NCBI GenBank assembly: GCA_035999625.1
Contig: DASYGN010000082.1
Span: 111-64,110, forward strand
DNA: 64,000 nt
Direction of reading: 5' to 3'
Source of the DNA: Caulobacteraceae bacterium
GTDB lineage: Bacteria; Pseudomonadota; Alphaproteobacteria; Caulobacterales; Caulobacteraceae
In this document: positions 1-64,000 of the stretch, in pieces
How positions within the stretch are numbered: the first letter of the stretch is position 1
Layout of the letters: every line of letters starts with the position of its first letter
Translations under genes and position numbers: made by a program
The notes under the pieces: generated by a model
What the model saw: the letters and a program-made list of their open reading frames with translations, nothing else
Databases searched by the model: none
Told to the model about the DNA's origin: nothing

Positions 1-116
1 TCGTGGTCATGGACGCCGGCAAGGTGGTCGAGATCGGCCGCCACGGCGAGCTGATGGCCAGGGGCGGCCTCTACGCGCGCCTGGCGCGCCTGCAGTTCGG
101 CGCGGCGGCGGCCTAG
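1..116 (+). CDS. ABC exporter ATP-binding protein, C-terminal fragment (5' part outside window)
   Basis: Frame 3 is open from the window edge to TAG at 114-116. The translation [32 protein letters not shown] is the usual C-terminal tail of MsbA/NdvA-type ABC exporter ATPases. Confidence 0.6.
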
Positions 117-1048
117 GCCGCCAAGGCCGCATTCGCGCGGGTGCGGAAGACGATCGACAGCGCCAGGGCGAGATTGAGCACGGTGAGCTCGAACACGAAG
201 AACCACAGCGGATTGCCGGCGAGGACGGCCAGAAAGGCGACCAGGGTGCGGGTGTTGGAGTCCAGCACTCCGCTGGCCTTGACCAGGGGCGCGAAGCGAC
301 GGCGGTAGAGATCGCGGGTTTCCGCCGACATGACGGTTTCGGCGGCCGGCTCGCCAGGGCTGAGGGCGCTGGAGACGCCGATGTAGAATCGGGACAGCAC
401 CGCGCCCAGGCCCTGGCCGGCCCCGGTCTGGCGCATCCACGGCGCGCCATAGACGAAATGGCGATAGGCCTTGCGCCCGGTCTCGTAGGCGTTGGCCTGG
501 ACGAAGTGCGAGGCTCCGGCGGCGCTGGCCAAGACCCACACCCAGGGCCCGAAACGCGCCTGGGCGGCAATGGCGAAGGCGACGTAGATCAGCACCTGCG
601 CGGCATGGTCGCACACCCCGTCGATGAGCTCGCCCAGCGGCGAGGCGCGTCCGGTGCGGCGGGCGAGATCGCCATCGGCGCCGTCGAGCACATGCCAGAG
701 GTATTGCAGCGCCAGGCCAATGAGAGCGTTCGCCGGCCAGGCCAGGCCGACATAGGCCAGCGCCGCGCCGCCGGCGGCGACCACCCCGGCCACCGAGACC
801 TGATTGGGGCTCACCGGCGTCCTGGCCAGCAGCCCGGCCAGGGCGCGGGAGGCCGGGTGCACCAGATAGAGGTTGCTGGCCGCTTCGATCTCGCGCGGGC
901 GGCCAGGCGCCGGCGCCGGGGGCGGCGTCTCGATGGCGATTGCTGCGGCTGGCGCCTTGGTGTCCACGGGAGGGTCGTATATGGCAGTCTTGTGACGGTA
1001 GGCGAGACTGCGATAGCGTGAATCGCGCGGGGGACCGCCTGCTCCCAA
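113..1048 (-). CDS. CDP-alcohol phosphatidyltransferase family membrane protein (DIPP-synthase / inositol-phosphotransferase-like)
   Basis: [27 protein letters not shown] matches the D-G-x2-A-R-x8-G-x3-D-x3-D family signature, and the protein has multiple hydrophobic helices. The segment [20 protein letters not shown] resembles the N-terminal lead-in of DIPP-synthase-type enzymes. The ATG at 1048 leaves only 28 bp to the divergent gene, so an internal GTG (967 or 862) may be the true start. Confidence 0.85.
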
Positions 1049-1076
1049 TCAATCACTCCCTCGAGGGGCTTCGAGT

Positions 1077-2948
1077 ATGGCTAAGATTCGCGTGGCGATC
1101 GTCGGTGTCGGCAACTGCGCCAGTTCACTGGTCCAGGGCGTCGCCTATTATCGCGCCGCCAACGACAACAGCGCCGGGCTGATGCACTGGAGCCTGGGCG
1201 GCTTCGAGCCCAGCGACGTCGAGTTCGTCCTCGCCTACGACATCGACGAGCGCAAGGTCGGGCAAGACCTATCCCGGGCCATCTTCGCCAAGCCCAACTG
1301 CACGGCGGTGTTCGCCGAGGTGCCCGATTCGGGGCTCAACGTGCGCATGGGCAAGGTTCTGGACGGCATGGCCGACCACATGGAGACCATGCCCGCCGAG
1401 CGCAGCTTCGTGAAGGCCAAGGCGGCCGAGCCGGACAAGGCCGCGGTCATCGAGGCCCTGCGCGCATCGGGGACCGAAGTTCTGATCAACTTCCTCCCCG
1501 TCGGCTCGGAGGACGCGGTCAAATTCTACATGGACTGCGCTCTTAAGGCCGGCGTTGGGGTGGTCAATTGCATGCCGGTGTTCATCGCCTCCGATCCGGA
1601 ATGGGAGGCGAAGTTCAAGGACGCCGGCCTGCCGATCGTCGGCGACGACATCAAGGCCCAGTTCGGGGCCACCATCGTCCACAGGGCGCTGACCAACCTG
1701 ATGCGCCAGCGCGGCGTGCGCATGGATCGCACCTATCAGCTCAACACCGGCGGCAACACCGACTTCCTCAACATGATGGATCGCGGCCGCCTGCTGTCGA
1801 AGAAGATCTCCAAGACCGAGGCGGTGCAGTCGGTCATGGCCAAGCGCCTGGAGGACGAGAACATCCATGTCGGCCCGAGCGACTATGTGCCGTGGCTGAA
1901 CGACAACAAGCTCTGCTTCCTGCGCCTCGAGGGGGCGCTGTTCGGCAATGTGCCGATGAACATAGAGGTCCGCCTGTCGGTGGAGGATTCGCCCAATTCA
2001 GCGGGGGTGGTGATCGACGCCATCCGCTGCTGCAAGCTGGCGCTAGACCGCGGCTACGCCGGGCCGCTGATCGGCCCCTCGGCCTTCTTCTGCAAGCATC
2101 CGCCGATCCAGTTCACCGACGATGAAGCCGAGCGGATGACCAACGCCTTCATCGATCGCGCCTCGCGGCCGGGGGCCAATCAATCGCTGGTCAGGGCGGC
2201 GGACGCCAATCCGGACGCGGCCGCTTCCGGGACCGGCATGCAAGGTCTGATCATCGCCGCCGGCCAGGGCATCCGCATGCGCGATGTGGCCCGTTCCAAG
2301 CCGCTGGCGCTGATCAATGGCGTGCCGCTGATCGAGCGGGTGATCGTTACCGCCCACAAGGCCGGCGTGTCCCGCTTCGTGGTCGTCACCGGCTATGAGG
2401 GCAAGCGCCTGGAGACCTTCCTCGTCGGCCTTTCCGCGCGGCTTTCGATTCCGATCCAGACGGTGCGCAATTTCGCCTGGAAGGGGGCCAACGGCCTTTC
2501 GGTGGCCGCCGCCGAGGCCCACCTCGACGACCGCTTCGTGCTGATGATGGCCGACCATCTCCTGGATCCGACCATCCTTGCCGATCTGATCGCCTCCGAG
2601 GCCGGGACCGAGGAGCTGGTGCTGGCGGTCGACCGCCGGCTGGGCAATCCGCTGGTCGACCTCGAGGATGTCACCCGGGTGGCCATCGACGAGCACGGCC
2701 GTATCGCACGCATCGGCAAGCTGATGAGCGGCCATGACGCCTACGACACCGGGGTCTTTCTGGCCTCAAAGGCGCTGATCGCGGCGATCCGCGAGGATGT
2801 CGAGGCCGGCGGCCAAGGCGGCCTCAGCGATGGCGTGCGCTCCCTGGCGGCCAAGGGCCTGGCGCGCACGTTCGACATCGGCGACCGCTTCTGGCTCGAT
2901 GTCGACGACGGCGTCGCCCACGGCCACGCCGAGCAGCTCTGCGCCTAA
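1077..2948 (+). CDS. Fusion protein: myo-inositol-3-phosphate synthase (N-terminal, about aa 1-365) plus nucleotidyltransferase / CTP:inositol-phosphate cytidylyltransferase-like domain (from aa 388)
   Basis: The N-terminus MAKIRVAIVGVGNCASSLVQGV, with later GDDIKAQFGAT and LNTGGNTDF blocks, is typical of bacterial/archaeal-type MIPS. After an Ala/Pro-rich linker, an in-frame ATG at 2238 opens GLIIAAGQGIRMR...KPLALINGVPLIERVI (G-x-G-x-R nucleotidyltransferase P-loop), ending FWLDVDDGVAH as in IPCT domains. No stop codon separates the two halves. Confidence 0.85.
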   Translation: MAKIRVAIVGVGNCASSLVQGVAYYRAANDNSAGLMHWSLGGFEPSDVEFVLAYDIDERKVGQDLSRAIFAKPNCTAVFAEVPDSGLNVRMGKVLDGMADHMETMPAERSFVKAKAAEPDKAAVIEALRASGTEVLINFLPVGSEDAVKFYMDCALKAGVGVVNCMPVFIASDPEWEAKFKDAGLPIVGDDIKAQFGATIVHRALTNLMRQRGVRMDRTYQLNTGGNTDFLNMMDRGRLLSKKISKTEAVQSVMAKRLEDENIHVGPSDYVPWLNDNKLCFLRLEGALFGNVPMNIEVRLSVEDSPNSAGVVIDAIRCCKLALDRGYAGPLIGPSAFFCKHPPIQFTDDEAERMTNAFIDRASRPGANQSLVRAADANPDAAASGTGMQGLIIAAGQGIRMRDVARSKPLALINGVPLIERVIVTAHKAGVSRFVVVTGYEGKRLETFLVGLSARLSIPIQTVRNFAWKGANGLSVAAAEAHLDDRFVLMMADHLLDPTILADLIASEAGTEELVLAVDRRLGNPLVDLEDVTRVAIDEHGRIARIGKLMSGHDAYDTGVFLASKALIAAIREDVEAGGQGGLSDGVRSLAAKGLARTFDIGDRFWLDVDDGVAHGHAEQLCA

Positions 2949-2973
2949 GAGGCCACCCCTGACCGCCGCCTGA

Positions 2974-4215
2974 TCAAGCCGCCGCGGTCTGCGGCTCCAG
3001 CACCACCTGCGGGGCGCGGCGTCCGGCGCGGGCCAGGGCGGCCTGCTCGATGAACAGATGGCCGTAGGCCTCGACCATGCGTTCGATGTCGAACATCGCC
3101 GCCCGCGCCGGCCCGGCGGCGGCTAGGCGCGCGGTCAGCGCGGGTTGGCGGAGGAGATGGTCCATGGCCGCGGCGAAGGCTTCGGTGTCGTTCGGCGGCA
3201 CGATCCAGCCGCTCTGGCCATGATCGACCACCTCGGCGGGGCCGAAGTCGCAGGCGGTGGCGAGCGCCGGGGCCCCGCAGGCCAGCGCCTCGACCAGTAC
3301 GCTCGGGAAACCTTCCCAGCGCGAGGGCAGGACGAACAGGGCCGCCTTGGCCATCCACGCCCAGGGGTTGGTGGTGAAGTCGACGAACCTCACCCGCTCG
3401 CCGAGCCCGAGCGCGCCGGCCTGCGCTTTCAGCTGCGCCTCGCGCGAGCCTCGTCCGATGATGACCAGATCGAGGCCCCGCGCCGCTGAGCTGGCCGCGA
3501 ACGCCGCCAGCAGCAGATCGTGGGCCTTCTGGTGCTCGAGCCGGCCGACGGCGAGCACGAACGGCCGCTCGGACGGCTGGTCGACGGGCGCGCCGGCGAG
3601 GCTCTGGATCCTGGCGATGTCGATGGGATTCTGCACCACCCGCATGCGGGCGTGATCCAGGCCCAGGCGCTGGCCGAGGCCGGCGGCCATCTCGTGCGAG
3701 TTGGCCAGAAAACAGTCGGCGTTGCGGTAGCAGCGCCGGGTCAGCCAGGCGATCAAGGTGCGGGCGGCGGGGCTGGCGAGCTCGTCCTCGATCACCGCGT
3801 CGGTGTTGTTGCCCTCGCGGGCGATCCATCTGGGCGCGCGCGCGCCCATGGCCCTGACCGCCGGCCAGGTCATCAGGCTGATGCCCTTGAGGAAGCTCAT
3901 CACCACGTGCGGGCGGTGGGCGGCGATCATGCGCGAGATGTTGAGCGGCGCCAGGGTGGCCCCGAGGATCAGCTTGTGCGGCCGATAGAAGCTGGCGTTG
4001 GCCCCTTCGTAAGCCAGCCAGTCCTGGCCGATCGGCGAGGCCATCACCCGCTCGGGATCGGCGTCGGCGAGGAATGGTCCGGCGCGACGCAGCAGGCCGA
4101 TGCGGATGTCGAACTGGTCGGGATCGCTGCGGTTCAGCAGGTGCACGGCCACCCGCTCGGCCCCGCCGCCATGCAGCGAGGAGAGCAGCAGCATGACGCG
4201 CAGCTTTCCGGTCAT
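2974..4215 (-). CDS. Glycosyltransferase family 4 (GT-B, PimA-like class)
   Basis: N-terminal RVMLLLSSLHGGGAERV plus C-terminal PSRWEGFPSVLVEALACGAPALAT (the E-x7-E region of GT4 enzymes). The ATG at 4215 (MTGKLRV) is preceded by GGAGAGG. The ORF track starts 21 nt upstream at a GTG (4236). Confidence 0.85.
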   Translation of the reverse strand: MTGKLRVMLLLSSLHGGGAERVAVHLLNRSDPDQFDIRIGLLRRAGPFLADADPERVMASPIGQDWLAYEGANASFYRPHKLILGATLAPLNISRMIAAHRPHVVMSFLKGISLMTWPAVRAMGARAPRWIAREGNNTDAVIEDELASPAARTLIAWLTRRCYRNADCFLANSHEMAAGLGQRLGLDHARMRVVQNPIDIARIQSLAGAPVDQPSERPFVLAVGRLEHQKAHDLLLAAFAASSAARGLDLVIIGRGSREAQLKAQAGALGLGERVRFVDFTTNPWAWMAKAALFVLPSRWEGFPSVLVEALACGAPALATACDFGPAEVVDHGQSGWIVPPNDTEAFAAAMDHLLRQPALTARLAAAGPARAAMFDIERMVEAYGHLFIEQAALARAGRRAPQVVLEPQTAAA

Positions 4216-4303
4216 GCTATGCCCCGTCCTCTCCACCGACCCGCAAGCGGCTTCTAGCCGCCCCGGGCGCGGCGAGGCAACGACCTATCTGGCGGGGTGA
4301 GTT

Positions 4304-5404
4304 TTGACGGCGATGGAGTTGCTGGTCGGCGCCGACGCCTTCTGGGCCCGCGCCAGCGCCGATAGCGCCGCCGCCCGGCGCCGGCTGCTGGTGCAGGCGA
4401 TGACCTTCGAGGGCGACGGGGTCGGCCAGGCCGTGGCTCGGGCGATCAGGGGAAGTCCGGCCGCCGATCGCCGGGTGCTGGTGGACGGATACACGCGGAT
4501 GGTGGTCTCCGATCGCTGGGTCGCGGCGTCGTGGTTCAACCCGGCCCTGCGCGGCGAGGTGGCGGCGACGCGGGCGATGTTCGACCACCTGGCGGCGCAG
4601 GGCGTCGGCGTGCGGGTGACCAATCCGGTCAGTCCGCTGCTGACCAACTATCCGGCCCGCAACCACAAGAAGCTGATCGTCGCCGACGATGTCGCCTACA
4701 TCGGCGGGATCAATTTCAGCGACCACAATTTCGCCTGGCGGGATTTCATGCTGCGCCTGGAGGGCCGGGCGACGGCGGACTTTCTGGCCGCCGATTTCGC
4801 CGCTACCTGGTCCGGCCGCCCCGTGGCCGCCGACACCGCGTTCGACACTCTCGCTCTGATCAGTCTCGACGGGCGCACCAATCAACGCTTCTACGAGACC
4901 ATGGCCGAGCGCATCGGGCGGGCGAGGCGCGAAGTCGTGGTGCTCTCCGCCTATCTGACCTTTCCCTTCACCGCGCCGCTGGCCGAGGCGGTGCGCCGCG
5001 GGGTCGAGGTGAGCCTGATCACCCCGTGGGCGAGCAACAAACGGCTGGTGCGCGACTATCTGCTGGATTTCGCCCGCCGCGCCGGCCTTCGCGTGCACCT
5101 GCTGCCCAAGATGAGCCATCTCAAGGGCATGCTGATCGACGGGACCGAGCTCATCGTTGGCTCGTGCAACTTCGATTTCGCCGGCCTTGCCGGCGAGGAG
5201 GAACTGGTGGCGGTGATCGACGAGCCGGCGCTGATCGCCGATTTTCGCGCCCGCATCATCGCCCCGGCGCTGGCCGCCGCCCTGGCGGACGCCAGGCAGG
5301 TCTCGCCTCTGGCCGGCGCCCTGGCTCACGCCGGCTTGCGCATCGGCGATGCCGTGGCGAGGTTGGCGGGGACCTCCCGGCGGACGGCGGTGGACTGGCG
5401 CTAG
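4304..5404 (+). CDS. Phospholipase D superfamily protein with two HKD motifs (cardiolipin/phosphatidylserine-synthase-like)
   Basis: First HKD is NHKKLIVADDVAYIGGINFSDHN and second is SHLKGMLIDGTELIVGSCNFD. No signal peptide or TM segment is evident. The start is TTG 4304 or ATG 4313. Confidence 0.8.
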   Translation: MTAMELLVGADAFWARASADSAAARRRLLVQAMTFEGDGVGQAVARAIRGSPAADRRVLVDGYTRMVVSDRWVAASWFNPALRGEVAATRAMFDHLAAQGVGVRVTNPVSPLLTNYPARNHKKLIVADDVAYIGGINFSDHNFAWRDFMLRLEGRATADFLAADFAATWSGRPVAADTAFDTLALISLDGRTNQRFYETMAERIGRARREVVVLSAYLTFPFTAPLAEAVRRGVEVSLITPWASNKRLVRDYLLDFARRAGLRVHLLPKMSHLKGMLIDGTELIVGSCNFDFAGLAGEEELVAVIDEPALIADFRARIIAPALAAALADARQVSPLAGALAHAGLRIGDAVARLAGTSRRTAVDWR

Positions 5405-6354
5405 GCCGCGGCCAGCCTCTGGCGGCCGCGCCAGGCGTCGAGGATGCTCGCTTGATGGACGCAGCTGACGGTGCAGAAGGGCGCGCAGGCCTTGGCGGTG
5501 TCGAACTCGCGCAGGATGTCGGCGCGGCCGTAATCGGCCAGCGGCACGCCAGGATGGCCGCGCTGCTGCGAGCAATAGTGCACCAGACCGTCCTCGCAGA
5601 TGTAGAGATAGCGGGCCCCGGCCCGGCAATGCCAGCCGTTGGGCTTGCCGGCCATGAGATTCTTTTGGAACATCAAATAGTTGATTAGATGGGTGACCGA
5701 CCCGGCGGCCATCAGCGAGGCATAGACGGCGCGTTGCGAGGCCGACAGTGGGGCCAGCGTTCCCTCGCCGTCGTGCAACACCCCTACGGTGTGCGAAAAG
5801 CCCATCGCCTTGGCGCTCCTGGCCACTTCCAGGGCGTCCCGGGTGCGCTCCTCGGAGATGCCGAGCACCGAGTTGATGTTGACCGGAAACTGGGCGTGCT
5901 TTTCCAGCAGGCGCAGCTTGCCGGCCAGGGATTTCAGGGTCTTCTTCGAAATCGCATCCGGCTTCACCCCGTCGATGGAGATCTGCAGGCCCTGCAGTCC
6001 GGCGGCGTTCATGCCGGCGATCTTGGCGGCGGTGAGCAGGAAGCCGTTGGTGATCGTCGTCGCCACCATGCCGTGGGCGCGGATGCGGCGCACGACCTCG
6101 TCATGGCCGGGATGCGATAGCGGCTCGCCGCCGGTCAGGGTGACGATCTGGGCGCCCAGCGCCGCCAGCGCGTCGACGCGGGCGGTAAGCTCAGCGACCG
6201 GGACCGGCTTGGAGACCTTGTCGTACTCGCTGCAATAGGCGCACTCGAGATTGCAGTAGCGGGTGATGACCAGGTGGGCGAGCAGCGGCCGGCCCTTGTC
6301 GGCCAGCACCCGCGCCGCCAGCTTCACACTGTCCCCAAGAGTGACGCCCGGCAT
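5401..6354 (-). CDS. Radical SAM enzyme with C-terminal SPASM/twitch-like cysteine cluster
   Basis: CNLECAYC is a CxxxCxxC radical SAM cluster near the N-terminus, and TLTGGEPL is the SAM-binding GGE motif. C-terminal WHCRAGARYLYICEDGLVHYC followed by CAPFCTVSC looks like an auxiliary Fe-S (SPASM-type) domain. A GGGGAGG Shine-Dalgarno sits upstream of the ATG. Confidence 0.85.
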   Translation of the reverse strand: MPGVTLGDSVKLAARVLADKGRPLLAHLVITRYCNLECAYCSEYDKVSKPVPVAELTARVDALAALGAQIVTLTGGEPLSHPGHDEVVRRIRAHGMVATTITNGFLLTAAKIAGMNAAGLQGLQISIDGVKPDAISKKTLKSLAGKLRLLEKHAQFPVNINSVLGISEERTRDALEVARSAKAMGFSHTVGVLHDGEGTLAPLSASQRAVYASLMAAGSVTHLINYLMFQKNLMAGKPNGWHCRAGARYLYICEDGLVHYCSQQRGHPGVPLADYGRADILREFDTAKACAPFCTVSCVHQASILDAWRGRQRLAAA

Positions 6355-6387
6355 ATGGCTTCCTCTGCCTCCCCTTCAGCCGCACAA

Positions 6388-6858
6388 TTAGGGGTAGCGC
6401 AGGCGAACGTGCAAGGTGGTCTCCGGTCCACGGGCCTCGAACTTGACCTGATCGTACTTGGGCGCGGCGAACATCAGGTGCGGATTGTCGGAAAAGCCGA
6501 AGCCGTCGAAACGACCGAACAGGTTGTGGTGGAACACGCCGCTCGAATCCGGGTCGTGATAGACGGCGAAGGCGTAGGTCCCCGGTCCCCACTTCAGCCA
6601 GATGCACATGTGGGTGGTAGGACTGACCGCGGGCACGCTCCACACCTTGACCGCGCCGTCCTTGACCAGGAACTGGCTGCGATCGCCCGGATAGAGCGAG
6701 CCGGTGATCAGGCCGCGCGAGGCGCGCACCCCCTCGATATCGATGTCGAGACGGGTCGGCCCCGGCTGGCCTTGGCAGGTGCTCTGGGCGTGGCCGGCCG
6801 AGGGGCAAAGGAGCGCCAACGGCGCCGCCAGAGCGGTGACGGAGGAACGAAGCTGCAT
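6388..6858 (-). CDS. Secreted DUF2141 family protein
   Basis: Signal peptide MQLRSSVTALAAPLALLCPSAGHA. Family-typical blocks are present: GVRASRGLITGSLYP, YAFAVYHDPDSSG, and FGRFDGFGFSDNP (the GFSN-like end). Confidence 0.75.
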   Translation of the reverse strand: MQLRSSVTALAAPLALLCPSAGHAQSTCQGQPGPTRLDIDIEGVRASRGLITGSLYPGDRSQFLVKDGAVKVWSVPAVSPTTHMCIWLKWGPGTYAFAVYHDPDSSGVFHHNLFGRFDGFGFSDNPHLMFAAPKYDQVKFEARGPETTLHVRLRYP

Positions 6859-6918
6859 GGTCCTTGCTGATTCTTGTGCGCGCCGGCGATGACGAGCGCC
6901 CGGCGCTGTTCGGCCGGC

Positions 6919-7917
6919 TTATGCCACGGCTGGAGCCGCCTGGCCATGCTGGACGATGTCGGCGTGGGCCTGCGCGATGATGTCGACGGAGTGTCGCCGC
7001 GCGGCGTGGTCGAAGATGCTGGAGGTGACCATGATCTCATCGGCCCCGGTGCGGGCGATGAAACTGGCCAGTTTTGCGCGCACCGTATCGGGCCCACCGA
7101 CGATGGCTTCGGCGAGCGGGCCCTCCAGGCGCGCCTCGATGTCGTCCACCGGCGCCCGCAGCGGGCCGGGATGGCCGGCGCGTAGGGCGATGAAGGACTG
7201 AATGAGGGACGTGAACAGGCGCCGGGCCTCGGCGTCGGTGTCGGCGGCGACGATGGTGAGGCCAAGCAGGAGGCAGGGCTTGGCCAGCCGCTCGGAAGGC
7301 TGGAACTGGGCGCGGTAGATGGCGACCGCTTCGTCCAGCTGCGCCGGGGCGAAGTGCGAGGCGAAGGCGTAGGGCAGGCCAAGCACCGCCGCCAGCTGGG
7401 CGCCGAAGGTGCTCGAGCCCAGGATCCACACCTCCATCTCGGCCCCGGACCCCGGCACTGCGCGCACCATCTGGCCCTCCCGGACCGGGGCCAGGAAGCG
7501 CAGCAGCTCGACCACGTCGCTGGGGAAGCTCTCCGCGCCGCCGGCCAGATGGCGGCGGAGCGCGCGGGCGGTCATGGCGTCGGTCCCCGGCGCCCGGCCA
7601 AGACCCAGATCGACCCGGCCGGGATAGAGCGCCGCCAGGGTGCCGAACTGCTCGGCGATGATCAGCGGCGCGTGGTTGGGCAGCATCACCCCGCCGGCGC
7701 CGATGCGAATGCTGCTGGTGCCGGCGCCGACGAAAGCCAGGGCCACGGCGGTGGCGGCGCTGGCGATCCCCGGCATATTGTGGTGCTCGGCCATCCAGAA
7801 GCGATGGTAGCCGAGCGCCTCGGCGTGGCGGGCGAGATCGAGACTGCGGCGCAGCGCCTCGCCGGCGTCACCGCCCTCGACGATCGGGGCCAGATCGAGG
7901 AGCGAAAGCCTGGTCAT
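6919..7917 (-). CDS. LLM-class (luciferase-like) flavin-dependent oxidoreductase
   Basis: [16 protein letters not shown]...[24 protein letters not shown] is the characteristic N-terminus of YhbW-type LLM proteins. The ATG at 7917 is chosen over the upstream ORF-track start. Confidence 0.8.
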
Positions 7918-7951
7918 GGCGCCAGATATAGGGGGCTCGTTGTCGGCGCGC

Positions 7952-8611
7952 ATGGATAGCCGCGGCCGGCCCGGCTATGACGGTGGCGTGACTGTATGGG
8001 ACATCAGCCAGACCTTGCGCCCGGGCCTGCCGGTGTGGCCGGGAGACACCGCCTTTTCCGGCGCCCGGCGCTGGGTCCAGGGCGATGGCTCGCCGGTGAC
8101 CGTCTCGCACTTCGCCACCACGGTGCACGCCGGGACCCACGCCGACGCGCCGCTGCACTACGATCCGGCCGGGAGCGACGCCGCCGGCGTGCCGCTGGCG
8201 GCCTACATCGGCCACTGCCGGGTGGTCGACGCCAGGTCCGCCGGGCGGGTGATCGGGGCCGATTTCCTCGCCGCGCGCCTCACCGAGCCGCCACCCAGAG
8301 TGCTGTTCCGCACGTTCGAGCGCTTTCCGGCCGATGCGTGGCCAAGTGCTTTCACCGCTATCGCCGCCGAGGCCATCGCCGTCTTGGCCGCGCGCGGCGT
8401 CATTCTGGTGGGCATCGATTCGCCATCGCTGGATCCTGAGCGTTCCAAGACCATGGACGCCCACCGGGCGGTCCTGGCGGCCGACATGCGGGTGCTCGAG
8501 GGTGTGGTGCTGGATGAGGTCCCGGAGGGCGATTACGAGCTCATCGCCCTGCCGCTGAAGCTCGCCGGCCTCGACGCCTCGCCGGTGCGCGCGGTGTTGC
8601 GGTCCCGATGA
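7952..8611 (+). CDS. kynB: Kynurenine formamidase (cyclase family)
   Basis: [20 protein letters not shown] and [12 protein letters not shown] motifs. The stop overlaps the kynureninase start (ATGA). The start is uncertain: ATG 7952 or GTG 7988. Confidence 0.75.
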
Positions 8612-9834
8612 TCCCGGAGAGGATAAAGGCGCTCGACGCCGCCGATCCGTTGCGCCCCTTCCGAGGCCGCTTCGCCCTGCCGGCGGGGGTCATCTATCTC
8701 GACGGCAATTCGCTGGGCGCCCTGCCGCTCGCGGCCAGGGACGCTCTGCTGAAGACGGCGGCGACCGAGTGGGGCGAGGGGCTGATCCGCAGCTGGAACG
8801 ACGCTGACTGGATCGGCGCGCCGCTGCGCGTCGGCGACAAGATCGCCCGGCTGATCGGCGCTTCGCCCGGCGAGGTGGCGGTGGCCGACTCGACCTCGGT
8901 CAACCTTTACAAGCTGCTGGCCGCGGGCCTCGCCGCCCGGCCCGGACGCCGGGTGATCCTGACCGAGACCGGCAACTTCCCCACCGATCTCTACATCGCC
9001 GGCGGCGCGGCGGGCGCAGTCGGAGCCAAGGTCAAGGCGGTCGCGCCCGAAGCGGTGGAGGCGGCGATCGACGAGGAGATCGCCATCGTCCTTCTGACCC
9101 ACGTCCACTACAAGACCGCCGCGCGGCGCGACATGGCGCGGATCACCGCCGCCGCGCACGCCGCCGGGGCGTTGATGCTCTGGGATCTCAGCCACAGCGT
9201 CGGCGCGGTCGAGGTCGATCTGGACGCCTGCGGCGCGGATCTGGCGGTCGGCTGCGGCTACAAGTACCTGAACGGCGGGCCCGGCGCGCCGGCCTTCCTG
9301 TTCGTGGCCAAGGGTGTGCAGGATGAACTGGCCTCGCCGCTGACCGGCTGGATGGGTCACGCCGCGCCGTTCGCCTTCGATGACGCCTGGTCGCCCGCCG
9401 CCGGCATCAAGCGGTTCCTGACCGGGACGCCGCCGGTGCTCGGCCTGGCGGCGCTGGAGGCGGCGGTGGACCTGGCCCTCGAGGTCCCGCCGGCGGCGCT
9501 GGAGGCCAAGGCCCGGGCGCTGTGGTCGCTGTTCGCCGACACCATGGCCGAGAGACTGGGCGGCGAGGATTTCCGCCTGATCACGTCCGCCGACCCGGCG
9601 CGCCGCGGCAGCCACATCGCCTACGCCCACGCCGACGGCTTTGCGATCATGCAGGCCCTGATCGACCGCGGCGTGATCGGCGATTTCCGCGATCCCGACG
9701 TGATGCGCTTTGGCCTCACCCCGCTCTATCTCGGCTTCGAGGACGTCTGGCGCGCGGTGGATATCCTCAGCCAGATCATGGCCAGCGGGGCCTGGCGAGA
9801 GGCGCCCCCGCGCCGTCCGGGCCAAGTGACGTGA
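8608..9834 (+). CDS. kynU: Kynureninase (PLP-dependent)
   Basis: 408 aa with IYLDGNSLGALP near the N-terminus and WDLSHSVGAVEVDL...GCGYKYLNGGPGAPAF (PLP-lysine region), typical of bacterial kynureninase. Confidence 0.85.
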   Translation: MIPERIKALDAADPLRPFRGRFALPAGVIYLDGNSLGALPLAARDALLKTAATEWGEGLIRSWNDADWIGAPLRVGDKIARLIGASPGEVAVADSTSVNLYKLLAAGLAARPGRRVILTETGNFPTDLYIAGGAAGAVGAKVKAVAPEAVEAAIDEEIAIVLLTHVHYKTAARRDMARITAAAHAAGALMLWDLSHSVGAVEVDLDACGADLAVGCGYKYLNGGPGAPAFLFVAKGVQDELASPLTGWMGHAAPFAFDDAWSPAAGIKRFLTGTPPVLGLAALEAAVDLALEVPPAALEAKARALWSLFADTMAERLGGEDFRLITSADPARRGSHIAYAHADGFAIMQALIDRGVIGDFRDPDVMRFGLTPLYLGFEDVWRAVDILSQIMASGAWREAPPRRPGQVT

Positions 9835-10715
9835 CCCTCACGAGCAAGGTCCGCGTGGCGGTGGCGGCCGAGGATATTCTCGGCGAGGGACCGGTGTGGG
9901 ACGCCGCCGCCGCCCGGCTCTATTGGGTCGACATCAAGGGCGGGCGCCTGCGCTGGCTGCATCCAGGGAGCGGGGAGACCGGGTGGGTCGGGGTGGAAAA
10001 CCAGGTCAGCGCGGTGGCCCCCAGAGCCTGCGGCGAGGGCCTGCTGGCGGCGCGCAAGGACGGTCTTGGCATTCTCGATCCCAAGACCGGCAGCTTCACC
10101 CTGCGCTTCGATCCCGAGCCCGAACGGCCTCAGAACCGGGCCAACGACGGCAATGTCGATCTTGGCGGGCGGTTCTGGTTCGGCACCATGGACGATGGCG
10201 AAGCCGAGGCGAGCGGCGGGGTCTATCGCCTCGATCCGGATTGGACCTGCGAGCGGGTGCTGGATGGCCTTGGCATCGCCAACACTCTGGTCTGTGGACC
10301 GGGGGGCGACAGGCTTTACGTCGCCGACTCCCTGGCGCGGATCATCGACATCCTGGAATTCGACCCCCTGACCGGCGCGCCCGGCGAGCGGCGGCCGTTC
10401 GCCCATACCCGCGGCGAAGCCTTCGGGCCGGATGGCTCGGCGGTCGATTGCGATGGCTACGTCTGGAACGCCCAGTGGGGGGCGGGCCGGCTGGTGCGCT
10501 ACGCCCCGGACGGGGCCATTGATCGGATCGTCGATCTGCCGGTGGATCATCCGTCCAGCTGCGCCTTCGGGGGCGAGGATCTGGCCACCCTCTACATCAC
10601 CACCGCCCGCTGGCTGCTGAGCGAGGAGGCTTTGGCGCGTCAGCACTGGGCGGGGAGCCTGCTGGCCTTCGAGCCCGGCGTCACCGGCCTGCCGTTGCCA
10701 CCGTTCGCGGGTTAA
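9831..10715 (+). CDS. SMP-30/gluconolactonase/LRE family protein
   Basis: ILGEGPVWDAAAARLYWVDIKGGRL is the family N-terminal motif, and later NDGNVDLGGRFWFGTM and ANTLVCGPGGDRLYVADS blocks follow. The GTG start at 9831 overlaps the kynU stop (GTGA). Confidence 0.8.
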   Translation: MTLTSKVRVAVAAEDILGEGPVWDAAAARLYWVDIKGGRLRWLHPGSGETGWVGVENQVSAVAPRACGEGLLAARKDGLGILDPKTGSFTLRFDPEPERPQNRANDGNVDLGGRFWFGTMDDGEAEASGGVYRLDPDWTCERVLDGLGIANTLVCGPGGDRLYVADSLARIIDILEFDPLTGAPGERRPFAHTRGEAFGPDGSAVDCDGYVWNAQWGAGRLVRYAPDGAIDRIVDLPVDHPSSCAFGGEDLATLYITTARWLLSEEALARQHWAGSLLAFEPGVTGLPLPPFAG

Positions 10716-11686
10716 TCGGCGCGCAAACCGAGCTGGTCGATCTGGGCGATGATCGCCGGATCCAGCGGCCCGGCGGCTTCGGCGGCCAGGCAATCGTCGA
10801 GCTCGGCCCGGTTTTTCACCCCGAGGATGACGGTGTCGACGCCAGCCATGGAAAGGGCATAGCGGTGGGCGATCACCGCCGGGTCGGCGCCGATCGCCCG
10901 GCACAGGGCGCGAAACGGCGCGGCGCGGCGGAAGTCGGCCGCCTCCGGGTGTTCGGCTCGCAGGTCGCGGTCGAACGCCGCCGTCAGGGCGCCGGCCTGG
11001 ACGGCGCGGATGCCCATGACCCCAATCCCGCGCGTGTTGGCGGCGGCGATGATTTCGCGCGGCCGCGGGGCCTCGTCATAGCGCCGCATGCCGCCGGGAC
11101 TGTCGAGCAGATTGGTCACCGCCTGCACGACGCCCGGCGCCGGATCGTGGGCCAGGGCCTGGATGATGGTCTCGGGAACGCCGACGCCGGTGATCCCCCA
11201 GGCGCCGATGCGGCCCTGCCGCGCGAGGCTCTCCATCGCCGGCGCGACCTCGGCGGCATAGAGGCTCCACGGGGTGGCGAAGCGATCCTGGCGCTCGGCA
11301 TCCCGCGGATAGACGTAAGCGTCCGGGCGGATGTTGGAATGGAGGAAGAACACGTCCGCCCGCTCGATGCCCATGGCGGCCAGGCTGGCGGCCAGCGACG
11401 CCTCCAGCCGCGCGGCCGTTTCACCCGGAGGCGGCGCGCCCAGCTGATGCTTGGTGGTGATCCTGACGCCGGCGGGCAGGCGGCCGTTGAACGCCCGGCC
11501 GATCACCTGCTCGCAGTCGCGGTACATCGGCGCGGTGTCGATGAGGGTGATGCCGCCCTCGATCGCCGCGTGCACGGTGGCGATGGCCTCGTCGATGGAG
11601 GTCTCGCCCCAGACGCGGCCCAGGCCACCACCGCCCAGGGTCAGGCGGCTGACACCCTCCAGCGGTCCAAGTCGGGTCAGCTGCAT
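10712..11686 (-). CDS. Aldo/keto reductase
   Basis: LGGGGLGRVWGETSIDEAIATVHAAIEGGITLIDTAPMY is the standard AKR N-terminal region. The start overlaps the upstream kinase stop by 1 nt (TGATG). Confidence 0.85.
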   Translation of the reverse strand: MQLTRLGPLEGVSRLTLGGGGLGRVWGETSIDEAIATVHAAIEGGITLIDTAPMYRDCEQVIGRAFNGRLPAGVRITTKHQLGAPPPGETAARLEASLAASLAAMGIERADVFFLHSNIRPDAYVYPRDAERQDRFATPWSLYAAEVAPAMESLARQGRIGAWGITGVGVPETIIQALAHDPAPGVVQAVTNLLDSPGGMRRYDEAPRPREIIAAANTRGIGVMGIRAVQAGALTAAFDRDLRAEHPEAADFRRAAPFRALCRAIGADPAVIAHRYALSMAGVDTVILGVKNRAELDDCLAAEAAGPLDPAIIAQIDQLGLRAD

Positions 11687-13086
11687 CAGCGCCCACCATA
11701 GACCAGCGTGCGCCAGGCGGCGAAGCGCGCTTCGGCTTCATCGGCGCCAAGGCGTGGCTCGACGACGGCTTGGAAGCGGATGGCCGGGGGCGCCAGGCCG
11801 GCGGCCATGGCGGCCCCGAGCGCGGTCGCCTCGGGCGTGGCGTGGCGGCGCACCGGCCAGGCGAGGAGGTCGGCCAAGGTTTGCAGGAATACCGGGCTGC
11901 GGCTCAGGCCGCCATCGACGCCAATCGCCGGCGGTCGTTCGAACGGGGTGGCGGCATAGAGGTGATCGACGATCTCGCGGGCGCGGAAGGCGAGGCCCTC
12001 GTAGGTCGCCCGCGCCAGATGCTCCCGGCCGACCGCCGAGGTTAGCCCGAACACCCCGCCGCGCCGGGTGGGATCGGGATACGGGCCGCCAAGGCCGTGC
12101 AGGGCCGGCAGGAAGGCGGCGCCAGCGGCGTCGGCGACGCTGCCTGCCAGGGCGTCGAAGGCGGCGTGATCGCCGAGTTCAAAGGCCGAGCGGGCCCAGT
12201 CGAGCGCCGCGCCGGCGGAAAGCACCATGCCTTCGACGCAGAAGCGGGTCTCGCCGCTGACCGACGAGACGATCAGCGGCGGCGTCCCGGGGCCGGGAAA
12301 CAGGAACTGATCGCCGGTGGCCAGATCAAAGGCCCCGGCGGTGCCGAAGGTGATCTTGGCGGTTCCCGGCGCCTCGCCGTGGGCCAGCAGGGCGCTCTGC
12401 TGATCGGCGATGTCGGCGCGGATTGGGATTTCGGCCCCGAAGAGCGCCCCATCTGTTGCGCCGATCTCGCCCCAGGTGTCGATGAGGTTCGGGAACATGG
12501 CCGGATCGAGTTTCTGGTGCGCGATGAGAGTCTCGCTCCAGCCAAAGCCTGGCGGAGCCAGATAGCCGGTGGGCCAGGCCTGGCTGCGATCGGTGACGTG
12601 GCGGGCGCGGCCGGTCAGGCGGAAGATGAGATAGGAATCGATCGCTCCCCAGGCGATCCGCGCCGGGGCGGCGTCGAGCCCGGCCAGCATCGCCTCGAGC
12701 TTGGTCGCCGCCTGCTGCGGGGCGAGGGGAAAGCCGGCGGCTTGCAGTTCCACGGCCCGCGCGGCGCCGCGCAGGTCGTTCCACACCACCAGGGGCGAGA
12801 GGGGCGCGCCGTCGGTCTTGTCCCAGAGGACGGCGCTGGCCCGCTGGGTGGTGAGGCCGATGGCGGCGATGTCGCCGGCGGACCGGCCAGCCTCGGCCAG
12901 AGCCCGCTTCGCCGCCGCCACGGTGACCTGGAACACCGCCTCGGCGTCCTGCTCGACCAGGCCGGGCGCCGGCGTCGCCGAGGCGATGGGGCTCGCGGCC
13001 AAGCCGAGGAAACCGCCGTCCGGGCCGACCACCGCGGCGCGCGCCGAGGTGGTGCCGACATCAAGGGCCAGGACCAGTTCAGGCAT
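11686..13086 (-). CDS. FGGY-family carbohydrate/polyol kinase
   Basis: LALDVGTTSARAAVV is the phosphate-1 motif and GVDGGLSRSPVFLQTLADL is the C-terminal FGGY motif. 466 aa. Confidence 0.85.
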   Translation of the reverse strand: MPELVLALDVGTTSARAAVVGPDGGFLGLAASPIASATPAPGLVEQDAEAVFQVTVAAAKRALAEAGRSAGDIAAIGLTTQRASAVLWDKTDGAPLSPLVVWNDLRGAARAVELQAAGFPLAPQQAATKLEAMLAGLDAAPARIAWGAIDSYLIFRLTGRARHVTDRSQAWPTGYLAPPGFGWSETLIAHQKLDPAMFPNLIDTWGEIGATDGALFGAEIPIRADIADQQSALLAHGEAPGTAKITFGTAGAFDLATGDQFLFPGPGTPPLIVSSVSGETRFCVEGMVLSAGAALDWARSAFELGDHAAFDALAGSVADAAGAAFLPALHGLGGPYPDPTRRGGVFGLTSAVGREHLARATYEGLAFRAREIVDHLYAATPFERPPAIGVDGGLSRSPVFLQTLADLLAWPVRRHATPEATALGAAMAAGLAPPAIRFQAVVEPRLGADEAEARFAAWRTLVYGGR

Positions 13087-14476
13087 CGGCGATGAGCACG
13101 CCCGGGTTCATCATCCCGGCTGGATCGAGCGATTGCTTGACCTGGCGCAGCAGGCGCACGCCGGCCGGGCCCAACTCGCGCTCCAGCCACGGCGCGCGCA
13201 CCCGACCGATGCCGTGGTGGTGCGAAAGGCCGCCGCCATGCGCGTCGGTGGCTTCCATGATCGCCCGCCAGGCGGCGAAATAGGCGCCCTCCATGGCTTC
13301 CGGCGCTTCGGTGCGCATAGCGAAGCTGAAATAGAGATTGAGGCCGCTGCGGTAGGCGTGGGAGCTGTGGGCCGAGCCGTTCAGGCAGCCGGGCAGGGCC
13401 TGCAGCGCCGCCGTCGCATCGGCGTAGATGCGGCCGATGGCGGTCCACGGGGCCGAGATCTCCACCGTATCGACGATCAGGTTGCGCTCGAGGAACGAAC
13501 TCCAGTTGGGGACGATGTTGCGGTGCTCCAACCAGTGGCGGGCGATGTCCTCGGGCGCGGGCGCGAGACCGCTCCTGGCGGCGAGTTCGGATATCGCCGC
13601 CGTCTCCGCCGCCACCAGGCCGGCCGGTCCCTCGTGGATAATCAGCACCGCCGGCGCGCTCAGGCGGACGTCGAGCCTGGCCGCCTCGCGGGCGTCGTAC
13701 TGGCGCATGACCGGTGGTCGCCAGCCGGCCTGGATCAGCTCGCGCTGGAAGCCGAAGCCGGCATCCATGGTCTCGGCGCCGAACACCGAAAACGCCTGCG
13801 CCTCGGGGGCCCGGCGCAAGGAAAAGGTGACGCCGGTGATGACGCCCAGGCATCCCTCGGAGCCCAGCAGCAGATGGCGCAGGTCCGGTCCGGCCGAGGC
13901 CCGGGGAGCCTTGCCGAGGGTGACCAGCTGGCCATCCGGCAGCACCGCCTCGATCGACCAGACGATATCCTCGATATTGCCGTGCAGGGTCGAGAACTGG
14001 CCGGAGGCGCGGGTGGCGATCCAGCCGCCGACGCTGCTGATGGCCACCGACTGCGGCCAATGACCGATGGTCAGTCCCGCGGCGGCCACCTCCGCCTCCG
14101 CCTCGCTGCCGCGCTTGCCGGCATCGAACCCGGCCAGGAGATTGGTCTCGTCGATGAACCGGGTGGCGTTCATCGCCCCCAGATCGAGGATGACCGCCTC
14201 GGGCGAAGCCATCACACCGCCGACCACGCCGCTGCCGAGGCCGAAGGGGATCACCGGCGCGCCGGCCTCGCTGGCTGCCTTCAGGCTCGCCTGCACATCG
14301 GCGACTGAGGTTGGCCGTACGACGCAGGCCGCGTTTGGCGCACCCTGGCCGAGATGGTCCTTCAGGTGGCTCAGCACCCAGTAGTCGTGGCGGTAGGCGT
14401 GGAGCGCCGTCTCGGCGGTCTCGACCTTCTCCGGCCCGAGAACGGCGGTCAGGCGCTCGGCAATCGATCGGCTCAT
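13079..14476 (-). CDS. FAD-linked oxidase (AGPS / YgcU-like rather than plain GlcD-like)
   Basis: HDYWVLSHLKDHLGQGAPNAACVVRPTSVADVQASLKAASEAGAPVIPFGLGSGVVGG is an FAD_binding_4-type N-terminus with the Trp-containing lead-in seen in alkyl-DHAP-synthase homologues. The C-terminus carries HHHGIG. Confidence 0.75.
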   Translation of the reverse strand: MSRSIAERLTAVLGPEKVETAETALHAYRHDYWVLSHLKDHLGQGAPNAACVVRPTSVADVQASLKAASEAGAPVIPFGLGSGVVGGVMASPEAVILDLGAMNATRFIDETNLLAGFDAGKRGSEAEAEVAAAGLTIGHWPQSVAISSVGGWIATRASGQFSTLHGNIEDIVWSIEAVLPDGQLVTLGKAPRASAGPDLRHLLLGSEGCLGVITGVTFSLRRAPEAQAFSVFGAETMDAGFGFQRELIQAGWRPPVMRQYDAREAARLDVRLSAPAVLIIHEGPAGLVAAETAAISELAARSGLAPAPEDIARHWLEHRNIVPNWSSFLERNLIVDTVEISAPWTAIGRIYADATAALQALPGCLNGSAHSSHAYRSGLNLYFSFAMRTEAPEAMEGAYFAAWRAIMEATDAHGGGLSHHHGIGRVRAPWLERELGPAGVRLLRQVKQSLDPAGMMNPGVLIADA

Positions 14477-14518
14477 GGCCCCGTCCTTAAGCTGTGGACG
14501 AGGCCGGGCAAGCCTGCG

Positions 14519-16999
14519 TCAGTATTTCACCCGCACGGTCAGACCGTAGAAGCGCGGCTGGCCGGGGAAGTAGTAGTAATTGTTCAGCGCCGCGTCGGAA
14601 CCAGGCTGCGGAGCGCTGAAGGTCTGGACCACGCCATCGAAGATCGCCTGGCTGTAGTGGGTGTTGAAGATGTTGGTCGCCCAGGCCTCCAGCGACCAGT
14701 GGCCATTTTCCGAGCCGATGGCCAGGCGGCCGTTGAACAGCGCGTAGGCTGGCTGGGTCTTGACCGGATCGTGGTCGGAGCCGGTGTTGTAGGCCGACTG
14801 GAACTTGCCGTTGAAGTTGATCGTCGCCTTCAGGCCATTCATCACCGGGTGGCTGTAGGTGACGCCGCCGACCACCGACCACACCGGCGCGAAGCTGGGG
14901 TGCGAGCCTGGCAGGCGGAACAGGGGCGTCGTCTGGAAGAAGGGCGAGCCGGGGATGTTGTTGCCGAGCGCGGCCTGGTTGGCGGCGCTCTTGCTGTAGA
15001 CGGTGTTGGCGTAGGTGGCCCCGAAATTGAGGGTCAGGTCGTCGGTGGCCCGCCAGTAGTCCTCGGTCTCGATGCCTTCGGACAGCGCGTCAGGAATGGT
15101 GCTCTCGACGAACTGGGTGCCGGTGAAGGCGTTCAGCTGGAAGTTCTGGTACTTCTGGTAGAAGGCGGCGGCGGTCAGGAGCAGCCGGCGGCCGAGGAGT
15201 TCCGATTTCGCCCCGACCTCGAAGGCGTTGACGTATTCGGCCGGGAAGAAGGTGTCGGGATCGGGGGCCAGCGAGGCGTTGGGATTGTTGCCCACCGCCG
15301 TGGTCACTTCGGCCAGATTGTAGCCGGCCACGAGACTGCCTCTGGAGTAGGAAGCGTAAGCCATCGTCTCATTGGTGAAATGATAGGTCAGCTTGGCGGT
15401 GCCGGTGACGTCGTTTTCGGTGAACGACTGGTGGGTGTTGAGACCAAAGAAGGCCGGATTATCCAGGCAGGGGATGCCGAGGACGGCCTTGGTCAGCGGC
15501 AGGCCGAGGCCGGCGGCGATGGCGGTGAAATGGGCGCAGGTGCCGGCGGTGTCGGTGTTGTTGTAGTTGCTGAGCAGTGACTTGTGCTCGCTGGTGAAGC
15601 GGATGCCGCCGGTGAAGATCAGCTTGTCGGTGATCTTGAAGTCGTCCTGGGTGTAGACCGACAGGCTGTGCTCGGCCTGGTGATAGGCGTCGCGGGCGCC
15701 CACGCCGGCCGGGAAGGCGCCGCCGGGCGGGTTGTAGGTCCCGGTCGCCAGCGGTCCTGCGCCTGAGGTCAGGACGGCGAGATATTCGTTGATGTCGGTC
15801 CCGAAGCTCAACGGGGCGAAGACGTCGAGATCCTCGTGGCTGTAGAAGGCGCCGACTTGCCAGGCGATGCGCCCGGTGTCGCCATTGAGCCTGATCTCCT
15901 CGGAGAACTGCTTGAATTCCTGGACGTTGTCGGGAACCGTATTGATCAGGTCGGCCTGGGTGTAGTCGCTGTCGGTGATGCCCTTGTCGCGCCAGTCGCG
16001 CAGGGCGGTGATCGAGGTCAGGTGAGCGCCGCCGAGCCAGGGCGTTTTCCAGTCCATTTGCGCCGAGATGCCTTCGTCGCGGATGTGCTCCTGGGGTCCG
16101 ACATTGATCGAGGCGGTGACATTGCTGCGGGTGATCGGATTGAGGATCGATCCCGGGAAGAAGGTGTTCTGCAGGGTGGCCGGAAAGCCGTTCTGGAAGT
16201 CGACCGCGACGCAGCAGTGGTCGTCGCGCCGGGTGTAGTCGCCGATGATGTTGAGCTTGAAATCGTCGGTGGGCGCGATCAGCAGCTGCCCGCGCAGCGT
16301 GTACATGTGCTCGTCGTCCTGCGCCGGAATGGTGCTTCCCGGCGGCTGGGCGACGGGCAGGTAGCCGTCGCGCTGGTGGGTGGCGAAGTAGAGCCGTCCG
16401 GCGACGACATCGCCGATGATCGGCCCGGTGACGCCGGTATCGAACCCCCAGCCATTGTAGTTCTGGACTTCCGCGTCGGCGAAGGCGCCGAAGGTGAACG
16501 ACGGCCGCTGGGTGTTGATCTGGACCACGCCGGCGACAGTGTTCTTGCCGAACAGCGTGCCCTGTGGCCCTTTCAGGATCTCGACGTCGGAGAGCTCGCC
16601 AAGGTCGTTGTAGCTGACCCCGTTGCGCGGCCGATAGACGCCGTCGATGTAGACCCCAACCGCGTCTTCCAGACCGGCGTTGTCGGCCACGCTGCCGATG
16701 CCGCGGATGCGCACCGTGGTGGTGGACTCGCCGGCGTTGGTGGTGGCGTTGAAGCCCGGCGTCAGCAGGGTGATGTCCTTGATGCTGCGGGCGCCGAGAT
16801 TTTCGAGCTGCTGGGCGTTGATCACCGAGACCGCCACCGGCACGTCCTGCAGGCGCTGCTCTCGCTTCTGGGCGGTGACGATCACCTCCGAGACGGCGAC
16901 CGGGCCCGCCGCGGCGGCGTTGGCCGCCAGCGCCGCAGGCGCGCTCATGCACAGTGAAACAGCCGCGGCCGAGGCGCCGCACAGCAGCTTGGCGTTCAT
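14519..16999 (-). CDS. TonB-dependent outer-membrane receptor
   Basis: Signal peptide MNAKLLCGASAAAVSLCMSAPAALA, plug motifs (VIVTAQKREQRLQDVPVAVSV; EILKGPQGTLFGKN), a long beta-barrel region, and a C-terminal aromatic residue. The ATG at 16999 is chosen. Confidence 0.9.
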   Translation of the reverse strand: MNAKLLCGASAAAVSLCMSAPAALAANAAAAGPVAVSEVIVTAQKREQRLQDVPVAVSVINAQQLENLGARSIKDITLLTPGFNATTNAGESTTTVRIRGIGSVADNAGLEDAVGVYIDGVYRPRNGVSYNDLGELSDVEILKGPQGTLFGKNTVAGVVQINTQRPSFTFGAFADAEVQNYNGWGFDTGVTGPIIGDVVAGRLYFATHQRDGYLPVAQPPGSTIPAQDDEHMYTLRGQLLIAPTDDFKLNIIGDYTRRDDHCCVAVDFQNGFPATLQNTFFPGSILNPITRSNVTASINVGPQEHIRDEGISAQMDWKTPWLGGAHLTSITALRDWRDKGITDSDYTQADLINTVPDNVQEFKQFSEEIRLNGDTGRIAWQVGAFYSHEDLDVFAPLSFGTDINEYLAVLTSGAGPLATGTYNPPGGAFPAGVGARDAYHQAEHSLSVYTQDDFKITDKLIFTGGIRFTSEHKSLLSNYNNTDTAGTCAHFTAIAAGLGLPLTKAVLGIPCLDNPAFFGLNTHQSFTENDVTGTAKLTYHFTNETMAYASYSRGSLVAGYNLAEVTTAVGNNPNASLAPDPDTFFPAEYVNAFEVGAKSELLGRRLLLTAAAFYQKYQNFQLNAFTGTQFVESTIPDALSEGIETEDYWRATDDLTLNFGATYANTVYSKSAANQAALGNNIPGSPFFQTTPLFRLPGSHPSFAPVWSVVGGVTYSHPVMNGLKATINFNGKFQSAYNTGSDHDPVKTQPAYALFNGRLAIGSENGHWSLEAWATNIFNTHYSQAIFDGVVQTFSAPQPGSDAALNNYYYFPGQPRFYGLTVRVKY

Positions 17000-17083
17000 G
17001 GTTCGACTCCCCGTTGACCTAGGCGCGCTCTTCAACGGCGGCCTAAGGTTCGCGACCAATGCTGGGGCCGAACTTCCCCATGG

Positions 17084-18724
17084 TCAAGGCTGAGAGTGCG
17101 CCGCCTCCAAATCGATGGCCTGGCGATGCTGGCAAGCCACAATCTGCGCGGCGGTCTGCGCGTCCGTCCAGCCGAGCAACGGGGCCATGGCCAGCGCCGC
17201 CGGCTGCAGCGAGGCGATCCCGCCGTCGGCATCGAACCAGGCCCGCGCGCCGCGCCTGACCCAATAGTCCTCGAGGGTGAGCGCCCCCTCGCTCAGCACC
17301 GCCCGCTCCGCTTCCATCGCCGGACCGCCGGCGACCAATGGCGCCGCCGCCCCGTAGAGACCGACCAGACGCTCGGCCGCCAGAGCCTCGAGGCCAAGCC
17401 CGGCGAGCTGCGCGCCCACCGTTCGCGTCGGCGTCTCGCCGCCCGGCAGCGGCTCACTGGCGGTGCGGCAGCGGCTGGGCTTGCGGCCGAGTTCAGTTTC
17501 GACCCGATCGACCACCCGTTCGGCCATGCGCCGGTAGGCGGTGAGCTTGCCGCCGGCGATCGACAGCATGCCGCCAGGGCCCTGCCAGATCTCGTCCCGG
17601 CGTGAGGTTTCCGAGGCGCCCTTGCCGGGCTCGGCCACCAGCGGCCTCGCCCCCGCCCAGGCGGCGGTGATCTGGCGGGCGTGGAGCGGGCGCCCCGCAA
17701 GGGCGGCGTTGGTCGCGCTCAGCAGGTAGTCGATGTCCTCCCGTCCGATCGCCGGCCAGGTCTCGGCCCCGTCGTGGAAGGCGTCGGTGGTGCCGATGTA
17801 GGTCACCGCCCCCTTGGGGACGATGAAGATGCTGCGCCGGTTACCCGCCGGCACGATCAAGGTCCTGGTCACCGGGGCCAGGGCGCGCGGAAAGACGATG
17901 TGGATGCCGCGGGAGAGGGCCAGTTTCGGAGCCGCCGCCGCGGACTCGAGCGCGCGGATGGCGTCCACCCACGGCCCGGCGGCGTTGACGAACACCTTGG
18001 CGGCGATCCGCGTCCGCCGTCCCGGCTCGTCGGCGTCGGCGATGTCGGCGCTGGCCAGCGGTTCTCCGGTCAGCCGCTCGGCGCTGGCGTAGTTGACGAT
18101 GACGGCGCCGTGTTCGGCGGCGCTCTGCAGATTGGCCAGGGTGAGGCGCGCGTCGTTGGTCAGAAATTCGGGATAGACCACCGCGCCGGCCAGACCCGCG
18201 GCCGCAAGCGCCGGCTCGCGCTCGGCCAGTTCGGCCGTCGACCACACCTGGTGCGCGTGGTCCTTGGCGACCCCACCCAGTTTCTCGAAGGTCCATAACC
18301 CCGCGCGTAGCTTGGCGATCGCCGCGGCCGAGCGGGCGGGAATGACGAACGGTGTCTCCACCGCCAAGTGCGGGGCGATGGCCTGGACGATCTTGCGCTC
18401 GCTGGCCGCCTCGCGCACCAGCGCCAGGTCGCCCTGGGCCAGATAGCGCAGGCCGCCGTGAATCATCTTCGAGGATCGGCTGGAGGTGCCGCTGGCGAAA
18501 TCGCCGGCTTCGACAAGGGCGACGGAAAGGCCGCGCAGGGCCGCGTCGCGGGCGATTCCCGCCCCAGTGATGCCGCCGCCGATGATCGCGACATCGAAGG
18601 TCTTCGCCCCCAGGGCGTCGAACAGGGCGGCGCGGTCGCGCATGTCGAGGCTGGCCATTCCCCTAGCGGCCGGTGAAATTGGCCGGCCGGCGTCGACCCG
18701 ATAGCGGATGTGATCGGCGCTCAT
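17084..18724 (-). CDS. FAD-dependent glycerol-3-phosphate dehydrogenase family protein (GlpD/EryB-like)
   Basis: FDVAIIGGGITGAGIARDAALRGLSVALVEAGDFASGTSSRSSKMIHGGLRYL is the canonical GlpD N-terminus. The ATG at 18724 overlaps the SDR stop (ATGA). The 758-aa ORF in the track is an upstream extension in the same frame. Confidence 0.85.
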   Translation of the reverse strand: MSADHIRYRVDAGRPISPAARGMASLDMRDRAALFDALGAKTFDVAIIGGGITGAGIARDAALRGLSVALVEAGDFASGTSSRSSKMIHGGLRYLAQGDLALVREAASERKIVQAIAPHLAVETPFVIPARSAAAIAKLRAGLWTFEKLGGVAKDHAHQVWSTAELAEREPALAAAGLAGAVVYPEFLTNDARLTLANLQSAAEHGAVIVNYASAERLTGEPLASADIADADEPGRRTRIAAKVFVNAAGPWVDAIRALESAAAAPKLALSRGIHIVFPRALAPVTRTLIVPAGNRRSIFIVPKGAVTYIGTTDAFHDGAETWPAIGREDIDYLLSATNAALAGRPLHARQITAAWAGARPLVAEPGKGASETSRRDEIWQGPGGMLSIAGGKLTAYRRMAERVVDRVETELGRKPSRCRTASEPLPGGETPTRTVGAQLAGLGLEALAAERLVGLYGAAAPLVAGGPAMEAERAVLSEGALTLEDYWVRRGARAWFDADGGIASLQPAALAMAPLLGWTDAQTAAQIVACQHRQAIDLEAAHSQP

Positions 18725-19692
18725 GACTGCCCCAGCCGCCAGCCGGCTTCCGTGGCCATATGGGCGAAGAAGCCGGGTTCGTAGGCATGCTCGGGATCGG
18801 CCCGCACCAGGGTGTCGATGACCTCGGCGTCGTGGCCGACCAGAATCCGCCAGCGATCGGTCCTCACCCCGTCGAGAATGACGGTGGCGGCCCGCGCCGC
18901 GGTGGTCGGGGCCTCGTCGCGAAAACGCCTGGCCTGCTCGGCGGCCATGGCGTTGATCTCGGCGTCGGAGACGGCGTCGATTTCCATGCCCATCGCTCTC
19001 AGGCGCGCGCGGGTGAGCGCGATCTGGCGTGGCGAAAGGCTGTCGGACGCATCGCCGGTCAGCACCTTGCGGGAGTTGCTGACGATCTCGGTGCCGATGT
19101 GGCCGGGCATGACCACCGAGCACTTCACGTGCGGGGCGTTGACCGCCAGATCGGTCATCAAGGCTTCGCTGAAGCCCTTCACGGCGAACTTGGCGGCCAC
19201 ATAGGCGGTGTGGGGAATGCCGGGGCCGAGGGAGCCCCAGAAGCCATTGACGCTGCTGGTGTTGACGATGTGCGCCTCGCTCGCCGCCACGAGCATGGGC
19301 AGGAACACCCGGGTGCAGGCGTAAACCCCGCCCCAGCAGACGTTGAACGTCCGCTCCCATTCGGCGCGCTCGCCGGCGACGAAGCTGCCGCCGCCGCCGA
19401 TGCCGGCGTTGTTGAACAGCAGGTGGATCCTGTCGGTGTCAAACGCGCGGGCGATCTCGTCGCGGAAGCGGCCGACCTGGGCTTCGTCGCCGACGTCGGC
19501 GACGAAGCCCGCCACCTTGGTTCCCTGGGGCGCGTCGGCCGCGCACAGAGCCTTGGTGGCGGCCATGGTGTCAGCCGAGACATCGCACATGGCGACGTTG
19601 CACCCCTCGGCGGTCAGCTGCCGGGCCAACTCGCGCCCCATGCCGGTCCCGCCGCCGGTGATCACCGCGATCTTGCCGTTGAAATCCTTCAT
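18721..19692 (-). CDS. Short-chain dehydrogenase/reductase (SDR)
   Basis: MKDFNGKIAVITGGGTGMGRELA (TGxxxGxG), NNAG, and YVAAKFAV (YxxxK). The ATG at 19692 is chosen; the upstream part of the 456-aa ORF looks non-coding. Confidence 0.85.
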   Translation of the reverse strand: MKDFNGKIAVITGGGTGMGRELARQLTAEGCNVAMCDVSADTMAATKALCAADAPQGTKVAGFVADVGDEAQVGRFRDEIARAFDTDRIHLLFNNAGIGGGGSFVAGERAEWERTFNVCWGGVYACTRVFLPMLVAASEAHIVNTSSVNGFWGSLGPGIPHTAYVAAKFAVKGFSEALMTDLAVNAPHVKCSVVMPGHIGTEIVSNSRKVLTGDASDSLSPRQIALTRARLRAMGMEIDAVSDAEINAMAAEQARRFRDEAPTTAARAATVILDGVRTDRWRILVGHDAEVIDTLVRADPEHAYEPGFFAHMATEAGWRLGQS

Positions 19693-19846
19693 CGCGTTCT
19701 CCGCTTTCCGATGCCGACCACCGTTTAGGACAAATTGGCCACAGAGCGAGGCCCGATTGGGGCTTTGCGCCAAGCGGCGCCTTGACGATCGCCGGCGCAG
19801 GCGCGAGATCAGCACATCAAGGCTAAATGCCCGGGGGAATACCATC

Positions 19847-22318
19847 ATGAAGACCGCGCTCATGTCGCGTTTCGTGGGTGTCGCGCCCGCGGGCGTCGCG
19901 ATGCTGCTTGCCTCCACCTGCCTGACCGCCGGCCCTGCCCGCGCCGCCGAGGCGAGCACCGACACTGTCGGCCCCACCGCGGTGGGCGAGGTCATCGTCA
20001 CCGCCACCAAGCGCGCCGAGAATATCCAGAAGGTGCCGATGAGCATCACCGCCATCGACGCCAGGCGGCTGAGCGAACTCAACGTGACCAACTTCCAGGA
20101 CTATGTGAAGTTCGTGCCGACGATCCAGTACGAGACCTTCGCCCCCAGCGTCACCACCATCTACATGCGCGGCGTGGCCGACGGCGGCAACGGCAACCAC
20201 TCGGGCCCGCTGCCCAGCGTCGGCGCCTATCTCGACGAGCTGCCGATCACCACCATCGGCGGCACCATCGACGTCCACGTTTATGACCTGGCTCGTGTGG
20301 AAGTGTTGCCGGGACCGCAAGGCACGCTCTATGGCGCCAGCTCCGAATCCGGCACCCTCCGCCTGATCACCAACACGCCCGACACCTCGCACCTCTATGG
20401 CGCCCTCAACGCTGAGGGGAACTGGGTCGATCACGGCTCGGAGGGTTATGTCGTCGAGGGCTTCGTCAACGTACCGGTGACCGACCACATCGCCGTGCGC
20501 CTGGTGGCGTTCGACGAGCGCGATGCCGGCTTCATCGATAACGTGCTGGGCGAGCGGGCGTTCGTCGAAGTATCGCACGGAGTGCCCGGACCGGTGGACG
20601 GCATCATCAACAACGCCGGTCGGGTGAAGAGCAACTTCAATCCGGTCGAGACCTACGGCGGTCGGCTCGCGGTCAAATTCGACCTCGGCGACAACTGGAC
20701 GATCACCCCACAGGTCATCGCCCAGGATATGCGGGCCGACGGCATTTTCGGCTTCAACCCGGCGATCGGCGATCTGAAGGTCAATCGCTTCCAGCCCGAC
20801 AGCGACCACGACCGCTGGGTGCAGGCGGGCCTGACCATAAACGGCAAGATCGGCAAGTACGACCTGACCTACGCCGGCGGCTACTTCAAGCGCTGGATCA
20901 ATTCCAATTCGGACTACACCGACTACTCGGTCGCCTATGATCAGGCCTCCGGCTACGGATCCTACTGGACGGACGCCAACGGCGTTCCGCTGTCGAACCC
21001 GGCGCAGTTCATCGTCGGCCGGGACCGGTTCGAAAAGGGCAGTAACGAACTGCGGCTTGCTTCGCCTGCTACTGACCGGTTCCGCTTTCTTGTCGGCCTG
21101 TTCCAGGAACGCCAGACCCACTGGATCATCCAGGACTATCTGATCCAGGGCCTCGGCCCGCAAATCTCCGTCCCGGGCTGGCCCCACACCTGGTGGCTGA
21201 CCGACCAGGACCGGGTCGACAGCGACAGGGCGGTGTTCGGCGAAGTGTCGTTTGACGTCACGCCCAGGCTGACCATCACCGCCGGCGCCCGCTATTATGG
21301 CTTTACCAATTCGCTCTATGGCTTCTTCGGATTCAACGATCCGGCCTTCAGCTCGACCGGCACCTCCCACTGCATCGCCGGCCTGCAGTTTCGCGATGCG
21401 CCGTGCGTCGACTTGAACGGCGTCCTGAAAGGGACCGGCGAGACGCACAAGGTCAACGCCACCTACCACCTCGACGACACCAAGCTGGTCTATTTCACCT
21501 ATTCGACCGGCTACCGGCCGGGCGGATTCAACCGCAACTCCCAGTTCGGCGCCTACAATACCGACAACCTGTCCAACTACGAGATCGGCTGGAAAACGAG
21601 CTGGTTCGACCGCTCCCTGGTCTGGAACGGCGCCGCCTATTACGAGGACTGGAGCAACTTCCAGTTCGCCTATCTAGGCACCAACAGCCTTACCGTCGTG
21701 GTCAATGCGCCGTCGGCCCGGATTCTCGGCGTCGAGTCCAACGTCGAATGGCGCGCGACCGAGCACCTGACCCTGGCGGCCGCCATGGCCTACAACGACG
21801 CCGTGCTGGCCCAGGACTTCTGCACCGACGCCCACGGCACGGTGGCGGCCTGCGAGGGCAATTTCCTTAGGGCGCCGAAGGGTCAGCAACTGCCCTACAC
21901 GCCGAAATTCAACGGCAATTTCACCGCCCGCTACACTTTCCCGTTCATGGGTTGGAACGCCCACGCCCAGGTGGCGGTGGCCTATCAGTCGTCACGGCTT
22001 CCGGCGGTGTTTTCGGTGGCGTCGGACGCCTTCGCCAGCGATGTCGCCAACCTCGGCAAGATGCCCGGCTATGCGACCGTCGACTTCTCGATCGGCGCCG
22101 AACACGACAAGAGCTCGGTCGAGCTGTTCGTGAAGAACGCCTTCGACGAGCGCGGCCAGATCAACCGCTATACGCCGTGCACGACCTCGATCTGCGCGCC
22201 CGGCTATCCGGCCGGCGTGGGCTCCGACGGAACGCCTTACCCGGCGACCCCGCCGGCGGTCTATGTGGTGCCCATTCAACCGCTGACCATCGGCATCCGG
22301 CTCGGCCAGAAGTTCTGA
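19847..22318 (+). CDS. TonB-dependent outer-membrane receptor
   Basis: Signal peptide MKTALMSRFVGVAPAGVAMLLASTCLTAGPARA, plug motifs (VIVTATKRAENIQKVPMSITA; EVLPGPQGTLYGASS), and terminal LGQKF. The ATG at 19847 is chosen within a longer ORF. Confidence 0.9.
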   Translation: MKTALMSRFVGVAPAGVAMLLASTCLTAGPARAAEASTDTVGPTAVGEVIVTATKRAENIQKVPMSITAIDARRLSELNVTNFQDYVKFVPTIQYETFAPSVTTIYMRGVADGGNGNHSGPLPSVGAYLDELPITTIGGTIDVHVYDLARVEVLPGPQGTLYGASSESGTLRLITNTPDTSHLYGALNAEGNWVDHGSEGYVVEGFVNVPVTDHIAVRLVAFDERDAGFIDNVLGERAFVEVSHGVPGPVDGIINNAGRVKSNFNPVETYGGRLAVKFDLGDNWTITPQVIAQDMRADGIFGFNPAIGDLKVNRFQPDSDHDRWVQAGLTINGKIGKYDLTYAGGYFKRWINSNSDYTDYSVAYDQASGYGSYWTDANGVPLSNPAQFIVGRDRFEKGSNELRLASPATDRFRFLVGLFQERQTHWIIQDYLIQGLGPQISVPGWPHTWWLTDQDRVDSDRAVFGEVSFDVTPRLTITAGARYYGFTNSLYGFFGFNDPAFSSTGTSHCIAGLQFRDAPCVDLNGVLKGTGETHKVNATYHLDDTKLVYFTYSTGYRPGGFNRNSQFGAYNTDNLSNYEIGWKTSWFDRSLVWNGAAYYEDWSNFQFAYLGTNSLTVVVNAPSARILGVESNVEWRATEHLTLAAAMAYNDAVLAQDFCTDAHGTVAACEGNFLRAPKGQQLPYTPKFNGNFTARYTFPFMGWNAHAQVAVAYQSSRLPAVFSVASDAFASDVANLGKMPGYATVDFSIGAEHDKSSVELFVKNAFDERGQINRYTPCTTSICAPGYPAGVGSDGTPYPATPPAVYVVPIQPLTIGIRLGQKF

Positions 22319-22357
22319 TCCCGACCGCGCCACCGCCCGGCGTGCTATAGCCGCGGC

Positions 22358-24358
22358 ATGAGCGAAGCCAGGACGGCGTCCTTCGACGAGGCGGTGGCGC
22401 ACGCCCGCAAGATGCTGGACCGGCGGCCGGACCTGGCCGAACAACAGGCGCGCGCCATCCTGGGCCAGGCTCCAGCCGAGCCGCGCACACGCCTGATCCT
22501 GGGGGCCGCCCTTCGCCGGCAGGGCCGACCCGACGCAGCGCGCGACACGCTCTCAAGTCTCGCCCGCGAGCAGCCTCGATCGGCTGAGACGCGGCTGGAG
22601 CTGGCCATGGCCCTGGCCGCCCTCGGCGAGGACGAAGCGTCGTTTGCGAGCCTGCGTGAAGCGGTGCGGCTGAAGCCCGCCATGCCGGAGGCCTGGCGGC
22701 TGATCGCCGAGCATCTGCATCTGCGCGGCGACGCGGCCGGCGCCGACGCCGCCTATGCCCGGTACATCCAGGCCGGGATCGAGGATCCGGCCCTGCGCGC
22801 CGCCGCCGAGGCGATGGTGGATGATGCGCTTCCGACGGCCGAACGCCTGCTGCGCGAGCGGCTCAGGACCCACCCCTCGGACGTCGCCGCGATGCGGATG
22901 CTGGCCGAGATCGGCACCCGGCTCGGACGCTACGCCGACGCCCAGGGCCTGCTGGAGATGTGCCTGGAGCTGGCCCCCAGCTTCCAGCCGGCGCGGCACA
23001 ACCTGGCCCTCGTCCTGTTCCGCCAGCAGAAGGCGATGGACGCCCTGCCGCACGTCGAGGCGCTGCGCGCGCTGGACCCGGCCGAACCCAATTGGCGCCT
23101 GCTGCATGCCAGCTGTCTCAGTCTGGTGGGCGACTACGCCGGGGCCGTGGCCATCTTCGAGGAGGCGCTGGCCAAGGCGCCGCGCCAGCCGCGCGTCTGG
23201 CTCAGCCTCGGCCATGCTCTGCGCACTGAGGGCCGCCGGGCGCAGGCCGTCGCGGCCTACAAGCAAGCCCTCGCCTACGAACCCAGTCTCGGCGATGCCT
23301 ACTGGAGCCTGGCCAACCTGAAGACCGAGCCGTTCACTGATGAAGAGGTGACTGCGATCGAAACCCAGCTGGCCCTCGACAGGGTGGTCGGCGAAGATCG
23401 ACTCCACCTCAATTTCGCGCTGGGCAAGGCGCTGGAGGACCGGCGGGACTTCGCCCGATCGTTCGAGAACTATGAGCAAGGCGCGCGGTTGCGGCGCGAT
23501 TTGACACCTTATGACGGGGACGAATTCGAAGCGCTCGTGGCCCGCTCGAAGGCGATGTTCACCGACCAATTCTTTATGGCGCGCCGAGACTGGGGCTCGG
23601 CCTCCGACGCGCCGATCTTCATCGTCGGCCTGCCAAGGTCCGGCTCTACGTTGATCGAACAGATCCTCGCCAGCCATTCTCAAATCGAGGGAACCATGGA
23701 GCTGCCGGAGATCGGCGCCATCGCACGGCGCTTCGTCCGCGACGCCATGCGCGGACGCGGCGATCCCTATCCGGAGGTGATCTCCAGCCTGGACCCAGGA
23801 TCGGTCTCAGCACTCGGCGATGAATTCCTGGAACGGACGAAGGTCCAGCGGAAGCTGGGCGCGGCGTTCTTCATCGACAAGATGCCGAATAATTTCCACC
23901 ACCTGGGCCTTATCGCGCTGATCCTGCCGAAGGCCAGGGTGATCGACGCGCGGCGTCACCCGATGGCCGCCGGATTCTCGGCCTTCAAGCAGCACTTCGC
24001 CCAGGGGCATAACTTCTCGTACGATTTGTCCGATATCGGACGATATTACCGGGGCTATGTCGAGCTGATGGCCCATTTCGACGCTGTGCTGCCCGGACGC
24101 GTCCACCGGGTGATTCACGAGGCGCTTGTCGACGATCTCGAAGGCGAGGCGCGCCGGCTCCTGGCCTATCTCCGCCTGCCGTTCGAGCCGGGCTGCCTCG
24201 AATTTCACCGCACCGAGCGGGCGGTGCGCACCGCCAGCTCCGAGCAGGTGCGCCGGCCGATCTTCCGCGAAGGCCTGGAGCACTGGCGCAACTTCGAGCC
24301 ATGGCTGTTTCCGCTGGCCGAGGCGCTCGGCCCGGCGCTTCAGACCTGGCGCGACTGA
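22358..24358 (+). CDS. TPR-repeat protein fused to a PAPS-dependent sulfotransferase domain
   Basis: The N-terminal ~330 aa consists of Ala/Leu-rich TPR-like repeats. The C-terminal half carries IFIVGLPRSGSTLIEQIL (5'-phosphosulfate-binding loop) and VIDARRHPMAAGFS. No signal peptide. Confidence 0.85.
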   Translation: MSEARTASFDEAVAHARKMLDRRPDLAEQQARAILGQAPAEPRTRLILGAALRRQGRPDAARDTLSSLAREQPRSAETRLELAMALAALGEDEASFASLREAVRLKPAMPEAWRLIAEHLHLRGDAAGADAAYARYIQAGIEDPALRAAAEAMVDDALPTAERLLRERLRTHPSDVAAMRMLAEIGTRLGRYADAQGLLEMCLELAPSFQPARHNLALVLFRQQKAMDALPHVEALRALDPAEPNWRLLHASCLSLVGDYAGAVAIFEEALAKAPRQPRVWLSLGHALRTEGRRAQAVAAYKQALAYEPSLGDAYWSLANLKTEPFTDEEVTAIETQLALDRVVGEDRLHLNFALGKALEDRRDFARSFENYEQGARLRRDLTPYDGDEFEALVARSKAMFTDQFFMARRDWGSASDAPIFIVGLPRSGSTLIEQILASHSQIEGTMELPEIGAIARRFVRDAMRGRGDPYPEVISSLDPGSVSALGDEFLERTKVQRKLGAAFFIDKMPNNFHHLGLIALILPKARVIDARRHPMAAGFSAFKQHFAQGHNFSYDLSDIGRYYRGYVELMAHFDAVLPGRVHRVIHEALVDDLEGEARRLLAYLRLPFEPGCLEFHRTERAVRTASSEQVRRPIFREGLEHWRNFEPWLFPLAEALGPALQTWRD

Positions 24359-25455
24359 TGGTCTCGCCCCTGAAAACGCCCGAAGGCGCGCCGGTCGATC
24401 TCGGCCTGATCGAAGGGTTCTATGGCCGGCCATGGACCTGGGCAGAGCGGGCCGAGACCATCGGTTTCCTGGCCCGCCACGGCTACGGCTTCTACTGGTA
24501 TGCGCCCAAGGCCGACGCCTTCCTTCGCCGCCGATGGCGCGAGCCGTGGCCGGCCGAGACCGCCGCCGCCGTCAAGGGTCTGGCCGCTCGTTGCGCCGCC
24601 AACGGCGTGCGTTTCGGCGTTGGCCTGAGCCCGTTCGAAATCTACCGCGCCTTCGACGATGCCGCCAAGGCCGACCTCGCCAGCAAGCTGGCCGAACTGG
24701 ACGCGGTCGGCGCCTGGGACCTCGCCATCCTGTTCGACGACATGCGCGGCGATCTTCCGAACCTGGCCGCCTCGCAGATCGAGATCGTGCACTGGGCGGC
24801 CGAACATTCGCATGCGCGGCGGATCCTCTTCTGCCCGACCTACTACAGCGACGATCCGGTGCTCGACCGGGCGTTCGGCAATCGGCCAGAAGGATACCTG
24901 GAGGCGCTGGGGGTGGGTCTGGATCCGGCGATCGAGGTGTTCTGGACCGGCGAGGAGGTGTGCTCGCGGGCCTACGGCCCCGCCTCCCTGGCGCGGGTGG
25001 CCGAGGCCCTGCGTCGCCCGCCGGTGGTCTGGGACAACTATCCGGTCAACGACGGGCCGGTGATGGGCCAGTCGCTGCACCTGCGCGCGGTCACCGGCCG
25101 GCCAGCGGCGATGGCCAGCGTCACCCGGGCGCACGCGGTCAACCCGGCCTCGCAGACGGTGCTGTCGCGCATTCCCGCGCTCAGCCTGGCGAGGAGCTAT
25201 CGCCTTGGCGAGGCCTACGACTACGGCGCCGCCTTCGATGCCGCCGCGCTCGAGGTGTTGGGCGCGGACCTGGCCGCGCAGTTGCGCGCCAACCTTTCCC
25301 AGTTCCAGGACACCGGCCTCGACCGCCTCGGGGCGGAAACCAAAGCCAAGCTGCGCGAGCGCTATGCGGCGTTCGATCATCCGGGGGCCAGGGAAGTGGT
25401 CGCCTGGCTGGACGGCGCCTGGGAGATCAGCCGGGCCGAGATCGAGGCGTCGTGA
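24358..25455 (+). CDS. GH84-like beta-N-acetylglucosaminidase (O-GlcNAcase-type), cytoplasmic
   Basis: GLIEGFYGRPWTW, YWYAPKADAFLR, LAILFDDMRG (adjacent Asp-Asp catalytic pair) and VVWDNYPVNDG reproduce the GH84 motif order. No signal peptide. The ATG overlaps the upstream stop (TGATG). Confidence 0.7.
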   Translation: MVSPLKTPEGAPVDLGLIEGFYGRPWTWAERAETIGFLARHGYGFYWYAPKADAFLRRRWREPWPAETAAAVKGLAARCAANGVRFGVGLSPFEIYRAFDDAAKADLASKLAELDAVGAWDLAILFDDMRGDLPNLAASQIEIVHWAAEHSHARRILFCPTYYSDDPVLDRAFGNRPEGYLEALGVGLDPAIEVFWTGEEVCSRAYGPASLARVAEALRRPPVVWDNYPVNDGPVMGQSLHLRAVTGRPAAMASVTRAHAVNPASQTVLSRIPALSLARSYRLGEAYDYGAAFDAAALEVLGADLAAQLRANLSQFQDTGLDRLGAETKAKLRERYAAFDHPGAREVVAWLDGAWEISRAEIEAS

Positions 25456-26864
25456 GCCAGCGGCGCCGTCCGCTGGGCTTCTGGCATCTGAGCCTTTATG
25501 CGGTGGCGCTCGGTTTCAGCATCCGCTGGATACCCTATGCCGCCGCGGCGGGTCCGGCCTCGCTCCCGCTGTGGCTGCTGGCCCTGATCGGCTTTCTGGT
25601 TCCCTTGGCGGCGGCCACCGCCGAGTTGGTCGGCCGGTTTCCGGGCGAGGGCGGCCTCTACGGCTGGGCGCGCGAAATGCTGGGACCGTTCGCCGGTTTC
25701 ATCGCCGGCTGGCTCTACTGGACGTGCAATCTGCCGTTCTTTTCCGGCCTGCTGTATTTCATTCTGACCTCGCTGGCGGCGGGTTTCGGGCCGGCGGCGA
25801 CGCGCGCGGTAGCCGATCCGTGGGTGCTGGCGGCGCTGGCCAGCGGCATGGCGGTGCTGGTGGGCCTGTTGCACCTCGCCGGTCTGGGGACCGGCAAGTG
25901 GTTGACCAGCTTCGGTTCGATCGCCGTCGGCCTGCTGACCGTGACCCTCCTCGCCCTCGGCCTGACCTTGGCGCTGCGATCCGGACCGGCGAGCGATTTC
26001 GCCCACGTCAGCTACGCGCCCCCGTTGGACGCCAACGGCGCGGCGCTGTGGGCGATCATGGTGTTCGCCTATGGCGGCCCCGAAGCCCTGGCGTTCTTGC
26101 GCGGCGACGTCGACGGCGGCGTGCGCCAGATCCTGCGCGTGCTGGCCGTGGTCGGGGCGGCGGTGTTCATCGCCTACACCGCCGCCTCGCTGGCGATGAT
26201 GGCCATCGTTCGGCCAGTGGAGGCCTCGCGCCTGGCCGGCCTGCCCGAGGCGTTCGCGGCCGGCTTCGCGCGCCTCGGCCAACCGGGTCTGGCGTTCCTG
26301 CCCTCGCTGCTGCTCGGCGTCGCAATGCTGGGCAGCTACAGCGCCTGGTTCGGGGTCGCCGCCCGCCTGCCGTTCGCCATCGGCGTCGATCGCTACTTTC
26401 CGCCCGGGTTCGCCCGCCGCAATCCCCGCACCGGAGCGCCGACCATCGCCATCGTGGTCCAGGCGGCGGCGGTGGTGGCCCTGGTGGTGCTTGGCCAGGC
26501 GGGGACCAGCGTCAAGGCCGCCTACGACTTCCTGGTGTCGATGAGCGTGATCTCCTACACCCTGCCGTTCGTGTTCCTGTTCCTGAGCTATTTCAGAGTG
26601 CGCGGCGCGGCCGAAGCCGGGGTGTGGACCGCGCCGGGCGGGGATCGCGGACGCAGGATACTGGCCCTCGTCGGCCTAGCGGTAACCGCGAGCGCCATCG
26701 CCTGCACCCTGGTCCCCAGTCCGGACGCCACCGACAAGGCCTGGGCGGTGGCCAAGCTGGTGATCGCCTCGGTGGTTCTGATCGCGATCGGGGCCCTGAT
26801 CTACGCGCGCGCGGTCAATAAAGCCCAAGGGCGATCAGCGTACGCGCCGCCAGGACCCACATGA
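25452..26864 (+). CDS. APC-superfamily amino acid/polyamine permease
   Basis: About 12 hydrophobic helices, with AELVGRFPGEGGLYGWAREMLGPFAGFIAGWLYW as the typical APC helix 2-3 region. The GTG at 25452 overlaps the upstream stop (GTGA). Confidence 0.8.
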   Translation: MSQRRRPLGFWHLSLYAVALGFSIRWIPYAAAAGPASLPLWLLALIGFLVPLAAATAELVGRFPGEGGLYGWAREMLGPFAGFIAGWLYWTCNLPFFSGLLYFILTSLAAGFGPAATRAVADPWVLAALASGMAVLVGLLHLAGLGTGKWLTSFGSIAVGLLTVTLLALGLTLALRSGPASDFAHVSYAPPLDANGAALWAIMVFAYGGPEALAFLRGDVDGGVRQILRVLAVVGAAVFIAYTAASLAMMAIVRPVEASRLAGLPEAFAAGFARLGQPGLAFLPSLLLGVAMLGSYSAWFGVAARLPFAIGVDRYFPPGFARRNPRTGAPTIAIVVQAAAVVALVVLGQAGTSVKAAYDFLVSMSVISYTLPFVFLFLSYFRVRGAAEAGVWTAPGGDRGRRILALVGLAVTASAIACTLVPSPDATDKAWAVAKLVIASVVLIAIGALIYARAVNKAQGRSAYAPPGPT

Positions 26865-27732
26865 GATCGGTGCGCGTAACCTTGCCGGTCAGGGCGTAGG
26901 CGAGCCGGCTGCGCAGCGAGCGCCGCGAGGCGACGAAGGTTTCGGCCAGGGCCCGGTCGGCGGGCTTCAGCGCCTCGCCCCGCAGTCGCAGCAGCTCGGC
27001 CGCCTGGGCGCGCACCGGCCAGAAGCGTTTGGGGGCGCGCAGGAACATGCGGGTGAGGCGGACGATCTCTCCCGCCTTGCCAATCGTCTGGCCGATCTGG
27101 TTGCCGCCGTGCTGGCGGTAGAGGACGCCGGGCTCGGGGTCGTAGGTCACCCGGCCGAGAGCGGAAATGACCAGGGCGCACCACCAGTCGTGCATGATGA
27201 TCGCGCCGCGGGCGGGAAGCCGCTCGCGGACCAGGCCGGCCGCGGCCGGGTTCATCACCACGGTGACGCCGAAGGCGATGTTCTCGAACAGCAAGGCCTC
27301 GAAGCGGGTGTCGTTCTTTATCGGCGCCGGGCCAATCGCTCGCAGGGCGGTGTCGACGCACATCACCCGCGAGCAATAAAGGGCCGCACCCGGGATTTCG
27401 GCCAAATGCTGGGCGGCCCTGGCCAGCTTGTCCGGCAGCCAGACATCGTCCTGGTCGCAAAAGGCGTAGGCGTCGAAATCACCCGGAACGGCGGCCAGGA
27501 GGGTCAGAAAGCTGGCGGCCGGGCCGAGATTGTCGCCGGTGAGCGGCGCGGCCAGGGCCGGCCAGTGGCGGGCGTAACCGGCCAGGATGGCGAGGGTGCC
27601 GTCACTGGAGCCATCGTCTCTGGCGAACACCTCCAGGCTCACCCCACGCTGGGCGAGAAGACTGTCGAGTTGGGCCGCCAGCCACGCCTCGCCGTTGAAG
27701 GTCGAGATCAGAACCGCGATCCTGGGGCTCAA
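26815..27732 (-). CDS. Glycosyltransferase family 2 (rhamnosyltransferase RfbG/WbbL-like)
   Basis: IAVLISTFNGEAWLAAQLDSLLAQ...ARDDGSSDGT...FCDQDDVWLPDKL contains the GT2 DxD-type motifs. A TTG start at 27732 overlapping the flippase stop (TTGA) is proposed, because the ORF-track N-terminus overlaps the flippase gene. Confidence 0.75.
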   Translation of the reverse strand: MSPRIAVLISTFNGEAWLAAQLDSLLAQRGVSLEVFARDDGSSDGTLAILAGYARHWPALAAPLTGDNLGPAASFLTLLAAVPGDFDAYAFCDQDDVWLPDKLARAAQHLAEIPGAALYCSRVMCVDTALRAIGPAPIKNDTRFEALLFENIAFGVTVVMNPAAAGLVRERLPARGAIIMHDWWCALVISALGRVTYDPEPGVLYRQHGGNQIGQTIGKAGEIVRLTRMFLRAPKRFWPVRAQAAELLRLRGEALKPADRALAETFVASRRSLRSRLAYALTGKVTRTDLMWVLAARTLIALGLY

Positions 27733-29303
27733 CGGCGCGCCCGAAGGTTGGCCAGGCCGTGGGCGGCCCACGCCCTCAGCTCGGGCGAGAGGGCGGCGGT
27801 GAGGACCATGGTCGCCAGGCTGGTCAGCGCCAGGGCCACGAACGCCGCCGGCCTGGCCAGGGGCGGCAGGGGAATGAGCCGGCTGGCGGCCAGCAGGGCG
27901 GCGACGAAGCCGCCGCGGATCCACAGCGCGGCGTCGAGGCCGGCGCGCTCGGGGCGGCTCAGCCGCCGATCATGGATCACCGGCACCCAGATGATCAGAT
28001 AGGCGAGGTTGCCGGCCAGCCAGACCGCCCCGGTCCCGACCGCGCCCCAGGCGAACGCCGCCCACACCGCCAAGGGAATGCCGATCGCCGCCCAGACGCT
28101 GGTCCCGATCACGTGCAGGCGCACGCGCCCTTGGGCGTACTGCAACAGGTAGGGCACGAACAGGTAGGAGGCGATGGCCGAGCCGGCGGCGTAGAGGCAC
28201 AGCGCCGGGGCGAGCTCGACGGCCAGATCGGCGCGCCCGGTCCAGGCCCAGATCACCCACTCCGGCCGGGCGGCGATGACCCCGGCCAGACCCGCCGCCA
28301 GCGCCACGATGATCGCCGCCGCCAGGCGGTAGACGTGGACGAACGCCTCGCCGTGGCCCTGGGCGAGCAGGGTGGTGAGCCGGGGCTGGAAGACCTGGAC
28401 GAACGGCGGCACGATCATGGCGATGCCGCCGACGATGGAGACGATCAGCCCGAAGACGCCGAACTGTTCGAGGGCCAGGGTGTGCGAAAGGGTCAGCTTG
28501 TCGGCCTGATTGATGAGCACGCCCGCCGCCGCGGCCACGGTGAGGCCAAGGGCGAAACGGAACTCGCGGCGCAGCAGGCGCCAGCCGTTCGGCCACGCCC
28601 TGGCCCCGGCGTGCCTGGGCAGCACCGCGCTCAGCATCACCCGGCAGGCGATCGCCTCGGCCAGGGTGAACACCACCTGGACAACGAAGAACGCCACCGG
28701 CGAGGCCGATACCGTGACCAGGACGACCAGTCCCCCGCCATAGCGGCCGATGGCCCCGATCAGGGCGACGATATTGGTCCGGTTCTGCCGTTCCAGGCCC
28801 ACCAGAGCCGATTGATAGAGCGTCGTCAGCCAGCGCAGCACCAAAAGCGCGCCCATCAGGCGCAGCGAGCGATCGAGAACCTCGGGGGCCAGGCTCGATC
28901 CGCCCAGCCAGCGCGAGCCGATCCACGGCGCGCCGAAGACGAACACCAGGCCGGCGATCAGCCCGGCGGTGACGAACAGGCTCTCGGCGGCGCGCATCAG
29001 GCTGGCGGCTTCCTCGGCGGCCACCGCTCCGGCCCGGTAGCGGGAGAGCTGGCGGGCCAGGGTCGGCGAGACGCCCAGATCCATCAGCGCCATCCACGCC
29101 TGCAACACGAGGGAGAAGGTCACCAGCCCATAGCCCTGCGCGCCCAGCAGCTTGAGGAACAGCGGGACGGCGAGGAGGTTGATCAGGGCAATCAGGAAGT
29201 GGACGCTGAAGCCGACGCCGAGGGTGCCGCCGATGCCCCGCCGGTGGTCATTTGGCGCCCGCCCCCCGTCCAGGGCCAAGTCGAACTCCAGCAGTTCAGC
29301 CAA
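27729..29303 (-). CDS. MOP-superfamily polysaccharide flippase (Wzx-like)
   Basis: 524 aa, highly hydrophobic with many predicted TM helices. The N-terminal LINLLAVPLFLKLLGAQGYGLV is typical of Wzx/polysaccharide biosynthesis proteins. Confidence 0.8.
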   Translation of the reverse strand: MAELLEFDLALDGGRAPNDHRRGIGGTLGVGFSVHFLIALINLLAVPLFLKLLGAQGYGLVTFSLVLQAWMALMDLGVSPTLARQLSRYRAGAVAAEEAASLMRAAESLFVTAGLIAGLVFVFGAPWIGSRWLGGSSLAPEVLDRSLRLMGALLVLRWLTTLYQSALVGLERQNRTNIVALIGAIGRYGGGLVVLVTVSASPVAFFVVQVVFTLAEAIACRVMLSAVLPRHAGARAWPNGWRLLRREFRFALGLTVAAAAGVLINQADKLTLSHTLALEQFGVFGLIVSIVGGIAMIVPPFVQVFQPRLTTLLAQGHGEAFVHVYRLAAAIIVALAAGLAGVIAARPEWVIWAWTGRADLAVELAPALCLYAAGSAIASYLFVPYLLQYAQGRVRLHVIGTSVWAAIGIPLAVWAAFAWGAVGTGAVWLAGNLAYLIIWVPVIHDRRLSRPERAGLDAALWIRGGFVAALLAASRLIPLPPLARPAAFVALALTSLATMVLTAALSPELRAWAAHGLANLRARR

Positions 29304-30015
29304 CGGCTTTGAAACGCACGCCGCCTATGCGCGCCTCGCGACCGCCGAGGCTGGCGTCGGCGAGCGTCAGCTCGATGGCGCTGAGCGAGGTGCGCGGCTC
29401 ATCCCCAGCAACGAAGCGCAGCTCGCCGCGGTCCAGCGGCAGGCGCAAGGCATCGCTCGCGTCGAGCGGCCGATCCAGCAACGCCGAGAAGCGGCTGGCG
29501 AGGGCGGCCGGATCGGGCGAAGCGAGAACCGCCGCCTTCAGGCCGGTGACCTTTCCGGAGCCGGTGTCGCGCCAGCTCCGCCCGGCCGGCTGCCAATCGC
29601 CATAGGGGTCGAGGTGGTCGCGCACCGTGCGCTGCTGGTCGACCGAGCACAGGATGCCGCCGAAGTCCTTGGGGTGGAAGTGAGCGGCCCGATAGCTTGG
29701 CCGGTCTAGGTCGTCGACCACCCGCACGCCCATGGCCGCGATCCGCGCGCGCTCCCGCTCGGCGTCGCCCACCTGGAAGATCAGCATGTAGCCGGCATCG
29801 CCATGGCGAGCCAGGAAGCGGGCGGCGGTGACATCGTCGCGCACCGGGGTCAGGACCTCGATGAATTCCCCGCCTACCGGCAGCAGCGCATTGGCGAGGC
29901 CATAATGGATAATCGCCGGATCGCGATAGGCGATGCCAAGGCCGAAGGCGGTGTTCAACGCCTTCGCGGTCGATTCCAAGTCGCTCACCGCGAGCGCGAT
30001 CTGCCTCAGGCGCAT
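29296..30015 (-). CDS. VOC (glyoxalase/bleomycin-resistance/dioxygenase) family protein
   Basis: MRLRQIALAVSDLESTAKALNTAFGL...GGEFIEVLTP is a VOC beta-alpha-beta-beta-beta module start. The 3' end overlaps the flippase start by 8 nt. Confidence 0.7.
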   Translation of the reverse strand: MRLRQIALAVSDLESTAKALNTAFGLGIAYRDPAIIHYGLANALLPVGGEFIEVLTPVRDDVTAARFLARHGDAGYMLIFQVGDAERERARIAAMGVRVVDDLDRPSYRAAHFHPKDFGGILCSVDQQRTVRDHLDPYGDWQPAGRSWRDTGSGKVTGLKAAVLASPDPAALASRFSALLDRPLDASDALRLPLDRGELRFVAGDEPRTSLSAIELTLADASLGGREARIGGVRFKAVG

Positions 30016-30243
30016 GCCGGTCCTTCCGCTGATGGGGCCCAGAGCGCGGTCCGAAAAGTGGGCGCTGGTGTTTCGATAAGAACGCGCTCAACTCTCGAGT
30101 CACGAGCACGATTCAACGATCGGGCGGTTCGCTGATCGCATCGGGCTCTAAGCGAGCTTAGGCCGCGCCGGGCGGCGGACAAAGCGGTGGTTCTCGCGCG
30201 GTTGTGATTGAGCGTGGCCATGGCCGAGGGCTAGGCTCGGCGG

Positions 30244-31473
30244 GTGATGGTGAATCGCCGCGTGTTCGTCGCCCTCGCCGGCAGTGCGCTGGCCGGCGCC
30301 GCCAAGGGCCAGACGTATCTGGCGCCGAACCCGTTGTCGGCCAGCGAAGGCTATTTCGTCGACTGGCTGAACGGCTTCTTCGCCAAGGCCCTGGCGGCGG
30401 GCCTGCCGCACCCCTTGCTGGCCAGGGAGCTCTCCGGGCTGTCGCCCGATCCGCGGGTCAGCGTGCTCGACGCCCGTCAGCCGGAGTTCGCCCGCCCGGT
30501 CAGCGCCTATGTCAGCGGCTGCATCAGTCCCCAGCGGGTGGCCACCGGGCGCGCCAAGCGGACCGAGATCGCCGCCTTCCCGGAGATCGAGCGCGCCTGG
30601 GGCACGCCGCGCGATGTGCTGATCGCCCTGTGGGCGATGGAGTCGAACTTCGGGACCCATCAGGGGGACATGGACGTCGTCCGCTCCCTGGCCACCCTGG
30701 CGCAAGGGCGCCGCCGCGCCTGGGCCGAAGACCAGCTGATCGCCGCCCTGCGCATGATCGCCGGGGGGGCGGTGAGCCGACCGCGCCTTACCGGCTCGTG
30801 GGCCGGCGCCATGGGCCAGACTCAGATCCTGCCCAGCGTCTATCTGACCGACGGGGTTACCGCCGGCGGCGGCTCACAGCCGGATATCTGGGGATCGGCC
30901 CCCGACGCCCTGGCCACCGCCGCCCATCTGCTGGCCAAGATCGGCTGGCGGCGCGGCGAGGGCTGGGCGGTGGAGGCGATTCTGCCGCCAAGGTTCGATT
31001 ATGGTCTCAGCGAAGGGCCGCGCGAGCCCTTCTCCTGGTGGTCGGCCAAGGGGGTTCGACTGGCCCCGGGTTCCGCCTGGACGAGCGCCGATGCCGACGC
31101 GCCGGCGGTCATGCTGCTGCCGGCCGGGGCCGCCGGACCGGCCATCCTGGCGCTGCCCAACCACTTCGCCATCCGCGGCTACAACAACTCCATCGCCTAC
31201 GCCCTGGCGGTCGGGCTGCTGGCCGACCGCTTCGCCGGCGGCGCCGGCCTGCGCGCCGCCTGGCCGGTGGAGACGCCGCTCTCGCTCGACCAGCGCATGG
31301 CCGCGCAGAGCGCGCTCATCCGCCTGGGATACGATCCCGGTCCGCCCGATGGCATGATCGGCGCCGGCACCCGCCAGGCGCTGCGCGCCTGGCAGAAGCA
31401 GCAGGGCCTGCCGGCCGACGGCTATCTCTCGCCGCAGATGCTGGCCAGGCTCAGCGCCGCGACGCGGGCCTAG
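30244..31473 (+). CDS. Lytic murein transglycosylase (MltB family) with C-terminal peptidoglycan-binding domain
   Basis: ALWAMESNFG (catalytic Glu region), GAMGQTQILPSVY, and C-terminal LIRLGYDPGPPDGMIGAGTRQALRAWQKQQGLPADGYL (PG_binding_1). The N-terminal NRRVFVAL looks like a Tat-type signal. Confidence 0.85.
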   Translation: MMVNRRVFVALAGSALAGAAKGQTYLAPNPLSASEGYFVDWLNGFFAKALAAGLPHPLLARELSGLSPDPRVSVLDARQPEFARPVSAYVSGCISPQRVATGRAKRTEIAAFPEIERAWGTPRDVLIALWAMESNFGTHQGDMDVVRSLATLAQGRRRAWAEDQLIAALRMIAGGAVSRPRLTGSWAGAMGQTQILPSVYLTDGVTAGGGSQPDIWGSAPDALATAAHLLAKIGWRRGEGWAVEAILPPRFDYGLSEGPREPFSWWSAKGVRLAPGSAWTSADADAPAVMLLPAGAAGPAILALPNHFAIRGYNNSIAYALAVGLLADRFAGGAGLRAAWPVETPLSLDQRMAAQSALIRLGYDPGPPDGMIGAGTRQALRAWQKQQGLPADGYLSPQMLARLSAATRA

Positions 31474-32775
31474 CTAGACGCTCACTCCCTCGCGGTCGCG
31501 CTCGAGGCTGGCGAGCGCCGCTTCGTCCTCGGTCGCCGCGGCCGCCCCGGCCCTGGCCAGCACCTTATCGACGATGGCGTAGCCGACCAGAGCCGCCAGC
31601 AGCGCGGCGTTGACCACGAACGGGGCCGGATGCGAGGCGCCGTAGAGGATGACGAACAGCGGCGCGACCACGGCGTTGACCCCGTTGACCGCGGCGATGG
31701 CCCCGGCGGCCCTGGCCTGCTCGGCCTGGCTGACCGCCAGCGACGCGCCGGCGGTGAACCCGGGCCGGCAGAAGCCATAGCCGAGACTGGAGAGGGCGAA
31801 GCCGATCACCACCGCCTGATAACTATGGGCGAACGCGGTGATCAGGTTTCCCAGCGCAGCCACCGCCGCGCCCCAGCGCAAAAGGTCCCTCGGGCTCATC
31901 CGGAACATGCGGATCAGCCCCCACTGCGCCAGCAGTCCGGCCACCGCGCCAGCCATCATCGCCACGGCGGTGTAGCCCTGGGCCTGAAGCGGCGGCAGGC
32001 CGAGCTGGTCGATGACCACGAAGCCGAGGGTCTGGCCCTGGGCGGTCTGGCAGGCGGCGACCAGGAAGCCGTAGACGAGGAACGGAGTAAGACGCGGATC
32101 GGTGAGCAGCGGCCGGCCCTTGGGCCGCGGCAGGGCCGCCTCCAGGCTGACGGCGGCCTCGGCGCGGGTTTCCGGCAGCATCTTGGCGACCACCACCATC
32201 ATCGCCGCCGCCATCAGGGCGAAGGCGAACATCGGTCCGGCCAGGCCGACCACGGGCAGCACGAACAATGGCGCCACCGCCGGCCCGACGATGGTGCCAA
32301 GACCGAACGCGCCGGCCAGGCCGGCCATGGCCGAGGTGCGCTCCGCCCGCGCCGTGCGCTCGGCGATATAGGCCTGGGTGGCCGGATTGGAGGCGGCGCC
32401 GAAGAGGCCGAACAGGGCCCTGGCGAGGAGGAAGAGGACGAACACCATCAACGGCGCCATCAGATGGCGGACGCCGACGCCGACCACCGCGCCGCAGCAG
32501 ATCATCGACACCAGGAAGCCGAATAGCCCGACCAGCATCATCGGCTTGCGTCCGCCGATGTCCGAGCGCCGGGCCCAGAACGGCGAGCTGAACGCCCACA
32601 GGATCGCCGACAGGGAGAAGATCGCCGCCACCTGATAGTCGGGAAAGCCGATCGAGCGGCCGATGGCCGGCAACACCGACTGCATGCCGGTGTTGCCGAG
32701 CGCGGTGACGATCGACACCCCGAAGATGATCGCGAGCGAGCGCGTCGGCAGGCTGGGCGGCGATTCGGCGTCCAT
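31474..32775 (-). CDS. MFS transporter
   Basis: 12 predicted TM helices, with the RRSDIGGRKPMMLVG motif A between TM2 and TM3. Confidence 0.85.
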   Translation of the reverse strand: MDAESPPSLPTRSLAIIFGVSIVTALGNTGMQSVLPAIGRSIGFPDYQVAAIFSLSAILWAFSSPFWARRSDIGGRKPMMLVGLFGFLVSMICCGAVVGVGVRHLMAPLMVFVLFLLARALFGLFGAASNPATQAYIAERTARAERTSAMAGLAGAFGLGTIVGPAVAPLFVLPVVGLAGPMFAFALMAAAMMVVVAKMLPETRAEAAVSLEAALPRPKGRPLLTDPRLTPFLVYGFLVAACQTAQGQTLGFVVIDQLGLPPLQAQGYTAVAMMAGAVAGLLAQWGLIRMFRMSPRDLLRWGAAVAALGNLITAFAHSYQAVVIGFALSSLGYGFCRPGFTAGASLAVSQAEQARAAGAIAAVNGVNAVVAPLFVILYGASHPAPFVVNAALLAALVGYAIVDKVLARAGAAAATEDEAALASLERDREGVSV

Positions 32776-32964
32776 GGCGGCGAGGCGCAGTTAGCCAGCC
32801 TCGCCCGGAAGGCGCAAATGGCGGCGCGGGGGAAGGAAAATCGTCATCACGATCACGCTTCCGTGAACTCTTCCCTTGCGTTCGGCGACGAACGCGGCAT
32901 ATTGCGCCCGCAGCGTCAGTGTGTCCGCCGACGCCTATAACCTCATCCAAGGGGACCAGGGATC

Positions 32965-33204
32965 ATGACCTCTACTTTCGTTCGTTCGTTGCTCGTCGCC
33001 GGCGCCGCCGTCGGTGCGCTTTCGCTCGCCGCCTGCAATAAGCCCGCCGCTCCGGCGGAAAATGCGGCCGACGCCAGCGCCGCCGCCGCCAACACGGCTG
33101 ACAACGCCGCCGCCGCCGCCACGAACGCGGCCGCCACGGCTGACACCGCGGCCAACAGCGCCATGGGCGCTGCTTCCGACGCCACCAACACGTCGGGCCA
33201 GTAA
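32965..33204 (+). CDS. Small Ala/Asn/Thr-rich lipoprotein
   Basis: Signal peptide with lipobox LSLAAC, then a low-complexity Ala-rich tail. An intrinsic terminator follows directly. The antisense ORFs over the same span look like shadow ORFs. Confidence 0.55.
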   Translation: MTSTFVRSLLVAGAAVGALSLAACNKPAAPAENAADASAAAANTADNAAAAATNAAATADTAANSAMGAASDATNTSGQ

Positions 33205-33234
33205 GTTTCAGCGGAACATTACGTTCCAATGACG

Positions 33235-33267
33235 AAGGGCCGCCCACCAGGGCGGCCCTTTTTCTTT
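33235..33267 (+). terminator. Rho-independent terminator
   Basis: GC stem GGGCCGCC (33237-33244) pairs with GGCGGCCC (33251-33258) around a 6-nt loop, followed by TTTTTCTTT. Confidence 0.65.
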
Positions 33268-33273
33268 GCCTAG

Positions 33274-35058
33274 ATGATCGGCCCCCATCCGGTGGAGTGG
33301 CTCCTGGGCCAGCCGCCGCGCTCGGCGCTGTTCGGCGATGTCTTCCACTCGGCCGAGGGCGGCCTTGCCGAAGCCCGGCAGGTGTTTCTGGACGGCTGCG
33401 GCTTGCCCGAGGCCTGGTCTGGTCGCCAGCGCTACTGCATCGCCGAGCTCGGCTTTGGCGTCGGGCGCAACATGGCCGCGGCGCTCGATCTTTGGGCCCG
33501 CGCGGGACCGGCGGAGGGCCGACTCTGCCTGTTCAGCATCGAGGCCTTCCCGCTTTCGGCCAAGGATGCGGCCAGGGCCCTGGCCGCGTTTCCCGAACTG
33601 GCCGCGCCTGCCGCGGCTTTGCTGAGCCGCTGGCCGGGGCTGGCGCGTGGGTTCCATCGCCTCGATCTGCCGGCCTATCGCGCCACCCTTGATGTCGCGG
33701 TCATGGACGTGGGCGAGGCGCTCGCCGCCTGGAGCGGGCAGGCCGACGCCTGGTTCCTGGACGGCTTCGCCCCCAGGCTCAATCCAGACATGTGGCGCGC
33801 CCAGATTCTGGAGCAGGTGGCGGCGCATAGCGCGCCGGGGGCCCGCCTGGCGACCTACGCCGCCGCTGGCGAGGTCAGGCGAGGGCTGGTCCGGGCCGGC
33901 TTCGAAGTCACCCGCGCGCCGGGTTTCGCCGGCAAACGCGAGCAACTGCGCGGCCAGCTTGCCGGCGCATCGTCGGCCAGCAAGCCGGCGCCGCGGGTGG
34001 CGATCATCGGCGCCGGGATCGCCGGCGCGTCGCTGAAGCGCGCCTTCGACGCCCAGGGGGTGGGCGCGCGGGTGATCGACGCTGGCGCGCCATGCGCCTC
34101 GGCTGGACCGGCGGCGCTGGTCTCGCCGCGGCTCGATGCGGGCCTGGGGGCGGCGGCGGCGCTGCATGCTCAGGCCTTCGCGCGCGCCCGCCAACTCTAC
34201 GGCTCCGCCTTGAGCGGCGAGGCCGCCCTGCAGCTGGCGGTCGGACCCAAGGACGCGCGGCGGTTCGCGGTCATCGCCGGCGCCGAGCTGTTCGAGGCCG
34301 GGGCGATGGTCCTCCGGAGCGCATCGGAGGCCTCGCGCATGCTGGGCGAGCCGGCGCCGGCGGCGCTGGCCATCGCCGGGGCCGGCGTCATCGCTCCGGC
34401 TGAGATTCTGAGGTCATGGCTTGGGGGTGCGCGCACCTCGGCGGAGGTGGCGCGGATCGTTGCTGGCGAGGGATGCTGGCGCCTGGTGCGCGCTGACGGC
34501 TCGCCGATCGCCGAGGCCGAGATCGTGTGCGTCGCCGCCGCCATGGCCAGCACCGGGCTGGTAGGCGGGCTGCCTCTGAGCCCGGTGCGCGGTCAGGCGA
34601 GCTTCGCCCAAGGCCAGGGCGGCCTTGCCGGACCGGTGCTGTTCGGCGGCTACGCCGCCCCGGGCGCCGGAGGGATCCTGTTCGGCGCCACCCACGATCG
34701 CGGCCAAGTCTCGCTCGACGTGCGGCCAAAGGACCATGCGCGCAATCTCGCCGCGCTCGGCGCCGCCCTTCCGGAGCTGGCCATGCGCCTTGCCGCCGCG
34801 CGGATGGCCGCGCACGTGGGGGTGCGGGCGACGACGCCCGACTATCTCCCTCTGGCGGGCCCGGCGCCCGGCGCCGGACCGGGGCTGTTCGTCCTTACCG
34901 GATTGGGTTCGAGAGGATTCTCGCTCTCGCCGCTGCTGGCCGAGCACCTCGCCGCGCGGGCGCTGGGCGTCCCCTCGCCGTTGCCGGGGCCGCTGGCCGA
35001 GCTGGTCGATCCGGGGCGATTTGCCCGCCGCGCCGGTCGCCGCGAAGCTTCACTTTAA
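33274..35058 (+). CDS. mnmC: Bifunctional tRNA 5-methylaminomethyl-2-thiouridine biosynthesis protein (methyltransferase + FAD oxidoreductase)
   Basis: N-terminal FGDVFHSAEGGLAEARQVFLDGCGLPEAW...ELGFGVGRN (MnmC methyltransferase/DUF752 part). RVAIIGAGIAGAS then opens a DAO-type FAD domain. Confidence 0.85.
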   Translation: MIGPHPVEWLLGQPPRSALFGDVFHSAEGGLAEARQVFLDGCGLPEAWSGRQRYCIAELGFGVGRNMAAALDLWARAGPAEGRLCLFSIEAFPLSAKDAARALAAFPELAAPAAALLSRWPGLARGFHRLDLPAYRATLDVAVMDVGEALAAWSGQADAWFLDGFAPRLNPDMWRAQILEQVAAHSAPGARLATYAAAGEVRRGLVRAGFEVTRAPGFAGKREQLRGQLAGASSASKPAPRVAIIGAGIAGASLKRAFDAQGVGARVIDAGAPCASAGPAALVSPRLDAGLGAAAALHAQAFARARQLYGSALSGEAALQLAVGPKDARRFAVIAGAELFEAGAMVLRSASEASRMLGEPAPAALAIAGAGVIAPAEILRSWLGGARTSAEVARIVAGEGCWRLVRADGSPIAEAEIVCVAAAMASTGLVGGLPLSPVRGQASFAQGQGGLAGPVLFGGYAAPGAGGILFGATHDRGQVSLDVRPKDHARNLAALGAALPELAMRLAAARMAAHVGVRATTPDYLPLAGPAPGAGPGLFVLTGLGSRGFSLSPLLAEHLAARALGVPSPLPGPLAELVDPGRFARRAGRREASL

Positions 35059-35225
35059 GCATTCGAACGCAGTATTTACAGTTGAGCTTGTAGACCAAAA
35101 GGTTCCAAGCTTTGCTGATTTATCTGAACTTTTTTCTACACTTAAGCTTGCTCCCTCGGCGAATTAGTATATTACGACCGGCGCACCGTCTTTCGGTCGG
35201 GGATAGTAGGCGAAACGTTGACTAA

Positions 35226-35241
35226 CTCGCAACTTTGCGAG
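35226..35241. promoter_or_regulatory. Inverted repeat CTCGCAA-CT-TTGCGAG (candidate operator or RNA hairpin)
   Basis: Perfect 7-bp arms read directly from the sequence. It shares the CGCAA/TTGCG half-site with the repeat at 35278-35299. Confidence 0.3.
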
Positions 35242-35277
35242 TGCAAGGCAATCGTTCTCCGCCACTGATATGTAATC

Positions 35278-35299
35278 CGCGCAATCGCATGATTGCGCG
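35278..35299. promoter_or_regulatory. Inverted repeat CGCGCAATC-GCAT-GATTGCGCG (candidate operator or 5'-UTR hairpin)
   Basis: Perfect 9-bp arms with a 4-nt spacer, 32 nt upstream of the GTG start of the GH16 gene. Confidence 0.3.
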
Positions 35300-35330
35300 C
35301 TCACCCTACTAGTGTCGGGGAAGTATCACC

Positions 35331-37553
35331 GTGTCAATTGATCCAACGAATCTGGCTGGGACCGCGCATCTAACTTTTGACGATGAATTCAACAGCCTGA
35401 GTTTGTACAATGGGATTTCAGGCACATGGGATACCAACTTCTGGTATAATCCATTCAATGGAAACGGCTCGACGTTAAGCGGTAACGGAGAGCAGGAATG
35501 GTATATAAACGCCAACGATCCGGCGACTTCGTCAGTAACGCCATGGACCGTTAATAATGGCATTCTAGACTTGACCGTGGCGCCGGCCAGTTCGGCTATT
35601 CAGTCGCTGATCAACGGCTATCAGTACACCTCCGGCATGATCAACAGCTATCACTCCTTCAGCCAGGAGTATGGCTATTTCGAAATGCGGGCCGAGCTTC
35701 CCGCCGGCCAGGGACTGTGGCCGGCCTTCTGGCTGCTGCCGGAGAACGGCTCGTGGCCGCCCGAGATCGACATCACCGAGGTGCTCGGCAACAACCCGTT
35801 CATCGACTACACCACCGCGCACACGGGGTCGAACAATACTTCGTACTCTCAAGGTAACACGGTCGCGAATACGTCAACCGGGTTCCATACCTACGGTGTC
35901 GACTGGGAATCCAACTACATAACCTGGTATTTCGACGGCAAGGAAGTCTATCAGATCCCCACGCCGGCCGACATGCATCAGCCGATGTACATGATAGTCA
36001 ACCTGGCGGCGGGTGGCTCCTGGCCGGGCAATGTCGATGCGACGACGCCGATGCCCTCGACCATGCAGGTCGACTACGTGCGCGCCTATGAGTCGGGGGC
36101 CTCCGGCACGCCAACCCCGACGCCGACACCAACCCCAACGCCAACCCCGACTCCAACGCCAACCCCAACCCCAACCCCAACGCCGACGCCCACACCGACC
36201 CCGCCGCCGGGGGACCCAGTGTTGCAGGCGCCGGCCAGCGATACCGGCGCGACCCTGACCGCCGGGACCGGCGTCTACACGCTGATCGCCGGCAACGGGC
36301 CGGATACGCTGATTGGCGGCTCGGGAACGGACACCTTCGTCTTCCCAGTGCTGCCCTACCACGCCGGCGTGGTGGAGAACTTCGTCCCTGGAACCGACAA
36401 GATCGACCTCTCGGCCCTGTTCAGCGCCGCCCACTACTCGGGAACCAATCCGGTCGCCGACGGCTATCTGAGCCTGTCGCAGGACGGTTCGGGCGGGACG
36501 CTCATCTTTTTCAACCCGCACGACGGCTCGAACAGCGGCTATCCGTGGCTGATCACCGACGTGCAGGCGATCGCGCCGACGCAGCTGGTGGTGGGAAGCA
36601 ACGTGCTGTTCGGGGCAACGACGCCCACCCCGACCCCAACGCCCACGCCCACTCCGACCCCGACCCCAACGCCCACGCCCACGCCGACGCCGACGCCGAC
36701 GGTGCTGCAGGCGCCGGCCAGCGATACCGGCGCGACCCTGACCGCCGGGACCGGCGCCTACACGCTGATCGCCGGCAATGGGCCGGACACCCTGATCGCC
36801 AGCTCGGGCCCGGACACCTTCGTCTTCCCGGTGCTCCCGTATCACGCCGGGGTGGTGGAGAATTTCCTCGCGGGGATCGACCACATCGACATGTCGGCCC
36901 TGTTCAGCGCCGCCGGCTATCACGGAACCAATCCGGTCGCCGACGGCTATCTCAGCCTGTCGTCGGACGGCGCGGGCGGGACCGACATCCTGTTCAATCC
37001 GCACAACGGCTCGAACAACGGCAATCCGTGGCTGATCACCGACGTGCAGGGGATCGCGCCCTCGCACCTTGCGGTGGGCAGCGATGTTCTGTTCGGAACC
37101 GCAACGCCGACCCCGACCCCAACTCCGACTCCGACTCCGACCCCGACACCGACGCCGACCGTGCTTCAGGCGCCAGCCACGAACGACCACGGAACCACGC
37201 TGACGGCCGGCTCGGGGCCTTACACCCTGATCGCCGGCAACGGGCCGGACACCCTGAACGGCGGCTCAGGACCGGATACCTTCGAGTTTCCGGTGCTGCC
37301 GGCCCACGCCGGCGCGATCAACAACTTCCTGCCCGGGATCGACCACCTGGATCTCACCCCGCTGATCACCGCGGCGCACTATCACGGGACCAATCCGATC
37401 GCCGACCACTACATCACCTTCGCTGGTGACAACCACGGCGGGACGAACGTCTGGTTCAACCCGCACAACGGATCGCACCACGCCTACCTGATCACCGATC
37501 TGCACGGGGTGGCGCCGTCAAGCCTCATTCCAAGCCACGACCTGATTTGGTGA
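35331..37553 (+). CDS. GH16 endo-beta-glycanase followed by three tandem type I secretion C-terminal target-like domains (ExsH-like)
   Basis: The GH16 core contains GYFEMRAELPAGQGLWPAFWLLPENGSWPPEIDITEVLG (the E-x-D-x-x-E catalytic strand). There is no signal peptide. Three ~130-aa repeats each carry GG/SG-x-D-T-F-x-FP ... G-x-D-x-I/L-D-L/M-S, as in RTX-associated T1SS target domains. Confidence 0.85.
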   Translation: MSIDPTNLAGTAHLTFDDEFNSLSLYNGISGTWDTNFWYNPFNGNGSTLSGNGEQEWYINANDPATSSVTPWTVNNGILDLTVAPASSAIQSLINGYQYTSGMINSYHSFSQEYGYFEMRAELPAGQGLWPAFWLLPENGSWPPEIDITEVLGNNPFIDYTTAHTGSNNTSYSQGNTVANTSTGFHTYGVDWESNYITWYFDGKEVYQIPTPADMHQPMYMIVNLAAGGSWPGNVDATTPMPSTMQVDYVRAYESGASGTPTPTPTPTPTPTPTPTPTPTPTPTPTPTPTPPPGDPVLQAPASDTGATLTAGTGVYTLIAGNGPDTLIGGSGTDTFVFPVLPYHAGVVENFVPGTDKIDLSALFSAAHYSGTNPVADGYLSLSQDGSGGTLIFFNPHDGSNSGYPWLITDVQAIAPTQLVVGSNVLFGATTPTPTPTPTPTPTPTPTPTPTPTPTPTVLQAPASDTGATLTAGTGAYTLIAGNGPDTLIASSGPDTFVFPVLPYHAGVVENFLAGIDHIDMSALFSAAGYHGTNPVADGYLSLSSDGAGGTDILFNPHNGSNNGNPWLITDVQGIAPSHLAVGSDVLFGTATPTPTPTPTPTPTPTPTPTVLQAPATNDHGTTLTAGSGPYTLIAGNGPDTLNGGSGPDTFEFPVLPAHAGAINNFLPGIDHLDLTPLITAAHYHGTNPIADHYITFAGDNHGGTNVWFNPHNGSHHAYLITDLHGVAPSSLIPSHDLIW
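36108..36209 (+). repeat. (Thr-Pro)n linker 1, imperfect ACN-CCN hexanucleotide microsatellite (about 16 TP units plus PP)
   Basis: Counted codon by codon from acg cca acc ccg ... acc ccg ccg ccg. Confidence 0.9.
36618..36701 (+). repeat. (Thr-Pro)n linker 2 (about 13 TP units)
   Basis: Counted codon by codon. Confidence 0.9.
37104..37160 (+). repeat. (Thr-Pro)n linker 3 (about 9 TP units)
   Basis: Counted codon by codon. Confidence 0.9.
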
Positions 37554-39047
37554 GGCGCGAAGGCTGGGCGCCAAGCCGCGCAGATCGGCGCCAATCTGGC
37601 GCCGGGCGATAAGGCCGAGCACCACGGCGTAGACCGCCATGCCGAGGGCGACCGCGGCGACCAGTTGCGGCGCTGGCGAGACGGGGCGCAGCCAGTCCCT
37701 GGCCAGGGCCACGGCGCCGGCCATGACCAGGGTGGCGGCGATCGGCGCGCCGAGCCCGGCGATCAGGCTGCGCGGGGGGCCAAGCCGGGCGGCGAGGGTG
37801 GTGAGATAGACCGGCGCCGGCGCCGCCGCCGCCAGGGTCACGCCGATGGCCGCGCCGGTGAGGCCGAAGCGCGCGCCGATCCCGGCCCCGGCCAGCATCG
37901 CCAGACCGCAGGCGAGCGCCAGGCGGAACTGCAGGTCTGAGCGGCCAAGGCCCATCAGCGCCGCCCCGATCAGGGAATAGAGACACAGGAACACGCCCGC
38001 GGGCGCCAGCGCCATCAGCGCCGGGCCGGCGCCGCGCCAGGCCGGGCCGAGGAACACATCGACGATCAGATCGCCGGTAAGGGCCAGGCCGCAGAACAGC
38101 GGCGCGAGGACGGCCAAGGTCAGGCGCAAGGTGCGGGTGATCGCCGCGGCCGGATCGGTCCCCTCACTGGCGAGCGCGGAGACGGCGGTGAAGGTGGCCA
38201 GCATCAACGGTCCGGAGATCACCAGCTCAGGGATGCGCACCAGTTGGTAGGCGAGCGCGTACTGGCCGGTGGCGACGACGCCGAGCGCGGCCCCCACGAC
38301 CAGGGCCGCCGCGCTCTTGCCGGCGAAATCGGCGATGTTGGCGCCGACATTATTGAGTCCGAAGCCGAGCAGCGGCCTAGCCAAGGACGGACGGATGTCA
38401 AGGCTGGGCCGGAAGCCGGAAGCCGGCAGGATCCACAGGCATTTGACGCTCCACAGCGTCAGTTGCTGGATGACCAGGCTCCAGGCCCCGAGGCCGGCGA
38501 CCGCGGCGAGGATGGCCGCCCCGGCGCTCAGGACCACCGAGAGCAGATCGCCGATGGCGTAGAGGTGGAAACGGCGGGCGCGGGAGATGCGCGCATTGGC
38601 CGGGGCCAGGCTGCTGCTGAGGATGAGGATCGGGCTTAGCGCCATCAGCACGCTGGTGAGCGCGGGCTGGCCCAGCAGGCTCGCCGCCGGCGCGGCGATC
38701 AGGCACAGCAGCAGGGCGAGAGCTGCGCCGATCGCGCTCGACAGCCAGAAGACGGTGGTCTCCAGGGCCGGCGGCGGGTCGGCCTGGCGGACCAGCGCCG
38801 CCCCCATGCCGGCGTCGGCAAGCAGGTTGGCGAGCAACACGAAGGGCATCGCCAGGGCGAGTATGCCCACCGCCGCTGGACCCAGAATCCGCGCCAGGAT
38901 GGGGATGATCGCCGCCTGCAACGCGAGGCGGGCGAAGTTGGCCCCGCCGAGCGCCAGCGAGCCGAAGAAGGCGCGCCTGGCGAGAGTCTCGTTCCTGGAA
39001 GCGGGAGTGACCGGTGACGCAGCCGCGGTGTCAACCATGCCGCCCAC
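37518..39047 (-). CDS. MOP-superfamily exopolysaccharide flippase (Wzx/ExoT-like)
   Basis: 509 aa and very hydrophobic. The N-terminal FFGSLALGGANFARLALQAAIIPILARILGPAAVG is typical of polysaccharide biosynthesis/flippase proteins. The start is GTG 39047, directly abutting the upstream stop, or ATG 39038. Confidence 0.8.
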   Translation of the reverse strand: MGGMVDTAAASPVTPASRNETLARRAFFGSLALGGANFARLALQAAIIPILARILGPAAVGILALAMPFVLLANLLADAGMGAALVRQADPPPALETTVFWLSSAIGAALALLLCLIAAPAASLLGQPALTSVLMALSPILILSSSLAPANARISRARRFHLYAIGDLLSVVLSAGAAILAAVAGLGAWSLVIQQLTLWSVKCLWILPASGFRPSLDIRPSLARPLLGFGLNNVGANIADFAGKSAAALVVGAALGVVATGQYALAYQLVRIPELVISGPLMLATFTAVSALASEGTDPAAAITRTLRLTLAVLAPLFCGLALTGDLIVDVFLGPAWRGAGPALMALAPAGVFLCLYSLIGAALMGLGRSDLQFRLALACGLAMLAGAGIGARFGLTGAAIGVTLAAAAPAPVYLTTLAARLGPPRSLIAGLGAPIAATLVMAGAVALARDWLRPVSPAPQLVAAVALGMAVYAVVLGLIARRQIGADLRGLAPSLRASPNQVVAWNEA

Positions 39048-39896
39048 TCAATCGAACCGATAGGCGCGGATGAACTGGATGGCGAACCGGGCCGGGAAGC
39101 GGGTGGCGGCGTCCGGCGCGCCTGGCCAGTGGCCGCCCACGGCGAGGTTGGCGAGGAGGAACATCGGCTGGTTCATGTCCGACGGCGTCGGCCGGCGCGC
39201 CACCTGGCGGCCATCGACGAACCACGCCACCTGGCGCGGATCCCAGCTGACCGCGAAGGTGTGGAAGCCATCCCCAGTGACGCTGACCGGCTGGGTGAAG
39301 TCACCGGCGTGGCTGTGCAGCGAGACATAGACGGTCCCCGGATCGCCGATGCTCTCCATGATGTCGATCTCCGGCGGCCAGGAAAGGTTGGCCGGCAGCA
39401 GCCACAGCGCCGGCCACAGACCCTTGCCGGCCGGCAGCCTGGCGCGGGCCTCGAAGTAGCCGTAGCGCTGGGCGAACGATGGCTGGCTGGAGATCAGGCC
39501 GGAGATGTAGCGCCGGCCCTGGAGCGCGCCGGCCACGCGCGGCGGCGCCGGTTGGGCGGTGATGGTGAGGCCGCCGGCGCCGATCCGGAACGGGTCAAGG
39601 CCGGGCGATCCGATCCGCGCGCCAAAGGCCGGATCGACGTAGACCTCTTCCTCGCCGTTGCCGGCCAAGGTGCGCTTGTCGATGCCGAGATCGCCGCCGC
39701 CGCCGAAGGTCGTGCGCCATGTCCGCCGTCCGGGCGCGACCGGCGGAGCCCGGAATGTCTCCTCGAAGGTGAGCGCCAGGCGCCGCCCATCCGGCGAGCG
39801 GACGAGTGGCGCGGGGCTGGCGGCCAGCGCCAGAGTGGGCAGGCTAAGCAGGACCGCGAAGGCGAAGGCGAGCCAACCTCGGCCTGGCGGTCTCAT
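39048..39896 (-). CDS. Sec-exported GH16 endo-beta-glycanase (ExoK-like)
   Basis: Signal peptide MRPPGRGWLAFAFAVLLSLPTLALA and core GYFEARARLPAGKGLWPALWLLPANLSWPPEIDIMESIG. It is collinear with the GH16 domain of 35331-37553. The ATG overlaps the upstream stop (ATGA). Confidence 0.85.
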   Translation of the reverse strand: MRPPGRGWLAFAFAVLLSLPTLALAASPAPLVRSPDGRRLALTFEETFRAPPVAPGRRTWRTTFGGGGDLGIDKRTLAGNGEEEVYVDPAFGARIGSPGLDPFRIGAGGLTITAQPAPPRVAGALQGRRYISGLISSQPSFAQRYGYFEARARLPAGKGLWPALWLLPANLSWPPEIDIMESIGDPGTVYVSLHSHAGDFTQPVSVTGDGFHTFAVSWDPRQVAWFVDGRQVARRPTPSDMNQPMFLLANLAVGGHWPGAPDAATRFPARFAIQFIRAYRFD

Positions 39897-42112
39897 GCCT
39901 GGCCGGCGCCCACCCGGGTCGGCGGCAGGTAGTAGTTACGGAAGTAGTTGAAATAGTCGGTGCCGTCGCAATAGCCGTAGCGCGACTGCTGCTTGATATT
40001 GACCTGGGTCAGCGCCGCGCCGACGACGTTGGCGCCGAGTTCGCGCAAGACGTCGAGACCGGCTTGGGCCGCCCGGGCCGGGGTCTTGTTCCAGCGCACC
40101 ACATAGAGCACCCGGTCGGCCTTGGCGGCCAGTATGCGGGCGTCCGCCAGCCCCAGCACCGGCGGCAACTCGAGGATGACGTGGTCGAAGTGCGGCTCCA
40201 GCTCCTTAAGCAAGGCGTCGGTCCTCGGGTCGGAGAACAGCTCGTGCGGCAACGGCCCGGTGGGCGAGGTGGGCAGGATCCAGGCCCCGGACGAGCGGTC
40301 GTGGATCATCGCCTCGTCGGCCTTGAGTTTGCCCTCGATGACCTCCACCAGGCCACCGCTCTGGTGCCCGGTGAGCCGCGAGAGGCCCCGCTTGCGCAGG
40401 TCGCAGTCGATCACCAGCACCCGCGCGCCACTGAGGGCCAGGGATCGGCCCAGACACAGGGAGGTGACGGTCTTGCCCTCGCGCGGCAGGGCCGAGGTGA
40501 CCGCCAGGGTTTTGACGCCCGCGTCATGCTCGGAGAACTTGAGGAACGCCCTGACGTTGCGGAAGCTTTCGGCGAACGCCGAGTGGCGGTTGTCGATGAT
40601 GCTCTTGGCGATCTGGCCGCCGCCCTCGCCGCCGCGCAACGTGCGCACCGACAAGGACGGAATGACGGCCGCCAACGGCAGGCGGAGCAGCTGCTCGATA
40701 TCGCCGCGGCTGCGCAGCTTGCGGTCCCAAAGCTCGGCCAGGACGATCGCCGCCGCCGCCGACATGGCTCCCAGAATGAGGGCCAGAAGCGCGCCCACCT
40801 TGAGGTTGGGCGAGGTCGGACGCAGCGGGCGCAGGGCCTGCGAGGAGACGACCGCGTCGGGCTGTTGCAGGGAGCCTTCGCTGGCCACCTGATCGGCCCT
40901 GGCCAGATAGGCGTCGTAGATCTTCTGGGCGGCGTCAGCGCGTTGCTGCAGCGCCACCAACCCAACCTGGGCGCGGTTGTTGGACACCAGGCCGGCCTGA
41001 GCCGAGCCGCGGCTGGACAGCAGCGAACCCTCGCGCTGGCTGGACGCCGAGGCCTCGGCGCGCACGCTCGACATGATCCGGTTCAGCTGGGCCTGGATCT
41101 CGGCGCGGATGTCGTTGAGCTCGGCCTGGGTCTTCTGGACCTCGGGATAATCCTTCTGGAAGATGGCCTGCAACTGGGCCAGCTTCTGGCTGGTTTCCGC
41201 CTCCTCCTTGCGCAGATCCCTCACCGTATCGGAGGTCACCGCCGCGGTGACATCGGCGCCGCCGCTACCGCGGGCGACCTGACCGACGGCGGCCGCCAGC
41301 CGGGCCTGCTTTTCGGCCGCGTCGGCCTTGGCCTGGGCGACCTGCTGGTTGAGGGTCGACACCTCCTGCTCGGCGATGGTCGCGCCCTCGGCGCTGTAGA
41401 GCTTGTGGGCGATCTTGTACTGCTGCACGCCCGCCTCGGCCTGCTCGGCGCTGGCGCGCAGACGCTCGACCTGGCCGCCGAGCTCGGCGTTGGCGCGGTT
41501 GACCTGGGCGATCTTTTCATCCAGCTCGCGGCGCAGGAAAGCGGCCATGTAGGTGTTGGCGACCAGCTCGGCCTTGGTCGGCGAGTGCGAGGCGAAACCG
41601 ACGTCGACGACATAGGTCAGGCCGGCGCGCTTGATCCGCAGATGCTTCTGGACCGCGGCGATCACGTCGCTGTTCGGCCCCGCCAAAGCCCGGGCCGCCG
41701 GGCTGTCGTGGCGGATCGCCGGATTGAACTCGGGATCCTGATAAAGCTTCAGGCGCTCACTGACCGCCTGGGCCAGCGCCGGCGATTTCAGCACCTCGAC
41801 CTGGGTATCGATGGCGCTGGTGTCGGGCGGCAGGCCGGTGTCGCTCGGCTCGGTGGTCTTGGCCAGATTTTCCCGGCTGGGCTCGATCATCAAGGCTCCG
41901 GTGGCGACGTAGGTCGGCGGCGTCAGGGCCACGGCGATCATCACCAGGGAACTCACGGCGATGCCGATCGCCAGCGCCGGCCACAGGCGTTGCAGGATGA
42001 CGCCGAGCAGCTCCCGCACCCGCGAGGAATCGCCGGCCCGGGTCGGGGCGGGAAGATAGGCCTCGCCGCCGACAGCTGGCAGCTGGCCGAAATTGCCGAG
42101 GAGTTGGGTCAT
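39893..42112 (-). CDS. Polysaccharide co-polymerase / tyrosine autokinase (Wzc/ExoP-like)
   Basis: N-terminal Wzz-type TM plus a long coiled-coil periplasmic region, then a second TM. The cytoplasmic domain has Walker A SALPREGKTVTS and a Tyr-rich tail YGYCDGTDYFNYFRNYY. The ATG at 42112 (MTQLLGNF) is chosen because the longer ORF overlaps the export-protein gene. Confidence 0.9.
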   Translation of the reverse strand: MTQLLGNFGQLPAVGGEAYLPAPTRAGDSSRVRELLGVILQRLWPALAIGIAVSSLVMIAVALTPPTYVATGALMIEPSRENLAKTTEPSDTGLPPDTSAIDTQVEVLKSPALAQAVSERLKLYQDPEFNPAIRHDSPAARALAGPNSDVIAAVQKHLRIKRAGLTYVVDVGFASHSPTKAELVANTYMAAFLRRELDEKIAQVNRANAELGGQVERLRASAEQAEAGVQQYKIAHKLYSAEGATIAEQEVSTLNQQVAQAKADAAEKQARLAAAVGQVARGSGGADVTAAVTSDTVRDLRKEEAETSQKLAQLQAIFQKDYPEVQKTQAELNDIRAEIQAQLNRIMSSVRAEASASSQREGSLLSSRGSAQAGLVSNNRAQVGLVALQQRADAAQKIYDAYLARADQVASEGSLQQPDAVVSSQALRPLRPTSPNLKVGALLALILGAMSAAAAIVLAELWDRKLRSRGDIEQLLRLPLAAVIPSLSVRTLRGGEGGGQIAKSIIDNRHSAFAESFRNVRAFLKFSEHDAGVKTLAVTSALPREGKTVTSLCLGRSLALSGARVLVIDCDLRKRGLSRLTGHQSGGLVEVIEGKLKADEAMIHDRSSGAWILPTSPTGPLPHELFSDPRTDALLKELEPHFDHVILELPPVLGLADARILAAKADRVLYVVRWNKTPARAAQAGLDVLRELGANVVGAALTQVNIKQQSRYGYCDGTDYFNYFRNYYLPPTRVGAGQA

Positions 42113-42167
42113 GATCTCGCCTGTGGTGAGAGAAGGGTTTCGCGGTCTGGTGCGCGGCGCACGACCG

Positions 42168-42842
42168 TCAGGGACGCAGCATGGCCAGAGCCGGGGCCAG
42201 ACTGACCAGACCATGCCAGAAGGCTTTCGAGCCCGACTCCGGTACGACGATGATGTCGCGCGCCTCAACGGCGGGGTCGGCGGCGCGACCAGCGCGGATG
42301 GCGACAAGGTCGTAGTGGGTCGTCTCGCGCGCGCCATTGACCAGCCGGATCAGCGACACGTGATGCTCTTCGGATCTCTTCGGGTCGGGGCCCTTGGCCA
42401 GGGCGATGGCCTGAAGCAGGCTGGTGGGCCCGGGCAGCGGATAGATGCCGGGCTGGATGACGGCCCCATCGACGGTCACGCGCTCGCTGACCGCGTCCTT
42501 CACCGTCACCGTGACCAGCGGGTTCTTGACGTACTTCTGCTTGAAGTCGGCGGTTACCAACTCGGCGAGCTGGGTGGGGGTCTGGCCGGCCGCGGTCAAC
42601 TGACCGATGAGCGGCATGGTGATCTTGCCGCCGGCGTCGACCTGCACCGAACGGCTCAGCTCGGGAACGTCGAACACGGTGACGTCCAGCTGATCGTCCG
42701 GTCCGATCTTGTAATCAGCGCCGACTCCGGTGACGGCGGTGGCGCTGACCGGGGTGGCGGGGGTCTCCCGCGCGAGCGCCGGCCAGGCGAGGCATAGCAG
42801 GAGCGCTGGGCCGGCCAGGGCCTTGGAGGAGAACGGCGGCAT
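42168..42842 (-). CDS. Periplasmic/outer-membrane polysaccharide export protein (Wza/ExoF-like)
   Basis: Signal peptide, then YKIGPDDQLDVTVFDVPELSRSVQVDAGGKITMPLIGQLTAAGQTPTQLAELV (Poly_export motif) followed by an SLBB-like segment. Confidence 0.85.
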   Translation of the reverse strand: MPPFSSKALAGPALLLCLAWPALARETPATPVSATAVTGVGADYKIGPDDQLDVTVFDVPELSRSVQVDAGGKITMPLIGQLTAAGQTPTQLAELVTADFKQKYVKNPLVTVTVKDAVSERVTVDGAVIQPGIYPLPGPTSLLQAIALAKGPDPKRSEEHHVSLIRLVNGARETTHYDLVAIRAGRAADPAVEARDIIVVPESGSKAFWHGLVSLAPALAMLRP

Positions 42843-43050
42843 CTTAATCCCTCCACCGAAGTCACCGCGGGAAATCGCCCGTGCGATGAACTGGAGGCCA
42901 GGGGACGGACGTTCGCATCCTGACCCCCATTCGGGGCCGGAACGCCGGCCGATCGCCTATCGTTCCGGTTGGCCGGCGCAGGAACCCGGGCCGGCCCCGG
43001 CGGTTATCGGAAAGCCCGGGCGGGCCGGAGCGCAGGATCGCGGCGGATCA

Positions 43051-44355
43051 TTGACCAGCGTCGGGCAGACACTTCCGAAGTCAGGCTTGCATCAGGGGGC
43101 CATCGAGGCGGCGCTCGCCTTCGCCATCGTGCTGCCGCTGCTGTTCGTCAATCAGATCACCTCGGCCGGGCCGGCCGCCTCGTTCGCCGCCACCGGCCTC
43201 TACGCGTGGGTCCACCGGGCGCGCCTGGGCGAGACCTTCGCCCGCCGCTGGCCATTGTTGCTGGTCCCGGCCCTGGCCATCGTCTCGACCATCTGGTCCA
43301 GCTATCCGGATCTGACCGCCAAGCATTCGCTCGAACTCACCATGACCGTGGCCGGCGGCCTCATGCTGTCGGCCAGCCCCAGGCCGGCGAGCATGCTCAC
43401 CGGCGCCTTCGCCGCTTTCGCGGTGTTCCTGGCCGCCTCGTTGGTCCTCGGCCATTCGGTGGGCGTCGGCGATGTCGGCGATGTCGCCAGCAGTGGGGAC
43501 GAGCAGGCGTTCGCCGGCCTCAATGGCGGCAAGAACCTGCTGGGCATGACCGCGGCCATGGCGGCCCTGTTATCCCTGTTCGTGCTCAGCTATTCGGCGC
43601 GGCGCCTCTCGCTCGTCGGCGTCGCCATGGCCGCCGCGGCGCTGGCCATGGAGGGTTATCTCCTGTGGGCGGCGCGTTCGGCCGGAGCCACCGTGGCCAC
43701 CCTGCTGGCGGTGTTCGCCTTCGCCATCGTCGCCACGTTGCGGGCCTTCCCCCCTCGCGCCCGGGCCTGGGTCAGCGCCGCCCTGATCGCCGCGCTGGGC
43801 GCGCTGGGCGCCTGGGGCTACACCTTCGCCGGCAGCGTCACCGCCACCGCGCTCGGAATCTTCCACAAGGACCCGACCCTGACCGGCCGCAGCTACCTCT
43901 GGTATCGCGCCGGCGACATCATTCGCGAGCGGGCGTTGCTGGGCCACGGTTTCGAAGCCTTCTGGGTCAGGGGCAACATCGACGCCGAAGGCTTCTGGCA
44001 ATACGCCAAGGTCACCCAGCGCAGCGGCTTCTCGTTCCACAACACCCTGATCGAGATGCTGATCGACTTCGGCTGGCTGGGCGCGGCGCTGCTGCTGGCG
44101 GTGTTCGCCGTCGCCTTCTTCGCCCTCCTGCGCCGGGCGGTCCGCGCGCCATCGCTGATCAGCGCCTTCTTCGTCGCCCTGCTGGTGTTCAATCTCGCCC
44201 GCGCGCCGTTCGAGAGCCTGTCGCCAAACTCGGTCGACTTCTCGTTCCTGTTCATCGTTGCGGCGCTGGGTTTCGGGTTCGGCCGCGCCCAGGGCCGGCA
44301 GCCGTTGCCCGCAGCCCGCTTCGGAGCGGCGCCGATTCTCGCCGGTCCGGCCTAG
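43051..44355 (+). CDS. O-antigen ligase/Wzy-like polymerase family membrane protein (ExoQ-like)
   Basis: About 10-12 TM helices, with a loop GHGFEAFWVRGN...GFSFHNTLIEMLIDFGWLGA typical of the Wzy_C/O-antigen ligase domain. The start is uncertain: TTG 43051 is proposed, and ATG 42886 and TTG 43087 are alternatives. Confidence 0.7.
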   Translation: MTSVGQTLPKSGLHQGAIEAALAFAIVLPLLFVNQITSAGPAASFAATGLYAWVHRARLGETFARRWPLLLVPALAIVSTIWSSYPDLTAKHSLELTMTVAGGLMLSASPRPASMLTGAFAAFAVFLAASLVLGHSVGVGDVGDVASSGDEQAFAGLNGGKNLLGMTAAMAALLSLFVLSYSARRLSLVGVAMAAAALAMEGYLLWAARSAGATVATLLAVFAFAIVATLRAFPPRARAWVSAALIAALGALGAWGYTFAGSVTATALGIFHKDPTLTGRSYLWYRAGDIIRERALLGHGFEAFWVRGNIDAEGFWQYAKVTQRSGFSFHNTLIEMLIDFGWLGAALLLAVFAVAFFALLRRAVRAPSLISAFFVALLVFNLARAPFESLSPNSVDFSFLFIVAALGFGFGRAQGRQPLPAARFGAAPILAGPA

Positions 44356-45381
44356 CTAGCCCCCGGCCTCGGCCCTGGCGAACGCCGGGCCCTTGCGAGG
44401 AAAGCGCAGCGCTTCGCGCCAGAAGCCCAGTGACCAGCCGAGGTGCATGGTCATCGCCGCCGGCCCGGCGAGCACGGCGGCCGGATCGCGCTTGGCGAGC
44501 GCCAGCGCGGCCCCGGCGAGGCAGCAGCTCGTGGCCCAGGCCAGCGCCGGGATCGCCAGGAGCGGCGCCACCGGGGCGAACGCCAGCGCCGCCAGGGCCG
44601 GGGCGACCAGCAGCGGGGCGAGTTGGCGCAGCTTCGGCCGCTCCCGATGCCGCTTGAGGGTGCGCGCGCGCCCGGCGCCGTAGTTCAGGTATTGGCGAAA
44701 CAGCGCCGCCGGCGAGCCGCGGGGCAAATAGGCCAGGCGCGCCCGGTCGGTCAGCCAGATGCGGCCGCCCAGCCGCCGCAGCCGGGCGTCGAGTTCGGCG
44801 TCCTCGTTGTGGCTGAAGCTTTCGTCATAGCCGCCGGCGGCGCGAAAGGCGGCCAGGTCCATGAGCGCGTGATGGCCATGGTCGACGAATCCCGGCCGCG
44901 GCGCGCGCCGGTGCGCGGCGCCTCCCGCGCCCAGCCAGGAATTCTGCGCGCTGGCCACGCCGCGCTGGAACCCATCCACGCCCTCGCTGCGCATCGACAC
45001 CACCACCGAGACCGCCCCGGTGCGCGTGGCGTCCTCGATCAGGCTCGAGACATAGCCCGGCGGATAGCGACAATGGGCGTCGATGCGCGCGAGCCACCGC
45101 CGGCCAAGGCCGAAGTGGGCCACCGCCAGGTTGATGGCCGCCGATTGAATGCGCTTGGGGTTGCGGATGACGCGCACCCTGGGATCGGTGGCGGCGATCG
45201 CCTGCGCCCGCTCGAAGCCGCCATCCTTGCTGCCGCCATCGGCGATCACCACCAGAGGGTCGGTCCAGCCGGGGTCGTCGAGCACTCGGGCGATCAGGCC
45301 GGGAAGGCGCTCGGCCTCGTTGAGGCAGGGAATGATCGCCAGCGCCGAGCGGGCCATCGGATCGGATGCCGGGGTCTCCAT
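44356..45381 (-). CDS. Glycosyltransferase family 2 (ExoA-like) with C-terminal membrane anchor
   Basis: LAIIPCLNEAERLPGLIARVL...VVIADGGSKDG...DPRVRVIRNPKRIQSAAINLAV resembles succinoglycan ExoA-type GT2 enzymes. The ATG at 45381 overlaps the upstream stop by 1 nt. Confidence 0.8.
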   Translation of the reverse strand: METPASDPMARSALAIIPCLNEAERLPGLIARVLDDPGWTDPLVVIADGGSKDGGFERAQAIAATDPRVRVIRNPKRIQSAAINLAVAHFGLGRRWLARIDAHCRYPPGYVSSLIEDATRTGAVSVVVSMRSEGVDGFQRGVASAQNSWLGAGGAAHRRAPRPGFVDHGHHALMDLAAFRAAGGYDESFSHNEDAELDARLRRLGGRIWLTDRARLAYLPRGSPAALFRQYLNYGAGRARTLKRHRERPKLRQLAPLLVAPALAALAFAPVAPLLAIPALAWATSCCLAGAALALAKRDPAAVLAGPAAMTMHLGWSLGFWREALRFPRKGPAFARAEAGG

Positions 45382-46574
45382 CAGGCGGCCGCCAGGGCGT
45401 GGATCAGGTCCCGGCACGTGTCGGGGGTGGCGACGAACCATTCCTTCGGCGCCGAGGCGCAGCGCTGCTCGAGCGCCTGGTAGCGCGGCGCGTCGAGGTG
45501 GGCGAAGAAGCGGCGCAGTTCGGTGACCGGCTGGGCGACCACGACCCCAAGGCCGCGGCGCTGGAGCCAGCGGGCGGTCTCGCCGCCGGCCAGCGCGATG
45601 GGAACGACGCGCGACTGGCCACCTTCGTAGAGCCGATTGGGCAGCAGCCACTGCGAATTGCCGCCGGCCTGGAAGTGGTCCACCGCCCAGTTGAAATGCA
45701 CGCCGCCATAGAGGCGCGCCAGATCCTCCGGCCGGTAGGCGCCGATGAACCGCATTCCGGGGGCCGCCTCGACCTGGGCGGCGAAGTCGGGAAACTCGCG
45801 CTCCGAGGGCCGCCCCGCGAGCACCACCTCGATCCGCCCCTGGCTGGCGGCGGCGAGGCTGGCGAGTTCGGCGAAGCTTTGCCGGCAGCGCAGAATGCCG
45901 AACCAGCCGATGCGCCAGGGCGGTCCCGGGGGCCGCACCGCCCACCCGGCCGGCGGCGCGACGCATTCGAACACCCGATTCTCCAGGGTGACGACCGGCA
46001 GATCGAAGCGTGCGCCCAATCCCTGCCAGGGTCCGAAATAGGCCCTCACATAGGCCGGCGAGCTCACCACCAGGGCCTGGGTCTGGGCGAGCAGGCTGCG
46101 TTCGAGACGGCGCAGCAGCACACCGGCCGGGCCGGGCGATGTCATCAGCCGGTGGACGTCGAGACATTCGTAGACGAGGCGCGCCCGGGGGGCATGCAGG
46201 CGCCGGGCGAGGGCGGCGATGGTCAGCATCTCCAGATTACGCGCCAGGATGACATCGCAGCCGCGCAGATCGGCGCCCCAGCCGGCGGCGAGGAGGGCCT
46301 GGGCGCCGGTCGCCAACGCCCGCTGCAGCAGAGCGCCATCGTAGCTGCGGCCCAGATCCATCGCCGGCGCTCCGTCAACCTCGCCGATCGCCTGATCGGT
46401 GCGCCGGAAGCCGAACAGCCGCACCTCCGCGCCGGCCACGTGCAGCATCCTGACCCGGCGGACCACCCCCTGGTCCGAGAGGTCGTGGGCCAGATAGGCG
46501 ACGCGCGGCGCCGGCCCGCCGGGCGCCAGCGCCGGGTGGGAGAGGACCTCGGAGAGGGGTTGACCGCCGTCCAT
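45381..46574 (-). CDS. Putative GT-B fold glycosyltransferase (ExoL-like?)
   Basis: 397-aa ORF in operon position between two GT genes, with good coding appearance (RVAYLAHDLSDQGVVRRVRML...). I cannot point to a diagnostic motif, so the assignment rests on context and general resemblance only. Confidence 0.5.
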   Translation of the reverse strand: MDGGQPLSEVLSHPALAPGGPAPRVAYLAHDLSDQGVVRRVRMLHVAGAEVRLFGFRRTDQAIGEVDGAPAMDLGRSYDGALLQRALATGAQALLAAGWGADLRGCDVILARNLEMLTIAALARRLHAPRARLVYECLDVHRLMTSPGPAGVLLRRLERSLLAQTQALVVSSPAYVRAYFGPWQGLGARFDLPVVTLENRVFECVAPPAGWAVRPPGPPWRIGWFGILRCRQSFAELASLAAASQGRIEVVLAGRPSEREFPDFAAQVEAAPGMRFIGAYRPEDLARLYGGVHFNWAVDHFQAGGNSQWLLPNRLYEGGQSRVVPIALAGGETARWLQRRGLGVVVAQPVTELRRFFAHLDAPRYQALEQRCASAPKEWFVATPDTCRDLIHALAAA

Positions 46575-46580
46575 GTCGGC

Positions 46581-48845
46581 TCAGGCCCTGGCCAACAGGG
46601 CCGGTTCCGGCCGTGCGGTGGCCGTTGGCGCCGGAGGCCCAAGCGGGCGCGCCCCGGCGCAGCCCTGCAGCCAGCGGTCGAAGGCGACGCCGGCGATCTC
46701 GGCCGAAAACCGCGCTCGCACCACCTCCAGGGCGCGGGTCCCCATGGCTGTCCGCGCCGCCCGATCGGCGAGCAGCCGCAGCACCGCCTCGGCGAACGCC
46801 ACCGGATCATCGGCCACAGCCACCGCCGAAGCGGTCTCCTCTTCCACCCCCTGGAGGGTGACCGAGGTCACCACGCAGGCCTTGCCCTGAGCCAGGGCTT
46901 CGACCAGCTTGACCTTGAGGCCGGAGCCGGAGAGCAGCGGCGAAACCACGACTGCCGCGTCCCCATAGAGACGGTCGAGATTGTCGACATAACCCAGGTA
47001 GCGCACCCCGGCGGGCGGCGGCGGGCGGCCGCGGCAGACGCTGCCGGCGACGAGGAGCGTAGCCTTCGGGCAGGTGGCGCGTATGCGCGGCCAAACGGCC
47101 TCCAGCATCCAGTCCACGGCCTCGCTGTTGGACGCGGCGTTGCCGCCGACAAAGAGGACGTGCTGTCCATCGCCCGGGCGGGGGGCCGGGACCGCCGTGG
47201 CCGAGATCGGCGTCACCACCAGTTCGTGGGTGGAGGCCAGTTCGGCGATGTCGGCCGCTTCGGTCTTCTGGATGGCGATGATCGTCTGGGCCCGGGCCAG
47301 GAGTTCGAGCTCCTCACGTCGGTCGATCACCGGTGCGCCAACCGGCGGCGCGCCGAACAGGGCCAGCCGCCGATGCCACAGATCGTGCATGATCACCGCT
47401 GTCCGGGCGGCGGGGGCCAGCGCATAGGCCAGGGCCTCGGTCTGCCAGGCGTAGTCGGCGATCACCGCGACGGGCCGGCAACGAAGGGCCCTGGCGACAT
47501 ACAGCCGATCGGCGCTCGACCAGGGCGCCGCCGGGGCGAACGGCGCCGGCTTTGCGCCCAGCCAGGCGGCGGGCAGGCCAAGCCGGGTCAGCAGCGCCGC
47601 CAGCGCCCCGATTGCCGCCGCCGCGTAGACCCCGGGATCGCGCGCGAACACCCAGCGGCCAAGGCGGATGAGGCCGCGGTGGCGGATGGTCTCGAACACC
47701 GCCATCTCGCGCTTGAGGCGCAGCACCGGCCAGCGGCCGAGAACGTCTGGCGAAGGCTGCAGCAGTTTCGGCGTCAGGCCGGCCCGCCGGACGGCGGCGG
47801 CGATGTCGAGCAGATAGACCGAGCTGCCGTTGGCGCGGCCGACCAGTCGCTGGCGGGAGATGAACCACACCTCGTCGCGTGGCGCGATGCGGCCTGGCGG
47901 CGCCAGACGCTGCGCCAGCCGCCTGATCAGACCGGCCGCCGGCATGCGGAACAGCAGCGCCGATTGGGGACGGGAGAGGATGGTGCGTGCGGCCGCCCAC
48001 GGACGCCTGGCCTTGAGCGCGGCGATGGCGTCGGTGAACGCCTGGGCGTTGGCGATCGCCGCCAGCCGCTGATCGATGACCGGGACAAGGCCGGGCCGGT
48101 CGGCGAGCGCCACCCGCCGCCGCTGTTCGGCGTCAGCGATCGTCCGCAGGGCCTCGCCGCTCAGCCGGTGCGACTGCGACCCCGCGTGTCGCCGGTAGAA
48201 ATAGCCGAGGAACGGATCGATGCGGCAGCTGAGGCCGGCCGCGAGCAGGCGGATCAGCAGGTCCTGGTCCTCGACGAGGCCGAGGGTTTCATCGTAACGC
48301 ACGCCGCTGCGCCGCCAGTCGGCCAGCCGGATCATCGGCTTGAGGTAGCCAAGGTCTGGACCGGGGCCGAACAGCCGGCTCGCCGCCAGCATCTCGCCAA
48401 GGGTCAGCCAGGTTGGCGCCGCGGCGCGCCGGCCGCGAAGGAATCGTTGGGGGCGGCTGCGCTGGTCGTCAGCGAAAATCAGCAGATCGTCGGCGATGAT
48501 CTGCGCATCGTCGGCGCGGGCTCGCGCCATCAGCCGGGCGAGCCGCGCGGGGTGCATCAGATCGTCGGCGTCGAGCACCGCCAGCCATTCGCCGCGCGCC
48601 ATTTCCAGGGCCAGGTTGCGGGCCGCGCCCGGGCCGTGCTGTGCATGCAGGCGGGCGATGCGCACGCGCCCGTCGTGGCTGGCGATCGCCTCGGCCCTGG
48701 CCACGCTGTCGTCGGTGGAGGCGTCGTCGACGAGGATGACCTCGATGGCGCTCAGGTCCTGCGCCAGCGCCGAGGCGATCGCCGCTTCAAGGAAGCGCGC
48801 GCCATTATGGTTGGCGATCGCGATCGACACCGTCGGAGAGATCAT
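46581..48845 (-). CDS. Bifunctional glycosyltransferase: N-terminal GT2 fused to C-terminal GT4/GT1-type domain
   Basis: N-terminal VSIAIANHNGARFLEAAIASALAQ...ILVDDASTDDS...LDADD (GT2). C-terminal FVGGNAASN...SPLLSGSGLKVKLVEALAQGKACVVTS (GT-B E-x7-E-like). The start is ATG 48845 or GTG 48869. Confidence 0.8.
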   Translation of the reverse strand: MISPTVSIAIANHNGARFLEAAIASALAQDLSAIEVILVDDASTDDSVARAEAIASHDGRVRIARLHAQHGPGAARNLALEMARGEWLAVLDADDLMHPARLARLMARARADDAQIIADDLLIFADDQRSRPQRFLRGRRAAAPTWLTLGEMLAASRLFGPGPDLGYLKPMIRLADWRRSGVRYDETLGLVEDQDLLIRLLAAGLSCRIDPFLGYFYRRHAGSQSHRLSGEALRTIADAEQRRRVALADRPGLVPVIDQRLAAIANAQAFTDAIAALKARRPWAAARTILSRPQSALLFRMPAAGLIRRLAQRLAPPGRIAPRDEVWFISRQRLVGRANGSSVYLLDIAAAVRRAGLTPKLLQPSPDVLGRWPVLRLKREMAVFETIRHRGLIRLGRWVFARDPGVYAAAAIGALAALLTRLGLPAAWLGAKPAPFAPAAPWSSADRLYVARALRCRPVAVIADYAWQTEALAYALAPAARTAVIMHDLWHRRLALFGAPPVGAPVIDRREELELLARAQTIIAIQKTEAADIAELASTHELVVTPISATAVPAPRPGDGQHVLFVGGNAASNSEAVDWMLEAVWPRIRATCPKATLLVAGSVCRGRPPPPAGVRYLGYVDNLDRLYGDAAVVVSPLLSGSGLKVKLVEALAQGKACVVTSVTLQGVEEETASAVAVADDPVAFAEAVLRLLADRAARTAMGTRALEVVRARFSAEIAGVAFDRWLQGCAGARPLGPPAPTATARPEPALLARA

Positions 48846-48998
48846 TCGGGTCACACCCCACGCCAGCACACGGCGCTCATTGGTAGCTCTGCCAAAGTTC
48901 GTCAGACGCGCTCCGGTTCCCGGTCAGCAACTGGCGAAGGCGCCGGGCGTTCGATTAGCCGGGCGCGGGTGGTCGCGCGGTTCGCGTCGGTTGGCGGC

Positions 48999-50072
48999 AT
49001 GCTGGTCAATGTCCAGGCCCTGAGAGCGGTGGCCGCCTTTCTGGTGGTGTTCGTGCACCTCCAGGCGCTGGCCCTGCTGCTCGGCTGGGGTCCGAACGCC
49101 TTTGTTTTCGGCAATTCCGGCGTCGATCTGTTCTTCGTCATCAGCGGCGCGATCATGGTTGTCACCGTGCGCCGCCGGCCGCAGGGCCCGCAGACCTTCC
49201 TCGCCAACCGCATCGCCCGCATCGCGCCGCTCTACTGGCTGATCACCGCGGTGGTGTTCTGCGCCGCGCAAGTCGCCCCCTCGCTGTTCGACGCCACCCA
49301 TCCCGACGGCGTGGCGCTGGCCAAGTCGCTGTTCTTCATCCCCTTCCAGCGGGCCGACGGGCGCATGGCCCCGGTGGTCTTCGTCGGCTGGACGCTCAAC
49401 TATGAGATGGCCTTCTATCTGCTGTTCGCCGCCGGCTTGGCGTTCCGGCGCTGGCAGGCTGGCGTGGCCGTGGTCCTTGGCCTGCTGCTGAGCGCGGTCA
49501 TCGCCGGCCTGCTGGCCCATCCGGCGGGCGGCCTGGCTCGTTTCTACACGGCCCCCCTGGTGCTGGAATTCGGCCTGGGGATGATCATCGGCGGGGCGAT
49601 CGGGCGCCTGAACGCCGTCCGCGCGCCCACAGCCCTCGTCCTTGTCGTCGACGCCGTGATGGCCGGCGCGATTCTGACCGGCCCGGTGCTGTGGCCACAG
49701 GCGGACCGTTTTGTCGCCTTCGGACTGCCCAGCGCCATCCTGGTGCTGTCGGCCATCCACCTTGAGGAGACAGGACGCGTTGTCCGCTCGCCGTGGGCGC
49801 GGCGGTTGGGCGATGCCAGCTATTCGACCTACCTCTCGCATTTTTTCGTCACCCAGGCGGTGATCAAGACCGCCGTGGTCCTCGGCCTCGCGGCGCCGCT
49901 GGCCATCGGCCTGCTGATTCCGGTGATCTTCGTGCTGGTGGCCGCCGCCGGGCTCGCCACCTACGCGATGGCCGAACGGCCGCTGATCGGCTGGAGCAAG
50001 CGGCTGCTGCGTCGCGCCGGTGGCGCGGCTCCAGTTGTGACCGCTTCGGTTGCGGTCAAGGTGGAACCTTAA
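48999..50072 (+). CDS. Acyltransferase family 3 membrane protein (ExoZ/ExoH-like O-acyltransferase)
   Basis: LRAVAAFLVVFVHL...GNSGVDLFFVISGAIM is the acyltransferase_3 signature, with about 10 TM helices. It is the 3' part of a 1568-aa shadow ORF. The ATG at 48999 is chosen. Confidence 0.85.
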   Translation: MLVNVQALRAVAAFLVVFVHLQALALLLGWGPNAFVFGNSGVDLFFVISGAIMVVTVRRRPQGPQTFLANRIARIAPLYWLITAVVFCAAQVAPSLFDATHPDGVALAKSLFFIPFQRADGRMAPVVFVGWTLNYEMAFYLLFAAGLAFRRWQAGVAVVLGLLLSAVIAGLLAHPAGGLARFYTAPLVLEFGLGMIIGGAIGRLNAVRAPTALVLVVDAVMAGAILTGPVLWPQADRFVAFGLPSAILVLSAIHLEETGRVVRSPWARRLGDASYSTYLSHFFVTQAVIKTAVVLGLAAPLAIGLLIPVIFVLVAAAGLATYAMAERPLIGWSKRLLRRAGGAAPVVTASVAVKVEP

Positions 50073-50132
50073 GGATAGGGCGGACATTGACGCCGAAGGT
50101 TAGCTGTTCAATCCACCGGGATCCCTCGATAG

Positions 50133-50813
50133 ATGTTGAACTTCGCCCTTGTCGATGGTTCCGCGCATGGCTCAGCTTTGCGCACCAGGCAAAAGAGCTA
50201 TCAACAGGACCAGGTCGTATCGACCTTCAATTTTGTATTGTCGTTGACGATCCTGTTGCTATTGATCCCGTTACTGGTGATCGTGGCGACCGCCATCTAT
50301 CTACAAGACGGCGGTCCGGTTCTGTTCAGTCAGGAGCGAGTCGGTCGCCGAGGCCGAACCTTCCGCTGCCTGAAATTCCGTACCATGACGGTCAACGCGG
50401 AGTCGCGGCTGGAGCGCCTGTTGGCCACCGACCCGCGCGCCCGCGCCGAGTGGGCGAAGGACCAGAAGTTGCGCCAGGATCCCCGCATCACCCGCCTGGG
50501 CGCGATCCTGCGCAAGTCAAGCCTCGACGAGCTGCCGCAGCTGGTCAACGTGCTGCGCGGCGAGATGAGCCTGGTCGGCCCACGCCCCATCGTTCAGGCG
50601 GAGGTCTGCCGCTACGGCCGGCGCATCGCCTACTATCAGGCGGTCAAGCCCGGGATCACCGGTCTGTGGCAGGTGAGCGGCCGCAACGACATCGATTATC
50701 GCCGCCGGGTGGCCATGGATTGCCTCTATGTGCGCAAGAAGAGCCTGGCCTATGACGGCTGGTTGCTGGTGCGCACAATTCCCGCCGTGCTCATTCGCCG
50801 CGGCTGCTATTAG
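50133..50813 (+). CDS. Undecaprenyl-phosphate hexose-1-phosphate transferase (bacterial sugar transferase, ExoY-like)
   Basis: One N-terminal TM, then PVLFSQERVGRRGRTFRCLKFRTM...DELPQLVNVLRGEMSLVGPRP, the canonical Bac_transf motifs. Confidence 0.9.
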   Translation: MLNFALVDGSAHGSALRTRQKSYQQDQVVSTFNFVLSLTILLLLIPLLVIVATAIYLQDGGPVLFSQERVGRRGRTFRCLKFRTMTVNAESRLERLLATDPRARAEWAKDQKLRQDPRITRLGAILRKSSLDELPQLVNVLRGEMSLVGPRPIVQAEVCRYGRRIAYYQAVKPGITGLWQVSGRNDIDYRRRVAMDCLYVRKKSLAYDGWLLVRTIPAVLIRRGCY

Positions 50814-50939
50814 GCCGCACACGCTGGCGCAAATCCCGCTGGGCGCCGGCCTCCGGTTGTGCTTCCATGCCGCCGCGCCGCAAGGGTGCGGCGTGGGATG
50901 TGGTGAGCACCGGTGGTCTACGCGCACAGCTTGGGATGG

Positions 50940-51068
50940 ATGTCCGACAAAGAGCGCTCCGAGCAGCCAGGCAAGATCTGGTTCAACTGGCCGTTGGTTC
51001 TTGGGCTAGTGATTAACTTCGCCATCCTGGCGGCCATCGCCTACTGGCTCCTCCACCGCGCCGCCTAG
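50940..51068 (+). CDS. Candidate 42-aa single-pass membrane peptide (below the ORF-track cutoff)
   Basis: The ATG at 50940 gives MSDKERSEQPGKIWFNWPLVLGLVINFAILAAIAYWLLHRAA, with TAG at 51066-51068: a polar head plus one clean TM helix. It overlaps the 3' end of the convergent ORF 51006-51746 by 63 nt, so only one of the two tails may be real. Confidence 0.3.
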   Translation: MSDKERSEQPGKIWFNWPLVLGLVINFAILAAIAYWLLHRAA

Positions 51069-51746
51069 ACGCTCGTAAGGGAATCCGTAAGCGGGGGTCA
51101 GCCGATCCCGGTGGTCAGGCCGCCGGTGATGGCGCCGCTGCGCGACCGCATGATGATGGTGGTGGCGATGATGGGCGGCGGCGACAGGGCGTCGGGCATG
51201 GGCCGTGGCGCGAACGCGCGGACGATGAAGGCGATGGTGGCCGACCGCCGGGTGGCGAACCCTGGGGCGCATCGGGGCCAGGGCCGGGGGCGCCGGGCTC
51301 AGGCTGGGCGCAGCGAGATGCTCCGGCGCGGGCGGTTGCGCGACGATCGCCGGGGGCCGGGCCGCGTGAACCGCCGGCAGCCGGCCAAGGCCCAGCCCGG
51401 CGGCGGCGACGCCGATCGCGCCGGCGGCGAGCACCAGCGCCAGGCTCCAGGCGGACAGGCGGCCCGAACCGGGGCTTGGTTCTTGCGCCGCCGTTGACCA
51501 GGGCGAGGCGGGCGGCGCCGGCGCGCCGATCTCGACGGGCGCGGCGCTTGGATTTCGCCGCGCCGGCCGCTCCGCCGGAACCGGCTCGAGGGCCATCAGC
51601 TGATCGCAGGTGGCGCAATAGCGGCGCCAGGCCGGGTTGGCCCCGCCGCACCGCGGACAAGGGATGGTGGCCCGGCTGACCTCGAACGCGTCCTCGCTCG
51701 GCGCCGGCGAAAGCGTGGCTGAAAGACTGTTTGCCTGGTCAACCAT
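51006..51746 (-). CDS. Zinc-ribbon membrane protein with Pro/Ala-rich and His-rich extracytoplasmic tail
   Basis: From the ATG at 51746: MVDQANS...CPRCGGANPAWRRYCATCDQ (CxxC-x10-CxxC zinc ribbon), a Pro-rich spacer, TM LSAWSLALVLAAGAIGVAAAGLGLG, then a Pro/Ala-rich region and HHRHHHHH. The low-complexity tail lowers confidence. Confidence 0.45.
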   Translation of the reverse strand: MVDQANSLSATLSPAPSEDAFEVSRATIPCPRCGGANPAWRRYCATCDQLMALEPVPAERPARRNPSAAPVEIGAPAPPASPWSTAAQEPSPGSGRLSAWSLALVLAAGAIGVAAAGLGLGRLPAVHAARPPAIVAQPPAPEHLAAPSLSPAPPALAPMRPRVRHPAVGHHRLHRPRVRATAHARRPVAAAHHRHHHHHAVAQRRHHRRPDHRDRLTPAYGFPYERLGGAVEEPVGDGRQDGEVNH

Positions 51747-51929
51747 TCTCGCCGCTCGCGGGGCTGTTTCGGCTCGCCGCTTGTTAACGCCAGCGCCAAC
51801 CCCCTGTTCCGGCGCACCCCGCCAAGCCCCGCTAAGCCCCGCTCCGGACGGCGGAACGAACTGGCGCCCGGTCACGTTGCAGAGAGGCGTCGAGAGCCGT
51901 TGATCGGGGAAGCCAGGGTGAGGGGAAAA

Positions 51930-52136
51930 ATGAGTTCTGCCATCATGGTGAGCCGGGTCGAGCACGGTTGGACCTGGGCGGTGATCAATGACGCCGGCGA
52001 GACGACCGCCTGCGGCGCCGCCCACGACCAAGCCTTCGCCATGGCCGCCGCGCGGCGGATATCTCGCCTCGCCGAAGCCGGCCCCGGCAATGACCACACC
52101 GCCCTCGGCCACGCCGGCGAACGGCATGGACGCTGA
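51930..52136 (+). CDS. Small hypothetical protein (68 aa) at the head of the NRPS operon
   Basis: The ATG at 51930 is preceded by GAGGGGAAAAA (a strong SD). The translation MSSAIMVSRVEHGWTWAVINDAGETTACGAAHDQAFAMAAARRI looks like a folded small domain. It ends 33 nt before the next gene. Confidence 0.4.
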   Translation: MSSAIMVSRVEHGWTWAVINDAGETTACGAAHDQAFAMAAARRISRLAEAGPGNDHTALGHAGERHGR

Positions 52137-52169
52137 AACCACACCAGACCGCCTTCGGGAGTTGGGACA

Positions 52170-53420
52170 TTGATCGGATTAGCGATTATCGGCGCGGGCC
52201 CCTACGGCCTTTCCCTCGCCGCGCACCTGCGCGCCGCCGGGGTGTCGTTCCGGATCTACGGCCGGGCGATGGAGTCGTGGGAAGCCTTCATGCCGCCCGG
52301 CATGCAACTGAAGTCGCATCCATGGTCGTCGAACCTGTCGGCTCCCGGCGAGGGCTACACCCTGCAGGACTATTGCCGCGAGCAGGGTGTCGCCTATGAC
52401 CACGCGCTGCTGATGGTTTCCCGTGAACTGTTCATCGGCTACGGGCGGGCGTTTCAGCAACGGTACGCCGCCGACCTGGCGGACAAGACCCTGCAGCGTC
52501 TGGAGCCGGTCGCGGGCGGCTTCCGCCTGACCTTCGCCGACGGCGATGTCAGCGAGGCGCGACGAGTGGTCGTGGCCACCGGCATCCGTCCGTTCGCCTA
52601 CACGCCGCCGGTGCTGGCGGCCCTGCCCGAGGGCCGCGTGAGCCATAGCGCCGACTACGGCCCGCTGGACGCCATGGTCGGGCGCCGCGTGGCGGTGGTC
52701 GGCGGCGGGGCTTCGGCGATCGATCTGACGGTCCTGCTGCGCGAGGCCGGAGCCGAACCGACCCTGGTGGCGCGCACCAAGGCGCTGGCTTTCCTGCCAC
52801 CCGCCTCGCCTTTGCCGCGCTCGGCGCTCAAGGCGGCGCTGAAACCCAATTCGGGGCTGGGAACGGGCTGGTATCTGTGGCTGTGCGCCAACGCCCCGCA
52901 GGTAATGCACGCCTTGCCGGGGCCGCTCCGCCGGCATCTGGTTCGCCACACCCTGGGACCGCTGGCCGGACCCGGCTTGCGGGAACGCCTGGCCGGTACG
53001 CCGACCTACCTCGGGCGCGATCTCGCGGCTGTCGAATCTGGTAAAGACCGTATACGGATCAGTTTTGCCGGAACTTCGGCGCCGCCGCCCATCGAAGTCG
53101 AGCACGTTATCGCCGCCACCGGCTATCGGACCGATCTCGGCCGGCTCGATTTCCTGCCGCCGAAGCTGCGGGTCGACATTCGCACCGCCGGTGGCGCGCC
53201 GCTGCTGAACGCCGCCTACGAGAGTTCGGTCCCCGGGCTACATTTCATCGGCGCCGCGGCGGCGCCCAGCCATGGCCCGGTGGCCCGGTTCGTCTATGGC
53301 GTCGAGCACGCCGCCCAGACCCTGACGCGGCGCTTCGCGCACCAGCGGCGGAACCGGCCATCGAGCGCCCCGGCGCCGATCGCCGCTCCGGCCGCGGGTC
53401 TGCAAAGCCGCGCCCGCTGA
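52170..53420 (+). CDS. FAD/NAD(P)-binding flavoprotein monooxygenase-like oxidoreductase
   Basis: IIGAGPYGLS (first GxGxxG, at the very N-terminus, fixing the TTG start at 52170), RVAVVGGGASAIDL (second dinucleotide fold), and VIAATGYRTD (ATG motif of class B/N-hydroxylating flavin monooxygenases). Confidence 0.7.
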   Translation: MIGLAIIGAGPYGLSLAAHLRAAGVSFRIYGRAMESWEAFMPPGMQLKSHPWSSNLSAPGEGYTLQDYCREQGVAYDHALLMVSRELFIGYGRAFQQRYAADLADKTLQRLEPVAGGFRLTFADGDVSEARRVVVATGIRPFAYTPPVLAALPEGRVSHSADYGPLDAMVGRRVAVVGGGASAIDLTVLLREAGAEPTLVARTKALAFLPPASPLPRSALKAALKPNSGLGTGWYLWLCANAPQVMHALPGPLRRHLVRHTLGPLAGPGLRERLAGTPTYLGRDLAAVESGKDRIRISFAGTSAPPPIEVEHVIAATGYRTDLGRLDFLPPKLRVDIRTAGGAPLLNAAYESSVPGLHFIGAAAAPSHGPVARFVYGVEHAAQTLTRRFAHQRRNRPSSAPAPIAAPAAGLQSRAR

Positions 53421-53439
53421 GGCGGCCCGCGGTGGCGCG

Positions 53440-54621
53440 ATGAACGTCCTGCTCCTGGCCACGCTGTTCAAGCTCCCCTACCGGGTGCTGCGCTGCGCCG
53501 CGGCGATGCCGGCCGAGGTTTGTGTCCTCGGCGGTCCGGGCGCGCGCGGCCTGGAGTCATCCACCTTCTGCCGGCGGTTCGTCCCGGCCGCGGCGGCGAT
53601 CGACGGCCAGCCGAGCGAGGCGCTGGCGGCGGAGATCGACGCGGTGGCGCAGCGGCTCGGTATCGATGCGGTGATCGCCGCCGACGCCCCGGCGACCCGC
53701 AGCCTGATCGCTTCGCGGCCTTGGCTGCAGACGCGCTGCTTTCCAATGCCCGACCTGGCCAGCTTCGATCTGCTGAACGACAAATGGCGCTTCGGCGGCC
53801 TTTGCCAGGAGCTGGGGCTGGCGCGCCCCGCGACCACCCTGTGCGACAGCCTCGCCGACCTCGAGGCCAAGCTGGCCGACTGGCCGGAGAGCCGCGCGCT
53901 GCTGGCCAAGCCCCTCGACTGGGATGGCGGGCGTGGTCATGTCCGCCTTCAGGGCCCGCGGCGGCGGCGGGCGGCGGCGCGCATCGACTACCAGCCGATC
54001 CTGGTGCAGGAATTCATAAACGGCGCCGACCTCAGCGCCAGCATCCATTGCCGCGAGGGGGCGATCCGCGCCTGCGTCACCCAGGCCTACACGCGTGGGC
54101 TCTACACCGCCTACCATGATGCAGGCATCCATCGGCAACTGACCCGCATCGCCGCCAGCCTGCGCCTCGAAGGCATGTTCAACTTCGATCTGCGCACCGA
54201 CGCGAGCGGCCGCGTCTACTTCCTGGAATGCAATCCCAGGGTATTCTTCAGCATGAAGATGGCGGCCCTGGCGGGGATCAACTTCCTGCGCCTGGGATTG
54301 GCGGAGGCTGAAGCAGGCGAGCCGCTGGTGGCCCCCCAGAGTCCCGTCCGGATCCATTTTCCCAGGGCCTTCGCCAGCGCCCTTCGGAGCCCCCACAGCT
54401 TTCGTGAGACCGCCTGGCCGACCCTGAAGTTCCTGCTCGCCGACCCGACCCCCTACGTTCGCGAAAAGCTTGGCCTGGAGCGCGAACATCCGCCGCGCAC
54501 GGGCCAGGCGAGCGGTCGCCAGCGGCCATCTTTGGCGCACATCGAGGGGGCCCGCCGGGAGAGGAACATTAGCGGCATGGAAGCGTTGCAAATTCGGCGC
54601 ACTGGCGGAGCCGGGGCCTGA
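53440..54621 (+). CDS. ATP-grasp family ligase
   Basis: LLAKPLDWDGGRGHVRL, ILVQEFINGADLSASIHC and FNFDLRTDASGRVYFLECNPRVF (E-x-N Mg/ATP site) follow the ATP-grasp order. Confidence 0.75.
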   Translation: MNVLLLATLFKLPYRVLRCAAAMPAEVCVLGGPGARGLESSTFCRRFVPAAAAIDGQPSEALAAEIDAVAQRLGIDAVIAADAPATRSLIASRPWLQTRCFPMPDLASFDLLNDKWRFGGLCQELGLARPATTLCDSLADLEAKLADWPESRALLAKPLDWDGGRGHVRLQGPRRRRAAARIDYQPILVQEFINGADLSASIHCREGAIRACVTQAYTRGLYTAYHDAGIHRQLTRIAASLRLEGMFNFDLRTDASGRVYFLECNPRVFFSMKMAALAGINFLRLGLAEAEAGEPLVAPQSPVRIHFPRAFASALRSPHSFRETAWPTLKFLLADPTPYVREKLGLEREHPPRTGQASGRQRPSLAHIEGARRERNISGMEALQIRRTGGAGA

Positions 54622-54644
54622 ATGTTCGGGAGGTAGGGGCCTAG

Positions 54645-56471
<1,827 letters not shown>

Positions 56472-56473
56472 CC

Positions 56474-57712
56474 ATGACCGCCGAATCCAGCGCCATCGCC
56501 ACTCGCGAGCGGGAGCCGTCGCTCTATCAGCTGCTCGACCCGGCGGTGCTGGCCGATCCCTATCCGCTCTACCGACGGCTGCGCGAGCGCGACCCGGTCG
56601 CCTGGGATCCGTTCCTGCATGCCTGGGTGGTGACCAGCTACGCCGGGGTAGTCGAAGTTCTGCACCGGTTCTCGGCCGATCGCACCCCGAGCCCGGACCA
56701 GCTGGCGGCCATGGGCATGGGCGCGCTGGAGCCGGTCGCCGCGTTGATGGTCCGCCAGATGCTGTTCATGGACGCCCCCGCCCATACGCGCCTGCGCGGC
56801 CTGTGCTCCAGCGCCTTCACCTCGCGGCGGGTCGACCATCTGCGGCCGCACATCCAGGACATCGCCGACGACCTCATCGACCGGGCCGCGAGCAAGGGGC
56901 GATTGGACGTCGTCGCCGACTTCGCCAACCCGCTGCCGGCGATCGTCACCGCCGAGCTGCTCGGCGTCCCGACCGCCGATCATGCGCAGCTCAAGAGCTG
57001 GTCAGCCGACTTCGCCGGCATGCTCGGCAACTTCCAGCACAATCCCGACCACGTCGCCCTGGCGGCGCGCAGCGTCGCCGAGATGGCAGCCTACTTCCGC
57101 TCGGCGATCCGTGAACAGGCGCGCACGGGGGACGCCGGGCTGATCGGGCTGCTCGTCGGCGCCAGCGAAGCGGGAACCAGCCTCTCCGAGGACGAGGTCA
57201 TCGCCAATGTCATCGTCACCATGGTCGGCGGCCAGGAGACGACCACCAATCTGATCGGCAACGGCCTGCTGAGCCTGATCCGCAATCCGCGCGCCCTGGC
57301 TCAGCTGCGCGACGATCCGGCGATCATCGAACCGGCGGTCGAGGAGCTGCTGCGCTACGAGAGCCCGAGCCAGCACACCGCCAGGCTGGCCCCGGCCGAC
57401 ATGGTGCTGGGCGGCAAGCCGATCCGGCGCAAGGATGCGGTGATGGCGGTGATGGCCGCCGCCAATCGCGACCCGTCGCGGTTCGAGGATCCCGACCGGC
57501 TCGACCTGACCCGCCCGAACAATCGCCATCTGGCGTTCGGCTGGGCGGCCCATTTCTGCTTCGGCGCGCCTCTGGCCCGCATCGAGGGTCAGGTGGCGTT
57601 CGCGACCCTCCTGGCCCGGCTGCCCAATCCACGCCTTGGCCAGGAGCCGCTGGTGTGGCGGCAGAATCTCGGCCTGCGCGGTCTCACCGCCCTGCCGGTC
57701 GAGTTTGGCTGA
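56474..57712 (+). CDS. Cytochrome P450
   Basis: I-helix MVGGQETTTN, ExxR ELLRYESP, and heme-thiolate loop FGWAAHFCFGAPLA. It starts 2 nt after the A-T stop. Confidence 0.9.
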   Translation: MTAESSAIATREREPSLYQLLDPAVLADPYPLYRRLRERDPVAWDPFLHAWVVTSYAGVVEVLHRFSADRTPSPDQLAAMGMGALEPVAALMVRQMLFMDAPAHTRLRGLCSSAFTSRRVDHLRPHIQDIADDLIDRAASKGRLDVVADFANPLPAIVTAELLGVPTADHAQLKSWSADFAGMLGNFQHNPDHVALAARSVAEMAAYFRSAIREQARTGDAGLIGLLVGASEAGTSLSEDEVIANVIVTMVGGQETTTNLIGNGLLSLIRNPRALAQLRDDPAIIEPAVEELLRYESPSQHTARLAPADMVLGGKPIRRKDAVMAVMAAANRDPSRFEDPDRLDLTRPNNRHLAFGWAAHFCFGAPLARIEGQVAFATLLARLPNPRLGQEPLVWRQNLGLRGLTALPVEFG

Positions 57713-60700
57713 TGGACGCCGCCAGCGCCCTCTCCGCCGAGCGCCGCCAGCTGCTCGAAGGTCTGCTGTCGGGCGCGGGCGGGCCGATCGCCGGTCAGGC
57801 CATCCCGCGGCGCGCGGAGGGGGCCGCCATTCCCCTTTCCGCCGAGCAGCGCGACGTCTGGTTCCACTGCGCTATGGCCGATGGCGTGAGCCCCTATAAC
57901 GAAGCCATCACCGTCCATCGCCGCGGTCCTCTCGACATCGCCGCCCTGCAGAGGGCGATGGACGAGATCCTCAGACGCCACGAGATCTGGCGCAGCGCGA
58001 TCACGCTCATCGACGGCCAGCCGCATATGCTGGTCAGGCCCGAGGTCAGCCTGCGGATCGCCTACCTCGATCTGGCCCACCTGCCGGCCGAGGAGCGCGA
58101 GCGGCGGGCGCTGGACCTGGCCGCCGAGGATGCGCGCGCGCCGTTCAAGCTCGACGAGGCGCCGTTGCTGCGCGCGCGCCTGGTGCGCATGGGCCCGGAT
58201 GTCCATCGGCTGCTGATCACCCTGCACCACATCATCTTCGATGGCGTGTCGATCTATCGCCTGTTCATGCCCGAGCTGGCGAAGCTTTATGCCGTCTACG
58301 CCGACGGCGGGACGCCGCCGCCACCCGGGCCACGGCTTCAGTACGGCGACTACGCGCTATGGCGCGAACGGCAGCTGGAGACCGCGCCCTTCACCCGCGA
58401 GCTGGCCTACTGGCGCGAGACCCTGGGCGAGGAGCCGCCGGAGCTGAACCTTCCCGCCGACCGCAGTCCGCCGGCGACGCCGAGCTACCGCGGGTCGATG
58501 GAATGCTTCACCCTTTCGCGCCAGACCACCGATCAGCTCAAGGCGCTCAGCCGCCAGGAGGGCGTCACCCTCTATGCGACCTTGCTGGCCGCCTTCAAGG
58601 CCATGCTGCATCGCTACAGCGGACAGGAAGACATGGTCATCGGCGGGGTGACCGACATGCGCCGCCGACCCGAACTCCAGCCGGTGATGGGCTACTTTCT
58701 CAACAGCCTGGCGCTGCGCACCCGGCCGAAACCGGACCTGCCGTTCACCGACTATTTGCAACAGGTGCAGGCGAGCGTGATCGGCGCCCTCGACGCCAGC
58801 AATCTGCCCTTCGATCGGGTGGTGCGCGCCTTGCGTCCGCGCCGGACCGGCGGGCGCCATCCTCTGTTCCAGGTGCTGTTTTCCGTCGAGCCCCCGGCCC
58901 CGCGCTTCGCCGACGGCTGGGACCTGACCCAGATGGACGTCGTCGTCGGAGCGGCTAAGTTCGACCTCTATCTCGAACTCGACGAGTACGAGGGGCGCCT
59001 GATCGGGCGCTTTCTCTACAGCACCGATCTGTTCGAGGCGGCCAGCATCCGGCGCATGATCGGCCACTGGCAAACCTTGCTGGCGGCCATCGTCAACGAC
59101 CCGCACGCCTTGCTGGGCGATCTGCCGCTGCTGAGCGGCGCCGAGCGCGCCGAGGTGCTTATCGGCCGCAACCAGACCCAGCGCGCGGCTTCCCCGGAGA
59201 CGCTGCCAACGCTGATCGAAGCCCAGGCCAAGGCGCGGCCGGAAGCCATCGCCGTCATCGCCGATGGCCGCGCCTGGCGGTATCGCGAATTGATGGCGCG
59301 GGCGGATGTCCTGGCGGCCAGACTTCACCAGGCGGGCCTCGGCGATGGGGCTCTGGCGGCCATCGCCATGGAGCGGTCGTTCGACCTCATCGCCGCCCTG
59401 CTGGCGATCCTGAGGCTCGGGGCCGCCTATCTGCCGATCGACACCGCCCTGCCGCGCGCGCGCATCGCCCAATTGCTGGACGACGCCGCGCCCGCCCTGG
59501 TGCTGACCGACACCGCTTCCCTGGGCGCTCTGCCCAGGACCGCAGCCAGGACGGTCATCGCCGATGGCGCGAATGACCAGGCGATCCCGGCGCCTTCGCC
59601 CACGGCCGGGGGGCCGCAGTCACTCGCTTATGTGCTCTACACCTCCGGTTCCACCGGCCGGCCCAAGGCGGTCGAGGTTGCCTGCCGGGCGGTGGTCAAT
59701 CTGCTGGCGGCGGTGGGCGAGTCGATCGGCTTCGGCCCCGACGATGGCCTCTTGGCGGTGACCACCCTCTCCTTCGACATCGCCGCCCTGGAGCTGTTTC
59801 TGCCGCTGGTCGCCGGCGGGCGGCTCATCCTGGCCTCTCGCGACGAAGCTGGCGATCCGGGCCGCCTGGTGCGCCGCATTCACGACAGCGGATGCACCGT
59901 CATCCAGGCCACGCCGGCGACCTTCCGCGGCCTCCTGGCCAACGGCTGGGCCGGCGATTCGCGGCTCAAGATCCTGTGTGGCGGCGAAGCCTTGCCGGCC
60001 GCGCTGGCCGCCGAGCTGCTGAGCCGCGGCGCCGGCCTGTGGAACATGTACGGCCCCACCGAGACCACGATCTGGTCGCTCATCCACAAGGTGCGGCCCG
60101 GTGATGATCCGGTCCCCATCGGCCGGCCGCTGGCCAATACCCAGGTGTTCATCGTCGATCGCCACGACGCGCTGGTCCCCGATCTGGTTCCCGGCCAGCT
60201 GTTGATCGGCGGCGATGGCGTGGCGCTCGGCTACCGCGGGGATCCGGCGCTGACCGCGGCGAAGTTCGTCAGACTTCCGCACCTCGCGCCGGGAAGGCTC
60301 TATCGCACCGGCGACCTCGCCCGCTGGCGCGCCGACGGGACCGTCGAGTTTCTCGGCCGGCTCGACAATCAGGCCAAGATCCGCGGCTATCGGGTCGGCG
60401 TCGAGGAGGTCGAAGCCGCTCTCGCCCAGCACCCGAGGATCGCCGCCTGCGCGGTGCGCGCCGCCCCGGACGCGTCCGGCGAAGCCAGCCTGACCGCCTA
60501 TCTCGTCGGGCCAGGCCTTTCGGAAACCGAGATTCCGGGCATCAGGGCCCGGCTGCGCGAAGTCCTGCCAGCGTACATGGCGCCCAGCCGCTATCACGTG
60601 CTGCCGAGCCTGCCGCTGACCGCCAACGGGAAGATCGACCGACGGCGCCTGCCAGGGCCGACGGCGCCGGCCAGCGCCGGCGCCGCCAGTCCGCCTCGTG

Positions 60701-61797
60701 ATGATCTCGAGCGCCTGCTGGCCGACCTGTTCCAGGAGTGCCTGGGTGTGGGCGAGATCGGCCGGGACGACGACTTCTTCGAGCTTGGCGGCCATTCGCT
60801 GCTCGCCTGCATTCTCATGGCCAAGATCCAAGGCGCCCTGGGGCGCGAGCTGCCCCTGGTGACCTTCTTCCGCGCGCCGACCATCGCCACCCTGGCCGAG
60901 CATCTGCGGGCCCCCAGCGTGCCGCGTTTCGCCCATCTGGTGCCGCTGCGCACCGCCGGCCAGGGCCGGCCGCTGTTTATCGTCCACGGCATCTTCGGCA
61001 ACGTGCTGCAGCTGCGCGATCTGGCCGAGCTGCTCGAGGCGCCGCGACCGGTCTACGCCCTGCAGGCGCGTGGCGCCGATCCGCGCGAAGCCCCCCACAC
61101 CCGCATCGAAGAGATGGCTGAGGCCTATCTGGCGGCGATCCGGGAGGTCCAGGACAGCGGCCCCTACGCGCTCGCCGGCTACTCGTTTGGCGGCCTCATC
61201 GCCTATGAGATGGGCGTCCGCCTGCGGGCGGCCGGGGAAGCGGTCGATCTCCTGGCCATGCTGGAGACCGATCTCCACGACAGCCTGCTGCCGCTGTCGG
61301 GGCGTCTCGCCCACCACGCCTCGTGGCCGGCGCGGGTCGCCCGGCGCCTCATCCGGCTGCCGCCGAAAATGCTGGGACCCTACGTGCTCGGCAAGCTCCG
61401 CCGGCTCGGCGCCGGTTCGGTCCTTCCCGATGATTTCGCCGAGATCGGCGGTCTCTCGCCGCAGATGCTCGAGCGCTACCGGCGGATGTACGCCATCGGC
61501 GTCGACGAATTCCGGCGCTTCCGCCCCGGCGCCTTCGATGGTCGCTTGAGCGTCTTCCGCAGCCGTGGACCCCGGTTCGACGCCTGCGATCCGATGCCGA
61601 TCTGGCGCCGCGCCGCCGCCGCCGTCGATCTGTTCGAGATCGAAGGGCGCCACGAGCGGATCATGGAGCGGCCGTTCGTGGAAACCCTGGCGGCGCAGTT
61701 GAGCCGCTGCATCGCCAAGGCCGATGGCCAGGCCCCGAGAAAGGAGACGAGGACGATGGGGGAAGGGGGTCTGGCGGCTCTCCGCGCGTGGGCGTGA
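57712..61797 (+). CDS. NRPS module C-A-T-TE
   Basis: C domain HHIIFDGVS. A domain LAYVLYTSGSTGRPKAV, SFDIAALE, NMYGPTETT, YRTGDLARW, GRLDNQAKIRGYRV and TANGKIDR. T domain FFELGGHSLLACIL. TE GYSFGG with a later GRHERIM. The ATG overlaps the P450 stop by 1 nt. Confidence 0.9.
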   Translation: MDAASALSAERRQLLEGLLSGAGGPIAGQAIPRRAEGAAIPLSAEQRDVWFHCAMADGVSPYNEAITVHRRGPLDIAALQRAMDEILRRHEIWRSAITLIDGQPHMLVRPEVSLRIAYLDLAHLPAEERERRALDLAAEDARAPFKLDEAPLLRARLVRMGPDVHRLLITLHHIIFDGVSIYRLFMPELAKLYAVYADGGTPPPPGPRLQYGDYALWRERQLETAPFTRELAYWRETLGEEPPELNLPADRSPPATPSYRGSMECFTLSRQTTDQLKALSRQEGVTLYATLLAAFKAMLHRYSGQEDMVIGGVTDMRRRPELQPVMGYFLNSLALRTRPKPDLPFTDYLQQVQASVIGALDASNLPFDRVVRALRPRRTGGRHPLFQVLFSVEPPAPRFADGWDLTQMDVVVGAAKFDLYLELDEYEGRLIGRFLYSTDLFEAASIRRMIGHWQTLLAAIVNDPHALLGDLPLLSGAERAEVLIGRNQTQRAASPETLPTLIEAQAKARPEAIAVIADGRAWRYRELMARADVLAARLHQAGLGDGALAAIAMERSFDLIAALLAILRLGAAYLPIDTALPRARIAQLLDDAAPALVLTDTASLGALPRTAARTVIADGANDQAIPAPSPTAGGPQSLAYVLYTSGSTGRPKAVEVACRAVVNLLAAVGESIGFGPDDGLLAVTTLSFDIAALELFLPLVAGGRLILASRDEAGDPGRLVRRIHDSGCTVIQATPATFRGLLANGWAGDSRLKILCGGEALPAALAAELLSRGAGLWNMYGPTETTIWSLIHKVRPGDDPVPIGRPLANTQVFIVDRHDALVPDLVPGQLLIGGDGVALGYRGDPALTAAKFVRLPHLAPGRLYRTGDLARWRADGTVEFLGRLDNQAKIRGYRVGVEEVEAALAQHPRIAACAVRAAPDASGEASLTAYLVGPGLSETEIPGIRARLREVLPAYMAPSRYHVLPSLPLTANGKIDRRRLPGPTAPASAGAASPPRDDLERLLADLFQECLGVGEIGRDDDFFELGGHSLLACILMAKIQGALGRELPLVTFFRAPTIATLAEHLRAPSVPRFAHLVPLRTAGQGRPLFIVHGIFGNVLQLRDLAELLEAPRPVYALQARGADPREAPHTRIEEMAEAYLAAIREVQDSGPYALAGYSFGGLIAYEMGVRLRAAGEAVDLLAMLETDLHDSLLPLSGRLAHHASWPARVARRLIRLPPKMLGPYVLGKLRRLGAGSVLPDDFAEIGGLSPQMLERYRRMYAIGVDEFRRFRPGAFDGRLSVFRSRGPRFDACDPMPIWRRAAAAVDLFEIEGRHERIMERPFVETLAAQLSRCIAKADGQAPRKETRTMGEGGLAALRAWA

Positions 61798-62438
61798 CGG
61801 CGTCAATCCCGGGGTTGGCGGCGCATTGGGCGCCGCTCAGCGTCAGCGCCGCGAGGCAAGCCGAGCTGGCCGCCTGGCTCGCGCCGGCCGAGGCTGATCG
61901 CGCCGCTCGCTATCGCCAGGCGCGCGATCGCCGGCGCTTCATCGTCCGTCGCGGGCGGTTGCGTCAGCTGTGCGCCGATCGCCTGGGGTGCGCTCCGAGC
62001 CAGGTTCCGCTCGCCGAGGGACCGTTCGGCAAGCCGTTCGTCGAGGGCGCGAGCCTGCGCCTCAATCTGTCTTCTTCAGGCGATCTGGCGCTGGTGGTGC
62101 TGGCCGAGGATCTCGACGTCGGCTGCGACATCGAATGGCGGCGGCCCGATCTCGCCAGCCGCCGGACCGCGGAAAGGCTGTTTTCGCCCAGCGAGAAAGC
62201 CCAGCTGCGGGCGATCGACACCGAGGCGGCGTTCACCCGCGCCTTCTTCGCTTGCTGGACCCGCAAGGAGGCCTTGATCAAAGGCGTCGGGCTGGGTCTC
62301 TCCCTGCCGCTCGAGGACTTCGATGTATCGGTGGCGCCGGACTGTCCCGCGCCGTTGCTGAGCGGACCGCCGGGGTGGTCGCTGCGCGCCTTCGAGCCGG
62401 CGCCGGCGCTGCACGTCGCCATCGCCTTCCGCGCCTGA
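61788..62438 (+). CDS. Sfp-type 4'-phosphopantetheinyl transferase
   Basis: FGKPFV, VGCDIEW and FFACWTRKEALIKGVGLG (W/F-x-x-KEA-x-x-K) motifs. The GTG start (61788 or 61794) overlaps the NRPS stop. Confidence 0.85.
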   Translation: MGVTASIPGLAAHWAPLSVSAARQAELAAWLAPAEADRAARYRQARDRRRFIVRRGRLRQLCADRLGCAPSQVPLAEGPFGKPFVEGASLRLNLSSSGDLALVVLAEDLDVGCDIEWRRPDLASRRTAERLFSPSEKAQLRAIDTEAAFTRAFFACWTRKEALIKGVGLGLSLPLEDFDVSVAPDCPAPLLSGPPGWSLRAFEPAPALHVAIAFRA

Positions 62439-62478
62439 AGATTTTGCCTTTCGCGCCACCCTGTGGTCACACTGGCGC

Positions 62479-63072
62479 ATGGAGGCGCTGCATCTGCAGG
62501 CCTGGGTCATTCCGGCCTTTCTCGGTCTTGGCCTGGCGGCGGCCAGCGGCCTTCGTACCTTCCTGCCGATCACCCTGCTGGCGCTGGCCGCGCGCTTCGG
62601 CCTGTTCGGCGCGACCCTCAACCCCCACGCCGCCTGGCTGACCTCGACCCCGTTCCTCATTGGCCTGGTGGTGGCTACGATCGCCGAGCTGGCGGCCGAC
62701 AAAATCCCGATCGTCGATCATTTCCTTGGTCTGGTTGGAACCATCACCCGCCCCGCCGCCGGGGCTCTGGCCGCCGGGGCGGTGTTCGCCCACCTCGACC
62801 CGGGCACGGCGGCGCTGGCCGGCCTGGTCATCGGCGTGCCGACGGCGCTCGCCTTCCACGCGGTGCAGTCGGGGGCCCGGGTGGTCAGCACCACGACCAC
62901 CGCCGGAATCGCCAATCCCTACCTGTCCCTGATCGAGGATCTGCTCTCGGGCCTGATGGCGGTGGCGGCGATCGCCGCACCGGTCCTGGCCGCGGTGGCG
63001 GTCGCCGGCCTGCTGTGGCTGCTGATCGCCGTGCGTCGCCGGCGGCGCATGCGCCGGCCGGCGGCCGGTTAG
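62479..63072 (+). CDS. DUF4126-like integral membrane protein
   Basis: 197 aa with about 5-6 TM helices. The N-terminal GLGLAAASGLRTFLPITLLALAARFGLF and central DKIPIVDHFLG resemble DUF4126 proteins, as far as I recall them. Confidence 0.55.
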   Translation: MEALHLQAWVIPAFLGLGLAAASGLRTFLPITLLALAARFGLFGATLNPHAAWLTSTPFLIGLVVATIAELAADKIPIVDHFLGLVGTITRPAAGALAAGAVFAHLDPGTAALAGLVIGVPTALAFHAVQSGARVVSTTTTAGIANPYLSLIEDLLSGLMAVAAIAAPVLAAVAVAGLLWLLIAVRRRRRMRRPAAG

Positions 63073-63848
63073 CGCAGCCGGAGCCAGCGGCGGCCGCGGT
63101 AGGAATCGGCGATAACCCAGGCGGCGGCGGTGAGGGTCCAGGAGATCACCGTTTCGCTCCACGCGAAGGCGCTCGGGTGGCCGGCGGCGGCGATCGGCGC
63201 CCACACCAGAAACGTGAACCCGGCGATCTGTAGCGTGGCCAGGCTGGCGGCCAGCCTGGCCAGGACGCCGGCGATGATCGCCACGCCGGCGGCGATGTAG
63301 GCGCCGCCGGTGAAGTAGGCCCACCCGGGATGGCCAGGCAGCCAGGCCGGAACCAGGCTCGCGGTCTCCTTGAGGTAGGCGAAATGGGCCGCACCGAAGG
63401 CGATCAGGGACGCGCCGAAGAGGGTGCGGGCGATGCGCAGGCCAGGCTCGCCGGCGGCGAAGCCAAGGTGGCGGCGATCCCAGGCATTGGCGGTCCCGGC
63501 GTAGAGCGTCCAGGCGCCGGCGAGAACGACCACGGTCTCGGCGCAATTTTCCCAGGTATCCATCGACCCGGGCGCCAGGACGATGACCCGGACCCTGAAC
63601 ACCAGCACCCAGAGCAGCAGCCAGGCCAGAAGAACCCGCGCCGCCAGGGCGGCCGAGCCCCGCCAGAGGAGACCGGCGCCGGCTCCAAGGCAGACGAGGG
63701 CGCACATCCACACCAGCGCCGCGCGCCCCGGCCACGCCTTGGGAACCGGCGCCCACAGGCCGGTGAGGTCGGCGCTGACCAGCCCCATGATCCCAAGGGC
63801 GATCAACGTCGCCGCGAACACCCAATGGGCCAGCCTGGCTTTGCGCAT
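63069..63848 (-). CDS. Integral membrane protein (DoxX-like)
   Basis: 259 aa with several TM helices. WVFAATLIALGIMGL and FGAAHFAYLKETASLVP are reminiscent of DoxX-family proteins. The assignment is tentative. Confidence 0.45.
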   Translation of the reverse strand: MRKARLAHWVFAATLIALGIMGLVSADLTGLWAPVPKAWPGRAALVWMCALVCLGAGAGLLWRGSAALAARVLLAWLLLWVLVFRVRVIVLAPGSMDTWENCAETVVVLAGAWTLYAGTANAWDRRHLGFAAGEPGLRIARTLFGASLIAFGAAHFAYLKETASLVPAWLPGHPGWAYFTGGAYIAAGVAIIAGVLARLAASLATLQIAGFTFLVWAPIAAAGHPSAFAWSETVISWTLTAAAWVIADSYRGRRWLRLR

Positions 63849-64000
63849 CCAGCCGTCCTCCCCGCTAGAGCCTGATGGCTTCTAACACAGCAAAAAAGGG
63901 TCACGCTTGGCGACAGCCAGGACGCCAGCGGCTAAGAGCGGCGCCATGGAAATCCTGCGGAGCCTCCCCTGGCGCGTCATCCGGCGATGGCGCCGGCGCG

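Follow-up and report, generated by a model that had tools for sequence, protein, structure and literature searches.

What do a fused inositol-phosphate synthase/cytidylyltransferase and the membrane phosphotransferase that faces it make together, and to which acceptor would they pass inositol-phosphate? We addressed this question in a 64,000-nt stretch of DNA from a Caulobacteraceae bacterium (contig DASYGN010000082.1), referred to as the window. The core of the locus comprises the following features:

113..967 (ORF open to 1048), minus strand: CDP-alcohol phosphotransferase of the "window-type" subfamily (Pfam PF01066 and catalytic motif)
1077..2948, plus strand: uninterrupted MIPS-IPCT-like fusion ORF, 623 aa
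1077..2162, plus strand: MIPS (inositol-3-phosphate synthase) domain, fusion residues 1-362 (TIGR03450, PF01658, 1GR0)
2160..2240, plus strand: linker, residues 362-388, corresponding to the old MIPS gene end and the intergenic spacer
2241..2948, plus strand: IPCT-like cytidylyltransferase domain, fusion residues 389-623 and the stop codon (NTP_transf_3, NF041135)

The fusion protein and its two halves

The initial annotation described one unbroken 623-aa ORF that joins a MIPS half to an IPCT-like half and stands head-to-head with a CDP-alcohol transferase carrying the full signature. Both descriptions proved accurate. Each half matched profiles and relatives of solved structure, the two ORFs diverge (113..1048 on the minus strand and 1077..2948 on the plus strand), and the transferase motif is complete. 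The MIPS, nucleotidyltransferase, and CDP-OH_P_transf models, suggested there as a check, all found their targets. E-values for the ORF matches were as low as 1e-133, and GC3 was 0.86-0.89 in both the fusion and the transferase ORFs. An identical fusion protein is encoded on 12 contigs, and among their sources are an NCBI MAG and at least three JGI metagenome assemblies. The window represents a strain variant, 99.5% identical, whose fusion gene differs by one synonymous change. The fusion and the facing transferase are neither chance ORFs nor an assembly artefact.

In a profile search, fusion residues 4-359 aligned with positions 1-355 of the 355 in TIGR03450 at 442.8 bits, which is below the NCBIfam equivalog cut-off of 638 for this mycothiol-type INO1 model tuned to Actinobacteria. 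Pfam Inos-1-P_synth (PF01658) scored 121.1 bits against a cut-off of 27, and Mycobacterium tuberculosis Ino1 (1GR0) matched at 395 bits. The MIPS half was 60-69% identical to stand-alone MIPS proteins of bacteria and archaea. It contains the NAD-binding glycine motif and the conserved core motifs; GVGNCAS, QLNTGGNTDF, SKKxSKT, and DSPNSAG, which we take to be tied to MIPS catalysis, were invariant across 16 diverse family members. By domain score and full-length model match, the N-terminal half qualifies as a MIPS.

The C-terminal half matched Pfam NTP_transf_3 at 55.7 bits. Its best NCBIfam match was the IPCT half of NF041135, the Thermococcales IPCT/DIPPS model, with residues 388-611 aligned to profile positions 1-206 (89.8 bits; next family, 60.6). 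The IPCT structures 2XME, 4MND, and 4JD0 aligned end-to-end, over residues 4-227 of the 239 used for the C-terminal half (56-59 bits; E, about 1e-14 to 1e-15), and the next match was MurU (E, 5e-7). The nucleotide-binding loop AAGQGIRMR...SKPL (AAGxGxR...KPL in the family) aligned with the IPCT loop, and A394, A395, G396, G398, R400, K408, P409, and L410 were invariant in the family. The Arg and Lys of this loop are R16 and K26 in Thermotoga maritima IPCT, and CpgD exemplifies that the cytidylyltransferase family also accepts non-inositol substrates (PMC12275187). At every locus examined (about 45, from several phyla), the cytidylyltransferase was fused to MIPS or directly beside it. This arrangement indirectly supports inositol-1-P as the substrate, and we predict that the domain uses inositol-1-P and CTP.

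The linker (residues 362-386) was modeled with pLDDT <50. In the nearest species representatives, MIPS and IPCT are two separate, adjacent genes. Aligned at the DNA level with the related loci L009-L011 and L016, the fusion carries an insertion of about 14 nt, which shifted the frame past the ancestral stop so that translation reads into the old start (MQGLIIAAGQG). Two-domain proteins made up about 90 of the best 120 database clusters. The MIPS-IPCT order, noted initially as not being a characterized architecture, is indeed uncharacterized, yet it is common and evolutionarily labile. The fusion arose recently, and more than once, from two genes whose translation was coupled. It is dispensable for the pathway but may serve to channel inositol-P from one active site to the other.

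The facing CDP-alcohol phosphotransferase

The transferase ORF spans 311 aa from a TTG at 1048, gene callers take a GTG at 967 (284 aa), and the gap to the divergent fusion gene is 29-110 bp. The protein matched Pfam CDP-OH_P_transf (PF01066) at 37.5 bits and has a complete D-x2-D-G-x2-A-R-x8-G-x3-D-x3-D motif. Its AlphaFold model (pLDDT, 90.6) is all-helical, with ten helices. The top Foldseek matches, AF2299 (4O6M), CEPT1, and PgsA1 (probability, 1.00; TM-score, ~0.5), are generic to the family, and acceptor specificity is not readable from sequence or model. By sequence, the first solved relative was AF2299, followed by CEPT1 and CPT1, which are CDP-choline/ethanolamine:lipid transferases. 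The motif and the predicted polytopic helical membrane fold place the protein in the CDP-alcohol phosphotransferase superfamily.

Three more specific identities were rejected. The transferase scored 24.1 bits against NF041135 (cut-off for DIPP synthase, 580) and fell outside the DIPPS/AF2299-type cluster. Scores were 50.9 bits for archaetidylinositol-phosphate synthase (NF040950; cut-off, 180) and 34.7 bits for PIP synthase (NF045883; cut-off, 170).

The window-type transferases formed one similarity cluster of 28 loci, apart from the DIPPS/AF2299-type cluster of 18, and by this measure they are a distinct subfamily. Most belong to Sphingomonadales and Caulobacterales, and the carriers extend to cultured strains such as Sphingomonas ginsenosidimutans KACC 14949 and Novosphingobium sp. 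JCM 18896. All 28, from loci collected by a MIPS-based scan and look-ups, lay within 7 kb of MIPS and IPCT, and each of the four loci retrieved via the transferase alone also carried both genes.

The sphingolipid locus around the module

The window begins within a Caulobacter-type sphingolipid locus, whose left-hand genes were read from the near-identical contig L001:

L001, left of window: MsbA-related ABC exporter (702.8 bits)
L001, left of window: fatty acyl-AMP ligase (784 bits, passing the cut-off of 600)
L001, left of window: CerR, epimerase-type reductase
L001, left of window: ACP
L001, left of window: serine palmitoyltransferase, Spt (660.5 bits, passing the cut-off of 500)
L001, left of window: fused LptF+LptG
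L001, left of window: bCerS-like gene, 55% identical to a weakly GNAT-like 384-aa gene of L088

To the right of the fusion, the window itself encodes:

2974..4236, minus strand: GT4 glycosyltransferase (Pfam Glycos_transf_1, 142.6 bits)
4304..5404, plus strand: PLD-superfamily (ClsB-like) protein (PLDc_2, 85.2 bits; both HKD motifs readable)
5401..6354, minus strand: radical SAM protein, 317 aa (Pfam Radical_SAM, 66.2 bits)
6388..6858, minus strand: DUF2141 protein (Pfam DUF2141, 60.6 bits)

The whole gene order is kept in the Caulobacterales loci L009-L011, L089, and L090, which come from related MAGs, with GtrA and GT2 in place of GT4 in L089; L016 has the transferase-to-radical-SAM part in common with the window. 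In L088, from another alphaproteobacterial lineage with a 55% identical fusion, the fusion ends a ceramide operon (LptF-LptG-CDP-OH[window-type]-AasR-CerR-ACP-Spt-FA hydroxylase-bCerS-like-fusion) made up of core and ceramide genes only. Spt adjoins a true fusion in L012, and an LptFG paralogue adjoins the module in L025 and L077. The exporter beside the transferase is MsbA-like in the window lineage and a Wzx-type flippase in Marinimicrobia and Emcibacter. In Sphingomonadales loci, no spt was found within 10 kb of the module. Several of these loci also encode another transferase, which is DIPPS-like, together with an additional NTP transferase and a HAD phosphatase; the module may therefore take part in more complex chemistry in that order. 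Since the window genes alternate in strand, co-transcription is not to be assumed.

L009-L011, L016, and L090 all keep genes for the GT4, the PLD-like protein, and the radical SAM protein beside the module; GT4 is conserved at this position only in the Caulobacterales clade, and the other two are clade-specific accessories. The GT4 protein might glycosylate the inositol lipid. Against the ClsB model, the PLD-like protein scored 67.8 bits, under the cut-off of 281. The radical SAM gene is not orthologous to the one beside the L087 fusion. The DUF2141 gene recurs at the module across orders (L009-L011, L025, L031, L085, L088, L090, L091, and L092), and its product has an N-terminal hydrophobic stretch that looks, by eye, like a signal peptide.

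Predicted acceptor of the inositol-phosphate

Given the position of the module inside a sphingolipid gene cluster, inositol-phosphate is most likely attached to ceramide. The balance tips slightly toward these genes adding the headgroup in bacterial sphingolipid synthesis, by moving inositol-phosphate to ceramide via CDP-inositol. The domain identities, the full catalytic motif, and the gene context with its conservation are direct readings of the sequence. In the proposed pathway, the N-terminal half of the fusion would convert glucose-6-phosphate to L-myo-inositol-1-phosphate, and the C-terminal half would join this product to CTP, giving CDP-inositol. The membrane transferase, a proposed CDP-inositol:ceramide inositol-phosphotransferase, would then move inositol-phosphate to the C1 hydroxyl of ceramide supplied by the adjacent Spt, ACP, CerR, acyl-AMP ligase, and bCerS-like proteins, yielding inositol-phosphoceramide and CMP. 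The adjacent MsbA-like transporter may flip the lipid, after which the LptF/G paralogue would carry it to the outer membrane; the neighboring GT4 might also glycosylate it.

The initial annotation held that this genome makes CDP-inositol and transfers inositol-phosphate to an unknown acceptor. Homology and context uphold both the synthesis of CDP-inositol and the transfer; the choice of acceptor is now narrower, with ceramide favored and inositol-P (DIP) disfavored because the genes lie inside a ceramide synthesis and export locus and the DIPPS score is only 24 bits. Placing the pathway "outside its usual hosts" was an overstatement, as MIPS and IPCT-like genes are neighbors in many mesophilic phyla and precedents exist in Rhodothermus marinus and Caulobacter. 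The authors of the R. marinus (BEPIS) work reportedly noted homologues in Alphaproteobacteria.

A CDP-inositol lipid route was also called a proposal from genomics, but it was demonstrated experimentally in R. marinus in 2015, where BEPIS uses CDP-inositol to place inositol-P on a lipid alcohol (Jorge, Borges & Santos 2015, Environ Microbiol 17:2492; summarized in PMC4587543). Likened by gene set, the MIPS-IPCT-BEPIS operon of R. marinus and the window module both group MIPS, IPCT, and a membrane CDP-alcohol-family transferase, a set present in the window and 28 loci. R. marinus is a thermophile of the Bacteroidetes/Rhodothermaeota with a dialkylether glycerol acceptor and unfused MIPS and IPCT, whereas the window has a fusion and a ceramide locus in a mesophile-type alphaproteobacterium. 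In Bacteroides vulgatus and Prevotella, a putative cluster places an NTP transferase, a CDP-alcohol transferase, and a HAD gene beside MIPS (PMC9246714). As for the window, the prediction is that inositol sphingolipids are made from CDP-inositol with no PIP formed on the way; the route put forward by Heaver et al. would run from CDP-inositol and DAG to PI-DAG, followed by HAD-catalyzed exchange. The alphaproteobacteria tested in that study were reported to have no homology to the cluster (PMC9246714). A HAD gene occurs in the Bacteroides vulgatus/Prevotella cluster and in Novosphingobium modules but is absent from the window cluster.

These two systems lend some weight to a glycerolipid acceptor (diacylglycerol or alkyl/dialkyl glycerol), with phosphatidylinositol or an ether analogue as the product and any inositol sphingolipid formed by later exchange. 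BEPIS, the only characterized CDP-inositol:lipid transferase, uses a glycerol ether lipid and not ceramide; CEPT1 and CPT1, the next-best solved relatives after AF2299, use diacylglycerol; and the cluster contains a PLD-like lipid enzyme. Still, in at least two alphaproteobacterial lineages the module lies among ceramide synthesis genes or runs in the same direction as they do, the subfamily is largely limited to sphingolipid-producing orders, and glycerolipid or ether-lipid synthesis genes were not recognized among the annotated neighbors. PLD chemistry, for its part, moves phosphatidyl groups, not inositol-phosphate. We regard a glycerolipid acceptor as unlikely, if worth serious consideration. 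A compatible-solute pathway, with the transferase acting as a DIPP synthase that joins CDP-inositol to inositol-1-phosphate, would need the same gene set, and the same search retrieved, in other phyla, MIPS followed by true IPCT-DIPPS-type fusions (296 bits to NF041135, full length). The hyperthermophile IPCT/DIPP synthases (NF041135; 4MND, 2XME, and 4JD0) share with the window an end-to-end homologous IPCT and the CDP-alcohol phosphotransferase fold and motif. There, however, IPCT is fused to the transferase rather than to MIPS, and the context is solute synthesis, whereas the window transferase clusters separately from DIPPS and has lipid exporters and ceramide genes as its neighbors. The window cluster also lacks a phosphatase gene, and some Sphingomonadales hold a separate DIPPS-like gene besides the window-type gene. 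Synthesis of di-myo-inositol-phosphate is the least probable of the readings considered.

In Caulobacter crescentus, CpgD, a CTP:phosphoglycerate cytidylyltransferase that makes CDP-glycerate, and CpgA, of the CDP-alcohol family, bring a phospho-alcohol to a sphingolipid (PMC12275187, PMC9393093). The window pair belongs to the same two families and lies in the same type of locus (spt, acp, cerR, acyl ligase, and Lpt paralogues; PMC12275187, PMC9393093, PMC11324152). By family and locus, both pairs would make a soluble CDP-alcohol and then pass its phospho-alcohol to a sphingolipid, with phosphoglycerate used by CpgD/CpgA and inositol-P suggested for the window by MIPS fusion or adjacency. The window pair could be a CpgD/CpgA orthologue for a non-inositol phospho-alcohol such as phosphoglycerate, with the MIPS fusion incidental; CpgD uses phosphoglycerate even though it is structurally closest to an IPCT. 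The constant presence of MIPS, the end-to-end alignment with biochemically proven IPCTs, and IPCT as best curated match make this highly improbable; moreover, no ceramide kinase (CpgB-type) gene was seen in these loci and, unlike in C. crescentus, no cpgB/cpgC equivalents were seen near the window module. A decorated sphingolipid or other membrane acceptor (e.g., glycosyl-ceramide or a ceramide-phosphate derivative) in place of free ceramide is quite improbable. CpgA does use ceramide phosphoglycerate (CPG), not ceramide (PMC9393093), the GT4, PLD-like, and radical SAM genes are kept in the Caulobacterales cluster, and Sphingomonadales loci hold second transferases. The accessory genes are clade-specific, however, and the MIPS-IPCT-transferase core is not, as illustrated by the pared-down L088.

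With ceramide as the acceptor, the predicted product, inositol-phosphoceramide, is that of fungal AUR1 and Bacteroides BT_1522. Those enzymes belong to another family and take inositol-P from phosphatidylinositol, whereas the window module would use CDP-inositol and a CDP-alcohol phosphotransferase. To our knowledge, every known IPC synthase draws its headgroup from phosphatidylinositol, and we know of no description of CDP-inositol:ceramide inositol-phosphotransferase activity. For CDP-alcohol-type chemistry acting on ceramide, the nearest known precedent is the ceramide-phosphoethanolamine synthase of insects. A CDP-inositol route to a sphingolipid would be new; as the donor of a lipid headgroup, CDP-inositol has been characterized in R. 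marinus.

Novosphingobium acidiphilum contains an inositol-phospho-dihydroceramide-like lipid, the genes for which are not known (PMC9246714). We give about even chances to the transferase being a Kennedy-type inositol-phosphoceramide synthase, in a cassette that swaps with the Cpg genes and fills this gap. If so, MIPS-IPCT and the transferase would act as an exchangeable cassette for the headgroup of outer-membrane sphingolipids in alphaproteobacteria, occupying the place of the phosphoglycerate (Cpg) genes in the C. crescentus-type locus, and would supply the missing genes for the Novosphingobium lipid.

A fused inositol-3-phosphate synthase and cytidylyltransferase

The window has a G+C content of ~70%, and two divergent genes lie at its left end.

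113-1048, minus strand: ORF of a membrane CDP-alcohol phosphotransferase; gene callers place its start at a GTG at 967 (284 aa)
1077-2948, plus strand: uninterrupted ORF of 623 aa joining an inositol-3-phosphate synthase (MIPS) half to a CTP:inositol-1-P cytidylyltransferase (IPCT)-like half

Profile searches matched both halves of the fusion, in agreement with the initial annotation. Residues 4-359 covered the whole inositol-3-phosphate synthase model (TIGR03450, 442.8 bits; Pfam PF01658, 121 bits) and were matched at 395 bits by Mycobacterium tuberculosis Ino1 (1GR0). Residues 388-611 were a nucleotidyltransferase, for which the top curated match was the IPCT half of the Thermococcales IPCT/DIPP synthase (DIPPS) model (89.8 bits) and the closest solved relatives, the structures of three true IPCTs, aligned with it from one end to the other. 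The structural model contained two folded domains and a disordered linker at residues 362-386 (pLDDT <50), with confident interdomain packing absent (pTM 0.55). An assembly artifact was ruled out as the origin of the fusion, because the identical protein was found on 12 contigs, including one NCBI metagenome-assembled genome (MAG) and at least three JGI metagenome assemblies, and because it persists in a strain variant, the window being 99.5% identical and differing in the fusion gene by one synonymous change.

Separate genes encode MIPS and the cytidylyltransferase in most related loci, often in frame with a single intervening stop codon or overlapping. In the closest species representatives (81-86% identical), MIPS ends in ...RVAAQ* and the next gene begins with V(Q/K)(G/A)LIVAAG. 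In the window lineage, an insertion of ~14 nt upstream of the old stop caused a frameshift and readthrough into the old start, MQGLIIAAGQG, via a linker of 26 residues. Marinimicrobia, Rhodospirillales, and Nitrospinaceae likewise include carriers of true fusions. A whole-library representative search with the fusion as the query returned mainly stand-alone MIPS representatives. Of the best 120 database clusters, about 90 consist of two-domain proteins, whose linkers differ; the architecture is thus less unusual than originally proposed. Since relatives carry separate genes and fusions recur with different linkers, the conserved feature is the tight coupling of MIPS and IPCT, of which the fusion is a labile, recurrent variant.

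The facing CDP-alcohol phosphotransferase

The divergent partner had been credited with a complete CDP-alcohol phosphotransferase signature, and both the domain match and the full 26-residue motif bear this out. Its scores were far under every curated subfamily cutoff: 50.9 against 180 for archaetidylinositol-phosphate synthase, 34.7 against 170 for phosphatidylinositol-phosphate synthase, and 24.1 against 580 for DIPPS. Clustering of all CDP-alcohol proteins of the fetched loci yielded two groups.

Window-type group (n = 28): Caulobacterales, Sphingomonadales, Emcibacter, other Alphaproteobacteria, and one Marinimicrobia
DIPPS/AF2299-type group (n = 18): fused to IPCT beside MIPS in several phyla; second copies in some Sphingomonadales

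Judged by sequence, the transferase is a subfamily of its own. MIPS and IPCT were present in all four loci fetched by the window-type transferase alone. The AlphaFold model of the protein (pLDDT 90.6) matched the solved relatives AF2299 (4O6M), CEPT1, and PgsA1. Foldseek confirmed the family, with a TM-score of about 0.5 to all three alike, a value that does not separate lipid from soluble acceptors. Lipid exporters or flippases adjoin the transferase, MsbA-like in the window lineage and Wzx-type in Marinimicrobia and Emcibacter.

A second DIPPS/AF2299-like transferase (370-450 aa) was observed beside the window-type one in six Sphingomonadales or Emcibacter loci (L085, L091, L020, L025, L029, and L041). 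Two of them, L085 and L091 (Novosphingobium sp. JCM 18896 and PS1R-30, respectively), contained an additional second NTP transferase and a HAD hydrolase. These extra genes suggest a more elaborate or doubly substituted headgroup in such loci.

MIPS followed by a fused IPCT-DIPPS-type protein was observed in eight loci from non-thermophile MAGs (L013, L024, L028, L030, L047, L051, L062, and L074). Carriers of these fusions included Deferribacteres, Planctomycetota, Gammaproteobacteria, Nitrospina, Bacteroidetes, and one Thermoplasmata archaeon, and their IPCT-fused DIPPS/AF2299-type proteins scored 296 bits to the IPCT/DIPPS model. Thus, the classical architecture for di-myo-inositol phosphate (DIP) synthesis is widespread outside hyperthermophiles.

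Position beside a sphingolipid locus

The window opens at the right border of a sphingolipid locus, the left flank of which was read from a near-identical contig, L001 (GCA_036560965.1, DATBQF010000028.1). Leftward from the transferase, the genes are as follows.

First: MsbA-related ABC exporter; its gene and the 3' end of the transferase gene overlap
Second: fatty acyl-AMP ligase (784 bits, above the NCBIfam cutoff)
Third: epimerase-family reductase
Fourth: acyl carrier protein
Fifth: serine palmitoyltransferase (Spt; 660.5 bits, above the cutoff)
Sixth: fused LptF-LptG protein (763 aa)
Seventh: start of a gene for a probable bacterial ceramide synthase (bCerS), with 55% identity to a weakly GNAT-like protein (384 aa) encoded within another lineage's ceramide operon

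The same gene set has been defined for the synthesis of ceramide in Caulobacter and, recently, for the export of sphingolipids (PMC9393093, PMC11324152, bioRxiv 10.64898/2026.04.12.717747). The NCBI label of L001, "Methylosinus sp.," looks doubtful, since the closest named relatives of the locus are labeled Caulobacteraceae, Caulobacterales, Phenylobacterium, or plain Alphaproteobacteria.

The fusion is followed on the right by a GT4 glycosyltransferase, a PLD/ClsB-like protein with both HKD motifs readable, a radical SAM protein, and a DUF2141 protein (6388-6858, minus strand) with a signal-peptide-like N terminus. DUF2141 also adjoins the module of MIPS, IPCT, and transferase in L085, L088, L090, L091, L092, L025, and L031, which span Caulobacterales, Sphingomonadales, and another alphaproteobacterial lineage, and it may be a fourth component. 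A PDB search with it found no solved relative (best E value, 0.1). A promoter and terminator scan of positions 1-7000 found nothing useful, and no Rfam family reached its gathering score in the entire window.

Conservation was sampled with one scan of GTDB species representatives plus homologue look-ups, and the loci were analyzed by tblastn and ORF structure. The entire order from LptFG to DUF2141 was kept in the Caulobacterales loci L009, L010, L011, and L090; L016 shared the stretch bounded by the transferase and radical SAM genes, and L089 that from LptFG to the fusion. In L088, which represents a second lineage, a true fusion 55% identical to that of the window closes a co-directional run (AasR-CerR-ACP-Spt-fatty acid hydroxylase-bCerS-like-fusion), preceded by DUF2141, LptF, LptG, and a window-type transferase (38% identical along its entire length). 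Spt adjoins a fusion in L012, and an LptFG paralogue adjoins the module in L025 and L077. In Sphingomonadales, the three module genes are adjacent to one another, and spt was not found within 10 kb of them. Only MIPS, IPCT, and the transferase recur in all these loci, with DUF2141 frequent; GT4, PLD, and radical SAM are limited to the Caulobacterales clade. The GT4 and radical SAM genes beside a fusion in L087, a distant lineage, were rejected as a conserved link, being non-orthologous to those of the window. The abstract of the Rhodothermus marinus study discussed below is said to note homologues in Alphaproteobacteria.

Elsewhere in the window, we observed the following.

7916-9834, plus strand: kynurenine formamidase-like cyclase next to a kynureninase, immediately following the lipid cluster
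14519-17059 and 19343-22318: two TonB-dependent receptors
22358-24358: TPR-sulfotransferase
37518-48869: polysaccharide cluster with a Wzx-type flippase, GH16, an AAA_31 protein (814 aa), a Wzy-like polymerase/ligase, and a GT2+GT4 two-domain protein (762 aa)
47520-47610, minus strand: 91-nt tRNA-Ala(GGC) called by ARAGORN within the GT2/GT4 coding ORF, probably a false positive
52170-62438, plus strand: small NRPS cluster with a flavin N-monooxygenase-like protein, an ATP-grasp protein, an A-T didomain, a P450, a C-A-T-TE protein (1380 aa), and a phosphopantetheinyl transferase

A putative route to inositol sphingolipids

The pathway logic proposed initially is sound, given the MIPS and IPCT domain matches and the facing enzyme with its full motif. 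Most likely, the MIPS half would convert glucose-6-P to inositol-1-P, the IPCT domain would turn the latter into CDP-inositol, the membrane transferase would pass inositol-P from CDP-inositol to ceramide, and the finished inositol sphingolipid would be exported. By our own estimates, which are not computed values, the module very probably forms CDP-inositol and the acceptor is probably a lipid, with the odds tilting modestly toward ceramide or a ceramide derivative.

The alternatives concern both the acceptor and the activated group. A glycerolipid might be the acceptor, as in R. marinus, where CDP-inositol was shown to donate a lipid headgroup through a MIPS-IPCT-BEPIS gene set arranged like an operon, BEPIS being the lipid transferase (Jorge et al. 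2015, via PMC4587543); the unusual host claimed initially was, in that light, overstated. After AF2299, the best solved relatives of the window transferase by sequence are CDP-choline/ethanolamine:diacylglycerol transferases; its neighbors on L001 include Spt and the probable ceramide synthase. An already decorated sphingolipid is a further alternative acceptor, and the substrate might not be inositol, as for Caulobacter CpgD, which makes CDP-glycerate; CpgA, of the CDP-alcohol family, is needed for adding the second phosphoglycerate to a sphingolipid (PMC12275187, PMC9393093). Against the non-inositol alternative stands the coupling of MIPS to the cytidylyltransferase. DIP synthesis would fit the MIPS and IPCT pair, but the window transferase falls outside the DIPPS/AF2299-type group.

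Heaver et al. proposed a CDP-inositol route in Bacteroides/Prevotella, as yet unconfirmed, and reported an inositol-phospho-dihydroceramide-like lipid without candidate genes in Novosphingobium acidiphilum (PMC9246714). Our literature search found no paper tying a CDP-inositol module to alphaproteobacterial sphingolipid loci. The sphingolipid context is the new element; from it follow two predictions, a Kennedy-type inositol-phosphoceramide synthase and a headgroup cassette that can be swapped.

Sphingolipids are widespread among bacteria and either take the place of LPS in the outer membrane or complement it there; to our knowledge, few of the enzymes responsible for their headgroups have been identified. 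The proposed reading is directly testable, since the genes are carried by several cultured strains of Sphingomonas (S. ginsenosidimutans KACC 14949, S. jeddahensis G39, S. citri RRHST34, S. gellani S6-262, S. rubra CGMCC 1.9113, and Sphingomonas sp. 7/4-4) and Novosphingobium (Novosphingobium sp. JCM 18896 and PS1R-30). A search with a Novosphingobium transferase named the latter two and N. piscinae, and not N. acidiphilum, among the matches listed (120 of 1440). If true, the reading would add a third, mechanistically distinct bacterial route to inositol sphingolipids, in which the headgroup is activated instead of the lipid. It would account for the ability of Sphingomonadales to form an inositol-phosphoceramide-like lipid with neither Bacteroides-type pathway, and it would mean that headgroup modules, for CDP-glycerate or for CDP-inositol, are exchanged within a single conserved locus.

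Follow-up and report, generated by a model that had tools for sequence, protein, structure and literature searches.

In this study, we characterized a peptide-synthetase operon at positions 51930-62438 of a 64,000-nucleotide stretch of DNA (the window) from a Caulobacteraceae metagenome-assembled genome. Seven genes, all on the plus strand and spaced by -4 to 33 nt, encode in order a 68-aa protein, a flavoprotein, an ATP-grasp ligase, a stand-alone A(Leu)-T protein, a P450, a C-A(Gly)-T-TE protein and an Sfp-type 4'-phosphopantetheinyl transferase (PPTase) (Table 1). With the likeliest starts, the intergenic gaps are 33, 19, 23, 2, -1 and -4 nt; the ATG of the C-A-T-TE gene overlaps the P450 stop (TGATG) and the GTG of the PPTase gene overlaps the NRPS stop (GTGA). 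An earlier, sequence-only reading had proposed six or seven genes packed with gaps of 2-33 nt or with overlapping stops and starts; the packing and the count of seven stood. Its inventory of plus-strand genes and domains was confirmed by Pfam. Third-position GC content is 0.82-0.88 in these frames, supporting them as coding. A check for inactive core motifs, which the same reading had called for, found every ORF unbroken and all catalytic motifs intact, including those of the carriers and the C domain.

Table 1. Features of the operon and its surroundings
Feature	Position	Strand	Evidence or remarks
Wzx/Wzy EPS locus, adjacent	35331..50813		Family matches
Small ORF, 68 aa, first gene of operon	51930..52136	+	Conserved in L007 and L008
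Class-B flavoprotein monooxygenase-like (N-hydroxylase fold), TTG start	52170..53420	+	Pfam Pyr_redox_3, Pyr_redox_2, Lys_Orn_oxgnase
ATP-grasp carboxylate-amine ligase, small family	53440..54621	+	Pfam ATPgrasp_Ter
A-T didomain, stand-alone, predicted Leu	54645..56471	+	Pfam AMP-binding, AMP-binding_C, PP-binding
Cytochrome P450, CYP107-like	56474..57712	+	Pfam p450; motifs FGWAAHFCFG, GGQETT, ELLR
C-A(Gly)-T-TE termination module	57712..61797 (alternative start 57655)	+	Pfam Condensation, AMP-binding, PP-binding, Thioesterase
Sfp/HetI-type 4'-phosphopantetheinyl transferase	61794..62438 (alternative start 61788)	+	Pfam ACPS, AASDHPPT_N
DUF4126 protein	62479-63072	+	Pfam

The proposed start of the operon is supported by conservation of the 68-aa ORF in two relatives, in one at 81% identity along the full alignment (93% within the first 56 residues) and in the other at 73%, with the N-terminal ~50 residues nearly invariant in both. 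This ORF is confined to the clade of the window, and no family reaches threshold for it, the best match being a sub-threshold hint of DUF2188 in the L008 copy (E = 0.059). At the other end, the DUF4126 gene follows the PPTase gene after 40 nt, not 41 nt as previously stated; since it is not conserved and is missing from the closest relative, it lies outside the system. No regulator, exporter or ferredoxin partner was found within the operon and no MbtH-like motif anywhere in the window, in agreement with what had been said of the first two and of MbtH. A contig from a farmland metagenome (L007) has the full gene order at 88-95% amino-acid identity, and a second relative (L008) keeps it at ~72% identity as far as its contig reaches. 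Such conservation far exceeds chance. As the sequence-only reading had supposed, no match to a characterised cluster was found, and no NCBIfam equivalog reaches its cut-off for the operon proteins. Characterised relatives were found for neither of the two modules described below, and no product is named by the family models, solved structures or literature searched. The locus is a real, intact and uncharacterised small peptide-synthetase operon, an orphan pathway of a familiar kind whose composite form is unusual.

Distribution and features of the two modules

The operon had been described as compact and self-contained, a view that does not hold: the flavoprotein/ATP-grasp pair (module A) and the NRPS cassette of A-T, P450, C-A-T-TE and PPTase genes (module B) each occur separately in soil bacteria, and the operon is a fusion of two separately evolved units. 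The four NRPS genes are common elsewhere without the flavoprotein and ATP-grasp genes, and the pair mostly occurs without any NRPS. A window-type ATP-grasp was found at 0 of 83 cassette loci, and a dimodular NRPS at 0 of 32 ATP-grasp loci. In L001 and L010, the pair is followed by a GT2-GT4 gene at exactly the position that the NRPS holds in the window, which suggests insertion of the cassette. Second, independent juxtapositions are seen in L044 and L102, where a related flavoprotein lies beside the cassette, and in Acetobacteraceae the pair adjoins an adenylating enzyme and a T-TE. Between the modules of the window, where the gaps are 19-23 nt, there is no terminator-like site.

The two genes of module A lie side by side in 23 of the 32 genome loci, and their products form a single fusion protein in P0318 (791 aa) and in P0067. 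The flavoprotein contains the motifs GAGPYG, GRVSHSADY, GGGASA and ATGY, and a Foldseek search with its AF2 model (pLDDT 88) retrieved SidA, PvdA, DesB and DfoA (TM 0.70-0.73). It shares with these enzymes and KtzI the three-domain class-B fold and two GxGxxG motifs, but identity to siderophore N-hydroxylases is 16-18%, its context is polysaccharide rather than siderophore loci, and it has an FMO-like GxxxHSxxY motif, unlike the siderophore amine N-hydroxylases. The Pfam match to Lys_Orn_oxgnase is above the gathering score but covers the N-terminal half only. The ATP-grasp protein belongs to a small family (128 representative clusters at E<=1e-30 among 1.84 billion); its residues K157, E263, N265 and R267 are invariant. 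It has no sequence-level match to any solved structure; the top structural matches of its AF2 model (pLDDT 85) are L-amino-acid ligases (3vot, 4wd3, 3wo1) and PylC. The fold and the Mg/ATP-binding residues are common to PylC and ligases of this kind (YwfE/BacD, RizA, BL00235), although identity is 12-19%, TM is ~0.55 and the Pfam family differs.

Module B is a widespread soil cassette, with at least 534 relatives in a metagenome scan. It is complete in L043, L044 and L045; in all related loci with flanking sequence the A-T gene lies immediately 5' of the P450 gene and an NRPS gene lies 3', and the PPTase gene comes after the NRPS in L007 and L043-L045. The specificity codes, DAWFLGNVVK (Leu) for the A-T protein and DILQLGMIWK (Gly) for the second A domain, bear out the substrates implied earlier. 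The Leu code is found in 87 of the 94 homologues with a readable code, and the Gly-type code is retained in the near clade; more widely, the downstream NRPS varies in specificity and size while the cassette persists. Both NRPS proteins contain the carrier motif LGGHSL, to which the C-A-T-TE protein adds HHIIFDG and GYSFG, and the PPTase has GCD and WTRKEALIK. The best matches of the C domain are elongation C domains (Txo1/2, TycC). Among the best-scoring TE stretches listed, only Pks13 thioesterase matches (~44 bits) span the whole TE of the window, the higher-scoring NRPS and fatty-acid-synthase matches being limited to its first ~110 residues.

The P450 is the most conserved cassette protein, at 73-81% identity to those of L043-L045; its family spans 64-81%, against 52-63% for the A-T protein. 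Among solved structures it is closest to BioI, PksS and PikC, and NikQ, OxyD and P450sky are not among its 60 best solved matches. As in systems that oxidise amino acids on a carrier (NikP1/NikQ, NovH/NovI and, for 3-hydroxyleucine, the proposed PlyR), a free-standing A-T adjoins a P450 (here with a gap of 2 nt). A further likeness to NikP1/NikQ-type systems is that the A-T/P450 pair would feed a downstream C domain, in this case with Leu as predicted substrate; in contrast to them, the P450 is CYP107-like, forms its own tight family and catalyses a putative reaction. Like aureusimine AusA/AusB, an example of the small dimodular NRPSs with dipeptide-derived products, the operon has two modules, its own Sfp-type PPTase and a predicted product the size of a dipeptide. 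However, the NCBIfam matches are partial and far below cut-off (541 vs. 2500 for AusA, 26 vs. 225 for AusB), and the operon differs in its split into A-T and C-A-T-TE, its release by TE rather than reductase and the inserted P450.

Exopolysaccharide context

Directly upstream of the operon lies an exopolysaccharide (EPS) locus that encodes GH16 glycanases, a flippase, a chain-length/tyrosine kinase, Wza, Wzy, GT4, GT2-GT4, Acyl_transf_3 and an ExoY-like priming transferase; a minus-strand gene (51006-51746) stands between the two. Neither this locus nor the recurrent EPS association of both modules had been remarked on before. The GT4, GT2-GT4 and priming-transferase genes of the window are 55-63% identical to genes flanking the pair in L001 and L010, and in L001 the ATP-grasp gene overlaps a glycosyltransferase gene by 4 nt. 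EPS association was seen at 13 of 32 loci for module A and ~14 of 83 for module B, counts that are partly clustered phylogenetically, and the cassette repeatedly lies 3' of, and on the same strand as, an EPS priming transferase gene. Since module B in L043 and L045 has no polysaccharide genes nearby and relatives of module A occur in unrelated contexts in Stellaceae, the association covers a minority of loci. The EPS locus is likely the functional context of the operon.

In polymer-decoration systems, genes for an adenylating enzyme, a carrier and an alpha/beta-hydrolase are found in or beside surface-polymer loci, as they are here. Carriers serve such decoration in Dlt D-alanylation and in the set that NCBIfam names exosortase A system-associated acyl-CoA ligase, and the TE of Pks13 transfers its product to trehalose. 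The A domains of the window match TIGR03098 of the exosortase A set below threshold, and the operon differs in having no MBOAT or DltB-like partner. In the Campylobacter jejuni capsule, the C-terminal ATP-grasp amidoligase of Cj1438, physically coupled to GT2, was shown experimentally to amidate glucuronate, making an amide on the sugar carboxylate (PMC11800379). The overlap with a GT2-GT4 gene in relatives of the window ATP-grasp recalls this coupling, but the window protein, a putative ligase, is not TupA-like and is followed by an NRPS gene instead of a glycosyltransferase gene.

Proposed pathway and its alternatives

Just on the probable side of even, in our judgment, is a functional composite operon in which the NRPS would make a P450-oxidised Leu-Gly that the ligase/flavoprotein pair then processes. 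The A-T protein would load L-Leu on its own carrier, and the adjacent P450 would oxidise the bound Leu, for which beta-hydroxylation is the precedent; that P450s oxidise amino acids while these are tethered to a PCP is established (NikQ, PlyR; PMC3943440). The elongation-type C domain would join the oxidised Leu to Gly on the second module and the TE would release or transfer the resulting unit, both carriers being primed by the operon's PPTase. The flavoprotein and ATP-grasp presumably cooperate on this same product, the ligase making one further amide bond via an acyl-phosphate and the flavoprotein adding N- or heteroatom oxygen. Against this proposal, the P450 does not group with known carrier-dependent beta-hydroxylases, EPS association is in the minority, the ATP-grasp falls outside the TupA type of the Campylobacter amidoligase, both an exporter and a ferredoxin partner are missing from the operon, and the minus-strand gene parts it from the EPS genes.

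Alternatively, and closest to the sequence-only reading, an oxidised Leu-Gly with an ATP-grasp-added residue and N-oxygenation could be a free diffusible metabolite unrelated to the polysaccharide locus, a possible, if somewhat doubtful, reading. The operon's own PPTase and releasing TE are in keeping with it, as are the structural nearness of the ATP-grasp to makers of free dipeptides, the many cassette loci without polysaccharide genes, and L043, where the cassette comes after ExbB/ExbD genes, as would suit a secreted and re-imported compound. The missing exporter speaks against it, however, and so do the typical location of the flavoprotein family and the pair inside polysaccharide operons, with the overlap in L001, and the recurrent position of the cassette behind EPS priming transferases. 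It is unlikely that two unrelated pathways are merely neighbours, the pair modifying EPS or making an EPS substituent and the cassette independently making oxidised Leu-Gly. Although both modules are often found whole and on their own and the L001/L010 arrangement suggests insertion, the short, terminator-free junction, an arrangement kept down to ~72% identity, the independent juxtapositions in L044 and L102 and the Acetobacteraceae loci all argue against such independence.

A cyclodipeptide route, in which the TE would cyclise Leu-Gly to a diketopiperazine, the P450 oxidise the released ring and the flavoprotein perhaps N-oxygenate it to a metal-binding product, is improbable. It has an analogue in cyclo(Leu-Leu) oxidation in pulcherriminic acid synthesis, dimodular NRPSs with a terminal TE are able to release cyclic dipeptides, and the flavoprotein fold is N-hydroxylase-like. 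The best NCBIfam match of the P450 is the cyclodipeptide-synthase-associated TIGR04538, but its 189 bits are far under the cut-off of 500, the invariant pairing with a stand-alone A-T better suits a tethered amino acid, and the cassette persists while its downstream NRPS changes. Finally, a relic that no longer functions is scarcely credible given the intact core motifs, uninterrupted frames, high GC3 and strong amino-acid conservation in relatives, nothing having been found in its favour and the metagenome-assembled source being the sole caveat.

Returning to the composite pathway, the last ligation partner is plausibly an EPS pathway component, for instance an acidic or amino sugar from the repeat unit, because the modules recur at polysaccharide loci and the window has an orthologous EPS locus directly upstream of the operon. 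About equally possible is a free amino acid, which would give a free tripeptide; the tailored di- or tripeptide of the sequence-only reading is still a live reading, and its interpretation as a whole is partly supported. Since both modules are repeatedly found beside EPS genes, the product of this operon may be linked to the sugar coat of the cell surface.

Gene organization of the operon and its surroundings

The seven plus-strand genes of the operon are separated by intergenic distances of 33, 19, 23, 2, -1 and -4 nt, in order. G+C content is ~70% over the entire window, and the operon frames are supported as coding since their third-position G+C is 0.82-0.88. The C-A-T-TE gene most likely starts at an ATG overlapping the stop codon of the P450 gene (TGATG), and the phosphopantetheinyl transferase (PPTase) gene most likely starts at a GTG overlapping the stop codon of the NRPS gene (GTGA). 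Both choices agree with the gene lengths called in L007, a farmland metagenome relative of the whole operon. Every domain named in the earlier, sequence-only reading was recovered by Pfam, and the absence of an MbtH-like gene noted there extends to the whole window, where no MbtH-like motif occurs in any frame. Scanning 50.7-63.3 kb for promoters and terminators gave uninformative signals, at or below shuffle expectation, and an Rfam scan of the window gave zero matches.

L007 carries all seven genes in the same order with 88-95% amino-acid identity, the small ORF included. A second, more distant metagenome relative (L008, ~72% identity) retains the small ORF, flavoprotein, ATP-grasp and A-T genes and the start of the P450 gene, where the contig ends. 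The N-terminal 50 residues of the 68-aa ORF are almost invariant and its tail is variable; it matched no family and, from this comparison of sequences, is taken to be a real gene. Downstream of the operon, the DUF4126 gene is missing from L007 and is therefore placed outside the system. The DoxX-like membrane protein gene beyond it is conserved and adjoins the PPTase gene in L007.

Upstream of the operon lies a complete-looking exopolysaccharide (EPS) locus of the Wzx/Wzy type, which resembles rhizobial succinoglycan-type loci. The 246-aa protein encoded between the EPS locus and the operon combines an N-terminal zinc ribbon (CPRCG...CATC) with a His/Arg-rich C-terminus, and its Ala/Pro-rich region probably includes a membrane segment. 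It has 50% conservation in L007 and no family match, and may act as a regulator or anti-sigma-like factor; its gene was trimmed from a longer minus-strand ORF (51006-52142, 378 aa). Two further calls in this region were rejected. A plus-strand ORF of 1568 aa (45366-50072) is a high-GC artefact that overlies minus-strand genes and is real only over its last ~1.1 kb (Acyl_transf_3), and a tRNA-Ala(GGC) predicted by ARAGORN (47520-47610, minus strand) is likely a false positive, being 91 nt long, inside the GT2-GT4 gene and without Rfam support. Two TonB-dependent receptor genes and a TPR/sulfotransferase gene are found 30-37 kb upstream of the operon.

Coordinates of the operon genes, their neighbours and selected related loci
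Feature	Sequence	Position	Strand	Remark
Two TonB-dependent receptor genes; 666-aa TPR protein with C-terminal sulfotransferase domain	Window	14519-17059; 19343-22318; 22358-24358	-; +; +	
GH16 endo-beta-1,3-1,4-glycanase	Window	35331-37553	+	RTX-type secretion repeats
Flippase	Window	37518-39047	-	
Second GH16 endo-beta-1,3-1,4-glycanase	Window	39048-39896	-	
Chain-length determinant / tyrosine kinase	Window	39893-42337	-	
Wza-type exporter	Window	42168-42842	-	
Wzy-like protein	Window	42730-44355	+	
GT4-like gene	Window	45381-46574	-	
GT2-GT4 fusion	Window	46581-48869	-	
Acyl_transf_3 O-acyltransferase	Window	48990-50072	+	86 bits
ExoY/WbaP-C-terminal-type priming transferase	Window	50133-50813	+	226 aa
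Zinc-ribbon membrane protein	Window	51006-51746	-	246 aa
68-aa ORF	Window	51930-52136	+	
Flavoprotein	Window	52170-53420	+	TTG start, GGGAG ahead of it
ATP-grasp protein	Window	53440-54621	+	
A-T didomain	Window	54645-56471	+	
Cytochrome P450	Window	56474-57712	+	
C-A-T-TE protein	Window	57712-61797	+	most likely start
PPTase	Window	61794-62438	+	most likely start
DUF4126 protein	Window	62479-63072	+	
DoxX-like membrane protein	Window	63069-63848	-	
Flavoprotein/ATP-grasp pair, adenylating enzyme, T-TE protein	L016	8602-13729		
Flavoprotein/ATP-grasp pair, adenylating enzyme, T-TE protein	L019, L024, L029	~8650-13700		
Flavoprotein/ATP-grasp pair and neighbours, Stellaceae	L020, L023, L026, L037	~6200-13900 each		
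Flavoprotein-ATP-grasp fusion (P0318)	L126	734-3109		791 aa
Halogenase-like/GG-reductase-family gene	L087	15405-16787		

The NRPS cassette and its P450

The A-T, P450, C-A-T-TE and PPTase genes form a cassette (module B) with the A, T, C and TE domains and core motifs of a modular (type I) NRPS, and its chemistry follows standard NRPS logic. Both NRPS proteins contain Pfam AMP-binding and AMP-binding_C domains, with scores of 358 and 392 bits against TIGR01733 (cut-off 317), the core motifs SGSTGQPKG, YRTGD and GK(L/I)D, and the A10 lysine. Pfam PP-binding was matched in both proteins, and both T domains have the motif LGGHSL with the phosphopantetheine-accepting serine. The C domain motif is HHIIFDG, of the HHxxxDG form, and its closest solved matches come from Txo1/2 and TycC, whose C domains are of the elongation type (222-242 bits). 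A starter (lipo-initiation) C domain was ruled out, with 51 bits for CDA-C1 vs. 242 for elongation domains. The TE (90 bits against Pfam Thioesterase) has the catalytic-serine motif GYSFGG and a His in a downstream EGRHE context. Among the best-scoring stretches listed, those spanning the whole TE came from Pks13 only (~44 bits). Pks13 transfers its product to sugar, and we treat the match as a possible pointer to sugar transfer, a lead and not evidence. The PPTase has the motifs GCD and WTRKEALIK.

Specificity codes were read in the GrsA register, with positions 299 and 301 placed by hand from the LCGGE motif. The A-T didomain has the classical Leu code, DAWFLGNVVK, and the second module has DILQLGMIWK, a Gly code. 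These codes agree with the suggestion in the sequence-only reading that labelled Leu and Gly be fed.

The P450 has a haem-ligand loop, FGWAAHFCFG, with the binding Cys, an I-helix motif GGQETT, and ELLR. Its best solved matches are BioI, PksS, CYP164A2, PikC, EryF and similar enzymes, and NikQ, OxyD and P450sky were not among the 60 best. The substrate of BioI is an acyl-ACP. With its stand-alone A-T beside a P450, the operon resembles the carrier-dependent beta-hydroxylating systems of the NikQ/NovI/OxyD/P450sky type, but its P450 does not group by sequence among their characterized members. A similar mode of action is possible for the operon, though it is not classed as one of these systems.

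The cassette is widely distributed. Hundreds of A-T homologues were found at 50-63% identity in soil metagenomes, in metagenome-assembled genomes (MAGs) labelled Caulobacteraceae, Stellaceae, Rhizomicrobium and Methylomirabilota and in one named species record, Vineibacter terrae (P0227). The four genes recur with their order unchanged in three related loci (L043, L044 and L045), with no window-type ATP-grasp gene beside them. A scan of metagenome contigs with two peptide patterns from cassette P450s gave at least 534 confirmed relatives, the best 80 of which are 64-81% identical. Every cassette locus with flanking sequence has an A-T gene immediately before the P450 gene and an NRPS gene after it, often with a PPTase gene following. 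The P450 is the most conserved cassette protein (73-81% identity vs. 52-63% for A-T and 55-60% for C-A-T-TE). Its family is broad, since clustering at 85% identity divides 85 P450s (those of the window, of L007 and of 83 related loci) into 52 groups. Of the 94 A-T homologues with readable motifs, 87 retain the Leu code, and the Gly-type code (DILQ..xIWK) persists in the nearer clade. The A-T/P450 pair behaves like a portable "oxidized leucine" supply unit. In loci further removed, the second module is a different one or the NRPS is larger, and the pair is also seen feeding NRPSs that are larger or otherwise different and whose second modules have other codes. In L087, the NRPS gene is followed by a flavin-dependent halogenase-like gene of the GG-reductase family (166 bits with the CmlS model, far below its cut-off), a hint that tailoring of the product differs in other lineages.

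The flavoprotein and ATP-grasp pair

The flavoprotein has the dinucleotide motifs GAGPYG and GGGASA, an FMO-like GRVSHSADY and ATGY, and scored 42.6 bits against PF13434 (cut-off 21.3) over its N-terminal half only. The top TM-scores of its predicted structure (pLDDT 88.3) in Foldseek, 0.70-0.73, are to SidA, PvdA, DesB, DfoA, KtzI and a putrescine hydroxylase; there are further matches to small bacterial FMOs and to bacillithiol disulfide reductase. The label "flavin monooxygenase-like" in the sequence-only reading is a fair one. The protein has the fold and dinucleotide motifs of the N-hydroxylating flavin monooxygenases (SidA/PvdA/IucD), and from the model N-hydroxylation is plausible. Unlike SidA, PvdA and IucD with their siderophore context, its relatives are encoded in polysaccharide loci or beside an ATP-grasp gene. 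A siderophore reading, prompted by the N-hydroxylase fold and by ExbBD genes beside L043, was set low because the family occupies polysaccharide loci rather than siderophore loci.

The ATP-grasp protein scored 48 bits against Pfam ATPgrasp_Ter and has the invariant residues K157, E263 and N265, with the E-C-N-P-R metal/ATP site kept. By sequence, its matches to solved structures were at chance level, and an exact-sequence look-up found no record of it. Its AlphaFold model (mean pLDDT 84.7) gave best Foldseek matches at TM ~0.55 to BL00235 (3vot), RizA (4wd3), YwfE (3wo1) and PylC (4ffl), with biotin carboxylase and PurK-type enzymes close behind the L-amino-acid ligases. By these matches of the predicted fold, from which substrates are not readable, the protein is a carboxylate-amine or carboxylate-nucleophile ligase. 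Its family is small, with 68 matches in a word-indexed search and 128 representative clusters at E<=1e-30 among 1.84 billion in a full search; the flavoprotein family by itself is much larger (>5000 matches).

When one genome was scanned for each species, 32 ATP-grasp loci were found, almost all from Alphaproteobacteria. The flavoprotein gene lies directly upstream in 23 of them, and none contains a dimodular NRPS, a P450 or a PPTase. In P0318 and P0067, the two proteins are fused in one polypeptide, which is good evidence from sequence that they act together. Residues 4-408 of P0318 correspond to the flavoprotein (42% identity) and 438-785 to ATP-grasp (39% identity), and its Pfam matches are Pyr_redox/Lys_Orn_oxgnase and ATPgrasp_Ter. 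Both fusions come from lower-GC metagenome contigs.

The pair (module A), which occurs in cultured bacteria such as Acidiphilium rubrum ATCC 35905 (L024) and Bradyrhizobium sp. STM 3562 (L011), recurs among polysaccharide genes. In two Caulobacteraceae contigs (L001 and L010), it is mid-way in a one-strand polysaccharide operon with the order GT4, GT2, acyltransferase, flavoprotein, ATP-grasp and GT2-GT4, the last two genes overlapping by 4 nt; the GT4, GT2-GT4 and priming-transferase genes are 55-63% identical to those of the window. In L003, L005 and the Acidiphilium loci, the pair lies among GT4, Wzx, Wzy, GH5 and Bac_transf genes. At least one recognizable polysaccharide gene occurs within 10 kb in 18 of the 32 ATP-grasp loci, and at least two in 13. 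Flavoprotein homologues of Mesorhizobium and Bradyrhizobium (45-48% identity) are encoded in EPS loci that contain GH16, GT2 and GT4 genes but no ATP-grasp gene. The association is not universal. In four Stellaceae loci, the pair occupies another conserved setting, beside MetE-like (Meth_synt_2), phosphonate-binding-like, dCTP-deaminase-like and MFS genes, with no polysaccharide genes beside it. Where they are encoded among polysaccharide glycosyltransferase genes, the ATP-grasp proteins are like the Cj1438C/TupA-like amidoligases, but the window protein is outside the TupA-like family, matching only ATPgrasp_Ter and ATP-grasp_3 at E<=0.001. A Campylobacter ATP-grasp enzyme has been shown experimentally to amidate the glucuronate carboxylate of the capsule (PMC11800379).

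Joining of the two modules and the candidate product

The sequence-only reading had described the operon as self-contained. This was not borne out, as modules A and B each occur without the other. Associations between their components have nevertheless arisen elsewhere. In L044 (Stellaceae), a unit of three genes runs convergently with the cassette and encodes a flavoprotein of the window family (39% identity), a distant ATP-grasp and a GT2, and in L102 a flavoprotein gene (43% identity) is just downstream of the NRPS gene. Genomes of Acidiphilium and of a further member of the Acetobacteraceae have the pair next to genes for an adenylating enzyme and a T-TE protein inside an EPS locus, a minimal combination of the pair with thiotemplate enzymes; in L016 the four genes share one direction. 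The adenylating enzyme is of the fatty-acyl/aryl-CoA-ligase type, without the amino-acid-binding Asp, and the T-TE protein shares up to 36% identity with the T-TE end of the window NRPS. These loci indicate that the flavoprotein, with or without ATP-grasp, joined thiotemplate enzymes more than once. The simplest history for the window lineage is that the NRPS cassette came to sit directly after an ATP-grasp gene of an EPS locus.

Polysaccharide genes also occur beside the cassette itself. In metagenome loci, its commonest flanking families are polysaccharide deacetylase (six), Bac_transf (five, four of them with CoA_binding_3) and Hydrolase_4 (four), followed by PLP decarboxylase (three) and GT4 (three). 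In L086, L100 and L119, an EPS priming glycosylphosphotransferase (408-430 bits vs. the curated TIGR03025 cut-off of 295) is encoded directly upstream on the same strand; Wza-like genes are further upstream in all three, and a chain-length determinant in L086. At least one polysaccharide gene was seen in ~14 of 83 cassette loci, with the view limited by many short contigs. The positive loci spread over several 85% clusters, though several of these loci sit close together in the tree. A priming transferase is within two genes of the cassette far more frequently than expected for random gene pairs, by counts that ignore kinship.

Taken stepwise, the A-T protein would load Leu and the P450 would oxidize it while tethered, the regiochemistry being open. 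We consider this probable because A-T/P450 adjacency, here with a 2-nt gap, is invariant across related loci and because there is a precedent in NikQ-type P450s for oxidizing a tethered amino acid (PMC3943440). The C domain would then make (oxidized Leu)-Gly-S-T, a dipeptide that we regard as very likely, and the TE would release it by hydrolysis, cyclization or transfer. The ATP-grasp protein and flavoprotein would act on this NRPS product. On balance we lean towards such a shared product because the operon is tightly packed, because it is conserved down to 72% identity and because co-location recurs.

If so, the final acceptor might belong to the EPS pathway, which we put forward tentatively. 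In this view, a sugar of the lipid-linked repeat unit would receive the oxidized Leu-Gly, either from the ATP-grasp protein, which would join it by an amide to the sugar's carboxylate or amino group, or from the TE acting as a transferase; by both routes, the flavoprotein would oxygenate the peptide unit further. The full proposal, that the NRPS supplies a peptidyl substituent for the neighbouring EPS instead of a free antibiotic-like metabolite, is in our judgement unlikely. The free tailored tripeptide of the sequence-only reading is about as likely as a polysaccharide-linked version. The main alternative to both is that modules A and B act independently, each being found without the other; the packing and conservation cited for a shared product stand on the opposite side. 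A diketopiperazine route with P450 oxidation after release is possible but fits the A-T/P450 pairing less well. A dead cluster, for which the sequence-only reading had proposed looking for inactive core motifs (carrier Ser, C-domain His), is very unlikely, and all core motifs are intact.

None of the seven proteins reached an NCBIfam equivalog cut-off, with AusA, MxcG, SolG, EntF, TxtE and HetI far below. The plasmid collection held no P450 relative above 45% identity, and literature searches found no description of module A or module B. By these comparisons, the operon is provisionally an orphan cluster. Orphan NRPS clusters are common in MAGs. What is unusual here is a cassette that is widely spread and tightly conserved, to which the searches linked no product, structure or named family, leaving a common part of the chemistry of soil bacteria unassigned. 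It is also unusual that a flavoprotein/ATP-grasp unit, sometimes fused and with no description found, resides in alphaproteobacterial polysaccharide operons, and that both units are joined in one operon beside an EPS locus, which offers a testable route to both functions. If the polysaccharide link is not real, the operon would be one more orphan NRPS cluster, notable for its broad distribution. If it is real, it would represent a new way to decorate cell-surface glycans and, to our knowledge, the first thiotemplate (NRPS) pathway dedicated to bacterial exopolysaccharide decoration, and it would give the common soil-metagenome cassette a role.
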